DNA of 64,000 nt from Mustelus asterias (taxonomy: Eukaryota), in the NCBI RefSeq assembly GCF_964213995.1, contig NC_135816.1:29326001-29390000 (forward strand), read 5' to 3'. The position numbers and the translations under genes are program-made. Positions 1-64,000 of this stretch are shown here, piece after piece. Position 1 is the stretch's first letter, and each line of letters starts with the position of its first letter. The notes beneath the pieces were generated by a model. The model was not told the origin of the DNA. It ran no database searches and saw only the letters and a program-made list of their open reading frames with translations.

Positions 1-1520
1 CTTCTGCAAATCCAAGTTCAGTACATTCACCAGTTTCCCTTCGTCCACAGCACATGTGACTGCTTCGAAGAATTCCAATCAATTGATCAAACATGATTTC
101 CCTTTCCCAAAATCATGTTGACTCTGCCTGATTGCCATTTATTTTTCTAAGTGCCCTGGCATAGCATCTCAATAGTTTCCAACATTTTCCCTCTGACAGA
201 TATTAAGCTAACTGGCCTGTAGTTTCCAGCTTTCTGTCTCCCCTTTTGAATAAAAGAGTTGCATTTGCTATCTGCCAATCCAGTGAATTTTCAAAATTTA
301 AAACCATTGCATTAACTGCCCCTTGAAGTTTAGTAGCATCCACAAACTTGTTAGCCTGTAGCTCCAACAATTTGCTAAGTATCACTTCCCTGGTGATTGT
401 CCCTCTCTCCCTTCCAATTCCTGATTTACAATTATTGCTGGGATATTACTGTATCCTCTGCATGAAGACTGATGCAAGATTCCTGTTCAATTCATCTACC
501 ATCTCTTTATTTTCCATTATTAACTCTCCAAACAAACTTTCTGTAGGACCAACACTTTTCTTTTATATAAGTATCCATATAAACTCTTCCTAACAGCCTT
601 TATAGTTTCAGCTAACTTTCTCATATTCAATTTTTTCCCTTCTAATTAATCTTTTTGAGTTTTGTATTCTGTCCAATCTTCTGACCTGCCATCCATTTTG
701 CACAATTATATGCTTTCCTTTAAATTTGATACTGTCATTAACTTTTTTAGTTATCCACGGATAATAGGTCCGCCTCTTGGGATTTTTCTTTCTCATTGGA
801 ATGGATCTATTCTGAAATGTCCTTTTAAAGATCTGCCACTGCATCTCTACTGGCTTGTACACAGTGGCTAGCACTGCTGCATCACAGCACCAGGGACCTG
901 GGTTCAATTCCTGGCTTGGGTCACTGTGCCGAGTTTGCTTGCATTTCCTTCAGGTCCAGTTTCCTCCCACAGTCTGAAAGACGTGCTGGTTAGGTGCATT
1001 GGTCATGCTAAATTCTCCCTCCATGTACCCAAACAGGTGACTAGGGATTTTAACAGTAACTTCATCGCAGTGTTAATGTAAGCTTACTTGTGACACTAAT
1101 AAATAAACTTTAAAAAAACCTTTCCCACAAGTATCTCTCGTGCCTATCAGTTCACCCTGTTTTGCTTCAAGTGCTATGTGCAGATACAGAGCCTTTAGTT
1201 TTGACCTTGGTTATTTTTACAACCTCTAGCCTTATCTGTTCCCTTACTCTTTGGATTGTGCTCTCTATCCCTTCCTGTTGCATTCTATTTGTCACTTCCC
1301 ACATTTATACCTTTCTCTTTTGCCTTGGCTCTACCGCTTGGTTTACCACATCTTCTCAAATTTGATCTCTTGTTTCTATGAATTGGTTTAAAACCTTCTC
1401 CGCTTCCCTTGTTATGCGGCTCACGAGAACACCAGTCCCATCCTGGTTCAGGTATAGACCGTTCCAACAGTCCAGATCCCACAATATTGCTGCCAGTGCC
1501 CTGCAGACCAGTCTGAGCCA
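1..1520 (-). mobile_element. Decayed CR1-type LINE (ORF2 pieces and ORF1 SGNH/esterase C-terminus), interrupted by a SINE
   Basis: Minus-strand peptides DWQIANATLLFKRGDR, PWITKKVNDSIK and GHWQQY...NGLYLNQDGTGVL...ITREAEKVLN. Confidence 0.75.
857..1112 (+). mobile_element. tRNA-derived V-SINE (HE1-like), tail type B
   Basis: A/B-box head, tttcctcccacagtctgaaaga core, tail ...cctacttgtgacactaataaataaacttt. Confidence 0.8.
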
Positions 1521-1589
1521 TTTTGTTTAGTTGGTTGTGTGAGGGATAAATGATGGTCCTGAGTGCTTGGAGAATACTGCTCCTCTTCT

Positions 1590-1788
1590 TTCTGGCACCA
1601 TTTAACATTCATCAAAGCCGTCCAGCATTTTAACATCATGGTTTAACATCTCATCCAAAATACAGTATCTCCAATAGAGGAGCATTCCAGTGCTACAACC
1701 ACATTCTGGTGCTCAAATCTCGGGAGTGGGGCTTAAACCAGCAATTGTGAGATTCTGAGGTTGAGTGTCATCACTGAGCCAAGCCTGT
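1590..1788 (-). mobile_element. Old Deu-domain SINE (SacSINE1/AmnSINE-like)
   Basis: ggtttaacatctcatccaaaa...gtgctcaaatctcgggagtggggcttaaacc...cactgagccaag resembles the reverse complement of a DeuSINE head plus core. Confidence 0.6.
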
Positions 1789-1892
1789 CGCGTTGTATTT
1801 GTGTGGACAGGCACATGATCTGCATCCATTCCTCTGCCAGTGGTGCTGTGTGACCAGTTGTTTAAAGACGCGGAAGTTGACACCTCAGAGCG

Positions 1893-2210
1893 CTACGGTG
1901 GCAGAGTGGTTAGCACTACAGTGTCTCAGCACCAGGGACCCAGGTTCGATTCCTGGTTCGGGTCACTGTCTGTGCGGAGTCTGCACATTCTCCCCATGTC
2001 TGCGTGGGTTTCCTCTGGGTGCTCCGGGTTTCCTTCCACAGTCCAAAGATGTGTGGGTTAGATGGATTGGCCTTGGTAAATTGCCCCTCAGTCAGGGGGA
2101 CTAGCTAGGGTAAATGCATGGGGTTATGGGGATAGGGCCTGGGTGGGATTGTGGTCGGTGCAGACTCGATGGGCCGAATGGCCGCCTCCTGCACTGTACA
2201 ATTCTACGAT
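1893..2210 (+). mobile_element. V-SINE (HE1-like), tail type A (CR1-derived)
   Basis: tggttagcac...ggttcgattcc head, gcgtgggtttcctctgggtgctccgg core, tail ggtgcagactcgatgggccgaatgg...ctgcactgta. Confidence 0.85.
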
Positions 2211-2417
2211 ACCCCCTCCCTCTGTCGTTGCAAGGGAGTATTTAGCATATGCTCTGTGATTCAATGCAGTTACATGAATGATAACAAAAATTCACAGCTG
2301 GCAAGAATAGACTTTCTGCTATTGTTTGAAGCATAGGGAACAGCAAGGTGTGATAGAACACAATTTGATGGATCAATGCTATTCACTATGCTGTTGCTCT
2401 TTTTCTTAACTCCAGTG

Positions 2418-2910
2418 GTGTATTGCCCTGGAAGGGGTGCAGAGGAGATTCACCAGGATGCTGCCTGCGATAGAACGTTTAATTTATGAAGAAAGGTTGG
2501 ATAGGCTTGGGTTGTTTCCTCTGGAGTAAGAAGACTGAGGGGTGACCTGATTGAGGTGTTCAAGATTGAGGGGTATGGATAGGGAGCAGCTGTTCTCCTT
2601 AGTTGAAGGGTCAGTTACCATGGGACACAGAAGTGAAAGGTGGGAGGTTTCGGGGGGGATTTGAGGAAAAACCTTTTTACCCAGAGGGTGGTGACGGTCT
2701 GGAATGCACTGTCTGGGAGGGTGGTGGAGGCGGGATGCCTCGCATCCTTTAAAAAGATACTTGGATGAGTTCTTGGCATGCCATAACATTCAAGGCTATG
2801 GGCCAAGTGCTGGCAAGTGGGGTTAGTTGGGCAGGTCAGGGCCTTTCATGTGTTGGTGCAGACTCGATGGGCTGAAGAGCCTCTTCTGCGCTGGAGTATT
2901 GTGATTCTAT
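2418..2910 (+). mobile_element. CR1-type LINE 3' fragment
   Basis: Encodes LEGVQRRFTRMLP...EERLDRLGLFPLE, followed by the 3' UTR ending gattctat. Confidence 0.85.
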
Positions 2911-3189
2911 TAACTGTATTATGAATAGGTGAAGCCAATAATTCAAAATACCAAGTGAATTCCCAATGTTTAATTTAATATGTATATTTCGTCATGCCAA
3001 TGTCATTTGCCTTTCAATGATAGCTGTTACTGCACAGTAACGTGCTGATAGAAATGGAATATTACATTATCGTATGGAACAGTGATTGAAGGTCTTGCTG
3101 AGTGACAGAGATTTCCTTTTTCAACATCCTTCTCCCTCTGATCAAATTCTGGAAGGTAATCTCACTGATTTTTGTTTTTCCTTTCACAG

Positions 3190-3410
3190 AATTTTTTAGC
3201 TCACTCATTGAAAAGATGCAAGCAAAGGAAGTCTTGAGGAACCTGCGGCTGCTGGAATTAGATGAATTCAGCCAGTTTTTTCGGACCATTCCTCCACCAA
3301 CACTGGTTGGAATTGCTTCATTTGCAGCTATTGTAGCCTACTGGCTAACTACCAGACCCAAAGCCCTGAAGCCACCCTGCGACCTTTCACAACAGTCAGT
3401 GGAAATTGAA
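3190..3410 (+). CDS. ACSL6: ACSL6 exon 2 (contains ATG at 3216 and the N-terminal membrane anchor)
   Basis: Acceptor tttcacag|, donor GAA|gtaagt. Encodes (E)FFSSLIEKMQAKEVLRNLRLLELDEFSQFFRTIPPPTLVGIASFAAIVAYWLTTRPKALKPPCDLSQQSVEIE, which matches the vertebrate ACSL6 N-terminus (EFVLSLLEKMQTQEILRILRL...). Confidence 0.93.
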
Positions 3411-4120
3411 GTAAGTCCTTGCTAAGTCGGTGTGGCATCAATAATGCTGATAATGTGGCACTAACTTGGCTTGATTAGATTGTCACCCAAAAGCTTTATG
3501 CCCACAGCACTACACTGGTGAGAAGAAAATTGAATTGAGTTGATGCACACTTTAGACTTGGTCTTATGTTTTCATTCCGCTCCTCCCACAGCATTTTTTT
3601 TTAAAAGAAAGGCCATTGCAAGCTCAAAACCAGACCCTGTGATTGTGACCATGGTGTGTTATCCCACCTCGTTCTCCATGTGCTCTGCAAACCAGCATCA
3701 TGATTAATCACACGATCATTCTCCAACCTTGATTCTTTCTGTCCAACTTGCTTATCTATCCAATTGTAGCCGCAGCGTCTATAGAAATACGTTGCCTCCT
3801 GCACTGTTAGAAGTCTTTCAAAGATTAAGTCCTGAACCTTTCCTCTTCCATCTTTGCAAAATGCACCTAAGAACCACATGACAACAGACCATGATGCTGG
3901 AACCATGCTTTTCTGCTCTGCTAGTTTCCTCAAATCCTTGTTGCTTTCACGTATTATCAGATGACTTGTCTGGCGTTGATTCTTCCAGCTGATAAATGGC
4001 CTTTGCTGCTTTCTTTCTCTTAATCTTAGAGCTATTTTCTGTTTGTCATCCCTACGCACACTTGTCATTCCAGAGGACAAATGAGTGAGCATGGTTGAAG
4101 GCCTCAGCCTGCCAGTTAAA

Positions 4121-4414
4121 GTGGCATGGTGGCACAATGGTTAGCACTGCTGCCTCTCAGCGCCAGGGATCCAGGTTCAATCCCGGCCTCGGGTGATTGT
4201 GTCTGCGTGGGTTTCCTCCGGGTGCTCCGGTTTCCTCCCACAGTCCGAAGACGTGCGGGTTAGACTGACCATGATAAATTGCTCCTTAGTGTCAGGGGGA
4301 TTAGGAGGGTAAATATGTAGGGTTATGAGGATAGGATCTGGGGCGAGATTGTTGTCAGTGCAGGCTCGATGGGCCAGATGCCTCATTCTGCACTGTAGGG
4401 ATTCTATGATTCTA
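4121..4414 (+). mobile_element. V-SINE, tail type A
   Basis: Same head and core; ends ctgcactgtagggattctatgattcta. Confidence 0.85.
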
Positions 4415-5048
4415 AATTGCTGTAAAATGTATAACTTGTTGTGAATGATTTTGCTGCTTTTTTTCTTCCTTCTGATGGAAAAGCATTTCCCACACGGAGA
4501 ACTTGAAGTGAGGATTTCAGCACGTAAAGATCATGGATATGTTCAAACCCACATCTAACCACATTGTGGTATCAATGATCTAATGCATGTTTTGCACTGC
4601 ATTTCTTTAGTTTGGTACCCTTTTGAATTTAACTCCATTAGAAGGTGCACAAATGCTTCTGGAAGTTGTATTAAAATTCCGTGCCAGTCGGGATAGGATA
4701 GCCTGAGATAAGTTCTACCTGTCTCACACCAGAAGTAGTATTTGGAAGATTATCCAATTCATTACCAGTATTCATTTTATATCCCGAGAGATAGCACAGA
4801 AATTCATGAAACCAGCTAGTAGAGGGTTCATGCCATAGTTTTTAAAAACAAGGAGGAACAGATCCAGGGGCATGGGAGTAAGAACAAGAGGATTAAGTTG
4901 ATGGAGAATGTTTTAATTATGATCGTCAATCTCTGATTTCTCTGATATTAGAATACTGTCATTTTATAACAGTATTTTATGTAAGATCCCAAACCCATCA
5001 GGGAAATAGGTCCCACGACTATTCCAGGAATATGTATGCGACAGCCTC

Positions 5049-5737
5049 CAGCAGAGCAGAAGTAGACCATTTGGCCCATCAAGTCTGTTCTGCCATTCAA
5101 TGAGATTGTGACTGATCTGATGTGAAATTCCTCAACTCCACTTTCCCACCTTATCCCCATAATCTTTGATTCCCTTGCTGATTTAAAAATCTGTCCCTCA
5201 GCCTTGAACATGCTTAATGACCCAGCCTCTACAGCCTTCTGTGGTTTAAAAAGAAATTCTGCAGATTCTCTAACCTTGGAGAAGAAATTCTTCCTCATCT
5301 GTCTTAAATGGGTGACCCCTTACTCTGAGATTTTGTCCTTTGATCTTTGACTCTCCAAAAAGGGGAAACAACCTCTCAACATTTACCTTGTCTAGCCCTG
5401 AGAATCCTATGGGCAGAATTTTGCTGTCCTGCCTACCACGGGGATTGTAGCGGGCAGGACACGGACCATATAAAGGTCCGTTGACCTCGGGTGGGATTTT
5501 CCAACTTTGGGGCGTGAGTGGCTGGAAAAGCCTGCCCGATATGTCTCAATAAGGTCGCTTCTCATTCCTCTAAATTCTAATGAGTTCTAATAAATGGGCC
5601 CAACCTATTCAACGTCTCCTCGTAAGAAAATCCTTCCATATCTGGGATCAACCTAGTGAACCTTCTCTGGACTGCCTCCAATGCCAGTATATCTTTGCTG
5701 AGATAAGGGGACCAGAACTGTTCAAGTATTCCAGGTG
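5049..5737 (-). mobile_element. CR1-type LINE 3' fragment with a nested MITE
   Basis: Minus strand MRKNFFS...KAVEAGSLSMFKAE plus 3' UTR. Confidence 0.8.
5411..5537. mobile_element. PIF/Harbinger-type MITE (~127 bp)
   Basis: Ends gggcagaatttt / aaaagcctgccc; interrupts a LINE; imperfect 3-bp TSD (tat/gat). Confidence 0.7.
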
Positions 5738-5794
5738 TGTATTTTATTTTGAAGGAGTGTACACACTTATGTCAGTTGTCTACATCCCTGAAGA

Positions 5795-6107
5795 AACATA
5801 GAATCCCTACAATGCAAAGGAGGCCAATCAGCCCATTGAGTCTACACTGCCTCTGACAGAGCATCTTGCCCGGGCCCACACTATCCCTGTTACCCCACTA
5901 ATTCCCCTAACCTACACATCTTGGGACTGTAGGAGAAAACCAGAGCACCCAGAGGAAACCCATGCAGACATGGGGAGAATGTGCAAACTCCAAGGCTGGA
6001 ATTGAACCCAGGTCCCTGGCGCTGAGAGGAACCGGTGCTAACCACTGTGCCACCATGTCACCAGGTCCCTGGCCCTGTGAGGTAGCAGTGCTAACCACTG
6101 TGCTGTC
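5795..6107 (-). mobile_element. V-SINE tail A with a partially duplicated head
   Basis: Reverse-complement head and core; the segment ccaggtccctggc...gtgctaaccactgtgc occurs twice (about 6008 and 6061). Confidence 0.8.
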
Positions 6108-7696
6108 CATACCAGTGAAGAAAGAGAAGGAAATAGTGGAGGGAAAATAAACCAAGATCAAAAGAAAGGCAAAGAAAAAACTGTATATATTTTAAGGGAA
6201 GAACAGAAGTTATTTGAAAGGAAATGAGTTCTGAGATAATGAAGGTCTTTACCTTTAGTTATTTCAACATCGACGAATGTCGTATCTGACATGTTGATTT
6301 TATAATGATGTAAATTTGTGGAATTGAATATTCCAATGCGGAGAAAGAACAGAACTCTTTAATAAAAGAAAACTATTTTAAAATGCCTGAATGTTAAGCT
6401 GGCATAAATAAATTATCATGTGATTCTAAATTTATTTAATTTGATTTTGACTTGTCTTTAAATTTATTGAAAATGCTGACTGCGCATCAACTCATTTGGT
6501 CATCGTGACGTTATATTCCAAAAAAAATCTTTTCTGGTGAATCCATGAAAAACATGGATTGTTTAAGTAAGAAATGCTTTGAGAGAACATAATTGGAGCA
6601 GTGCTGCACAAGTTCTAATCATCAGCTCTTTAAGCTGGCAGTTTTTCAACTGAGTTTGTCCCTCAGTATTTTAGAAGAAAAATTGGCTTTATCCAGAGGT
6701 TGTCAACATTGGCCCTTCATTTGAGCATGTCAGAATCAGATTGGTTCGAAGGCAGGATTACAATTAATGACACATTGTCGAAGCTGAACATTTTTTAATT
6801 GAGCTGTTGGTTTCTGCATGTCAGTTATAGATGTACCTACATTTGTGCTTAACCCCAAAAATGTATATATAACCAAGTGCTGAAATGCATCTTTTAAAGC
6901 TCTTCTTTTGATTGTGAAATGTTTTGGGAGTAAGCCTTGCTGTTGTCTTTTATGATATCTGCCTTGCAACCTTTTTGAGATGAAGTAAATGTTCCTCAAT
7001 GTGAAACTGTCTATATTTGATAACGTGAGGTCAGTGTATAGAAACAGGAGTTCACCATTCAGTTCCTGGAACCTGTTTTATCATCCAATTAGATTATGAT
7101 CGATTTGTACTTAACTCCATTTACCTTCCTTGATTCCGGAACCCTTAATATTCTTATCTAATGAAAACCCATCAACCTTTGTTCTGGAATTTTATCTTGA
7201 TGCTCTAATATTTGGTTAAATGACCTCCTCTTGTCTCAACTCTCTCTTACAGCTCTTCAAAACATCTCCTCCTTTGTCTTCAAACACATGTTCTCCTGTT
7301 GCCAATATCCTTCCTTAGCTGCAGTAGTCAGTTGATTTTGGAACAAGTATCCTCACGTTTGGATCCCTTAATGATACTACATCACACTACCTCGTGATCT
7401 TCCCCAGTTCCCTCATGTCTGCTGTTTCTACAACATTAGCCTTTTGTTCAACTCGACCATTCATAGTTCGCATCGCTTCCCACTTTGTGTTGTCCTTTGG
7501 TAATTCCCTTCTATGTTGGTCTTTGTGCAGAAGTGAGTGAGCGGGTTTCTCTAGATTTTATAGAAATGCTGATCTAAATATAATCCTGGTTCATAAACAA
7601 GAGGTGCTGACAAACTAGATGCATTTATCATGATTCCACTGTACAACTCACTTTTATGCAAGTTCATATGAACGTAATACATTTTTGTTTCATTAG

Positions 7697-7811
7697 GGTG
7701 CCGATCAAGCTCGTGGGTCTGTATTAGGTGATAGCATTCAGCTTATGACACACTACCACGATGATGCAAAGACTATGTATGAAGTATACCAACGCGGATT
7801 ACACATAACAG
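7697..7811 (+). CDS. ACSL6: ACSL6 exon 3 (115 nt, GC donor)
   Basis: Acceptor tttcattag|; GADQARGSVLGDSIQLMTHYHDDAKTMYEVYQRGLHIT(G); donor CAG|gcaagt; phase 1 fits the next exon. Confidence 0.92.
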
Positions 7812-8549
7812 GCAAGTTTTTAGATCCCAAAACAATTCTCATTTTGAATTTGAAGAATTTGTTTACAAATACTGGAAGGCTGTTAGGGAAGAAATCCTTC
7901 AAATGATAAAGTAAGGTGTTTAATCTCGAAGCAGTAGCACGTTTTGGGTATCACTTTTATTTTTGACCGAGTAACAATTAAACATTGATTAGGAATTTCG
8001 AAGCAATGTTGAATTTCTTGAATTCATTGGACCACATTACTAGCTCCTTTTGCTTCTGTCTGTATGCCTCTCATCTCTCCTAGTTCTCTCCCATCTCCTT
8101 CATTTCTCTTTCTTTCTCTTCTTCCCCTCCCTCGCCATATTCTTTGATTCCTTTTTATTCCTATGCTTTTCCTTTCTTACATTTTGAAAAGGTAAACAGG
8201 AGAGAGAGTCAATCTTATAGCAGAGATTTTAGCCTGACAAGTTGGACATTTGTATCTTCTCTGCCTGTACCTTGATGGGAAGGCATGCTTGGCATCCTGC
8301 CTGAGTTGTGGGTGTGGGAGCTCTTGTTGACTTTGTTAGAGCTGGAGAGTGGGGGAGTTTGTGGTGCTGATCAGCAGCAATACTGACAATTTTATCCTTC
8401 ATAACTCAATGCAGTCCTTTTGAAAGGCTGTTTAGGCTGTCCCAATGTGATCAGCTGAGCTCCAACTGCGACTCTGACCTATATTATGAAGTGAACAGTC
8501 CCAAACAGCTGATCTGTTGGTGGGAATGAAACCAGCAGAAATACGAAGG

Positions 8550-8690
8550 TAATAAAAGCAAAATACTGCAGATGCTGGAAATCTGAAATTAAAACCGTAT
8601 TTGCTGGAAAAACCCATGTTTGGCACCATCTGTGGAGAGAGAAACACAGTTAATGTTTCGAGTCTAATATGATGACTCTTTGGAACCTTG
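8550..8690. mobile_element. Penelope-like terminal fragment, family 2
   Basis: aaaagcaaaatactgcagatgctggaaatctgaaat...catctgtggagagagaaac...gtttcgagtc; homologous to 35676-35778 and about 36005-36085. Confidence 0.6.
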
Positions 8691-9157
8691 AATACTAATG
8701 GTGTTTTTTAAAAAACTCCTTTTCTACCAATGATTCCAGCCTCCGAGACCCCTCCCCTCTTATTTTCCTTTTTAACAAAGTAAAGTCTTGTTCCAAATAA
8801 AGTCATTCCCAGAGCATTTCTAATTTGAATTTCATGGCATTTCTTTCTGGATTGAAATGCAGTGGGTTGACACAACACCCCTATGCTCTGCAGAATTATG
8901 ATTCTGCTCTCAGCAGGGATGCACGACACTGGGGGAAGTGCTTTGGAAGTGAAGGGGGGGCTTGGTAGTCCACCGTAATGGCCATGGGAAAGCCAGTTAC
9001 AGTGCCTGCTTCATTCCCTGTCAACAGAACAGTTCCTGCTATTCAAACTGCTCACAATTGCTTTAACACGCGATTCCCAGACAGTATTAAAATTGCATCA
9101 GACATTTGATTTGTCTTTGAAGGCAGCTATTCCACTTAAAATCATATCATTGTAACT

Positions 9158-9282
9158 GGGCAGGATTTTACGGCCTCGCTCGGGCGAGACCAGAAATTCC
9201 CGCTCGAGATCAACAGAGATTTCTGTCGTCGGACTCTTGCCCGCGTTGATTCCGTGGCGGGCGAGACAGTAGAATTCCGGCC
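9158..9282. mobile_element. PIF/Harbinger-type MITE (125 bp)
   Basis: TIRs gggcaggattttac / gtagaattccggcc; perfect 3-bp TSD ACT; CpG-rich. Confidence 0.8.
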
Positions 9283-9789
9283 ACTGTCTCTTCAACTCCG
9301 AACGCTTTATTTACTCTTCCTTGAATCCGAACAATGCTTCGGTCTCTTTTCTCTCAACTCAATTCATTCTTCTGGTCCCAATTCCCTGCTTATCTGGACT
9401 GTAACTTTTGTTCCTTGGGAAGCTTGCATCTTTGTAACTCGCTTCTCCTGACACAGTTGTGAGATGTTCACTCCCCAGTATCCTGTCTTCAACTGCAATA
9501 TATCCAACTAAACCTAAAGCTTTGTTTTACCTTGAAAGGTCTTCCAGTTGCTAAGCAATGCCCACATTTCTCTGCTGGACTGTTGTAGCCCTCTCTAAGA
9601 ACAACAGAAACACAGTTGGAACTTAACCAATCCTCACAAATATGAACACCTTTTGGCCAGCATCAAACTAAGTTTTATCCTTCCAGGTTCAGAAAGATTA
9701 AATTAAACACACTTAACATTATACCTTATTTCTAATGTTTACCCATACAAATATAAATCCCTTAAACTATCATTGTTTTCCTAACAAAA

Positions 9790-10030
9790 GGTTATTTCCC
9801 CTTGTGGTGGTATCTAGAAATAGGGGCCACTTTTTTTAAACCGATGAGGAAAAATCTCATCTCTGGTGGTTGTGAGGAAGAGAGTCTTCGAATATTTCTA
9901 AGGCAGAGGTAGATGGCTTTTTGAAAAGCAAGGGGGTGAACAGTTATCAAGGGTAGGCAGGAATGTGGCGTTCTAGTTAAAATTAGATCAGCCATCATTG
10001 CATCGAATGACAAAGTGGGCCGAGTGGCCT
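9790..10030 (+). mobile_element. CR1-type LINE 3' remnant
   Basis: atgaggaaaaat...aaggcagaggtagatgg...gatcagccat...ggccgagtggcctactcc. Confidence 0.65.
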
Positions 10031-10640
10031 ACTCCAAATCTACATGTTCATATACACTACCTGTTGGTCAGTTCAATAGTAAAGCAGAAGATAGGAAAAG
10101 CTGTTTTGTAAAAAAAAATCCAAGTATCTATGTTATATTCCTTTATTTTGTTTCATTCCTATTCAAAGTAATTATTGTGTTATAAACTTTTGAAAATATG
10201 ACCTAGATTCAATTTGTGAAGAGATAATTAATAAATTCTGAATTTAAACATGTATATTTTTGCAAGACTTGAGAGTTTTTTGTGGTAAAGATAGAAATTA
10301 ATGTATTTCCTTGTTTTATGCCATTCATTGGAGAACCCATGATCTGAATATGTGATCTATGAATGGGAAGAGTTGTTTTCCTAAATTGCTTGCAGGAATG
10401 CACTTTATATGTAGAGCGTGATGAAGCAAAGTTATTTATTGAAATCTGCCTGCAATAGGTAAAGAAAATAGTATTCATCAGTAACCAGTCAAAAATACTT
10501 TATTGTTGCAAAGAAAATTACTGGTTAATGTCTTTCTGAAAAAAATACCCCTCTGCTATTGTGAAATAACCCTTGCAGCAGTTTAATCTCTTAATATTAC
10601 CTAATGTTACAAAGTAATTTGGGTGTTGCTTCTATTTTAG

Positions 10641-10705
10641 GTGATGGACCTTGTTTAGGATTCAGAAAACCCAAACACCCTTATCAATGGCTTTCTTATA
10701 AACAG
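10641..10705 (+). CDS. ACSL6: ACSL6 exon 4 (65 nt)
   Basis: ttttag| (G)DGPCLGFRKPKHPYQWLSYKQ |gtgaga. Confidence 0.95.
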
Positions 10706-10784
10706 GTGAGAACAGATTTGAAAGAACCATTGTTCTTGCATTCATTTGTACATGATGCTGTTTAATTTCATGATTTTCCTTTTC

Positions 10785-11210
10785 CTTTGTTCATGCGATA
10801 TAGGCATCGCTGGCTCGGCCAGGATTTATTAATTGCCCCTAATTGCCCTTGAGGGGGTGCTGGTGAGCCACCTTTTTGAATCGCTGCAGTCCATGTGGTA
10901 TCGGTATACCAAAAGTGCCATTAGGAAGGGTTTTGAGATTTTGACAGCAGTGGAAGGACTGCAATATATTTCTAAGTCCGGATGGTGTGTGACTTGAAGG
11001 GGAATTAAGGGTGACCATGTTCGCTTGCACTTGCTGCCTGTAAGTGATAGAGACCACCAATTCGGAAGATGCTGTCAAAGGAGCCTTGTTGAAATGCTGC
11101 AGTGCATCTTGCAAATGCAGACTGCAGCCATGTGCACCAGTTATATTTAAGGTGGCAGATGAGGTGCCAATTAAGTGGGTTGTTTTGTCCTGGATGTTGT
11201 CAAGTTCCTA
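10785..11210 (-). mobile_element. LINE 3' end (CR1/L2 superclade) whose tail matches SINE family 2
   Basis: Minus strand ...PHGLQRFKKVAHQHPLKGN* then tagggg caattaataaatcctggccgagccagcgatgcc. Confidence 0.7.
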
Positions 11211-13070
11211 GAAAAATTAAAATTTGAGAGAAATCTAGCTAAAAAATTAAGTGAGCATTGGTACTGTACAGTCTGAGGAGGAGTTAATGGAAAATGAGAT
11301 GGCCGATGAATTAATCCGGTATTTTACACCAGTCTTCACCAGAGGGGATACGAGTAACATTCCAGAAATTGCTGTAAATTAGAAGTGCAGGAGGAACTCA
11401 AAGTCCTAAATCCCCTTTTGGAATTTAACAGCTAAAAAGCCAAGTTCCTATCTAACTCCGAATGCAAAATTCTAAATCCACATTCACCATAGCCCCTCAT
11501 TGCAGAAATCTACTTCACCATAGCCTCTAATTGCAAATGCATACACCTAGCACCTTTTTTCCCCCATTTACCTTTCAACCCTCACAGACGCGCTGTCTCT
11601 ATTAACCTTCTCCCAGTTTAATTAATGTATAGACTCACACAGCTGCCTTTCCAGCATACCACCCATATTCCCAAGTCTCTATCTACAAGGGCACTTAAGT
11701 AAATTCAAGGTAATCAGGCCAAGTCAACATGGTTTTGTAAATCATGTTTCACCAATTTATTGGAGTTCTTTCAAGGAGTCTTATCTGCTGTGGATAAAGG
11801 GGGACATGTGGATGAACTGTAGGTGGATATTCAGAAAGCATTTGATAAGTGCCACAGCAAAAGTTATTGCAAAAACAAAAGCTCATTGTGCAGGGGGGTA
11901 ATATTTTGGCATGGATAGAAGGTTGGCTAGCTAACAGGAAGCAGAGAGTAGACATGAATGGGTCTTTTTCTGGTTGGCAGGATGTGACAAGTGGTGTGCC
12001 ACTGGAATCAGTGCTGGGGCTTCACCTCTTTACAATTTATATAAATGACTTGGATGAAGGGACCAAAAGTACTAAATTTGCTGATGAACGCAAAGGTAGG
12101 TCGAAAAGCAAGATGTGCAGAGAACATCAGGAGGCTACAAAAGTATATAGTGGTTTGGTGAGTGGGCAAAGATCTGGCAAATGGCGTATCATGTGGGAAA
12201 ATGAGATTGCCCATTTTGGCAGGCTGAATAAAACACATTGGGCAGAATTTCACCTCCCCCCTCCCCCCCACCATGGGAATCGTAGCAGGTGGGGTATGGA
12301 TCGTGCAAAGGTCAGTTGACCTGGGATGAGATTTTCCACCCTTGGGGCGAGCGTGGCTGGAAAATCCCACCTTGTATCTGAATGGTGAGAGGGCTGTGAG
12401 ATGCAGAGCATGTCCTGGTGAATGAATTGCAAAAGGTTGGTGCACACGTGCAGCAAGCAGTTAGCAAACCTAACAATGCTATTGTTTATTGCAAGGAGAA
12501 TTGAATACAAGAGTAGGGAGGTCATGCTTCAGTTGTGCAGAGCATTAATGAGACCACATCTAGAGTGCTGTGTACAATATTGGCCATCTCCTTTAAAGAA
12601 AGATGTAAATACATTAGAAGTCATTCAGAGAATGCTTACTAGATTAGTATGTGGAATGGGTGGGTTGTCATATGACGAAAGTTGGACATGCTAGGCTTGT
12701 ATCCACTGGAGTTTAGAGTAAGAGGCAACTTGATTGAAACAGTCCTTTTGGGGGACTTGGCAGGATGGCTTGTGGAGAGATTGTTTCCTCTGCATAGGAG
12801 AACTTGGAACTCGGGAGGACTATATGAAAGTGAAGGGTTGCCCAAGGTCCAGATGAGGAAAAGATTTTTCTCTTGAGAGTTGAGACTTTGGTATTCTCTT
12901 CCTCAAAAGGTGGTTGAAAGATATTCAAAGATTATGCCTCAGACAGAAGTAGATAGTTTCTGATGAACAAGGGAGTGATAGGTTATTGGCAGGAATGAGA
13001 AGTTGATGTTTTATCGAATGGCGAAGCAGGTTCAAGCGTCCAAGTGGTCTGCTAATTTGCATGTATATTC
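11210..13070 (+). mobile_element. Decayed CR1-type LINE ORF2 (RT) plus 3' UTR, with nested insertions
   Basis: WIEGWLANRKQRV...SGVPLESVLG...IYINDLDEG...KFADE; RPHLECCVQYW. Confidence 0.85.
12240..12371. mobile_element. PIF/Harbinger-type MITE
   Basis: gggcagaatttc...aaaggtcagttgacc...ggctggaaaatcccacc; homologous to 5411-5537; interrupts a CR1. Confidence 0.7.
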
Positions 13071-13657
13071 AGCTGTTTTGTCCAACTCTGATCTCAGTAT
13101 AGCCTTGATCCAAAATGATTGAAAAGCATATTAAACCAAAACTTCAGCATTATTTATGTATGTAAACAATGGGTGTCAATTTTCATAGTATATAACGTTA
13201 TGACCCAGTTCAACTGTTTTTCCCCCATTGTGTATTCAGTGTTCATGGTTGGATTGGTCAGTCCCTGTTTTCATGTTAGACATGTAAGAATGTGCAGCTA
13301 TGCTACACAGCATAGCCACCTGCTTTAATATTATAGTGCTGCTCCCAGTAGCAGTAATTCTGGGAGTCGATCAGCTTGGACTGAATCTACACCGTTTCAG
13401 TAGCAATAAAGCAACAGCGCACACAACCCTTGTTGTTTCACATTCTCTTTGGAGGCATCCAGGGAAATCATTCCCTTGTGGAGGGTTTTGATGCTTCAGA
13501 GTTGAGTACATTGGGATTCCATTTATTTATGTGGTGACGAGCCATCAGATGCAAAGATGCAACTTAATGGTGCAATAGTCACAGGGCAACTCAATTCTGT
13601 TTAATTAGTTGAGGTTTGGAAACAAATGACACATAACCAATATTATTTGCCTGACAG

Positions 13658-13759
13658 GTAGCAACTCGAGCTGAGGAGTTGGGGTCTGGACTGCTTGAAA
13701 AAAACTGCAGGTCCTCATCAGACCAGTTTATTGGTGTTTTTGCACAAAACAGACCTGAG
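13658..13759 (+). CDS. ACSL6: ACSL6 exon 5 (102 nt)
   Basis: tgacag| VATRAEELGSGLLEKNCRSSSDQFIGVFAQNRPE |gtgaga. Confidence 0.95.
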
Positions 13760-13879
13760 GTGAGAGATGGTAATAAGTATTCAGAAGTGCTTTTACAACT
13801 TTTTGTGGTATTTATTTGCATACATGAAGTTTGTTTCCTTGTTTGTTTTTGTATTTTCATAATTGCAACATTCTACCAG

Positions 13880-13979
13880 TGGATTATTGCTGAGCTGGCA
13901 TGCTATACTTACTCCATGGTGATAGTGCCACTTTATGACACACTTGGACCTGAAGCCATTCGTTACATAATTAACACAG
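13880..13979 (+). CDS. ACSL6: ACSL6 exon 6 (100 nt)
   Basis: taccag| WIIAELACYTYSMVIVPLYDTLGPEAIRYIINT(A) |gtaaaa. Confidence 0.95.
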
Positions 13980-14627
13980 GTAAAAAAAAAAATAATGAGC
14001 AGCTTCTCAAAATTATATGCCACTTACAAAATTTAAATGCCAAAAAGATGAAATCAAAGGATGCTTAAATTCAAGGAGTTAGAAGTAACAATCTTCTGAG
14101 CTCCAAACTTCCTCGTGTTAAATTATGATTGGCAATAAATATCGTATTGAAATCCAGACGGTGGTAGTGGAATAATTAACAATTCCATATAACATCTCTC
14201 AAATCTGCATTTAAAAAAAATTATTCCAAAATTAAAAACACGTTTGATTTTTAGAGTTTTCTAATCCGAGATGAGATTGGAAAATGAATGAATTGCAAAA
14301 TAAATTAAAGCACTGTTATCATGACTGGGACAAAAAATGGCTTCCTGGAGTAATTCCTTAATATATTTATTCATGCTGCATCCACATCCTTGGGACCACC
14401 AATGTTGTATTGTTGGAAATGTGAAAAACTTGGTTTTTCAGAAGCAAATGATTAAATTTTCTCCCCAGTATAGTGATATTCCTGCTTTGGCAGTAAATCT
14501 GAAGATGAGTTGTAGATTCTACAAATACAAATGTTCAGAAGAGAATCGTGCTTTAGGATATCTTGTGTCACTTTTAAATTGATACCATATCATTCTTTCT
14601 GTTGAACTAAAAATTTGTACCTCAAGT

Positions 14628-15266
14628 GCATGGGTGGCACAGGTTCCTGCCTCACAGCGCCAGGGACCTGAGTTCGATTCCAGCCTTAGGTGACTGTGTG
14701 GAGTTTGCTCGTTCTCCCTGTGTCTGTGTGGTGTTTCTTCCAGGTGTGGCATTTTCCTCCAACAGTCCAAAGATATGCAGGTTAGGTGGATATTCCATGC
14801 TAAGTTGCCCCTTAGCATCCCAAGACATGGTGGCACAATGGTTAGCACTGCTGTCTCAGTGTCAGGGACCCCCGTTCGATTCCTGGCTTGGGTCACTGTC
14901 TGTGCAGAGTCTGCACGTCCTCCGTGTCTGTATGGGTTTCCTCTGGGTGCTCCAGTTTCCCCCCACAGTCTGAAAGACGTGCTGGTTAGATGCAAATGGC
15001 CATGCTAAATTCTCCTCGGTGTATCTGAACAAGTGCCGGAGATTTTCACAGTAACTTCAAGATAGTGTTAATGTAAGCCTACTTGTGACACGAATAAATA
15101 AACTTTAAACTTCAAGACATGTAGGTTACATGGGTTAGCCACAGTGAATGTGCAGGGTTATGGGAATAGTATGGGGGAGAGGGTTTGGGTAAGACCCACT
15201 GAGTCGGTGCAGTCTCAATGGGCTAAATGGCCATCTCCTGCAATGTCAGATTCCATGATTCTACGA
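14628..15266 (+). mobile_element. V-SINE tail A with a tail-B V-SINE (about 14826-15112) nested inside it
   Basis: Direct repeat caagacatg at 14821-14829 and 15113-15121; the host tail resumes after the insert. Confidence 0.8.
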
Positions 15267-15299
15267 ATATTAGGAGAACGTCACACTCGGATATGGGGG

Positions 15300-15557
15300 T
15301 TAAAGTTTAAAGTAAAGTTTGTTTATTAGTCACAATTAAGGCTTGCTTACTTACACTGCAGTCCGACGCCTTTCGGGTCAATGCACCTAACCAGCCCATC
15401 TTTCAGAATGTGGGAGGAAACTGGAGTACCGGAGGAAACCCACGCAGACGCTAGGAGAATGTGCAAACTCCACACAGACAGTGACCCAAGCCAGGAATCA
15501 AACCCGGATCCCTGGCGCTGTGAAGCAGCAGTGCTAACCACTGTGTTACCATGCCAC
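15300..15557 (-). mobile_element. V-SINE tail B
   Basis: Reverse complement of head and core; starts with aaagtttgtttattagtcacaa. Confidence 0.8.
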
Positions 15558-15719
15558 ACAACACCAGGTTAAAGTCCAACAGGTTTATTTGGTAGCACAA
15601 GCCACTGGCTTTCGGAGCGCTGCTTGTGCTACCAAATAAACCTGCTGGACTTTTAACCTGGTGTTGTGACACTTCTTACTGTGTTTACCTCAATCCAACG
15701 CCGGCATCTCCACATCATG
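15558..15719. mobile_element. Self-inverted Penelope-like mini-element, family 1
   Basis: About 45-bp inverted arms, end ...gccggcatctccacatcatg, TSD gttaccatgccac (15545-15557 / 15720-15732). Confidence 0.75.
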
Positions 15720-16447
15720 GTTACCATGCCACCCCAGTTAAACTTAAAGTTAAACTTCAATATGGATGTTGAACATGGTTTGCACCCATGCCAAAGTTGA
15801 ATTTTATCCCCAGTAGATTGCCACTTGAATGCCATTCTTTCAGAGTCCAACCTCCAGCATAAAATGCCTATACCAATCTGTCAGGGCCACAGGATTTTGT
15901 TCCCACTGTGTTCAGCTGTTCATATATTTCCCAGTGGCTGAACCTATTGTTAGCAGAAAACTTGTATTCAAATAATGTCCTCTCCCCAAAAAATAGCATT
16001 TTCAAAAATCATTTGACTTCATTTTTTGATTTAAATTTTAAAAGGTACTGTCTGCATTAAGAAGTATTTTGACAAACAATTTCTCAAGGATACACAAAAT
16101 GAAGCAGATCATCATTATAATGAAAATGATACATTCTGACTCCTCAAAATGTTTCCCAAGCAGTTTGACGTGCGTAATTAGTGTTTAATTTAAACGAGCT
16201 TCAGATAGTTAATAATGGAACTCAAGCTAGGCATGTGTTACTGTGACAATTATCTTGCTAATTGATTCTGAGTGCAATCAAAATGCAATCTTACCTTGCA
16301 TATTGAGAATGCCATTACCTTAAAAATAACCTTTAAATCCTTGATTGACTGAGATTCTGATTGGGTTTAGGCCTTGCATGTAATTGTTGTCTTTTATTTA
16401 CTAAATTACAGAGTGAAGTCTTCCTCATGGTCTTCTAGTCCTAAATT

Positions 16448-16712
16448 CAGCATGGTGGCACAGTGGTTAGCACTGCTGCCTCAGTGTCAGGGTCCCGGGT
16501 TTGATTCCCAGCTTGGGTCACTGTCTGTGTGGGGTTTGCATGTTCTCCCTGTGTCTGCGTGAGTTTCCTCCAGGTGTTCCAGTTTCGTCCCACAGTCAGA
16601 AAGATGTGCTGGTTAGGTGGATTGGCCATACTAAATTCTCCCTCGGTGTACCCGAACAGGCGCTGGAGTGTGGCGACTAGGGGAGTTTCACAGTAACTTC
16701 ATTGCAGCGTTA
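16448..16712 (+). mobile_element. V-SINE tail B
   Basis: Head and core plus gtggcgactaggggagtttcacagtaacttcattgcag. Confidence 0.8.
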
Positions 16713-16912
16713 AATACCACTTTTACAAATGATGAGGTCTAAGTGGAGCATTACCTCTGTTCCCCAGCAAAATTTCTACTTCGCTGTGTTTTATTTTGTG
16801 TGTGGGGCAATGCAGAAAGCAAGTTACCAAATTTCTAGAGTTATTTGTATCTTGATCTTTAATTTCTCACATTTCACTATACACTCTTAATGCATGCACC
16901 TCCTTTTTTAAG

Positions 16913-17091
16913 CTGAGATTTCCACAGTTATCTGTGACAAGGTGGAAAAAGCTAAAATTCTTTTGAAGAATGTGGAGAAGAAGGAGACTCCAGGCTTGAA
17001 GATTGTCATCCTCATGGACCCATTTGAGATGGACTTGGTTGAGATGGGAAATGACTGTGGGGTGCAAATACTGGCACTCCAGGAAGTGGAG
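16913..17091 (+). CDS. ACSL6: ACSL6 exon 7 (179 nt)
   Basis: ttttaag| (A)EISTVICDKVEKAKILLKNVEKKETPGLKIVILMDPFEMDLVEMGNDCGVQILALQEVE |gtatgc. Confidence 0.95.
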
Positions 17092-17865
17092 GTATGCAAA
17101 TAATATCAGTGGCATAATGCAGTTATAGAGAAATATGCTATAGTATGTATTAGTCACATTATTGATTATAAATCTGGATTTTAGCCCAGTTGCCAAATAA
17201 AGACGAGGTGATTTGACACCGAATAAAAAGAAAGCTGGAGGATAAATTGGTGTGTACCATATGCAACTGACTCAAAAATAGCAAGAGAGACCTGGATGTT
17301 AAGGCCACAACATTTACAGAGAAGCAGAGGGGTGATGGTGCCAGTGGGGGAGCGGTTGCATATTTTGTGACTGGAAAACCTGAAGAACAGATTACCCTTT
17401 AGTTCTGCCTGGGAGAATCAGATTATTCTTTTTAGAATCTATTTCTTGGTTGAGGTGGGCTTGTGGTACCAGGCTGCAGATGGGGTTCACTGATGAGGGA
17501 GAGAGAGACTGAGTGTTTGGAAAGGACATCAGTGGGAGGGCCTGGTGAGCTCCTATGCCAGAGAAAATAGATTATGGAAATAGTGATGTACAATTGCAGA
17601 TCCTTTACAATTCATTCTCTGATGCTTAATTGCTTTTTAAGAATAGCTTACATTATCTTGTACTTTATAAACAAGTGTTCAACGCAAAGCTCAGAATAAA
17701 GAATAAAACCACATGCCAGCACTTGGGTTTTTTCCACTATTTGATAGTTAGCCACTAAGTGAAGAGCAATCTTTGCCGTACTCTTTGGGGGAAAAACAAA
17801 TGTCATTTAGAATAAAATTGTCACATTTTCACGGTGTGGTTACTTTCATCCTTTCTTGCTTTCAG

Positions 17866-17898
17866 AACCTTGGACGGGTGAACAGGCGCACTCCTGTG
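17866..17898 (+). CDS. ACSL6: ACSL6 exon 8 (33 nt)
   Basis: Strong pyrimidine tract, tttcag| NLGRVNRRTPV |gtgagt; fills the gap between flanking exons in phase 0. Confidence 0.92.
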
Positions 17899-18081
17899 GT
17901 GAGTGAAACATGATTGACTGTTTTGTAGATATTTCATTCATGTTTCAAGAGACAGTAACTTGGATATGTGCATCAACAACAACCAGCATTATAAATGCGC
18001 ATTGCTCTTTTGACACCAATATGTTTCTTCTGCAACTTGCACTGCCTTTAGTTTCTTAATTATTGTTTGTTTTCTACTCAG

Positions 18082-18133
18082 CCCCCACGCCCTGAGGATC
18101 TATCTATTGTCTGTTTTACTAGTGGAACAACAG
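18082..18133 (+). CDS. ACSL6: ACSL6 exon 9 (52 nt; first half of the AMP-binding P-loop)
   Basis: actcag| PPRPEDLSIVCFTSGTT(G) |gtatgt. Confidence 0.96.
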
Positions 18134-20334
18134 GTATGTGCCACAAGAAATACAGTTGGTTACATTAATTAATAGCATTGAATATTAGAATAAACTTGGC
18201 ATTCCTTTCTCTCTGCCCATGATCATAGAAGCTGGTTTAGAATCAGTGCTTGTGAGTGTGTTAAGAAAAATGTGACAGTCAGACATCAGTGAGTTAAATT
18301 ACCATACATGTTTGTGATGGTTGGGCATTAGGTGCCCTCATTCTTGGTCTGTTTGTCTTGGTAGACTAAGGGGTCACTCAGTTACTATCTGGGGATTGTA
18401 TCTCCTTTTATCTTTATCAGAATCCATGATTCTGTCTCGATCAGTAATACTGCTCGCACTTCTACAAACCATCTCTATTCCTAATAGACCTTTCTGTCTT
18501 TCTAATTTAGGGATCACTACTCTTTATCAGTTTTCTTTAAATGTGTAGAACTTTCTCACATACTCTAATTAAATGAAATTAGTACAGTAACAGATTATGC
18601 CTACTTTTTGCCTTCTAACATTTTTCCAAATGGCTTGCATTTGAAAGATCATTTCACCGTGCAGTTTGCTGCCCTCCATAGTAACTGCTGAGCAAAATGG
18701 TATCTATTCCCTCCCGAAAAGCTTTCCCCTGCAATGACCTATTAAGAATCCTGCTGATACTTCTGCTCTCGAGCATTACATTGACATGGGGATCTTTTGT
18801 TAATAAAATCTCTTGGAGTCCAGAATTGAGAGATTTTAAAGTGCTCACAATGCCTTTCTCACTGCAAATTACCAAACATTCACAAAATTCATTGTAGCTT
18901 TTCAGGGATAAATGCATTTAAGTAGTAGTGCAAGACTGGCACATCCCAATGGAATTGAATATCAAGCAAGGCATATACCAGGATCCTATTTTGCACTTCA
19001 GCTCATTCTACCAATATACCTTCCAGCAATTCCCAGATCTCAATTTTCTAGATTTTCCCAGATGTGAAAGTCCGACTATTGATATTTTAACCCCAAAATT
19101 ATTTTTGGCGCTCTATGGTCTGACAATTTCATTTCCATTTCCATTCCCATTCATTTCCATTTATTTGAGTAAATGTACAGCTTGTCTTTAATACCATTTA
19201 TGTATTTGTCTTTTTGGAGAACTGGTGTATATGTTCTCTTAATAGCTTTAATTGTTGGGCATATTAAGGCAAATTTTCACTCTGCCTAGAGAACATTCAG
19301 TTTCCAAGTGCAGAGGGAAAAAAAGCCAGAGATTTATGATGCTGGATCTCTTGTCCCCTTATGGGATCTGAGATGGAGGCCTTTTGGCGAGTAATTAGAA
19401 GGCTGCAAAAGTTTTAGATTAGCAGCAGACCGGAGGGAATATATTTCTGTGCATGTTCCAAGGAATGTATTGGCTACAGATACAAACCTCCAAACACAAA
19501 CTTGTTTACTCGGGACAAGCTGAGCACAATAGGGTTTTAATAATTGTTAATCCTCAATTTCATTCTTTCACAAATGTAGTGTAGGTCCTGACGCCCTGCT
19601 AAAAGTATACTATAGGAAGTGATGATGGACTATTTCCTATATTTAAAAATCTAATGTTTGTTTTTACAGAACAGTGACCAAACTTAAGTGGTTTGTTTCA
19701 GCCTTGACTTGCCCTACTGTGTTAACTCCTTCACCTAATCAAGGTCACACTGTTTCCTTCTGCTCGGTGTTGGAACATTCTTCCATATCTGCTACTTGTG
19801 AAATTCACCTTTCTCATTTCTGTCCAAAGATGTGTAGGTTTAGGTGGATTAGCCATGACAAATACATGCGGGGGAAAGGGCTGGGTAAGATGCTCCTTTG
19901 GAGAGTTGGTTCAGACTCAATGGGCCGAATGGTCACCTTCAGGAGTGTAGGGGTTCCATGGTTCTATGCTTCATGGTATAAACTGAGTATAATTTCCCTT
20001 GAATTTAGTTTCTGGGTTTAATATTGAAGTAGCACCTGGACACTGGTGTTGGGTGTGAATTCTTTCCTCTTATTTTATGCTTGATGGCTGTATGCAAGCA
20101 TTCTATTTCATGGTCATTATTACTGAAACTAGCTCTCAGTTCAGATTTATTCCTTAAAATTCTGTCTGATATTTTTAATTGCCATTGACTTGGCAGCTTT
20201 TTGTAGAAGAGAGTTCCAGATTTCCAATGTCCTTTTTTTTTAAAGAAGTGCTTCCTGAAATTGACTCTAAATGGTTAGCTCTAATTTTAACACCTATGCT
20301 CTGGACACCACCACTAGAAGACTTAACCTATTTC

Positions 20335-20600
20335 TGGAATTAAGAATCTACCGATGACCACAAAACCATTGTCAATTGTTGGAAAAACCCATCTGGTTCA
20401 CTAATGTCCTTTTAGGGAAGGAAATCTGCCATCCTTACCTGGTCTGTCCTCCATATGACTCCAGAGCCACAGCAATGTAGTTGACTGTCAACTGCCTTCT
20501 GAACTTGCCTAGCAAACCATTCCGTTCAAGGCGATTAGGGATGGACAATAAATGCTGGACAGCCAGCAATGCCCATGTCCCACAGATGAATGTTTTTTAA
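20335..20600 (+). mobile_element. tRNA-derived SINE family 2 (5'-truncated)
   Basis: Core aaaacccatctggttcactaatgtccttttagggaaggaaatctgcc; tail tagggatggacaataaatgctgg; related copies at about 21108-21250 and 22773-23110. Confidence 0.7.
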
Positions 20601-21494
20601 AAAAATAAATCCTTGAATATCTCATCACCCCTTGAATTTACTTTGTGGGAATATGAATCTAATTAACCATCCTGAAGATTTAACACACGGGTTCCCAAAT
20701 CATAGGTCATGACCTCCAGTGGAGTTGTAAAATAGAATATTGAGCTTACAAGTTCCAGGACTTGATAGCTGTAGAGTGGCCAAATGTAACTCTAGCAACA
20801 GGCTACTTCAATAGAATTACAACTTCCCAACATGCTTGGTGGGGAGAGTCGACTGGTTATTGTGAAATCTGCTCGAGCCAGCCACCATTTTGCTGCCTTA
20901 AGTTTGATCTAGTGGGATTCACAAGGCTACCCTTGGAGGCAGGAGCAAGGTGGTGGTATTTCTGTTACAGGTCCCACAAGTACACATTTCAGCCTGAATT
21001 TGAACCACCTGTTCTCTGGGGGTACATTTTGCAATTTATTGTGTAGTTGTATGCAGAGCAAGGTCACATGCATGCTCTGAGATCAGGTCTTTTGTCAAAT
21101 ATAGAAATGGCATTGTGGTAATGTCCCTGAACAAGTATTCCTGAGGCCCTATCATAGATTCAAATCCCACTAAAGCAACTGGTAGACTTATTGAAAGCTA
21201 GTCTTAGTAACAGCGACCATGAAACTGTTGTCGTTAAAACCCATCTGGCTCATTGTGCTCCATAGTATACAAAAGTGACTGTGCCACTGGAACAGAAATT
21301 ATTTTAATGCCGATACATTTTGTACCAGCCCTCATATGACACACAAAGCATGATTGTGTGAATGTCCCTTCTGTAAGCTGTGTGAAAGTAGCGAGACAGC
21401 TGGCAGGGGTCAGTTGGGAGATGCAGAAGTAGTGTAGATATGTATTTAATTTGAGTCCTGGACATAAAAACACACGACATCCTCCCTCTAACAT

Positions 21495-22760
21495 TAAAAT
21501 GGGATCACTGTGGGAAGCTGTTTAGTGTCACTGATTTACCCGTTTTAATTCCTGCATCATGCTGGTCAATCTGTGTTGCTCCCAATCCAAAGTCAGTACA
21601 TACATTCTGAGGTGCTTTTCCAGAATTCAACACTTGTTCTCCCAAGTGCAGTCTCAGCACAACATTATATAACTGTAACACATCTATCTCACTGTATTCC
21701 AACCCTCTTGAGATAAAGATCAACAGTTCATTAGCTGTTTGTATTTGTCCACTAGTTTCTGATTCCTCAAGTGTCTTAAATCTCCTTCACCATTGAGAAA
21801 ACACTCTAATCTATCTTGGGTTCAAAGTTGTTGACCTTGCACTTCCCTGTGTTGAACTCCATGAATGTGCCCATTCACTTATTCTATCAACTTCTCATCC
21901 CTTTTGCAGGAGGTTGTGGCACAGTGGCAGTGTCTCTTCCTCTGCTCCAGAATTCTGGGTTCAAGTCCCACTTCAGGACTTGATGGCTATGGAAGGTGTG
22001 TACGTAATGTGACCAAACAGGTTAATTAACAGCCTATAAGTCTTCCCAATACACCTGATGGCAGGTGGAGAGACCAGGAAAGTTTCCAAACCTTTACTGG
22101 TAATACTATACCAAGTGCATGGGTGAATTCTTCCAAAGGAAGACAATGTTTGCCTTTGTCTCCTTCGGACATGGTACCTGAAGGAGCAGCTTTCTGCTGC
22201 TACTCACATTGCTTATATGCCATTTTAGTTTCATCACTAATCTTGGATAACGGGGCTCTGTTCCTTCACCTAAGTCGATCTTAAATACATTGAAAAGCTG
22301 AAGCCCAGTACAGATCCCAGGGGACTATCAGTAGTTCTTTCCTGCCAGTTAGAGTACCTGCCAATTATTCTTTGTCTATCATGCCTGATTTTCTGCCCAT
22401 ATGGAAAGGTTGCCTCAAATTCCATGTACTTCAGTTTTTCCTTTTGCGGAACATTATCAAATGACTTCTGCAGATCCATATAAATAAAATTCATTGCCTG
22501 ATGTAGCATGTTAGTGGCCACTGAACATCAGCTTAGTTAGATATAATTTGCACTTTATCTAAAAAATGCTGGCTCTCTAATCAACTCAAATGTGTCCAAG
22601 TGCTCAGTCGCTCTGCCCTTTGATAACCGATTCTATTAACTTCCTCATCTTCCTTTAAATAATGCAGTGGCATTGACTATTTCATTTGGAGGGGTTAATT
22701 ATTGAATCAAGAGGAGTTTGGAAGCTCATGACTAAAGCATCTACATTTTTTTCATTTACA
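21495..22760 (-). mobile_element. Highly decayed CR1-type LINE with an inserted tRNA-like SINE head (about 21908-21990)
   Basis: Minus strand IYMDLQKSFDNVP, PLGSVLG and LQLYNVVLRLHL. Confidence 0.65.
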
Positions 22761-22772
22761 TTTAATGCCCCG

Positions 22773-23110
22773 AGGTGGAAGTGGTAATGTAATTGGGCTA
22801 GTAACCGAGGCCCAGGCTAATCCTCTGGGGGCAAGGGTTCAATTCCCCACCACAGTTGCTTGTGGAATTTAAACTGAGTTATTAAAATCTGGAATTGTCT
22901 ACTAATTGTGACAGTTAAACTATCATTGATTATTATTAAAAACTTATCCAGTTCATTAATGCCCTGCCATCTTTACCTAGTCAGGATTACAAGTGACTCC
23001 AAACCCTCAACAATGGGGTTGACTCTTGTGGCCTAGCAAGCCACTCAGTTCAAGGGATGGACAACAAACACTGGCCTTGCGCGCACATCCTGTGAAATAA
23101 TTTTTAATAA
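22773..23110 (+). mobile_element. tRNA-derived SINE family 2
   Basis: aggtggaagtggtaatg...gggttcaattcccc head, then the same core and tail as 20335-20600. Confidence 0.65.
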
Positions 23111-23253
23111 AACATCAGATCCTGGAGATTTTTGTCTATGTAAAAGTCTCAATTTTATTTCGAATGTGGCTTTTGTTTATGATTTTTATGTGTTTTCTAT
23201 TTTGTGCTTTTTTTTTCAAATAATTGTTTTAACCATGTAATTTTTCCTTTCAG

Positions 23254-23327
23254 GGAACCCCAAGGGGGCCATGCTTACACATGGAAATGTGGTGGCTGAT
23301 TTTTCAGGCTTTCTAAAGGTTACAGAG
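23254..23327 (+). CDS. ACSL6: ACSL6 exon 10 (74 nt; second half of the P-loop)
   Basis: tttcag| (G)NPKGAMLTHGNVVADFSGFLKVTE |gtgaat. Confidence 0.96.
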
Positions 23328-23760
23328 GTGAATATATATACACACAGATTTTTGGCTGCAAGTAAAATGTTGCAAAAGTTCTGTTGAAAGTATTTTTTTC
23401 TGTCCTGTTACTCTGCTAACATTGCATAAAGTTGAAGTTCTATCTAGCTCTTTAATATTTTCTTGTACTGTCTTTAGTTTGACCTGAATTAAATTGCTTT
23501 TTTTTTTAACCTGCTCTTTGTAATAAGTGAAAAGAGGGCTCATGTGAGTGCAGCTACAAAGAACTGTGATTTGAACTTGCTTTGCTTTGTTGCTGTGAAA
23601 ATGCTGAATTTTTTCCCCCGACAGATGCTATAAATGGGAGAATCCAGCTTGAGAAAGTTGATGCAAAGTGTTTGAATGTGACAGCATTGACTCTCCTTCT
23701 GATTAATCTCCTGAGGACCTCAATAATTCAGTCCTTGATAATACCGTGCCTACAAGTATA

Positions 23761-23886
23761 GGGACAACTTTTCTCATTCAGCCGGCCATGGGAATAATAG
23801 TGGGCGAGGGGCGGACCATGGAAAGGTCCGTTGACCTGGGTGGGATTTTCCAGTTTCGGGGTGAGCGCAATAGGAAAATCCAGCCC
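23761..23886. mobile_element. PIF/Harbinger-type MITE
   Basis: Homologous to 5411-5537 (ggaccatggaaaggtccgttgacc...ggtgggattttcca); ends aaaatccagccc. Confidence 0.7.
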
Positions 23887-24227
23887 TTGGTTTAAATAAA
23901 AATATCCCAAAGTCTTAAAATTCAAGTCACTCTTGGAATATATTAATTCCCTTGGTTTGATATTCATGGAGGGAAAACTCATTGAAAGGCTTAATATCTT
24001 GCTTTGCTTTTCTAAATACTCTTATTTCAGGATTTCCCCATCCTGGGTAATACACTAGTTTTCAGCCATTAAGGTGGGTAGGTGACATGCTCCCAATGCA
24101 GTTCTTAAACTGCCTCTTTTGGCACCTCTTTGATAGCATGGTTGAAAGTCAGATCTTTTGTTACAGTTGCAGAAGTGGAACTTTGGTTTTTGATCTTACA
24201 ATGCAGTGTGCTGACTTGTTATAGTTC

Positions 24228-24356
24228 AGTAAGAAGTTTAACAAGACCAGGTTAAAGTCCAACAGGTTTTATTTGGTAGCAAAAGCCACTAGCTTTCGGA
24301 GCCTTAAGCCCCTTCAGGCGAGTGGGAATTCTGTTCACGCCGGTATCTCCACATCA
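24228..24356. mobile_element. Penelope-like mini-element, family 1
   Basis: TSD ttgttatagttc (24216-24227 / 24357-24368); inverted 5' arm; hammerhead remnant; end gccggtatctccacatca. Confidence 0.75.
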
Positions 24357-24827
24357 TTGTTATAGTTCGCCAGGATTGTGAAGATTTGAACCACATATAT
24401 CTGAGATATCATCACCAGTGAGGGTTTATGTGCAATCTTAAAACTCATGAATAACTTGTTGGAAATTATAACTATTGCAATGATTTCTGTGACCAATTCA
24501 ATCCCTTTAGATGCATCTTAAAACATTTGATTGTCTTTTGCTTTTTAAGTGCATTGGTTTAGGCAGCAGTAAAGCTTAGTGTATTTTGTGAATTAGGAAG
24601 TTAGGCAGGGAAATGGAACATTGAGTTTCACTCTCAATATGTTTAGTACGTTTTGGAAAATCCCAGATTTAAATGTTTAAATGACTTTAAAGTGTATATA
24701 GGGGGTAAATTGGATAATCCCCAAAAACAGGCGTGGAGAATCGTGATGTATAATTAGTCTACACATGTTAAATGTAATGCAGAAAACATTCCCACTTTGT
24801 TCTGTCTGTTTATTTAGATGATTGCTG

Positions 24828-25360
24828 CATGCATTTGGAATACTGCGTCCAGTTCTGGTCGCCACACTACCAGAAGGACGTGGAGGCTTTGGAGAGAGTA
24901 CAGAGGAGGTTTACCAGGATGTTGCCTGGTATGGAGGGGCTTGGTTATGAGGAGAGATTGGGGAAACTGGGGTTGTTCTCCCTGGAAAGACGGAGGATGA
25001 GGGGAGACTTAATAGAGGTGTATAAAATTATGAAAGGCATAGATAGGGTGAACGGTGGGAAGCTTTTCCCCAGGTCGGTGGTGACGTTCACGAGGGGTCA
25101 TAGGTTCAAGGTGAAGGGGGGGAGGTTTAACACGGATATCAGAAGGACATATTTTACACAGGGTGGTGGGGGCCTGGAATGCGCTGCCAGGCAAGGTGGT
25201 GGAGGCGGACACACTGGGAACGTTTAAGACATATCTAGATAGCCATATGAACGGAGTGGGAATGGAGGGATACAAAAGAATGGTCTAGTTTGGACCAGGG
25301 AGCGGCACGGGCTTGGAGGGCCGAAGGGCCTGTTCCTATGCTGTATTGTTCTTTGTTCTC
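24828..25360 (+). mobile_element. Young CR1-type LINE 3' fragment
   Basis: HLEYCVQFWSPHYQKDVEALERVQRRFTRMLPG...; 3' tail ttctttgttct. Confidence 0.9.
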
Positions 25361-25374
25361 TGTCTGCTCTGGAT

Positions 25375-26715
25375 GGCAGGCAATGTTGCGCAGCTTGTAA
25401 CAGACCAGGATAAAGTCCAGAGTGGTCCAGGTGGTGGACACATTGTCTCAGCATACTAGTGGTCTGCTCTATTACGTTTCATGTGGCAATATGGCTTTTA
25501 TTGTATGCATGTTGACGAATTGTGCCACAGTCATCAGGGGATAGTCTTTATCATCCTGTAGTCAACCGTGGTTTATGGAGGCTCAAATGCAGCTACCACA
25601 GTGGACTGTCGTCATGATGGCCGCCAGGATACCAGGCATTTGACCTGCATGATTATGGGCTGCCCCCTTCCCAAACCTGCAGCATGGTCACACACACACC
25701 AGCTGAACATTGGGAGGGAGTGGAATCCCAGTGCAGAGTTGACATGTATCATCCATAAAAAAAGTATGCACAGTCAATGGCATCCTGAGTCATTGGGATG
25801 CCTACAATCCAGCAAAAGCATACAGTCACTCCATCTGCTTAGCATTGGCAAGAGAGAATAAAATATAGTTGGCTCTCATTGAATCTAAATGTCAGGACAG
25901 AATTCTCCCATCTGAGATGAAGCCCCATGGTGGGGGTGGGAATGTGAAGTGTTTTCCACTGTGAAGGCAGCAGGAAAACATGCCATATCTTCCAGTCCCA
26001 AACTCATTAACTATCTAACCATGCATTTTGCACCATATTGTGTGGCAGCGCAGACAAAAAGGTGTGAAGTCTGTCTTGGCATCTGAATGCCCAACATCAC
26101 TGACCCACTATTGAAGAGAGGCTGGAAGATAGATCTCCTGGACACCCAACCTGGAAGGTCCACCTTGAGGTGCTCTCTACCCCCACTGCTATGGTGGTCC
26201 AGGGTTGCTGTTGACCTCTGCTCCGAATTCTGGAGGCAGCCCCAGGCATTGTTCAACTGAGTCATGATATCTGCATTCTGTTATTCCAGACGTGCTTTGC
26301 GCCAATCGGTTTTCCCACTGCCGTTGTGGAGAATTGGGCCTGGGTGGTCAGCCCTACATCTGCATCCCATTAGCGGAATGCAAATCCATTTCACGCCGGC
26401 CCCAGGCGTGTTTTCTGACCTTCTATGGTGAGCACTGACTGAAAATACTGTGGGGAAATTCACATCAGTGTGAAACAGAATATTACACTTGTGCCACATT
26501 CTCGTCCCCTGTCCACTATTGAACACACCAGCAGGGCAAGCGAGAATTCCACCCTCAGTGACTGTCCTTCTATTCAGTGATCCATAAATTGCCAATATCT
26601 CCAGCCTATATGGAACCAGATGCATAAAAATTGCTGTGGTCAAGTTCACAGTCACTGATGATGTGGGCTTTGCCCTGTCCTGAGGTTGCAGCAGGTGATA
26701 AATTTCAGTGAGGAC
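25375..26715 (-). pseudogene. Fossil PIF/Harbinger (HARBI1-like DDE) transposase in two pieces
   Basis: Frameshifted minus-strand peptides LTEIYHLLQPQ, NFYASGS..AGDI, IMQV/NAWYPGGHHD, RQSTVVAAFEPP, G*LQDDKDYPLMT, YNKSHIAT*NVIEQTTSMLRQCVHHLDHSG and FILVCYKLRNIA. Their order matches Harbinger transposase motifs. Confidence 0.8.
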
Positions 26716-27665
26716 TGACGTACAGATAGCTTGTCTCTTGGCTCTAGCTGGGATACAGTTGAGATAATTGCTCCCTGAATCCCTGCTGAAAGCCCTTCTC
26801 TCCTTCCTCCTCCCTCCTTCCAGCAGCACGGCTTTTTTTTCAGTCTCAAAGTCGTGTTGTATTTTGACCAGAAGCCTTGAAATCAGCAAAATGTTCTTCA
26901 GTATCTACCTGTCTTTTTTTTATAACTTGAAACAACAATAGAACCAGCAAAGACTTGTGGAATCATAGAAAATACCCAGCAAGTGACCTACACATGGTTG
27001 ATAATTGCATCAAATAGCACTGATGGAAGCACAATTGTAATGTTGGCACCAAGTATCCTAATTGACATCTGCCTGCTCTGCATACTTCCAGTAGCTTTGT
27101 CTGCACTGACACCTTCGCCAATATGATATCCTGTGCCATTCACCATAGACAGTGTGTTCCCACCACGGATGCCATTTCTTTTTTAGCTCTAAGGGCGCTT
27201 GTAGCAGAGAAAAAGCAGCCACTAATAAGCCCAATGTTTCACTCGATTTCTTAGATGTGCTCCTGAGACTTAATTAAGTATAAGATACAATTATTTCCTC
27301 CTCCTCCCACCATTTATACAATGCAATGTGTGAAACAGATGCCAATAGCTATTTGACAGAAGACGAAAAAGGCTAGAGATTGTTTACTTAAGCTGACCCC
27401 TTCCCCCCCCTAACGTGCAGTAAAATTGGAAAGCAGAATATAACAAGCCTCTCCATTTTTATTAGTAACATCCTCAGTTCATGGTATCCATGGTTGTGCT
27501 GATATTAATTATTCTCGACATTTTTTTCTCTCTCAAAAACCCTTACCAGGTCGATATGGTTCCTCTGTCAACCCGATTATCTCCGTTAGCAAGATTCGGT
27601 ACAAATCTGTCATGTTTATAATTTTTTAATTGAATTTGTTCTTGGACAATGGATGACTATGAAAA

Positions 27666-27740
27666 GAGTAAGAAGTTTAACAACACCAGTAAACTTCTTA
27701 TTGTGTTTACCCCAGTCCAACGCCGGCATCTCCTCATCAT
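27666..27740. mobile_element. Penelope-like mini-element, family 1 (shortest copy)
   Basis: TSD gactatgaaaa (27655-27665 / 27741-27751); taagaagttta...taaacttctta inversion; end gccggcatctcctcatcat. Confidence 0.7.
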
Positions 27741-28557
27741 GACTATGAAAAAGCATTGTTGGTCATCAGTAGTTGCTTGAGAAGGCAGTGGACCTTCCTC
27801 CTTGAGACACTGCAGTCATTTTTGTTAGAATATTTTACAAAAGTATATCGAATTGGGCCAAATCCTTCTTGGAAAATAAAAACAATTTTAGTCTTTTTTA
27901 GCAAATACAATGATATTGAATAAAAGTAGCTATATACTGATAAGATGAGCAGGTCAGTGGTGACCCAGTGTTAAATCTATCTTTTCATAGTTGATGTTCA
28001 CTACCTCCCACGCTGAACATGATTTTTTAAAAAAATGACTACATTGAAACTGAAATCTGCCAAAAAGGTAGTTTGCTTTGGCTCTCCCAATGAGTAAGTT
28101 CCCTTAACTGACCTGTTGTCCAAAAATAAAAATAATGGTAGACTTTTCACTTCCGCGTAGGTTGATGTGTCAAACTCCAAATCCTAATGAGTCTAAAATA
28201 TCCTAGTTTAAATGATAAGTGAGCATCCAGTATGTTAAATCATTTCTATATCACCCTTATTAAGTTTTAAATATAAATGGTGTAATGATGCATGCTAATC
28301 TATAGAGCTATGAAGCAACCTGTTGTAGCTCCCTACAAATTGGGTGGGATTTTCTGGCCACTCCTGGTATGATCCCACTGATGGGGACCCCCTGCCACGG
28401 GTTCCCCAGGGTTGGAGAGTGCAGATAACTGGGAACCCTTTTGACAGGAGCAGGATTGGAAGATGCCACCACTGCAGCCACAAAACACGCCTGGGAGGGG
28501 TGGAAACAGGAGGAGATTTTGATCGAGTAGTGGTCTACAGTGTCACAAAGACGGATT

Positions 28558-28845
28558 GGTGGCACAGTGGTTAGCACTGCTGCCTCTCAGCGCCAGGGAC
28601 CCATGTTCGATTCCCTGCTTGGGTGACTGTGTGGAGTTTGCACGTTCTCTCCATGTCTGCATGGGTTTCTTCCGGGTGTTCCGGTTTCCTCCCGCTGTCT
28701 GAAAGACATGCTGGTTAGGTGCATTGACCGTGCTAATTCTCCCTCCGTGTACCCAAACAGGCACCAGAATGTGGCGACTAGGGGATTTTTACAGTAACGA
28801 CATTGCAGTGTAAGCCTACTTGTGACACTAATAAATAAACTTTAA
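28558..28845 (+). mobile_element. V-SINE tail B
   Basis: Complete head, core and tail ending cttgtgacactaataaataaactttaaac. Confidence 0.85.
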
Positions 28846-29356
28846 ACAACCGCATACGCAGGCAGAAAATCCAGATAATTGGGAAGCACAATTCTCTCCG
28901 AAGGAAATCAAGTTTACTGATTTTTTTTTTTCCCCTGATCGGTGACATCACTAAGTTAACGCCCACAAGGGGTGAGAACCTCATTTTAATTCATTTAAAT
29001 ACATTTTGATTCCTACCACTGAATATTGAAGTCTGCAAATTTCATAACAGCTCTTGCAAAACGAGGGGATCTGTCCAGGGAGCAAAGGCAAGTATAGTCT
29101 CTGAGGAAGCCTGTGTCGGCAAGGGACCCTCATGGGAGCCCCATGCAAGGAGGGATTCTCACTAAAATCTGTCACCTTTTACAGTCGTAACTATAATCTC
29201 AGAGCAGGGCAATGACCATTACCAGTGACTATGAACATTATGGCGGTGATTAACTGTTTATGCATTGGGCTGAATTGGGCACCAGGCTGATGTTGGGGAT
29301 AACTCCAGCATCTCAGTTGCTGTCTACAAGGCCAGTTGATGCTCTTTATTAATTGA

Positions 29357-31735
29357 GTCATCGAGGCTTACAGCATGGAAACGGGCCCTTCGGCCCAACT
29401 TGTCCATGCCACCCTTTTTTTTAAAAACCCCTAAACTAATCCCAATTGCCTGCATTTGACCCATATCCCTCTACACCCATGTAACTATCTAAATGCTTTT
29501 TAAAAGATAAAATTGTACCCGCCTCTACTACTACCTCTGGCAGCTTGTTCCAGACACACACCACCCTCTGTGTGAACAAATTGCCCCTCTGGACCCTTTT
29601 GTATCTCTCCCCCCTCACCTTAAACCTATGCCCTCTAGTTTTAGACTCCCCACCTTTGGGAAAAGATATTGACTATCTACCTTGTCTATGCCCCTCATTA
29701 TTTTATAGACCTCTATAAGGTCACCCCTCAGCCTCCTACGCTCCAGAGAAGAAAGTCCCAGTCTATTCAGCCTCTCCTTATAACTCAATCCATTAAGTCC
29801 CAGTAGCATCCTAATAAATCTTTTCTGCACTCTTTCTAGTTTAATAATATCCTTTGTATAATAGGGTGACCAGAATTGCACACAGTATTCCAAGTGTGGC
29901 CTTATCAATGTCTTGTAAACAAGATGCCCTAACTCCTGTATGCAATGTTCTGACCAATGAAACCAAGCATGTTGAATGCTGCCTTCACCACTGTCCACCT
30001 GTGACTCCACTTTCAAGGAGCTATGAACATGTACCCCTAGATCTCTTTGTTCTGTAACTCTCCCCAACGCCCTACCATTAACTGAGTAAGTCCTGCCCTG
30101 GCTCAATCTACCAAAATGCATTACCTCACATTTGTCTAAATTAAACTCCATCTGCCATTCTTCAGCCCACTGGCCCAATTGATCAAGATCCCGCGGCAAT
30201 TGGAGATAACCTTCCTCACTGTCCACCATGCCACCAATCTTGGTGTCATCTGCAAACTTACTAACCATGCCCCCTATATTCTCCTCCAAATCATTAATAT
30301 AAATGACAAATAACAGTGGGCCCAGCACTGATCCCTGAGGCACACTGCTGGTCACAGGCAGTTTGAAAAATAACTCTCTACAACCAACCTCTGGCTTCTG
30401 TCAAGAAGCCAATTTTGTATCCATTTAGATACCTCACCCTGGATCCCGTGAGATTTAACTTTATGCAACAACCTACCATGCGGTACCTTGTCAAAGGCCT
30501 TGCTAAAGTCCATGTCGACAACATCAACTGCACTGCCCTCATCTACCTTCTTGGTTACCCCTTCAAAAAACTCAATTAAATTTGAGAGACATGATTTTTC
30601 CACACTCAAAGCTATGCTGACTGTCCCTAATCAGTCCTTGCATCTCTAAGTGCCTGTAGATCCTGTCTCTCAAAATACCTTCCAACAATTTACCCACCAC
30701 AGATGTGAGGCTCACTGGCCTGTAGTTCCCAGGCTTTTCCCTGCAGCCCTTTTTAAACAAAGGCACAACACTTGCCACTCTCCAATCTTCAGGCACCTCA
30801 CCCGTGACTATCGATGATTCAAATATCTCGGCTAGGGGACCCGCAATTTCCTCCCTAGCCTCCCACAACGTCCTGGGATATACCTCATCAGGTCCCACAG
30901 ATTTATCTACCTTGATGCGCTTTAAGACTTCCAGCACTACCACCTCTGTAATATGTACACTCCCCAAGACATCCATATTTATTTTCCCAAGTTCCCTAAC
31001 ATCCATGCTTTTCTCAACAGTAAATACTGATTAGAAATATTCATTTAGGATCTCTCCCATCTCTTGTGGATCTGCACATAGATGACCTTGTTGATCCTTA
31101 AGAGGCCCTACTCTCTCCCTTGTTGTTCTTTTGCCCTTTATGTATTTGTAGAAGCTCTTTGGATTCTCCTTTGTCTTATCTGCCAAAACAATTTTGTGTC
31201 CCTTTTTTGCCCTCCTGATTTCTCTCTCAACTCTACTCCTCCACCCCCTCTCCTCTTCAAGGGATTCACTTGATCCCAGCTGCCTATGCACGTCATGTGC
31301 CTCTTTCTTCTTCTTGACCAGGGCCTCAATATCCCAAGTCATCCAGGGTTCCTGACTTCTGCCAGCCTTGCCCTTCACTCCAAGAGGAATGTGTTTACCC
31401 TGAACCCTGGTTAACACACTTTTGAATGCGTGCCACTTACCAGACATCCCTTTTCCTTCCCACAGACTCCCCCAATTAACTTTTGAAAGTTCCTGCCTGA
31501 TGCCATCAAAATTGGCCTTGCCCCAATTTAGAATATTAACTTTTGGGACAGACCTATCATTTTCCATAGCTATCTTAAAACCAATAGAATTATGGTCACT
31601 GGTCCCAAAGTGATCCCTCACTAACACTTCTGTCACCTGCCCTTCCTTATTTCCCAAGAGGAGGTCAAGTTTTTCCCCCTCTAGTTGGGCCATCCACATA
31701 CTGAATGAGAAATTCCTCCTGAATACACTCAAGTG
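29357..31735 (-). mobile_element. CR1-type LINE, 5'-truncated, ORF2 (endonuclease end and RT) broken by frameshifts
   Basis: ORFs 31031-31771, 30572-31006, 30352-30609 and 29615-30355 contain LDLLL...SDHN, NYRPVSLTS, DFSKAFD, VPQGSVLGP and KFADD. Confidence 0.93.
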
Positions 31736-32959
31736 CTGACTACATGTAATTCTCTTGCCAGAGACCAGCATGTAGAGTGAGCATGAGCTTCATGAGAATT
31801 GTAAGCTTTCCCCGTGGTGCAGGTTGCTAAAGATTGCATGCACAAGTCTGCTCTATACCAGAGCCAAATATTTCCCATCAGTTGCTGGGTGACTATAGGA
31901 AAGAATAGTGTAAGCCGACACTATTCTTTCCTATAGTCACCCAGGCAACATGAAATATCAAAGGAAGGCTACTGAATAATAAGGAAGAGTAGACAAAACC
32001 TAGACAGTACTGCCTGGCCATAAAAAACTCATCTGAATGTAATACCAGTTTTTTTTTTAAAAACCCTAATTCCCCCATTAGCCAACAATTTCGCACCTTA
32101 CCTTTCCTCTGTCCTATTTGCTTGCTCAATGCAAAAATGAACACTGGTGCAAAATACAAATGACAAACCAAATTTATGTACGAAATTATTCCATATTGCA
32201 AGAGTCATGAACTAATCACTCTTGGGCATTCCCTAAATGCCTGTCGTCTTTGTCTTTGCCCATCCTGGTGGCTCTCTGTATTGCTACCCCTATGGCTATT
32301 GCTAGTGGAAGGCTGGTGAAGCTGATTAATATAAGCTGATTCACTGTACGCAGGTCCAACTTCTATGCTATCCTCTAAATTACAAACAGTATCTGATTAA
32401 TGTGATGGGCTGTGCCTTCAACATCACTGTTTTCTCTTTGCTTCCCTGCTGCCTGGCTGGGTTTTATATTTCTCTTTAAGACACAAAAGGAATTGAGGGG
32501 CATGGTCTCACCAATCTGCAATTTGTAAATCGGAAGATCGTGTGGGGTGAGGAGGAGGATTAAGTAGGAAGATTCTGTCATTTTCGGTGGTTTCAGCCTC
32601 TCTATTGGCAATGGTCTGAGCAACGGTCAACCCAGTAATGGCCAGTCATGTATCCTCCATGGGAATCAGGAGGTTCAGGCTCACTTATATGAGTGGTTAG
32701 CACTTGCTGCTTTTGTTTGTGCACCACCATGTCCTGGAAGAGGGAGAAGTATGTCAATGAGTGTCCCGAAACCTGTTTTTGGGTTATGTGGTTGTTATCG
32801 TTATCAGTGTGTACAAGCTGTGAGATAAATGAGGCTTGCAGCAGTGTTTTGAGGGTGCAGTGGAACATACGGAAGTCATGTTCGAGTCCTGACTAAGCCA
32901 GATTGTTGTTCAGTGAAATATTGTGGGGTGGGGTGTCGTGACTGGAGCAGTGTCTGAAG

Positions 32960-33433
32960 CAGGGAATTCCACATTTTGGGTTGTGACCCCAATGGCATTG
33001 TGGGATGAACAGTGGGGTCCTGAGCTCTGAGATGACCACGGTGACTGGAGTGAAGATTTGAGACTTGACAACCCTAGGATTGGGTGCAAGGCCCCTTTTT
33101 AAATGTGATTTTTGTGATAGACATGGATTAACATAAACTGTCAGGCCTGATAGCTGTCAACAGCAACAGCCTGCAAAATCATGGCAGGTGTCTTGTTTTT
33201 ATTTTTGTGTGCCAATAATCCAGGTGTTTAAACTCCCCTAAACCTGGTCAGTAATCTACCCTCTTTTCTTCCCCCCACCCCACCCATAAAAAAAACCCTG
33301 GTCAGTACTCTTCTCCATTCAACTCTTGCTCCTCTCATCCCAACCAAACCCCTCCCTTTTGAACATCAAAGATACACCAAATGTGAAATATTAAAATGGA
33401 AGCACACAGTGGAAAAGGTTTTGAGAAGCATTG
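32960..33433. mobile_element. Old hAT (Charlie-like) non-autonomous element
   Basis: Ends cagggaattccacattttgggttgtgacccc / aaaaggttttgagaagcattg; degenerate 8-bp TSD gtctgaag / gtctgggg. Confidence 0.5.
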
Positions 33434-35675
33434 GTCTGGGGCCGATATGGCTAGTCGAATATGACATTTGTGGATTTATTCACTGACCACTCATGAGGTT
33501 ATTGAAATTCTTACAACATTGCCTCAAGTCCTCGGAGTATTGACCTCTCTGCTCCCGCTGGCTTCTGAATGTGCATCTGGAGAGCCTCTTGGCACCTTGT
33601 GGATGTAGGACATCCTTCTCCTATCCATAAAGACCTCAGTGCAGTGTCCAAAAACCTTAGCGCTTGCTGTCTTTCATGTGATGCCATTCTTCAATGTTTT
33701 ACATGTCTGATTCTCTTCTGCACAACTACAGGTCCCAAGCCCATCCATAATACACCTCCCTTGAAAGTTGCTGATTGGCTTTAAGCAGTGTTTTAACTGA
33801 TGCTAGCCACTTACAATATCGGTCACCTCCTGAAATACTCTGCCACTCAATCCCACATTTATCACTGACTGATCACTGAAATTATTTAAGGTGGCAAGCA
33901 GCACAAAGCCCTGCATCCATGTTGAACAGAACCACGATAATTGTGCATTGTGTTCCCCTCAATCATTTTGGGAACTATTGAATTTAGCCGCCATCATTGA
34001 GGAAATTAAATATGATGCATTGAGGGGGAGCATAAAGAAAATTAAGCCCTCTATCAGAAATGTCTTATCCCTGCCAGAAATGAGAGCATCAGCAGAAATG
34101 GATTTTGTCACAAAGTCTTGTTCCTCCACACTCACTATCCTTGAATTATGTGTCCGTCCCCGCCCCCCAAAAAACATTGATTATTTCTTTGCCAGCGGAG
34201 GCTGAAGCAATTTGGCTCACAATTTAGCTCTGAAGTGTTGAAGGTAGTTGTGGAAAACAAACTATATTACTCATCTTTGCACTTGATTTACTAAATTCGG
34301 AGAACACATGTTTAAAAAATTCTTTAGCTGCATGCATTTGAAGTCAAATTATTGCAACGCACAATGGTTAGGTAAGGGTTGTAACCTTCAAGAATCTAAC
34401 GGAGGAAATTATCAGCAACCAAATATTTTTCCCACGTTGAGAGGGGAAGAAACGATGCTTTCTCTAGTTGATAATGGCATGGTGACTTCAGATTGTTTGA
34501 TTTTTCCTTTGCAGAACAAGAGATCTGTGATTTGAATATTGGTATGACAGCTGCAGGAAATTTGTGTTCCTGCTGGTGGTCATTTGAGAGAATTAGAATA
34601 GAACTTTTATTGTTCATGCAAAAGTGGAAATTTATCTTTGGCTTCGCCTCCAGTATACTCGTACAGTGATTAGTTTAAAAGTAGTGAATATTTCATGGAT
34701 ATCTACGTTCATACATTTTGTGCATATATAACACATCCATACCACATATGCATAACACATTGCTCTCTACCATTAACGCACTTACTGCAGTTGAATAAAT
34801 AAAAACTGTGGCTTGAGTTCACATTGTTATTTAGTAAACGTATAGCATTGGGAACAAAAGATCTCTTGAACAGATTTTTCCTGGCAATAGGTATTCTGAA
34901 GTGTGGCCTGAAGGGCGCCTTTCAAGTTACAGATATAAAGAGTGAGAGGGATCACCAATGATGGCCTGAGTTCTCCTCTTAACTGCATCGCTAAATAGAT
35001 TAATGAGCTGTGTCTGCTGTCTACCAATGATTTTTCCTGCAATGTTGACAATTCTGGCCAACTTACTTTTGCATTTCACACTAGGTTACTATGCCAGACT
35101 GTCATGTTGAATATTTGCCTTTACTGTAATTATCTCCAGCTGCATCCTGCTGCAATGCAAATATGACAAGCAGTGAAATAATTTTAAATATCTAGAGCAG
35201 GTGCACAGTTCTCATGCGCACTTTCTTGTCAGCGGCTGAACAGTCTGGATTGGCTGAGCCTGGAAGCGGGTTACCTATCCCTATTTTACTTGAGGAAATT
35301 AAATGTAAAGCAGACAAAACCTAATGAGAGAAGCTGAATTAAAGAAAAAAATGTTTTTTCCAAATGTCATTTGAAAGACATTTTCTGTTGTTTGAATTGA
35401 AAACCTCAAGATTGACAATTTACCAATGTTTGTGTTGGCTAATATTTTGCACGCTGTTATTTACTCTTAAAGGGGCTATGTCACAAAGTGATCTGAACAT
35501 TTAGCTGTGATGTCAATGGCATCATTCACACCCAACTTGTAGCTGAGGAATAGCCAGTTTAGACGCCTGATATTGCAGGCGACTGCAGAAAGCTGGGATG
35601 GGATGGGGTGGTGAGGGAGGGAATTATAGCCGTTAATGCAATAGTCTTTCGTGAAGCAATGTAGCTTTTGATAGC

Positions 35676-35778
35676 AAAAGAGAAAATGCTGGGAATCTTA
35701 GCAAGTCTGGCAGCATCTGTAAGGAGAGAAAAGAGCTGATGTTTGAAGTCCAGCATCCGCAGTAATTTGCTTTTATCC
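35676..35778. mobile_element. Penelope-like mini-element, family 2, with an internal inversion
   Basis: 14-bp TSD tagcttttgatagc (35662-35675 / 35779-35792). Its 3' part ccagcatccgcagtaatttgctttta is the reverse complement of the start of the 8550 copy. Confidence 0.7.
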
Positions 35779-36244
35779 TAGCTTTTGATAGCCAATCACT
35801 CTGACAAGCTATTGATTTAGCCATAAAGGAGCATTCCTCATTTTGAGGCAAGAAAAATTTAACAGCGGTTACCATCGCTTCAATTGGTTGTAGAGTAAAT
35901 TAACAGATGCCTGTTGGCCAGGAGTCAAGGGAACAGCACGTTTTGAGGAAGTTGACCTTTAAAAATGGAGAACAATGTTAATTTTAAAATGTATACATTT
36001 TTGCAAAAGCCTAAGTATTGCGGACACTGAAATCTGAAATACAATCAAAACATTGGCAAGATTCAGCAGGTTAAGATTGTCTGTCCATCCGTCCACCCGC
36101 CCGGATTGATCTTTCACCCGAGTTGTGTTGGCCAAGTTTGCAGTTGTAAAGTGTGTTGTGATGACAGCGGAGTTTTGAGGTGTTACTAACCTTTTGAATC
36201 TTCTGCACATACTCTGTTAGATAACAAAGCCCCTTAAAATCATG

Positions 36245-36347
36245 TCCGCTTCTTCTAGTGTCATTTTCTTTTCTCTTGTAACTTTCTCTTTGTCTCTCTG
36301 TCAGTGTATTCTCCTCTCTGTCTCACACTCCCTCATACCCTCTGCAG
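36245..36347 (+). promoter_or_regulatory. Extended CU-rich polypyrimidine tract upstream of the F gate exon (candidate PTB sites)
   Basis: About 100 nt rich in TCTT and CTCTCT motifs, far longer than the tracts at the other acceptors in this gene. Confidence 0.5.
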
Positions 36348-36425
36348 AAAGTGATCTTTCCAAGACAGGATGATGTCCTTATTTCCTTCTTGCCTCTGGC
36401 GCACATGTTTGAGAGAGTTATCCAG
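36348..36425 (+). CDS. ACSL6: ACSL6 alternative gate exon, F-type (78 nt)
   Basis: ctgcag| KVIFPRQDDVLISFLPLAHMFERVIQ |gtaaga; D-x4-F-LPLAH gate motif. Confidence 0.96.
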
Positions 36426-36472
36426 GTAAGAGTCTATCTCACCATGCTTGTGCCACTTATTATGTTTTACAG

Positions 36473-36550
36473 AGCCAATGGCTGCCTACATCTGATGATG
36501 TACATATTTCCTACTTGCCATTAGCACACATGTTTGAAAGAATGGTACAG
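36473..36550 (+). CDS. ACSL6: ACSL6 alternative gate exon, Y-type (78 nt)
   Basis: ttacag| SQWLPTSDDVHISYLPLAHMFERMVQ |gtaaga; D-x4-Y-LPLAH gate motif. Confidence 0.96.
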
Positions 36551-36585
36551 GTAAGAATGGCCCATTGAGTCTATATGGGCAGCAA

Positions 36586-36760
36586 ACTAATGTCTGCCAC
36601 TCTTCTTCACATCTTCAAAAGTCTACACTAATTTGCTGTTCTGTCTTTCCTGCTTTTCAGTGAAGTCTTGGTGAAGAGCAGTGTAGGCATTTATTTATTA
36701 ACAAACTGTAACAGTAATATTGCAGCATTTGTTTATTAACAGACTAGAACAGTAACATAC
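36586..36760 (+). promoter_or_regulatory. Cluster of QKI-type motifs downstream of the Y gate exon
   Basis: ACTAAT at 36586-36591 and 36627-36632; TATTAAC twice within a 38-nt-period imperfect duplication (36687-36759). Confidence 0.4.
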
Positions 36761-37284
36761 TGTGGCCACTGATCACAGTACGTTTTTGTGCCTTCTAAGA
36801 TTCTTCAATTTCATTACCTTATAAATACATTGTTTGTGATTCTGTGATAGTCTATATCAATATTGTCATACACAGCTTAACAAATTGTTCAAAGTCAATG
36901 TAACATGATGCATTTTTTTTCTCAATTATCATGACTGAGTTCAGTTTAATGTGCCCACAAATCAGGATTGAAGGACAATGGTAATTCAGCACATGATCTG
37001 TCCAGAATGTCAACCCTTTAATTTTCCTATAACAACATCTAGATGTTTCTGAAGCTAATCCTGAGGCCGGCCCACTTCCGCACCCCCCCCCCCCCCCCCC
37101 CAACCCTCCAGCTACCATTTTAAACATGCTGATCCTCTTGTACAAAGAAAGACTTCCTGATATCAGTTCTGTATTTATTTATAATCTGGCAGATTTTGAA
37201 AGTAATATTTTGTTTGTCTCATGTACTTTGCATCCGTCTGTAAACATATGCCTAAGATTACCCATTCTTGAGGTTGATGGTGTC

Positions 37285-37760
37285 CATAGAACCATGGAAA
37301 AGTTACAGCACAGAAGGCCATTTGGCCCAATTTGTCCATGCTAGCCCGGGGTACCCTTTCTAATCCCACCTTTCTGTACCTTGTCCATAGACCTATAGTT
37401 TACAGCACTTGAGGTGCAGATCCAGGTACTTTTTAAAATTCTAATGAGGTTTTCCCATCCGGCATTTATCTCCATCATCATCCAAGTATCTCTGGCATTG
37501 GTTCCTCCATGGTTCCTCTTTATTGGAATGTACCCAGGCCTGTACCTAAAACATCTTATTAAAGATCACCCATTGTTCCATTAGTTTTGCTGTCAATCTT
37601 TGGTTTAATTTTACCCTGGCTAGATCCCCCTCATCCCACTGAAATCAATACTCTAAAAAATTTAGAAATTTCACTTAAGATTGTTCCTTTTTCTTTACTA
37701 ATCTAAACCTTAGGATACAATGGACACTCTTGGTCAAATGTTCCCCCACAGACTGGCCAC
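37285..37760 (-). mobile_element. CR1-type LINE fragments (3' UTR and decayed ORF2)
   Basis: catagaaccatggaaaagttacagcacagaaggccatttggccc terminal motif, also found at about 47740. Confidence 0.6.
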
Positions 37761-37866
37761 TTGCAAACATTCTCTCTGCTCATGGCTAACCTGAGATGCT
37801 TTGAACAATTGGTATAACGGCATTATTGGGGCTGTTTTCATTAAATATGATTTCATTTTCTTTCAG

Positions 37867-38001
37867 TCTGTAGTTATATGCCATGGAGGCCGGATAGGTT
37901 TCTTCCAAGGTGACATTAGGCTCCTATCTGATGATATGAAGGCTCTTCATCCAACTATTTTTCCTGTTGTTCCAAGACTGCTAAATCGAATGTATGATAA
38001 G
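37867..38001 (+). CDS. ACSL6: ACSL6 exon 12 (135 nt)
   Basis: tttcag| SVVICHGGRIGFFQGDIRLLSDDMKALHPTIFPVVPRLLNRMYDK |gttagt. Confidence 0.96.
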
Positions 38002-39211
38002 GTTAGTTCTATTGTGTAGTAATGCACAATCTATAAATAACGTGTTACAAGGTAATAAGAATAGCTTGCATTTATATTGTGCCTGGAAAATCAAGAAATA
38101 TCAAAGAACTTCATAAAGAGGTGAATAAAATTAAAATAGATTTTAAAAGATGTGTAGGGGAATAGATGCCATGTGATTTGAGAGTATGAATTTGAGGTTG
38201 GGATAAAAGCACTATCTTTTATTGACCACTGGTGGGGAAGATGTAGAGAAGTCTAGAATTAGGACCTGAAGGATTTGGGCAGCCATAAGACTAGATGAGA
38301 TATGAGATAACAAAGGTAAAATGGGAAGAGAACACTGAGGAATTTGAATATAAGTATATATTTGATGCATGGAGATGGGGTTTTTGTAACTTAGTGCAGG
38401 TAAAATTATAGCCAAGGTGGCGTTGATGGAAGGAGAATGATGAGTGTGGGGCGCGCAACACCTTGCAGAAATTGGTTCTGTTTTCCCTTTGTGTGAAATC
38501 TTCGACCATGAGGTGCATCCCGAACACCTTTTAGGATTTATTAAGGCTCCAGTCGCTAATGTGCCTGGAATAGATGGAGATTGGCATCAATGGTGTTGTA
38601 AGACCAGTGGTTTCTATATTGCTAGTTACAATTCTTTACATCATTCACCTTCCATGAGCTTCTAATGCCTTTGTCCCTGCCATCTGTCCTTGATCAACCA
38701 GGCTTTTGTATCATCCTCCCAATCTTTTCATATGCCGTTTCCCATGAACGGTTCCACAACTCCCTCAAGACAGCCCATCTGCAGTCTTCAAACTAGCTTT
38801 CAGGAGCCTTGTTTGCATTTGCCTGTTTTATCAGTTGTTTATGCTTAGAAGCATTCATTGAGTATCCAGCCCAAATGTTTCTTATTAAAACATAAAATGT
38901 TACACTAATTTACTTTTGCAGTCCAGCAAGCATCTTGATTAGGCAAGGCAAGCTGATAAACCTAACACAGATTGGCTTCCCACACAAACCTTTGGTTAGT
39001 CAGAAGTCGACAATTTCTGGTGCTCAGAAGAGCGGGTTAAAATCAGAACCTTCTGCGGGAAAAAAGCAGGATTTTAGCAGGCTGGTCCCACTGGCAATTT
39101 TAACTGCACTTCTGCCCAGCTTCCACCAAATGAACAGCCTTAAAAATGCTCAAGTGAAAATTTTTATGATTGTGGTAGACTAAAGTACAATTTTTGTTCA
39201 ATTTAATTTAG

Positions 39212-39346
39212 ATATTTAGCCAAGCAGGTACACCAGTAAAACGCTGGCTACTGGAATTTGCTGCTAGAAGAAAAGCAATCGAAGTGCGGAATGGCATTAT
39301 AAGGAATGACAGCCTATGGGACAAACTCTTTTTCAAAAAAATACAG
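39212..39346 (+). CDS. ACSL6: ACSL6 exon 13 (135 nt)
   Basis: atttag| IFSQAGTPVKRWLLEFAARRKAIEVRNGIIRNDSLWDKLFFKKIQ |gtaaaa. Confidence 0.95.
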
Positions 39347-39489
39347 GTAAAAAAATTGCTCATTTTGAAACCATTAGGGACAAGGCTTAACACATCAGTA
39401 TTCCTGTCTGTAGAATTTTCTCCTGGAAAGCGCTTTGGAATACATTTTGGCTCCTAAAATGATGTGCTGAAAAATTAATTCTTGCAGTT

Positions 39490-40080
39490 TGAACATATTA
39501 ATTAGGAGGAGGAGGAGTCTGTTCAGCCCCTCTGAGCCTGTTCCGCCATTCAATGAAATCATAGCTGATCTGTTTATGGTCTCAACGCAACACTCCACCT
39601 ACCCCTGATAACCTTTGATTATCTACTTCTTCCCTCAATTTAAAACATATTCATTGATCCTGCCTCCACCACACTCTGGGAAGAGAGTTCCAAAGATTCA
39701 TGACCCTCACAGAAAAATTCATCTCGTATCTGTCTTAAATGGAAGATCTTGGCCGGAATTCTCCGGCCATTCAGGTCGGCGGATTCTCTGGTCTTGCCGA
39801 CAACGCCACCTCGTTCGCGGGTTTCCGGCCAAATTGGGGTGATGTCAATGGAAATTCGCATTGACGGTGGCGGGACCAGAAAATCCCGCCGCGAGCAAAC
39901 AACGCACCACCTCCCACCAGCAGGAAACATGCGACTGGGAGACCAGAGAATCTCTCCCCTTATTTTCCAACTGTGTCCCCTAGTTCTAGTCTCTCCCACA
40001 AGAGGTAACATTCTATCAGCCTTCACCCTGACAAATCCCCTCGGGATCTTGTACGTTTTACGATTACCTCTTAATTTGAA
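39490..40080 (-). mobile_element. CR1-type LINE 3' fragment with a nested MITE
   Basis: Minus strand TYKIPRGFVRVKADRMLPLVGETRTRGHS plus 3' UTR. Confidence 0.75.
39751..39958. mobile_element. PIF/Harbinger-type MITE (208 bp)
   Basis: TIRs ggccggaattctc / gagaatctctccc; 3-bp TSD CTT; CpG-rich; interrupts a LINE. Confidence 0.8.
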
Positions 40081-40874
40081 TTTTTTTTCATATAAAATAT
40101 AGGTCAGCATATTATTACAAAAAATTGTAAAGTCAATGGTTTATCTTTGATTCAAAAAATTATATTTTCGCCCATTAGAAATGATTTTTAATTACAGCAA
40201 GGAAATGGTGTACCCTCCTGCACACCAGTGAAATCTTCTTCAACAACTTCTGTGCTATCAATAATCACATCACACATGATAAAAGGAGATGAGAAATGGC
40301 ATTCAGTGGATAATGAAAGCCATTCAGCCTATACCAGGCTCACTTAATAAAACAAAGACTGGCTACAGTCATCGCCAAATTACCTTCTATTATGTCAAAG
40401 GACTGCAATATAAGAACTGATTTCAATGTTCTGTGCTAGTTCCCACTTTTAGTATAGTGTTTTAAGAGTTATTTTTATTTCCATTTTTCAGAGAGCAGTT
40501 CTACTGACATTAACAATGGGATTATTAGCTTGATGCTCCATGGGGAGTCTTGCAAATTGGTGTTTGGGCCACATGGGAGGGATCTAAGATGAGTAAAAAT
40601 AGAGCTAGCTAAAAATATAGCACCGTCAACCAATACTGGGTTTTTGTGGCTCAGCCACCTCCTCGCTGTTCTTTCAGGATTGAAAGGAATGCAAATCTTT
40701 AGTATTTTTAATTTCTGTTGAAAGCACTCCGATTAAGAGCATTTTTTGATTGCACTTTGAAACCCAGCTTAAGTAGCTGCCTCCAGCAGCATAAAGCGGT
40801 TGTGCAATTTATGCCTTGCTTTTGTTTTTGGCCAATTTGTATTCTGCTAATTTGGATATATTTTGTTTCTATAG

Positions 40875-40970
40875 GATAGCCTTGGGGGCAAGGTGAGAAT
40901 GATTGTAACGGGGGCTGCTCCTGCCTCTCCTGCTGTACTTGGCTTCCTAAGAGCAGCACTGGGTTGCCAG
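40875..40970 (+). CDS. ACSL6: ACSL6 exon 14 (96 nt)
   Basis: ctatag| DSLGGKVRMIVTGAAPASPAVLGFLRAALGCQ |gtatga. Confidence 0.96.
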
Positions 40971-41261
40971 GTATGAAAACTAGCACTTTTCATTACAACT
41001 TTTTAAGTTTTTCATAATGTTTTAAAATCCAAATAAGAGGTGTTTTTTTTTTTTACCTACTTTCCAAAAAAATTCCCAAATACCACCATATGTTCAGTCC
41101 TCTCTTCTGGTTGTACCTGATCTACTTGGGGATAGATTCTGTGGGGGATGGTTGAATATAAATGCCAGCGTAGGCAGATGTCTCATGATTCATAAAATCA
41201 ATTCAAAAGCAGGTATGGATGCACAACAGGACTGACTGTCATCTTAGCCTCAGAAGTTATA

Positions 41262-42975
41262 AAGAACACATGAAATAGGAGCAGGAGTAGACCATTGTGC
41301 CAGCTCTGCGATTCAATATGATTATGGTTGATCTTGGGCTCTGACTCCACTTCCCTGCTTGTTCCCCACATCCCTCGATTTCTGGGAATTCAAAAATCTG
41401 TCTATCTCCATCTTGAATTTATTCAATGATGGGGCAGAGAATTCCAAAGATATGCTGTGAAGTAAATTTCCTTCATCTCCATCCTAAATGATCGGCCCCT
41501 TAAACTGAAACTGTGCTCCCACGTTTTTTTGATTCCCTGACCAGCAGAAGCAATCTCTCAGCATCAACCCTTTATAATCTTGTACATTTCAATGAGATTG
41601 CTTCTCATTCTTCTAAACTCAAGACAAAATAAACCCATGTGCTCAGCCTTTCATCATCGGACAACCCCCTACATCCCAAGGGCCAATTAATGGACCTTCG
41701 CTATACCACCTCCATTGCAGGTATATCTTTTCTTTAAATGTGGAGATGAAAACTCCAGATGTGGTCTCAACAAGGCCCTGTACAATCCTAGCACCATGTC
41801 TTTATTCCTGTACTCCAGTCCCCTTGCAATAAAGTCCAACATTCCAATTGCCTTCCTAATTGCTTGCTGTCCCAACATATTAACTTTTTACATTCCTTGT
41901 ACGAGCACACCCAAGTCTCCTTGGGCATCAACATTTACAGGTTTTACACCCTTCAGAGAATACTCTGCTCTTCTATTTTTTGATCAAAGTGAATAACTTC
42001 ACACTTCCCTACACTATATAATCCATTTGTCATCATGTTGCCCTTAACCCATCCATATCTCTTTGCAGCCTCTGTGTTCTCTCCACAGCTTACCTTTCCA
42101 CCTAGCTTTGTATCATCAGCAAACTTAGATACATTACTCTGTTTCTTCTTCATCTAAGTCAACGGTCTCAACTCCGATCCGAAGCGGCCCGCTGCGGGCC
42201 GGATGTGGCCCGTGGGCCGTAGTTTGGAGACCCCTGATCTAAGTAATTAATATAGATTAGAACTAGCTGGGACCCCAACACACAGTATTAATGTAAGCCT
42301 ACTTGTGACACACATAAACTTTAAACTTACCTTTATCTTACCTTGTCAGTTCTCCCCTTGTACCTACGTAATTGGCTTTGCTTAAGTTTAAGATTCTTGT
42401 TTGTGTTCAGAGTATGTCGCTTTCAATTTTAACCTGGAATACGATGGTATTATAATCACTATTTCCCAATGGATCTTTTGCTGTGACATTAATTAACCTA
42501 CACTAGGTCTAAGATAGCTTCATCCCTCGTTAGCTCCAAAAATGTATTTGTCCAAGAAACTCTCAAAAGCATTTCACAAACTCATCTTTGAGACCACCCT
42601 TGCCAATTTGATTGTCCTGGCCTATATGAAGAAGTCCCACAATTATTATGTCGCCATTGTTACAAGCTTCAGTGATTTCATGTTTAACGTTTTGCCCAGT
42701 GATGACTCTGGGGCCTATAAATTCCTTGCACCAATGTTTTTTTGACTCTTTCTGTTCCTAATTTCCATCCATACTGATTCTACTTCATGATTTCAGAGGC
42801 CAGATCCCTTCTCTTGTCATGTTTGCTATCAGAACTCCCCCTCTTTCTTTGCCATTTCATTTGTTTTTCCGAAATATCGTGTATAACCCATCCATGTCTC
42901 TTTGCCGCCTCTGTGCTCTCTCCACAACTTGCCTTTCCACCCAGCTTTGTATCATCAGCAAACTTCGATACGTAA
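41262..42975 (-). mobile_element. Decayed CR1-type LINE fragments
   Basis: SKFADDTKLGGKV and FIARGLEYRNKDMVLGLYRALLRPHLE; 3' UTR at about 41262. Confidence 0.8.
42160..42236. mobile_element. hAT (Charlie-like) mini-element, 77 bp
   Basis: Perfect 8-bp TSD atctaagt (42152-42159 / 42237-42244); right end agtttggagacccctg; left end caacggtctcaact; repeated ggccc/gggcc subterminal motifs. Confidence 0.8.
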
Positions 42976-44268
42976 CTGTTTCTTTTTCATATTGAAACCT
43001 GTACCCTTCTTGGGCTGTTCCATGACTCACACATTTAAGTAGCTGTATCAGGATCCTATGACCCTGGGATGTAAGTAGTTTTCAGGTACAATGAATGGAT
43101 GGTATGCCATTCAAGGACGTCCACCTGAGATTCGTCAGTTCCCCAGAATCCAACACGTCTTGCCAAATTGAGCTTCCACAACTCTGTGGGACAGAACATT
43201 CCTAAGACTCACTACCCTCTGAGTGAAATTCTCCTCCATCTCAGTCTTATATGGCCTGCCCCTTATTCTGAGATGGTGTTTCCTGGTTTTAGACTCTTCA
43301 GCTAAGGAAAATTCACAATGTCTGTTTGTAAGTGGTTTCAAGGGTTTATATATTTTTTATTAATATTTGAAAAGGGATGATTGACATTTTTAGCTTGTGA
43401 TGAAATTACTTTTTCAACATGGGAGGAAGTTGTGAATCAATTGCTTTTATTTTACTTAAACAGACCACTATATACCACAGGGTTCATTGATGCCTATTGA
43501 CCCACTATACACTACTAAGAACCAAAGTGCCATAGCTAGGCATAGGGCGCATGAAGGACCATGAGTGGGTATAAGGGCAGAGCTGGGCGTGAGAGGCCAC
43601 AGCATGTGGATGAAAGGGCAGAGTTTGAGGTGGTTGATGAAGAGCCATGGGGATGGGTGGGAAAGGCAGAGCCTGGGGGCATGATGAGGACCTTTTGAAT
43701 GTACCTGTTGAAAGATCCCCTCACGCAGACTAGGTTCCTGACTGCTCTGAGGGGCAGTGAACTACAACTTTAAAAAACAATATCTAGCTCAGCTGCATGA
43801 AAATTGCGGAGGAGTAGGAAATGCCTATCTTGGCAATGGAGCCTGCAAGGCCGGGAGTGCTGGATATGGACTTTAGACAGAAACAAGCCCATATCCTTTT
43901 ACAGGCGAAGTTTACTGACAACTCAACAGGTTTGAAATTAATAACTGACCATAGCATCAACTGCCATTTGCAAAAGTGTTCCAAACATTTACCAAATTTT
44001 TTTGTCTCTTTCTCTCTCTCTCTCTCTCTCTCTGCTCTATCAATTCTCCATAAGGTCTCAAAAACTTCAATAAAATTGCTCTTTAATAAATTCCAGTGAA
44101 TGAAAAAACACTATATACAATCCCTCTTTGTTCTACTAAATTTATACTGCTCTCCTTCTAAGGCTAATATGTACTTTCAACAGTATGGTGCCCAGAACTG
44201 AGTCACTAACAGATGTGGTTGGTTTAACCACTGCTTTGAAATGGAAATATAACTTCACCCCTTGTATT

Positions 44269-45460
44269 TGTGATGAAATCGGTGGTCGAAGGAAGTTCCA
44301 AGTTTCTCTGCATGCTACGGATGGAGAATGGCCACACATGTGCAGTTTGTTGATTTTTCACATCTTCAGGCCATTACATGACCCTGCACAGTTTTTTTTT
44401 TTATTGCTTCAGATTGGGAACTGGCCCTATGCTGGCACAGAATGAAAAGAAAGATTGAAAGAGGTTGGGTGACCTGAAGAGAATGCCATTCCAGAGAAAG
44501 TGACAAATGGAGCAGGATACTGGGAGGGATGGACAGGGAGATGGTCCCAAACTATGGAGGGAGACAAAGTGGTCCCACAAGATGGTCGAAGTTAAGGGAC
44601 AATGACAGGAATCTGAATGGGGTCCTGTTGAGGAACAGAGCAGTTAGCTCGTAATTGAGAGAGAGCTGCAGTGAGCAAATTTGAAGCGAACTGGCTTGAG
44701 AGAAGCCAGAAGATCGGAGAGGACAGCTAAAGATTAGTGACCCCTTGCTGTAAGGGTAAAGGTCCCCTTTGGATCATTGGTGTTCTGCATTGCATAGCTG
44801 AATATATAAGTATGCCTGGAAGCTGAAGCTTGAATGTACGTTGAGATCTGGGGAAAGGAACATGGAGTTTGAAACCCTGAGGTGAATCCTTTTAAAAGTT
44901 TTTGAGTGGAACTGACATTTGAGAGTGAATTCCAAGGTGAGTTCTTGGGAGTGAGAAAATTGGAAGTCCTTCAGTGAGACTGGTTGGCTGGTGAGGTAAC
45001 CAGTGTCTTGGGCTATTGAGAAGTTCTTGGAATCTGTTTTGGTGGCATCCGTCACTCATTTTGGAGTGTGGTGTGTCCAATTATGGTCCATCTATTCATT
45101 TACATGTACTGCATATTTGCTGTGAATATCTCAAAATGAGCGATAAATTGTTTTATTTGGGGGAATTTGTATATATTTGTAAAGATTTAGTGGATGAAGG
45201 AGTAGTGTGATTTGATTCACTTACTGATATCTGTATTGAAACCTTTCCAACTTTTTGTCGAGTGCAAATCTAGCTCATTTTTCTTGTTTAATAAATATTT
45301 TATTCCTTTGTGTTTAAAAATACACTAGCAGATTCCTGTAAATGTCTTCAGTAATTGCCTTCCGTGGTTTGCTTAAAAAAAAATAAGGTTGAGAACTATC
45401 AAATGAGCTTTCACTCCGGGATCTGACTTTTGCAGTATAATATCAGCTGGGATTGTAACA
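44269..45460 (+). repeat. 5' LTR
   Basis: Starts tgtgat and ends agctgggattgtaaca; shares blocks such as tgcagtttgttgatttttcacatcttcaggc and attgcttcagattgggaactggcc with 48773-50005. Confidence 0.8.
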
Positions 45461-45974
45461 AAGTGGGGGCTCATCAGAGTTCGTAGTAAGGTGAGGTCTC
45501 TTGCAAGATTAAAAATTGTTGAAGTTCAGTGGAATCTGTGAATATGTGTATGTGGAGGTACTGTGCATAGGAATCTGATTTGCTGTGAAATATTTTATCA
45601 AAATAATTTTGACAGTTGCCAAGGCTTTTCTGAATGTAGAAGTTGCAACAGTAGATTATTTGAAGTTCTTGACTAAGGCTAAACTGTGAGTTAGCAGGTA
45701 AATCGCAGGATTTTGTTAGTATGACACGATTTAAAGTAATTGCCCATCAGGAGAGAAACCCTATGTTGGGGTGTCTCAGCTAGAGTTGGCTAAGAATCAG
45801 TTGCAAATGAAACAGCTTGAGCGAGTGACAGAGAGAGAATGTGGGTAAAACTTGAATTAGAAGCAGAAACAGCAAAATAAATGCAAGAACTTGAAATCCA
45901 GAGGTTGGCAAGTGAAGAAAGAGCATGAAAGAAATCAGATAACATGCCTTGGGGTAAAAGAAGAAATGATCGTT

Positions 45975-46735
45975 CAAATTTTGGAAGGTCGAATACAGAT
46001 AGGAAATTATACAGTAAATGGCAGGACCCTTAAGAGTATTGATAGGCAGAGGGATCTGGGTGTACAGGTACACAGGTCACAAAGTGGCAATGCAGGTGGA
46101 GAAGGTAGTCAAGAAGGCATATGGTATGCTGGCCTTCAACGGCGGGGGCATTGAGTTTAAAAACTGGCAAGTCATGTTGCAGCTTTATAGAACCTTAGTT
46201 GGGCTGCACTTGGAATATAGTGTTCAATTCTGGTCGCCGCACTACCAGAAGGATGTGGAGGCTGTGAAGAGGGTACAAAGAAAGATTTACCAGGATGTTA
46301 CCTGGTATGGGGGGGGGGGGGGGCATTAGCTATGAGGAGAGGTTGGAGAAACTTGGTTTGTTTTCACTGGAACGTTGGAGATTGAGGGGTGACCTGATTG
46401 AAATCTACAAGATTGAGGGGCATGGATAGAGTGGATAGTCAGAAGCTCTTTCCCAGGGTTGAAGAGTCCATTACTCGAGGGCATAGGTTTAGGGTGCGAG
46501 GGGCAAGGTTTAAAGGAGATGTATGAGGCAAGTTTTTTTTTTTACAGAGGGTGGTGGGTGCCTGGAACTCACTGCCGGGGGAGGCAGAGGAAGCAGATAC
46601 GATAGTGACTTTTAAGGGGCGTCTTGATAAATACATGAATAGGATGGGAATGGAGGGATATGGTCCCCGGAAGGGTAGGGGGTTTTAGTTCAGTTGGGCA
46701 GCATGGTTGGTGCAGGCTTGGAGGACCGAAGGTCC
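45975..46735 (+). mobile_element. CR1-type LINE 3' fragment nested in Gypsy gag
   Basis: KKAYGMLAF...LYRTLVGLHLEYSVQFWSPHYQKD plus 3' UTR. Confidence 0.88.
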
Positions 46736-48772
46736 TCTGACTAATTAGATTTAACCAAAAATCTTCTGTTAGTACGTAACTTAGCAGACTATAGCATTGA
46801 AAGAAATTTCACCTCATTTGAAAATGTAGCTGTGAAGTTGAATTAGTCAAAAGAAGCTTGGACCTTTAATGTTATGAAGTGGCCTGTCAGGTATAAAAGT
46901 ACATGTGTACACTAGTTTGTCAGAAGAGCAGTCTGCAAACTATGAAGTGTTAAAAGCATCAATATTTGATGTTCAGAACTGATCCCTGAAGCCCATCAGC
47001 TAAAGGTTAGGACCATAAGAGATAAATCTAATCAGACCTTCACAGAATTTGGGAGAAAAAAAGAAATGCTCTTGGATCACTGACGTTAGATAAAAATGTT
47101 GTAAAGGTGAGGGGAAATCATGATTATGGAAAAATTAGGAAATAACATTCCAGTAACCAGTAAGAATTGGATGAGTGTCAAGCAAAAAAACTCCAAGAAA
47201 TGGTGGTTTTAATGGATACCTAATGATAAATTACACAGGAAGTAGAGTGTGAGGAGATGGTCATAGGGAGGTTGAAAGGAAAATTGGAGAAATAGAAAAT
47301 CTGGTGATGAACGATAAAATAGTTCTAGAGAATAGACAGATGGGCGCAAATGTGAGAAAGGAGCTTGGCTAGAATCTAAAAGGATACAAAGAAAATGATG
47401 TGCTTCCATTGTGATAAGATGGGACATAACAAAGCTAATTATCGGAAATTAAACGGGAACCCATTTGCAGCAGTAGGAACTCTAGGGGAATTCTCAGAAA
47501 AGATTCTACCAGAAAAGGAAATGAGTTTTGCAGCCATAGCAGTGGTAAAAGGTGAAACGTGTTCCCTCAGAGCCTACTAGAAAAGAGGATATAGCTCAAG
47601 ATAGTCAAGAGAATTCTTCCTCAATTACTGCTAAAGAAAGTTTGGCTACGGGAGATTCTGCATATTTTATCTCTTGAGGAGAATTGTATCCTTACTACTC
47701 CAACAAAATAAGTAAGCAAATTAAAATTTTAAAATTATGGAACATAGAAAAATTACAGTGCGGAAAGAGACCATTCAGCCCATTGTTTCCACACCAGCCA
47801 AAAAAGAGCAAAAGAAACTAGCCACTTATTTTAAGCCAACTTTCCAGCACCTTGTTTGTAGCCTTGCAGGTTTCAACATTTTGGATGCAGACCCAGATAC
47901 CTTTTAAATTAATTGGCCCCAACCACCAATTTAGGCAGTGAATTCCAGATGCCCATCGCTCCTTGGGTGAAAGTTTTTCCTCATGTCCCTTTAATCCTTC
48001 CACCAATCATCTTAAATCGATGCTCCCTGATAATTGACCCATCCGCTAGGAGAAACAAGTCTTTCCTGTGAAAAGAGTAACGAGGTTCTTAAACCTCTAT
48101 GAAATCCAGAGAACATCTAAGAGGAAATATGTTATGAGGAGGAATCAATGTCTAGAGATACTGATAGTGCTTGCCAGTGTTGATGCACAAGCTACAGCAG
48201 TTAGAATCCAGGCAAGTGGACAGTTTTCAAGACACCATTCAAAACGTGCCCAGGAGTGGAATGATGTAGCTTGTGAATTAGTGAGAACCATAAAATTCCA
48301 GAGGTGGAAAGGATTGATGTTACTCAAAGGACTAAAAACCCATTGAAAATGGGATTGGGATTGATTGGGAGAAATCTGCATGATTGTAAAATGTTCAAAT
48401 TTAAAACCGAGCAGGAATATGAAACCCTATTGTGTGAATGTAAAAAAGCATCTCCACATTCCTTGAAATAGCTAAAATATATTTTGGTCAAAGGGAGAAT
48501 GAGTTGTTAATGCATAAATTTGCCATTTTCACCTGACGCAATAAGAATTTGCCACATTCTAGTTCAGAAATTGAGCTGGAGAATGGAATTACACCAACCA
48601 TGATGAGAATGCAATGATGTGTAAATTCTTCCTGCTGAGCTTTTCTTAAGTCTTTGTAGTTATGCAATATGATGTGTGTAGTTGGGAAATGAGATTGGGT
48701 TCTTGTATAAAGGCCATAATGCCATTGTAAAGAAATCTTCACTGGAATGGAACTTTTTCTTTAAGGGGAGGG

Positions 48773-50005
48773 TGTGATAAACCCCAAGGAAAAAAAAATA
48801 CTTAAATTGGTGATCGGAGGTTGAAAACCTCAGTTCCCAGCTGGCCTTGGGCAGGTGCAAGGCCCGTGTTTCTGCCCGTGCATCAGCTGAAGAATGGTAC
48901 ACATCTGCAGTTTGTTGATTTTTCACATCTTCAGGCTGCGACACTCTGCAATGTGCAGTTTTTTTTAATTGCTTCAGATTGGGAACTGGCCTTGCACCTG
49001 CCCAGAAACGAAAGTTGAAATGAAAGTATGAAACTGGAGGTCAGGCAACCTGAAGAGGAATACTATTTCAGAGGTGTCCCAAGAAGCGGGACATGACAGG
49101 GTGATTATTTGAAACCAAAAAGAAGGCCCTAAATCAGGAAGATGGATAGAAAGAGGTCACACAAGCCAGTCCAAGTTGAGGAACAGCAACAGGAATCTGA
49201 AATGTGCCTCATGTAAGGAGCAGAGTAGTTGGTCTGAGTTAGAAAGCTGCGGTGAGCAGACTTGAAGCAAAGTGGACTTGAGAGGAACCAGAAGGTCCGC
49301 AAGGACAGCTGAAGGTTGGTGACTCTGCTGTGAGCATAAGGGCAAAGGTACCCTTTGGAGCGGTGGTGTTCTGCTTGGAATTGCCGAATATTTGTTCAAG
49401 TGTGCTTAGAAGGTGAAGAGAGAATGGGAAAGGGAACATCAGAAGATGAGTTTGAAGTCCTAGAGGTGGATCCTTATTAAAGGCATCCAAGTGGAAGTGA
49501 CATTTGGGAGAATATACCAAGGATGAGTCCATCAAGTGTGGAGATTGGAAGCCTTTGTGTGAGAGAGAGAGAGTTTCAGTGAGATTATTTGGTTCATGGT
49601 GTTAAGATGTCTGGGTGATTAAGAAATTCCTGGAATCCTGCTTTGGTGGCGTCTGTCACTTGTATGGAGCGTGGTGGGTCTGACCACATTTCACCTAATA
49701 ATTTACGTGTATCATATAATTCACATTAAAGTATAATTAATCTGTAGGTACCTGTAAAATTATCGTTGGGGTGAAGGATGATTGATTTGACTCATTTACT
49801 GATGTTTGTATTGAACTCTTTCCAAGATTTTATTTAGCATATAGTTTTTTCTTATTTAATATTGTTTATTCGTTGTGTTAAAAGTACACAAGCAGACTCC
49901 TGGATGTGTTTAGTAACTGCCCTCCATGAAGGTTAGGATCTATGAAGCCAGGTTTCATTGTGGGAATTGACTTGACCAGTATTAACATTAGCTGGGATTG
50001 TAACA
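48773..50005 (+). repeat. 3' LTR
   Basis: Follows the PPT; starts tgtgat and ends agctgggattgtaaca. Confidence 0.8.
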
Positions 50006-50710
50006 TGTTCTTGTCCTATAGATATAAAAGTCGATATTTAATTTGCCATTTTGATTATTTTTGTACCTGCCCACGGTATGTTAATGATGAATAAACATGG
50101 ACCCCAAAATCCTTTCACCATTCAAAAGGCACTCTGATCTATCTTTGAGTCTGAAGTAGGTGATCTCAAACTTGCTCATTTTAAAATCCACTTGCCACAA
50201 TTGTGCCCGTTCACTTAATCTATTAATATTTTTATGTAATTTTATGCTCCATCTATCCTGCTCACAATACTGCTTATCTTTGGGACATCAGAAAACTTGC
50301 ATACTAGCTCTTTACCCCATCATGTAAGTTAATAAATATAGTGAAATAGTTGAGGCCCCAACACAGACCCCTGTAGGATGCCACTAATCAAATCCTACCT
50401 GCTATCCCTACACTCCTGTCACACAGCCAATTTCCTAGCTTAGTAAATAATTTGTCTTCAATTCCATGAGCTTTAACTTGAGGTATCTATCTCTTATCAA
50501 CTGCCTCTGCAAGTCCATTATAAATCCATTAATATTCTCCTGTCCACAATTTCAGTCACATCTCTAAAACATTCAATTAGGTTTGTCAGGCATGACCCAC
50601 CCTTTACAAAACCACGCTGGCACTGTGATCAGTTGAAATTTTTCAAAATGTTCAGTTCCCTCATCCTTAATTATAGGTGTGGATAATTTCTCAACAACAA
50701 ATGTTAAGTT
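50006..50710 (-). mobile_element. Old CR1-type LINE that hosts the Gypsy insertion (continues from about 44165-44268)
   Basis: ccccttgtatt | tgttcttgtcctatagatataaa joins across the provirus; RT-region remnants follow. Confidence 0.65.
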
Positions 50711-50979
50711 TTGCTTTGCTAATCAAAACATATATATGCACACATTTATATGTTCAACAAGCAACTAGGTGAAGTTGTGTTGATATCTCATTCTATTGAA
50801 AGCAGTTTAGAAGTGTTCCAAGATGGGAATTATGACACTCTGGGCAGTCCTGCAGTTTACAGCTCTTTCTCCTCACCCCCGGTATTTTAAAGTATGGGTG
50901 CTTGTTTTATCCGCCTTGAAAGAAAAGGCTTCAGGGTTCTTTGGTTCACAGACAGCAATCAGTCAACTAAGATGGTTTA

Positions 50980-51526
50980 AGACCATAAGACCATAAGACA
51001 TAGGAGCGGAAGTAAGGCCATTCGGCCCATCGAGTCCACTCCACCATTCAATCATGGTTGATTTCAACTCCATTTACCCGCTCTCTCCCCATAGCCCTTA
51101 ATTCCTCGAGAAATCAAGAATTTATCAATTTCTGTCTTGAAGACGCTCAACGTCTCGGCCTCCACAGCCCTCTGTGGCAATGAATTCCACAGACCCACCA
51201 CTCTCTGGCTGAAGAAATTTCTCCTCATCTCTGTTCTAAAGTGACTCCCTTTTATTCTAAGGCTGTGCCCCCGCGTCCTAGTCTCCCCTGTTAATGGAAA
51301 CAACTTCCCTACGTCCATCCTATCTAAGCCGTTCATTATCTTGTAAGTTTCTATCAGATCTCCCCTCAACCTCCTAAACTCCAATGAATATAATCCCACG
51401 ATCCTCAGACGTTCATCGTATGTCAGGCCTACCATTCCTGGGATCATCCGTGTGAATCTCCGCTGGACCCGCTCCAGTGCCAGTATGTCCTTCCTGAGGT
51501 GTGGGGCCCAAAATTGCTCACAGTAT
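50980..51526 (-). mobile_element. Young CR1-type LINE 3' fragment
   Basis: Uninterrupted ORF2 C-terminus (51064-51543); (aagaccat)n tail at 50980-51000. Confidence 0.9.
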
Positions 51527-51528
51527 GT

Positions 51529-51598
51529 TGTGGTCTCTATCATTATGGCTACTCTGTCAAGTATAGTGTGGTCTCTATCATTATGGCTACTCTGTCAA
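51529..51598. repeat. Tandem duplication (32-bp exact core, period 38)
   Basis: tgtggtctctatcattatggctactctgtcaa at 51529-51560 and 51567-51598. Confidence 0.9.
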
Positions 51599-51852
51599 TC
51601 CGCGTTGTCTGCCCCTTTGTCAGTTGCCCTGTTTACCATATTTTTTTGTTTATTATAGATGTGTCCATCTCAACTATTGGCTAAAAGCAGCTCAACAGTA
51701 TAATTGAGAGATGTCAGTAATTGTATAGCAATTGTTTGTTTAGGCTTGTGAATAAACTGAACATGATAGAACTAGAAATTATGTGAATGGGCATTAATCT
51801 TGTAATTTTCTTCTTTTCCCACATATCTGTAACCATTGTGTGATGTGGTTAG

Positions 51853-51925
51853 GTCTACGAAGGTTATGGACAGACTGAGTGCACAGCTGGATGTACCTTC
51901 ACCACACCCGGAGACTGGACATCAG
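51853..51925 (+). CDS. ACSL6: ACSL6 exon 15 (73 nt; GYGQTE motif)
   Basis: ggttag| VYEGYGQTECTAGCTFTTPGDWTS(G) |gtacta. Confidence 0.96.
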
Positions 51926-52484
51926 GTACTAAATGATGCCTCTATTGCTATTTCCAGGAAATGTGCACTATATATAAAGTATGCCCCAGGTTCTGTTATA
52001 ATATGGTGTACTAGAGAGTTAATAGCAAAATGCCCTAACTCTTCAGTTCTGAACATTAGTTGCTATCCTTTGGGAAACATCAGCCAGATGATGTTTAGGG
52101 AAAAGGAAGAGCTTCTCTGGTTGACTTCAGAGCAGAATTAGCAGAGGTTTGAGAGCTACATGCTTACCTATCCTCTAACTCAGTCGAAGATTTTGGTGAC
52201 ATGGCGAGACCAAAGAAAGGCGAAATCATGAATATTACTTGTGAAGGAATTTGGATTTTATATTTGGAATTTTAAAAATTGTTAATCTCCCATAGCGTTG
52301 CACATATTGGGGAGGTAATTTTGACAGTGGACAATAATATGGAACTTTTATTAGTTTGGCCACCTAATTGAAATACAAATTGGGAGAGGTATTTAATGGC
52401 TGGACAAAGCATTATTGCATATCTTAAACTAATGGCCAATGTCAAAATTACTCCCACAATATTGAGACTGAGGCACATTTTAGA

Positions 52485-53480
52485 TCAAGTAAGGATAGAA
52501 AACAAGAAGATAGTTGCACTAAGGAAGAATTTTGCAAATGATAGGGCGGAGGGGGATGGATGAGGTGGAGGAAGAAAGGACAAGAGGAGCTGGTAAAAGG
52601 TTGAGAGAGAAGGAAAAAACAGGAAAGAAGCCAGAGGAACAAGGATGAGAATAATGGATTGAGAACATGGGAAGAGATGGAGAAAGAAATGGGGGCATGA
52701 AACTATGGGAGAAATGGAGGAGGGCTGGAGGTGGGGAAGTGAGAGGAAATGTGGGATGAGAGCAGAGGAGGAATAACGAGATAATAGTAATGATAGTTAT
52801 GGCAGGGGAGAGAAGGGTGGGGTTAAGGAGAGGGGGGAGAAGGATAAAGGAGAGATATAAGGGAAATGAAGGTTGAAAGAAGAGCTAAAAATGATGGGAA
52901 GGAAAGTGGTGAGAGAATTACAGGGAAGAGGTAAGGAGAAAAAGGAGACCGGAGGGAAGAGGAAGAAAGGCAAAGGGGTGGAATTTCCTGTACCCCATAG
53001 CATGTTTCACGGGCAGAGGAGGCTCACCATTGGCCAGCGGTGGGATTATCTGATCCCACCTCTGTCAACCAGGTTTCCCGTTCTTTGTACCCCGCCAAAA
53101 TGGAAACCTCTGGCGTGGGTTTGCCATTGGTGGGACCAGAAGATCCCACGTGTGAGAATGGCTGGGCCAAACTGTTCAGGAAATGGGGACGGGACATGAG
53201 GGAAAAGGAGAGGGGGGAGAGAAGAGGGGCATAGAGAAAGATATGAATAGGCCAAAAGAGGGAGGGTGAAATAATAATTAGGATAAAAGAATAGAGTGGA
53301 ATTGTGGTTAAAAAGAGAGATGAGAGGGGCCCAGTGAATGGAGGAGAGAGAGGAAAGCAGTGAACACAAGTGGTGGAGATGATGGAAGCGGAGGAGACTG
53401 GGGGAAGTGGAGATGGTGAAAGAGGAGGAAGGAAGCAGAAAAATTTCGGGAGATGAGAAGAGTAATGAAAGTAGATGGTG
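52485..53480 (+). repeat. Purine-rich (GA) low-complexity tract, interrupted by a Harbinger-type MITE (about 52976-53190)
   Basis: Strong A/G skew over about 1 kb; the insert starts ggggtggaatttcc. Confidence 0.75.
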
Positions 53481-53489
53481 GACAAAGTC

Positions 53490-53735
53490 AAAGAACAAAG
53501 AAAATTTACACCACAGGAACAGGTTCTTTGGCCCTCCAAGCCTGCACCGACCATGCTGCCCGACTGAACTAAAAACCCCTACTCTTCTGGGGACCATATC
53601 CCTCCATTCCCATCCTATTCATGTATTTGTCAAGATGCCCCTTAAAAGTCACTATCGTACCTGCTTCCACTACCTCCCCCGCAGTAAGTTCCAGGCACCC
53701 ACCACCCTCTGTATAAAAAAAATACTTGCCTTGTA
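53490..53735 (-). mobile_element. CR1-type LINE 3' end
   Basis: aaagaacaaagaaaatttacaccacaggaacagg terminus; reverse complement of about 46540-46725. Confidence 0.85.
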
Positions 53736-53764
53736 CATCTCAAGGAATAGAGGAAGAAAAGGAG

Positions 53765-54008
53765 GAATCACAGAATCACAGAACCCTACAGTGCAGAAAG
53801 AGGCCATTCGGCCCATCGAGTCTGCACCGACCACAATCCCACCCAGGCCCTACCCCCATATCCCTACATATTTTATCCACTAATCCCTCTAACCTACACA
53901 TCTCAGGAAACTATGGGGCAATTTTAGCATGGCCAATCAACCTAACCCGCACATCTTTGGACTGTGGGAGGAAACCGGAGCACCCGGAGGAAACCCACGC
54001 AGACACAG
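53765..54008 (-). mobile_element. V-SINE tail A, 5'-truncated
   Basis: (gaatcaca)n terminus and core ggaaaccggagcacccggaggaaacccacgc. Confidence 0.85.
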
Positions 54009-54089
54009 GGCAAAGTAGTAGTAGAGTGGAAGAGGTGAAGAGTGGAATCATGAGCATGATGGTACCAGTAACTTGGATAAATGTGGATT

Positions 54090-55500
54090 CATTAAAGAAA
54101 GTCAGCACAAATTTGTTGTGGGCAAAAAGTATTTATTCTAACTTGAGTTTTGTATGAGGTAAATGTCATACTGTTGACGTGGTGCACATGGACTTCCAAA
54201 TAGCATTTGTGCCATAGAATAGGCTTGTCAGAAAATGTAGGGCCCATGGAAGAAAATACAGTATGGAAATGAAATTGGCCGAGTGACAGGAAGCAGATAG
54301 TGGTGAATAGTTGACAGGACTGGATGAAAGTTAATAGTAGAGTTCCCTAGGAATTGGTATTGGGATCCCTGCTTTTCCTGATATGTATTGATAACCTAGA
54401 CCTTGATGTAAAGAGCACAATTTCAAAATTTGCAGATGATACAAAGCTTAAATTGTGAACCATTTGTAGAACAAAGAACATAGCTTGGTGGAATCGGCAG
54501 ATAAGTGGCAGGTGAAACTTAAAGCAGAAGTGTGAAGAGATTCATTTTGGTGGATAAACGAGAAGAGGCAACAATTCTAAATGAATGAAGGAGCAGAGAA
54601 AGGGCCCTAGGGCATATATGTGTACAAATAATTGAAGGTGGTGGGACATGTTGAGAAAGTGGTTAATGAAACAGGATCCTGAGTTTTATAAATAGGGGTC
54701 TAGAGTACAAAATCAAGAAGTTTTGATAAACCTGTGCAAAACACTAGCTCAACCTCAGTTGGGTAATTGTGACAAGTTCAGGGCATCACACTTGAAGGAT
54801 ATTGTAGAATGTTGTGGATTCCTCAAATCACTGCTGCTGAGGGCTTCCAACAAACGTAGTTTATTACTATGTTCAGCAGCTACATACAGTATTTGTGCTC
54901 TGCCCGAGATCCCAGGAATGGCTCCCACTACATGACCTACATAACCATGTCATCACGTTCTCGCATGGTGGCTCGGTCTACAGATATTAAAGCATTGGAG
55001 AGAAATGGTCCCAGAGAAATGGTCCCAGGCGGCACGGTAGCACAGTGGTTAGCACTGCTGCTTCACAGCTCCAGGGTCCCGGGTTCGATTCCCGGCTCTG
55101 GTCACTGTCTGTGTGGAGTTTGCACATTCTCCTCGTGTCTGCGTGGGTTTCCTCCGGGTGCTCCGGTTTCCTCACACAGTCCAAAGATGTGCGGGTTAGG
55201 TTGATTGGCCAGGTTAAAAATTGCCCCTTAGAATCCTAAAATACATAGGTTAGAGGGATTAGAGGGTAAATATGTGGGGGTAGGGCCTGGGTGGGATTGT
55301 AGTCAGTGCAGACTCGATGGGCCGAATGGCTTCCTTCTGCACTGTAGGGTTTCTATGATTTCTATGATTAGGAACTTCAGTTATATTGATAGGGTGGAAA
55401 GATTGAGGCTGTTCTCCTTGGCGAAGGGAAGGTTTGATAAGATTTGAAAAGGGAGAAACTGTTCCTATCTGTAGAAGAATCCACGGCCAAAAGACATCAA
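54090..55500 (+). mobile_element. Decayed CR1-type LINE RT fragment
   Basis: atggacttccaaatagcattt and tcaaaatttgcagatgatacaaag (SKFADDTK). Confidence 0.75.
55028..55368 (+). mobile_element. Young full-length V-SINE tail A
   Basis: ggcggcacggtagcacagtggttagc A-box, ggttcgattcc B-box, CpGs retained, (tttctatga)2 end. Confidence 0.9.
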
Positions 55501-55902
55501 TAAGAGAACACTGGGTGAGGGGAAGGGAAGGAGATGAGGAATTAGAAGAGAGGGAGGAGGAGGAGATGGGGAAAGACCCAGGGACAGTCAGGACAGTGAG
55601 TTTGAACTTTAGTAATTAAATTCCAATTTGTCCCTCCATTTGGTTATTCTGTCAATCACATTGGTGTCTGTCCCTTCATTGATCATTATTACGTTTACTC
55701 CATTTTGCTGTTTTATTTCCTGTTTTTAAAAACTCATGGGGGAATTATCTTTCCTCCCTTCCCATACTGCTATCACCTAACTCCTTTTCCCACTATTTTC
55801 CCCATCTCCATCATGGTCAATATTTTCCTGATTTCGCATTCAATGACCAGATTGAAAATAAAGCATTCTGGGGATCCTTTTGAACATCTTTACCTACTTT
55901 TA

Positions 55903-58808
55903 GAACATAGAACATTACAGCACAGTAGAGGCCCTTTGGCCCTCGATGTTGCGCCGACCTGTGAAACCAATCTAAAGCCCATCTAACCTACACTATTCCA
56001 ATATCATCCCTATGTTTATCCAATGACCATTTAAATGCCCTTAATGGTGGCGAGTTCATTACTGTTGCAGGCAGGGCATTCCACGCCCTTACTACTCTGA
56101 GTAAAGAACCTACCTCTGACATCTGTCCTATATCTATCACCCCTCAATTTAAAGCAATGTCCCCTCGTGCTAGCCATCACCATCTGAGGAAAAAGGCTCT
56201 CACTGTCCACCCTATCTAATCCTCTGATCATCTTGTATGCCTCCATTAAGTCACCTCTTGACCTTCTGTAACGAAAACAGCCTCCAGTCCCTCAGCCTTT
56301 CCTCGTAAGGCCTTCCCACCATACCAGGCAACATCCTGGTAAATCTCCTCTGCACCCTTTCCAATACTTCCACATCCTTCCTATAATGCGGCAACCAGAA
56401 CTGTACGCAATATGCCAAGTGCAGCCGCACCAGAGTTTTGTACAGCTGCAACATGACCTCATGGCTCCGAAACTCACTCCTTCTACCAATAAAAGCTAAC
56501 ACTTCTTAACAACCCTATCAACCTGGGTGCCAACTTTCAGGGATCTATGCACATGGACACCGAGATCTCTCTGCTCATCCACACTACCAAGTATCTTACC
56601 ATTAGCCCAGTACTCTGTATTCCTGTTACTCCTTCCAAAGTGAATCACCTCACACTCTTCCGCATTAAACTCCATTTGCCACCTCTCAGCCCAGCTCTGC
56701 AGCTTATCTATGTCCCTCTGTAACCTGCAACATCCTTCCGCACTGTCCATAACTCCACCGACTTTAGTGTCATCCGCAAATTTACTAACCCATCCTTCTA
56801 CGCCCTCATCCAGGTCATTTATAAAAATGACAAACAGCAGTGGCCCCAAAACAGATCCTTGCGGTACACCACTAGTAACTGAACTCCAGGATGAACATTT
56901 CCCATCAACCACCACCCTCTGTCTTCTTACAGCTCGCCAATTTCTGATCCAAACTGCTAAATCGCCCTCAATCCCATGCGTCCCTATTTTCTGCAATAGC
57001 TTACAAAGAACAAAGAACAAAGAACAGTACAGCACAGGAAACAGGCCCTTCGGCCCTCCAAGCCTGTGCCGCTCCTTGGTCCAACTAGACCAATCGTTTG
57101 TATCCCTCCATTCCCAGGCTGCTCATGTGACTATCCAGGTAAGTCTTAAACGATGTCAGCGTGCCTGCCTCCACCACCCTACTTGGCAGCGCATTCCAGG
57201 CCCCCACCACCCTCTGTGTAAAAAAACGTCCCTCTGATGTCTGAGTTATACTTCGCCCCTCTCAGCTTGAGCCCGTGACCCCTCGTGATCGTCACCTCCG
57301 ACCTGGGAAAAAGCTTCCCACTGTTCACCCTATCTATACCCTTCATAATCTTGTATACCTCTATCAGATCTCCCCTCATTCTCCGTCTTTCCAAGGAGAA
57401 CAACCCCAGTCTACCCAATCTCTCCTCATAGCTAAGACCCTCCATACCAGGCAACATCCTGGTAAACCTTCTCTGCACTCTCTCTAACGCCTCCACGTCC
57501 TTCTGGTAGTGCGGCGACCAGAACTGGACGCAGTACTCCAAATGCGGCCTAACCAGTGTTCTATACAGCTGCATCATCCGACTCCAGCTTTTATACTCTA
57601 TACCCCGTCCTATAAAGGCAAGCATACCATATGCCTTCTTCACCACCTTCTCCACCTGTGTTGCCACCTTCAAGGATTTGTGGACTTGCACACCTAGGTC
57701 CCTCTGTGTTTACCATGGGGAACCTTATCAAACGCTTTGCTGAAATCCATGTACACCACATCAACCGCTTTACCCTCATCCACCTCTTTGGTCACCTTCT
57801 CAAAGAACTCAATAAGGTTTGTGAGGCACGACCTCCCTTCACAAAACCGTGATGACTATCCCTAATCAAATTATTCCTTTCTAGATGATAAATCCTATTT
57901 CTTATCCTTTCCAAAACTTTGCCCACAACAGAAGTAAGGCTCACTGGTCTATAATTACCAGAGTTGTCTCTACTCCCCTTCTTGAACAAGGGGACAACAT
58001 TTGCTATCCCCCAGTCTTCTGGCACTATTCCTGTAGACAATGACGACACAAAGATCAAAGCCAAAGGTTCTGCAATCTCCTCCCTAGCCTCCCAGAGAAT
58101 CCTAGGATAAATCTCATCCAGCCCAGGGGACTTAGCAATTCTGGAAAGTGTGAAAATAGATAACACCTCCTCCTTATGAACCTCAATCCCGTCTAGTCCA
58201 ATAGCCTGTATCTCTCAGTATTCTCCTCAACACCATTGTCTTTTTCCTGTGTGAGTACTGATGATAAAATCTTCATTTAGTGCCTCTCCTATCTCTTCGG
58301 ACTCCACGCACAACTTCCCACTACTGTCCTTGACTGGCCCTAGTCTTACCCTCGTCATTCTTTTATTCCTGACATACCTATAGAAAGCTTTAGGGTTTTC
58401 CTTGATCCTACCTGCCAAAGACTTCTCATGTCCCCTCCTGGCTCTTCTTAGCTCTCTCTTTAGGTCCTTCCTGGCTAACTTGTAACTCTCAAGCGCCCTA
58501 ACTGAGCCTTCACGTTTCATCTTTACATAAGTCTCCTTCTTCCTCTTCACAAGAGATTCAACTTCTTTAGTAAACCACGGTTCCCTCGCTCAACCGCTTC
58601 CTCCCTGCCTGACGGGTACATACTTATCAGGGACACGCAGTAGCTTTTCCTTGAACAAGCTCTACATTTCAATTGTGCCCATCCCCTGCAGTTTCCTTCC
58701 CCATCCTATGTATCCTAAATCTCGCCTAATCGCATCATCATTTCCTTTCCCCCAGCTATAACTCTTGCCCTGCGGTATATACCTATCCTTTTCCATCGCT
58801 AAAGTAAA
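55903..58808 (-). mobile_element. CR1-type LINE (ORF2 and 3' UTR) with a second CR1 nested at 57005-57709
   Basis: ORFs 58227-58550, 57792-58166, 56496-57035 and 56251-56502. The insert has its own (aaagaac)n tail and a ttac direct repeat (57001-57004 / 57710-57713). Confidence 0.92.
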
Positions 58809-59008
58809 GGTTTGTTGCTACCTTTAACGACCTCTGTATCTGAATGCCATGGTCCCCCTACTCTATGTAAAAGTGTTCTTATTTTGTCTCCATGTCCTTT
58901 AGTTCTGTGCTCAGCCTATAAACCTAGTTATCATGTAACCCTGAATTAAATTACACTTTCTCCTTCTGTGATATTTGGTTATTAAGTTGCCTCATTTTCA
59001 TTCTGTAG

Positions 59009-59097
59009 GTCATGTTGGGGCTCCACTACCATGTAATTATCTCAAACTTATTGATGTAGATGAAATGAAGTACTTTTCTGCAAAAGGAGAAGGAGAG
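59009..59097 (+). CDS. ACSL6: ACSL6 exon 16 (89 nt)
   Basis: ctgtag| (G)HVGAPLPCNYLKLIDVDEMKYFSAKGEGE |gtgggt. Confidence 0.95.
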
Positions 59098-59117
59098 GTG
59101 GGTAAATGATTATCTTT

Positions 59118-60250
59118 TGATTTTATTATTGTCACATATATTAGTATACAGTGAAAAGTATTGTTTCTTATGTGCTATACAGACAAAGCATACTGTTCAT
59201 AGAGCATATAACGGAGAAGAAAATGAGAGGGTGCAGAATATAGTGTTACAGTCACAGCTAGGGTGTAGAGAAAGATCAGCTTAATATAAGAGGGGTCCAT
59301 TCAAAAGTCTGAGGGCAGCAGGGAAGAAGCTGATCGTGAGTTGGTTGGTACGTGACATCAGACTTCTTTTCCTAATGGAAAAGAGGTTCGTGGGGTCTTT
59401 GATTATGCTGGCTGCTTTTCCAAGCAGTGGGAAGTGTAGACGGTGTCAATGGATGGGAGGCTAGTTTGCGTGATGGACTGGGCTACATTCATGACCCTTT
59501 GCAGTTTCTTGCAGTCTTGGTTGGAGCAGGAGCTGCACCAAGCTGTGATACATTCAGAAAGGATGCTTTCTATGGTGCATCTGTAAAAATTGGTGAGGAT
59601 CGTAACGGACATGCCAAATTTCCTTAGCCTTCTGAGAAAATAAAGCCGTTGGTGGGGTTTCTTGACAATAGCTTCAGCGTGGAGGAGCCAGAGCAGTTTG
59701 TTAGTGATCTGGACACCTAGAAATTTGAACTTCTCGACCATTTCCAGTTCATTCCCGTTGATGTAGACAGGGGCATGTCCTCCAAGACACTTCCTGAAGT
59801 TGATGTCTATCTCCTTTGTTTTACTAACATTGAGGGACAGAATATTGTTGTCGTGCCATTTTACCAGATTCTCTCTCTTTCTTGTACTCCGACTCGTCAT
59901 TGTTTGAGATCTGACCCACTACGGTGCTATCATCAGCAAACTTGAAAATTGGGTTGGAGCGGAATTTGGCCACACAGTCATAGGTGTATAAGGAGTATAG
60001 TAAGAGGCCGAGGAGACAGCCTTGCAGAGCACCAGTGTTGAGGATAATCGTGGGGGAGATGTCATTGCCTATCCTTACTGATTGCGGTCTGTCACAGAGG
60101 AAGGAGCCAAGCCTGAGGCCATGGAGTTTGCAGATGAGTTTTGTAGGAATGATGGTGTTGAAGGCTAAGATGTAGTCAATAAATAGGAGTCTGACACAAG
60201 TATCTTTGTTATCCAGTTTTTCCAGGGTTGAGTGTAGGGCCAGGGTTATC
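59118..60250 (-). mobile_element. Rex1/Babar-type LINE, RT and 3' end
   Basis: [69 protein letters not shown] and FYRCTIESIL. Confidence 0.88.
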
Positions 60251-60807
60251 TCACTTATATTCCTACCCAATTTTAGGTATTCAATTTTCAATACCATTCA
60301 TTATTTCAATTAAATTGGCAGGTTACAAGAAGGGAAATTTTTCAGTATCAAGCAACAGTTTAGAGCTAATTCAATAGCTATTTCAAAGATTGTCATAGGC
60401 AGATAGACAGCCTTCTGTGCTTGGGCGGGCAAACTTTCTATTCCCCGCAAACTGATATGCAGGGGGCATAGGAACAATACCAGCACCACTAGGTTTATTT
60501 TATAATCTTGGTGGCCTTTAAACACTGTAAATACAATATATTTAAATACTGCATTTTAATCACCAAGTAGGCCTGGTTTTTCTAAAAGCGTACAATACTT
60601 GGCAATATTAGGCATGTGCCCTGGAAATCTATTTTTAGTGTATACCAATATGCCTGAAGCAAGCAATAAACAGTTTTTGAGGACCTTCTGCAATATAGGA
60701 TTGTCCCTGCTGCCAGTGCTGACCACACTGAGAAAAGCTAGGCCCACTTGGGGCTTGATATGAAATCTTTTAAAGGTACTGCCGCCAAAAAGATAAACCT
60801 TGCGTAT

Positions 60808-61098
60808 TCGTAGAATCCCTACAGTGCAGAAGGAGGCCATTCAGCCCATCAAGTCTGCACTGACCACAGTTCCACCCAGGCACTATTCCTGTATACCCCT
60901 GACACTAGGGTTAAGTTAGCATGGTCAACCAACCTAACCCACACATCTATGGACTGTAGGAGGAAACTGGAGTACCCGGAGGAAGCCCACGTAGACACGA
61001 GGAGAAAGTGCAAATTCCACATAGACAGTGATCCAAGCTGGGAATCGAACCTGGGTCCCTGGTGCTGTGAGGCGGCAGTGCTTGCCATTGTGCCACCC
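60808..61098 (-). mobile_element. V-SINE tail A
   Basis: tagaatccctacagtgcagaaggaggccattc terminus; reverse-complement core and head. Confidence 0.85.
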
Positions 61099-61309
61099 CA
61101 AATGGATTGGAACAGCAGCCCTTTTCCTATCTCCATACTCAAAGTGCTAGTGACCACCATTCTCAATTCCAGTCACAAACCTGACACCTGTTTTGCTGTC
61201 CCAAGTCATTGGGGCCTAGCCTATGTCTGAATTTAGAAGCAATGTGACCTATTATTGAAACAGGGTTTTTTTTTTTGACACATGATTGCAAATGATTATT
61301 CTATTGTAG

Positions 61310-61426
61310 ATCTGTGTGAAAGGACCAAATGTGTTCAAAGGCTATCTCAAAGACACTGAGAAAACAACTGAAGCACTGGACAAAGACAGTTGGCTGCATA
61401 CTGGGGACATTGGAAAATGGTTACCT
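61310..61426 (+). CDS. ACSL6: ACSL6 exon 17 (117 nt; start of the FACS signature)
   Basis: ttgtag| [39 protein letters not shown] |gtaaga. Confidence 0.96.
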
Positions 61427-62718
61427 GTAAGAATTTATCATTTAAATATCATTGTTTGGTATAACTGAGAAATTGTTTATTTATGGTAATGATTTAGAAA
61501 TAATGGGCAGAATCCTCCGATAATTTGTCATGTGAGTTTCAGTGAGAAAATTGGTATGTGGCACTCCAGCTGCACACCAGGTTTTCCACAGAGAATCGAG
61601 GGGTGTGGTTTCTGCCATCACTCTGGTGGGGTGGGCCTGATAGAGCCAACAACACCGACTCCAGAGGTCAGGGATTGAGGCACCATTTTGTAACTCTGCA
61701 TTTGAAATAAACTCCCCCCTCCCCCACAGACAAGTTTTTACATACTGATTGTAAATGTTAGCGAATAAGAATATTCAGTGAGCGGGGGACGGTGAGTAAG
61801 AATATTCAGCGAGTGGGGGGATATATTGTGGGGAAGCCCTTTACCCAGTTATTACATTTATTGAAATTAGGTTCCTGTCCCATTTTGGGTGGGAGGGACA
61901 TTGTTACATCACCAGTGAGGGATGTGGAAAATCGAACATTTTCCAACTTGCGTGGTCACGTTGCCGTTTACACTGGGTAACGTGGGTTTAAAATCACTTC
62001 CAATACATTTTGAAAATGTTGCCTTTTTATAAAACACAATGCACAACTCTGAATGTTATTCTAGATTCATATCAAAACATTATGAATATAAGTATAAAAT
62101 CTATCTGTTTATAGAATGATGGGCAATTACACAACTGATTGGCACATCAAGGGGGCAATTCTCTCAGCCCACTACGCTCTGCCTCTTCTCCCCCCCCCCC
62201 CCCCTCCCCAGCTCCCTGCCAGGAGTGGTTCACCCCAATGGGGTTCAGTGTAGCTCCCCACCTGTGGGGAGCTGGTGGCCTGACCCCGCTGAAGTGAAAG
62301 GAGGGGGGGGCAATCGAAGTCCCCTAGAGTGTTGGGCATGGGGTGGGGGGGTGTCCCCTGGGCGTTGCCATCTTAGCAGTGCCAGCCTGGGCCCCTGGCA
62401 CTGCCCAAGGGGCCAAGTGCCAATGCCCAGGGGACACTCTGGCACTGTCCAGTGGGCATAGGGCAGTGCTAAGGAGTATGGCCTGATTTTTGGGGGGGGG
62501 GGGTGCAGGGGCAGAGCCTCTGGGGGGCAGTTGGTGGATCATGTTGCCACTCTGCATTTGGGCAGAGGGAGGGAGGCCAGCGATCAGGTTAGTCGCCCCA
62601 CCTCCCTGCCATTGTCTCTTTTTGTACATTCTGATGCACTTTTTTTTTAAGGAATAATACTGTGATTTATAATGCACTTAATGACAAGAAGGTGGGATTT
62701 TTGTTTTATTACCCACAG

Positions 62719-62862
62719 AATGGCACTTTGAAAATCATAGACAGAAAGAAACATATATTCAAACTTGCTCAAGGAGAGTACATTGCACCAGAAAAAATTG
62801 AGAATATCTATGTACGGAGCGAGCCTGTGGCCCAAGTGTATGTGCATGGAGATAGTTTGCAG
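62719..62862 (+). CDS. ACSL6: ACSL6 exon 18 (144 nt); gene continues past the window end
   Basis: ccacag| NGTLKIIDRKKHIFKLAQGEYIAPEKIENIYVRSEPVAQVYVHGDSLQ |gtgaaa. Confidence 0.96.
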
Positions 62863-63149
62863 GTGAAAATGGATTTTTAATATTTTCAATGATAAAATGA
62901 ATTATAACAATTGTACCTGAACATTTCAGTTATGTGACTCGTTTAAAGAATATGTTTTCACCTTTTTTTGGTTATTTGCTATCTTTTTTCTCCACTTCCC
63001 ATTTTGTGTTTTGTATTTTACGACCGTCTATTGCTACAACTAATGTGTTGAAATACATTAAATATGTCACAATGTCTATTATAGCAATGCAATACTGTAG
63101 CAAAATTTCAAGGGGAGAAACCGCCATCTGTGGTTAACTACAAATTAAA

Positions 63150-64000
63150 GACTGCACTGAATTTAAAAAAGCATACAATTGTGCAAGGATGGGTGGCAGG
63201 TCAGAAGATTGGACAGAATATAAAGAACTACTAAAAGATTAATTGAGAGAGAAAAATTGAAGAAAGCTAGATAGAAATATAAAAACCAAGAGTTTCTAAA
63301 GATATTTAGAAAAGAGTTAACTGAGTGAGCAGAGATGGCTGATGAATTGAACACTTATTCTGCATCAGTCTTTACTATAGAAGAAATGGTTGTAATCAGG
63401 AAATGGGAGGGAGGAACTCAAATTACAATCACCAGGGAAATGGTACTGAACAAATTGTTGGAGCTGTGGGCTTTATCCTACAGTCAGAGAACTGGCTAGT
63501 GAGATAGTTGATGCATTGGGTTTGACTTTCCCTCGTCAGCGAAGGTTCCAGTAGGTTGAAAAATGGCAAATGCAGCTCTGTTAATCAAAAAGGGCCATGA
63601 TGTAGAGATGCCAGTGTTGGACTGGGGTAGGCACGGTAAGAAGTCTCAACACCAGGTTAAAGTCCAACAGGTTTATTTGGTAGCACAGGCTTTCGGAGTG
63701 CTGCCCCTTCATCAGGTCACCTCAAGTTTGTGCTACCAAATAAACCTGTTGGACACTAACCTGGTGTTGAGACTTCTTACTATTCAAAAAGGGAGGAGGC
63801 AGAAAACCAGAAACTACGTGCCAGTTAGCTTAACAACTCTGTGGGAAACTGTTAGAAGCTGTTATTAAAGATATTATAAGAACATCACCTCGATAAATTC
63901 AATCGGGCAGAGTGAACATGGTTTTGAGAGAGGGGAATCGTGTTTAGCCAATTTCTGGACTTCTTTGAAGTAATAAGTGCTGTAGAAAAAGCGGAACTTC
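63150..64000 (+). mobile_element. Decayed CR1-type LINE ORF2 fragment (runs off the window)
   Basis: ANAALL..KKG...RNYVPVSLT; gaacatggttttgagagaggggaatcgtgttta. Confidence 0.75.
63596..63780. mobile_element. Self-inverted Penelope-like mini-element, family 1, with hammerhead core
   Basis: 52-bp inverted arms (63636-63687 / 63729-63780, 2 mismatches); minus-strand CTGATGA-AGGGGCAGCACTCC-GAAA at 63715-63691; TSD taatcaaaaaggg / tattcaaaaaggg. Confidence 0.8.

Follow-up and report, generated by a model that had tools for sequence, protein, structure and literature searches.

In the ACSL6 gene of the shark Mustelus asterias, the two alternative gate exons are separated by a spacer of only 47 nt, which probably acts as a steric lock against splicing both exons into the same transcript. 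We analyzed a 64,000-nt window of the genome (the whole stretch of DNA under study; contig NC_135816.1, positions 29,326,001 to 29,390,000), in which the gate exons and their surroundings are arranged as follows.

3216..62862, plus strand: ACSL6 coding exons within the window, covering residues 1 to 594 of the 698-aa protein P0276; the gene runs beyond the window end
23254..23327, plus strand: upstream constitutive exon, encoding the second half of the ATP-binding P-loop region, with its donor at 23328
36248..36347, plus strand: F-exon acceptor with a long pyrimidine-rich tract (100 nt, 78% C+T by sequence composition)
36348..36425, plus strand: F-gate exon of the L316/F319 type, 78 nt, phase 0-0, also present in P0276 and joined to 37867 in an X1 contig
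36426..36472, plus strand: 47-nt spacer, not G-rich, with a U2-type donor (gtaaga), a short U-rich tract and the Y-exon acceptor
36441..36441, plus strand: candidate branch-point A in CTCAC from a motif scan, spacer base 16, position -32
36459..36459, plus strand: second candidate branch-point A in CTTAT from the same kind of scan, spacer base 34, position -14
36473..36550, plus strand: Y-gate exon of the H316/Y319 type, 78 nt, phase 0-0, joined to 37867 in X4 and X8 contigs
37867..38001, plus strand: downstream constitutive exon, 135 nt, from sequence and contig joints

Judged by its sequence, the host gene is an orthologue of ACSL6. The shark protein P0276, which its source names ACSL6 isoform X3, equals the window letter for letter over 17 exons (594/594 residues) and uses the F exon. 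The downstream exon matches proteins named ACSL6, with 100% identity to the cartilaginous-fish entries; used as a query, this short 45-aa stretch retrieved no solved structure of a close relative. The F exon translates as KVIFPRQDDVLISFLPLAHMFERVIQ and the Y exon as SQWLPTSDDVHISYLPLAHMFERMVQ, both open in frame 0. Both exons are flanked by AG and GT, with identical donors (CAG/gtaaga), and carry the motif D-x4-(F/Y)-LPLAH-x2-E, with L316 and F319 in the F exon and H316 and Y319 in the Y exon. They are identical at 51/78 nucleotides and 16/26 amino acids. As the F exon reached no more than 38/78 in its best ungapped alignment elsewhere in the window, on either strand (mean, 20; SD, 3.9), this resemblance lies far beyond chance and identifies the pair as a duplication. 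The initial annotation had described two paralogous 78-nt, phase 0-0 exons with identical donors and a 47-nt spacer, placed between flanking exons ending at 23327 and starting at 37867, and had named them the F- and Y-gate exons of ACSL6. The coordinates proved exact in the sequence, both flanking boundaries were correct, and the gene identity and the order of the exons (F upstream of Y) both held.

Steric exclusion of adjacent exons is associated with donor-to-branch distances below ∼50 nt (PMC5740500, PMC7969005), and human intron lengths are distributed with a threshold near 65 nt (PMC4463651), which the shark spacer does not reach. Every possible branch point in this spacer would lie less than 47 nt from the F-exon donor. 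Because the whole spacer is thus below the ∼50-nt threshold, the steric argument is independent of any particular adenosine. The initial annotation had proposed a steric mechanism with 36441 as the best branch point, and only part of this stands. The A at 36441 does lie in CTCAC at spacer base 16, but yTnAy occurs three times in the spacer (bases 16, 34, and 44) where shuffled spacers average 1.36 and have at least one in 81% of cases, a count not above chance that gives 36441 no preference. The related DNA run X20 spans the spacer with three substitutions and no indel among the rows listed; 36442 C>T leaves yTnAy at 36441, and 36458 T>C leaves it at 36459. As X20 keeps both motifs alike, and the motif alone cannot favor one of them, we dropped 36441, a plausible candidate, as the specific branch point. 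The distance argument for the mechanism held; 5/102 amniote models that join F to Y (described below) speak against an absolute form of it.

The conserved length of the spacer is stronger support for the steric lock than the branch-point motif. The spacer measured 47 to 66 nt in 6/6 ACSL6 and ACSL1 cases: 47 nt in ACSL6 and 53 nt in ACSL1 of this genome, 57 nt in human ACSL6 and 66 nt in human ACSL1 (computed from the exon coordinates in the PMC8373072 supplement), and, from gene models that read through the spacer, 57 nt (19 codons) in parrot ACSL6 and 54 nt (18 codons) in frog ACSL1. The shark ACSL6 spacer is the shortest of the six, and the remaining introns of the gene range from ∼120 nt to 13 kb. 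Since the gap is short in both human genes and in the ACSL1 gene of this genome as well, a steric lock is likely and likely inherited. The proposed sequence of events is that U1 at the F-exon donor and U2 at the Y-exon branch point would be unable to assemble together, that this incompatibility would lead to one gate exon being chosen per transcript, and that RNA-binding proteins would bias the choice by tissue.

Two other kinds of lock were considered and rejected. Both exons are 78 nt long with identical U2-type donors, and therefore neither frame nor splice-site type can enforce exclusion: double inclusion stays in frame, leaving nothing for decay to remove, and there is no U2/U12 mismatch. 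Retention of the spacer, on the other hand, shifts the frame and leads to a stop within the Y exon. Scanning for local pairing revealed no unusual fold of the spacer region in ACSL6 (z = -0.96) or ACSL1 (z = +0.44), so local RNA structure gives no signal as a lock.

A different explanation is that RNA-binding proteins or long-range RNA pairing repress one of the two exons, with the spacer being incidental or a partial barrier and some F+Y mRNA being made. We consider this unlikely, although several observations fit it. Human introns of 37 to 65 nt can be spliced, and while most of these are G-rich, non-G-rich cases exist (PMC4463651, PMC5435141); the shark spacer has 8 G in 47 nt and no GGG. 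The 100-nt tract of the F-exon acceptor, at 78% C+T, is a possible regulatory element, and depletion of ILF2 in human cells raised the skipping of both ACSL6 exons (bioRxiv 10.1101/2022.06.15.495552). However, ACSL6 is not among the fusion events that the same passage of that preprint names, and the unremarkable local fold at both loci also speaks against repression of this kind. Repression would further have to be reconciled with a spacer whose length stays at 47 to 66 nt in both paralogues between shark and human, despite a sequence that is poorly kept when the paralogues are compared.

The steric lock predicts that each gate exon is spliced singly, and the assembled reads bear on this prediction. 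Four of 23 runs were mapped onto 36200 to 38100 as contigs only, a form in which rare variants are dropped and absence is not demonstrable. Three of these runs (X1, X4, and X8), from three coded organisms and studies, are probably RNA, a nature that was guessed, with none of the listed runs registered as RNA. The F exon was joined to the next exon (36425>37867, GT..AG) in an X1 contig, and the Y exon was joined to it (36550>37867, GT..AG) in X4 and X8 contigs. The single splicing of each exon is thereby seen at the downstream junctions, in contigs, as the initial annotation had expected. It had also predicted that a 36425>36473 junction would be lacking, and no such F-to-Y joint is among the 15 of 30 joints listed, though contigs cannot prove absence.

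Each of the probable RNA runs gave one isoform, a pattern that would also arise if this shark kept one gate exon as a silent relic and made a single isoform. The ACSL6 proteins that equal the window letter for letter are likewise of the F isoform only among the matches listed, but this rests on 15/37 members of the protein cluster. Neither exon is damaged and the splice sites of both are good, related sharks splice both (X1, X4, and X8 contigs), and the Y peptide of this locus is identical in P0270, P0274, and P0275, the same peptide occurring in models of Heterodontus and Scyliorhinus. We therefore regard a relic exon as highly improbable here, even though the loss of a gate exon does happen, as teleost ACSL6 models, which use the first exon alone (57/57 with a gate), indicate.

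Short, low-depth contigs of X1, X4, and X8 also covered 36200 to 36335, the pyrimidine-rich intron next to the 5′ side of the F exon; they may represent pre-mRNA, DNA carry-over, or similar CT-rich repeats. The intron 3′ of the Y exon contains a C run near 37081 to 37100 and a fragment of a high-copy interspersed repeat (37285 to 37440), where depth in the DNA run X20 is in the thousands.

Annotated proteins offer a broader view of exclusion by the proposed lock. Among the matches listed, exactly one gate exon is present in 45/45 cartilaginous-fish ACSL6 proteins, and 10 of 19 named species have annotations for both the F and the Y isoform. The 55 cartilaginous-fish ACSL1 proteins listed have one gate exon in 54 cases, none in 1, and both in 0. 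Both exons are thus joined in 0/100 cartilaginous-fish ACSL6 and ACSL1 models among the matches listed, which argues against the repression alternative. Amniotes are less uniform: the 102 ACSL6 models include 79 with one gate exon, 13 with none, 5 that read through the spacer, and 5 that join F directly to Y. The last group consists of RefSeq models of four marsupials (Sarcophilus, Macrotis, Phascolarctos, and Dromiciops) and one grouse (Tympanuchus), corresponding to proteins P0357, P0360, P0361, P0364, and P0098. These models favor the repression alternative, and they may mark either a lock that has truly relaxed or an annotation artifact passed on between models. Seven ACSL1-like models also join both exons; they are mostly hypothetical, unnamed-isoform, or ab initio entries.

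The ACSL6 models of cow (P0007) and bat (P0035) begin the F exon halfway through. They match the human v4 variant, which uses an internal acceptor in the F exon (PMC1543647), and an AG stands at the corresponding position of the shark F exon.

We compared the shark peptides with human peptides from the PMC8373072 supplement and, likewise, with the mammalian stand-ins P0024 and P0069. What the initial annotation had said of the human peptides was accurate: the F peptide is identical between shark and human, and the Y peptide differs at exon residues 4, 7, and 8. The asymmetric constraint that had been read from this difference is not supported by the comparison (0/26 versus 3/26 differences; P = 0.24 by Fisher's test), and it is further undercut by two constitutive exons that are also identical to those of mammals (cow and otter). 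Across cartilaginous fishes and amniotes, 2 columns vary in the F exon and 5 in the Y exon, a weak tendency. The F exon of teleosts shows differences at 3 or more positions.

To place the pair among its paralogues, we searched this genome (G000) with the downstream exon and found at least two further copies, one on C6 and one on C11; no fourth paralogue (ACSL2) is among the 3 matches listed. The C6 copy matches a protein named ACSL1-like at every residue of the queried exon and also has tandem gate exons (L002:1506-1714), with the 53-nt spacer and Phe at the gate position in both. The C11 copy (L006:912-989, minus strand) has a single Y-type gate exon with Ile and Tyr. As a single gate exon fits the description of ACSL5 in PMC1543647, this paralogue is probably ACSL5.

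In a tree of gate exons hand-picked from the matches, with one exon per species, a single branch (support, 94/92) separated the first exons (n = 20) from the second exons (n = 19) of both paralogues. With 26 columns, the split was recovered in 94% of bootstrap trees, just short of the starred level, and the single C11 gate exon fell on the second-exon side. The exon pair and its short spacer would on this basis be older than the duplication that gave rise to ACSL1 and ACSL6. The initial annotation had dated the switch to the jawed-vertebrate ancestor, an inference already made in 2015 (PMC4494069) but too young in light of the 2021 catalogue, which lists Chordata (PMC8373072). In Table 2 of PMC4494069, ACSL1 and ACSL6 appear as paralogues with this event in common, and the duplication is placed in jawed vertebrates; the supplement of that paper reports the pair by BLAST in coelacanth only, whereas lamprey, gar, zebrafish, and fugu gave none. 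The PMC8373072 supplement gives Chordata as the last common ancestor for both ACSL1 (event 6) and ACSL6 (event 7), and the ACSL1/ACSL6 exon event has been catalogued as kept across the gene duplication. As far as these exon sequences can tell, our tree agrees with the Chordata dating.

The functional meaning of the pair comes from mammals. The gate exons of ACSL6 were originally described in PMC1543647. Activity of human ACSL6 is set by the gate exon, with residue 319 responsible for the gating, and a pairing of His316 with Phe319 is reported to be nearly inactive (PMC2868784). In mice, neurons and testis are enriched in the F form, which prefers DHA, and astrocytes in the Y form (PMC8262339, PMC13184358). 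Transferred through the near-identical peptides, the same substrate switch would be expected in shark ACSL6.

The gate residues in ACSL1 do not all follow this pairing. Among the matches listed, the second ACSL1 exon pairs His316 with Phe319 in 13 of 18 elasmobranch species; the other 5, namely, four carpet sharks and Narcine, have His with Tyr there. His with Phe also occurs in the ACSL1 of hedgehog, kangaroo rats, pocket mouse, bat, Hymenochirus, and Denticeps. The gate motifs across 311 proteins comprise Leu with Phe in 128, His with Tyr in 91, His with Phe in 41, and other pairings in 4. From these counts and the His-Phe exons of ACSL1, it follows that Leu or His at residue 316 tracks the exon class better than Phe or Tyr at residue 319. 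A broader proposal, which we hold with belief and doubt in equal parts, is that both ACSL1 and ACSL6 inherited a steric lock, formed by a spacer shorter than 70 nt, that predates their duplication, and that the conserved determinant of the switch is Leu/His316 rather than Phe/Tyr319. Under this proposal, the ACSL1 switch of most sharks and rays would have Phe in both exons. The His-Phe form of elasmobranch ACSL1 would then either be a natural low-activity isoform or indicate that the human gate rule is bound to its context.

Among 61 teleost ACSL6 proteins, the gate motif was present in 57, every one of the first type, so the Y exon may have been lost from teleost ACSL6. This pattern is in line with the BLAST result in PMC4494069, which reports no pair in zebrafish or fugu. 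The milkfish model P0315 has Tyr in a first-type exon.

The exon pair, the shark isoforms, and the age of the event are already known. The closest counterpart is the F/Y pair of exon 11 in human and rodent ACSL6 (Soupene and Kuypers 2006, PMC1543647; Soupene et al. 2010, PMC2868784), which resembles the shark pair in gene, exon sizes, order, motif, and 316/319 pairing. The human F peptide is identical to that of the shark and the Y peptide is identical at 23/26 residues, whereas the spacer is 57 nt rather than 47 nt and the substrate preference and tissue use are known from mammals. NCBI entries for sharks, skates, and rays (such as P0276, P0009/P0271, and P0008/P0282) include both forms, with P0276 corresponding to the exons of the window, but this annotation names neither mechanism nor function. 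Catalogues of substitutions derived from tandem exon duplication contain the same event (PMC8373072; PMC4494069, Table 2; PMC5740500, cluster 2342), though their rows for it give neither spacer length nor mechanism.

The proposed lock itself has precedents in other genes, and alpha-tropomyosin exons 2 and 3 are a case of sterically enforced mutually exclusive exons. OGDH exons 4a and 4b resemble the shark pair in having a branch point less than 50 nt from the upstream donor; however, the branch points that OGDH uses are mapped and distant, and its intron is longer, whereas in shark ACSL6 the whole intron is below the threshold and the candidates come from motifs (PMC7969005). The shark spacer also has the donor-to-branch distance (<50 nt) that characterizes 57 human clusters (PMC5740500). 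In these steric cases, as in shark ACSL6, the exons are in frame, and therefore no decay filter applies. In the literature searched (non-subscription journals), we found no steric cause given for ACSL6 or ACSL1 exclusion and no account of the shark exons. ACSL6 is not named for the 57 steric clusters in the text or supplement rows of PMC5740500; its appendix figure may include ACSL6, which makes this weak evidence that no steric claim has been published. The main text of PMC7954323 and the supplement of PMC7969005 contain no mention of ACSL, and PMC3890633 covers the gene family without the gate exons.

The shark locus leaves the known age, existence, and function of the switch unchanged. With the shortest spacer of the six (47 nt), it is a clean test case in which the steric model could be examined by minigene. 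If the broader proposal is true, either the His-Phe form of ACSL1 has low activity by nature or the human gate rule depends on its context. Given the DHA-preferring neuronal F form and the astrocyte Y form of mice, a lock on the choice between the two exons would matter for the lipids of brain, retina, and sperm.
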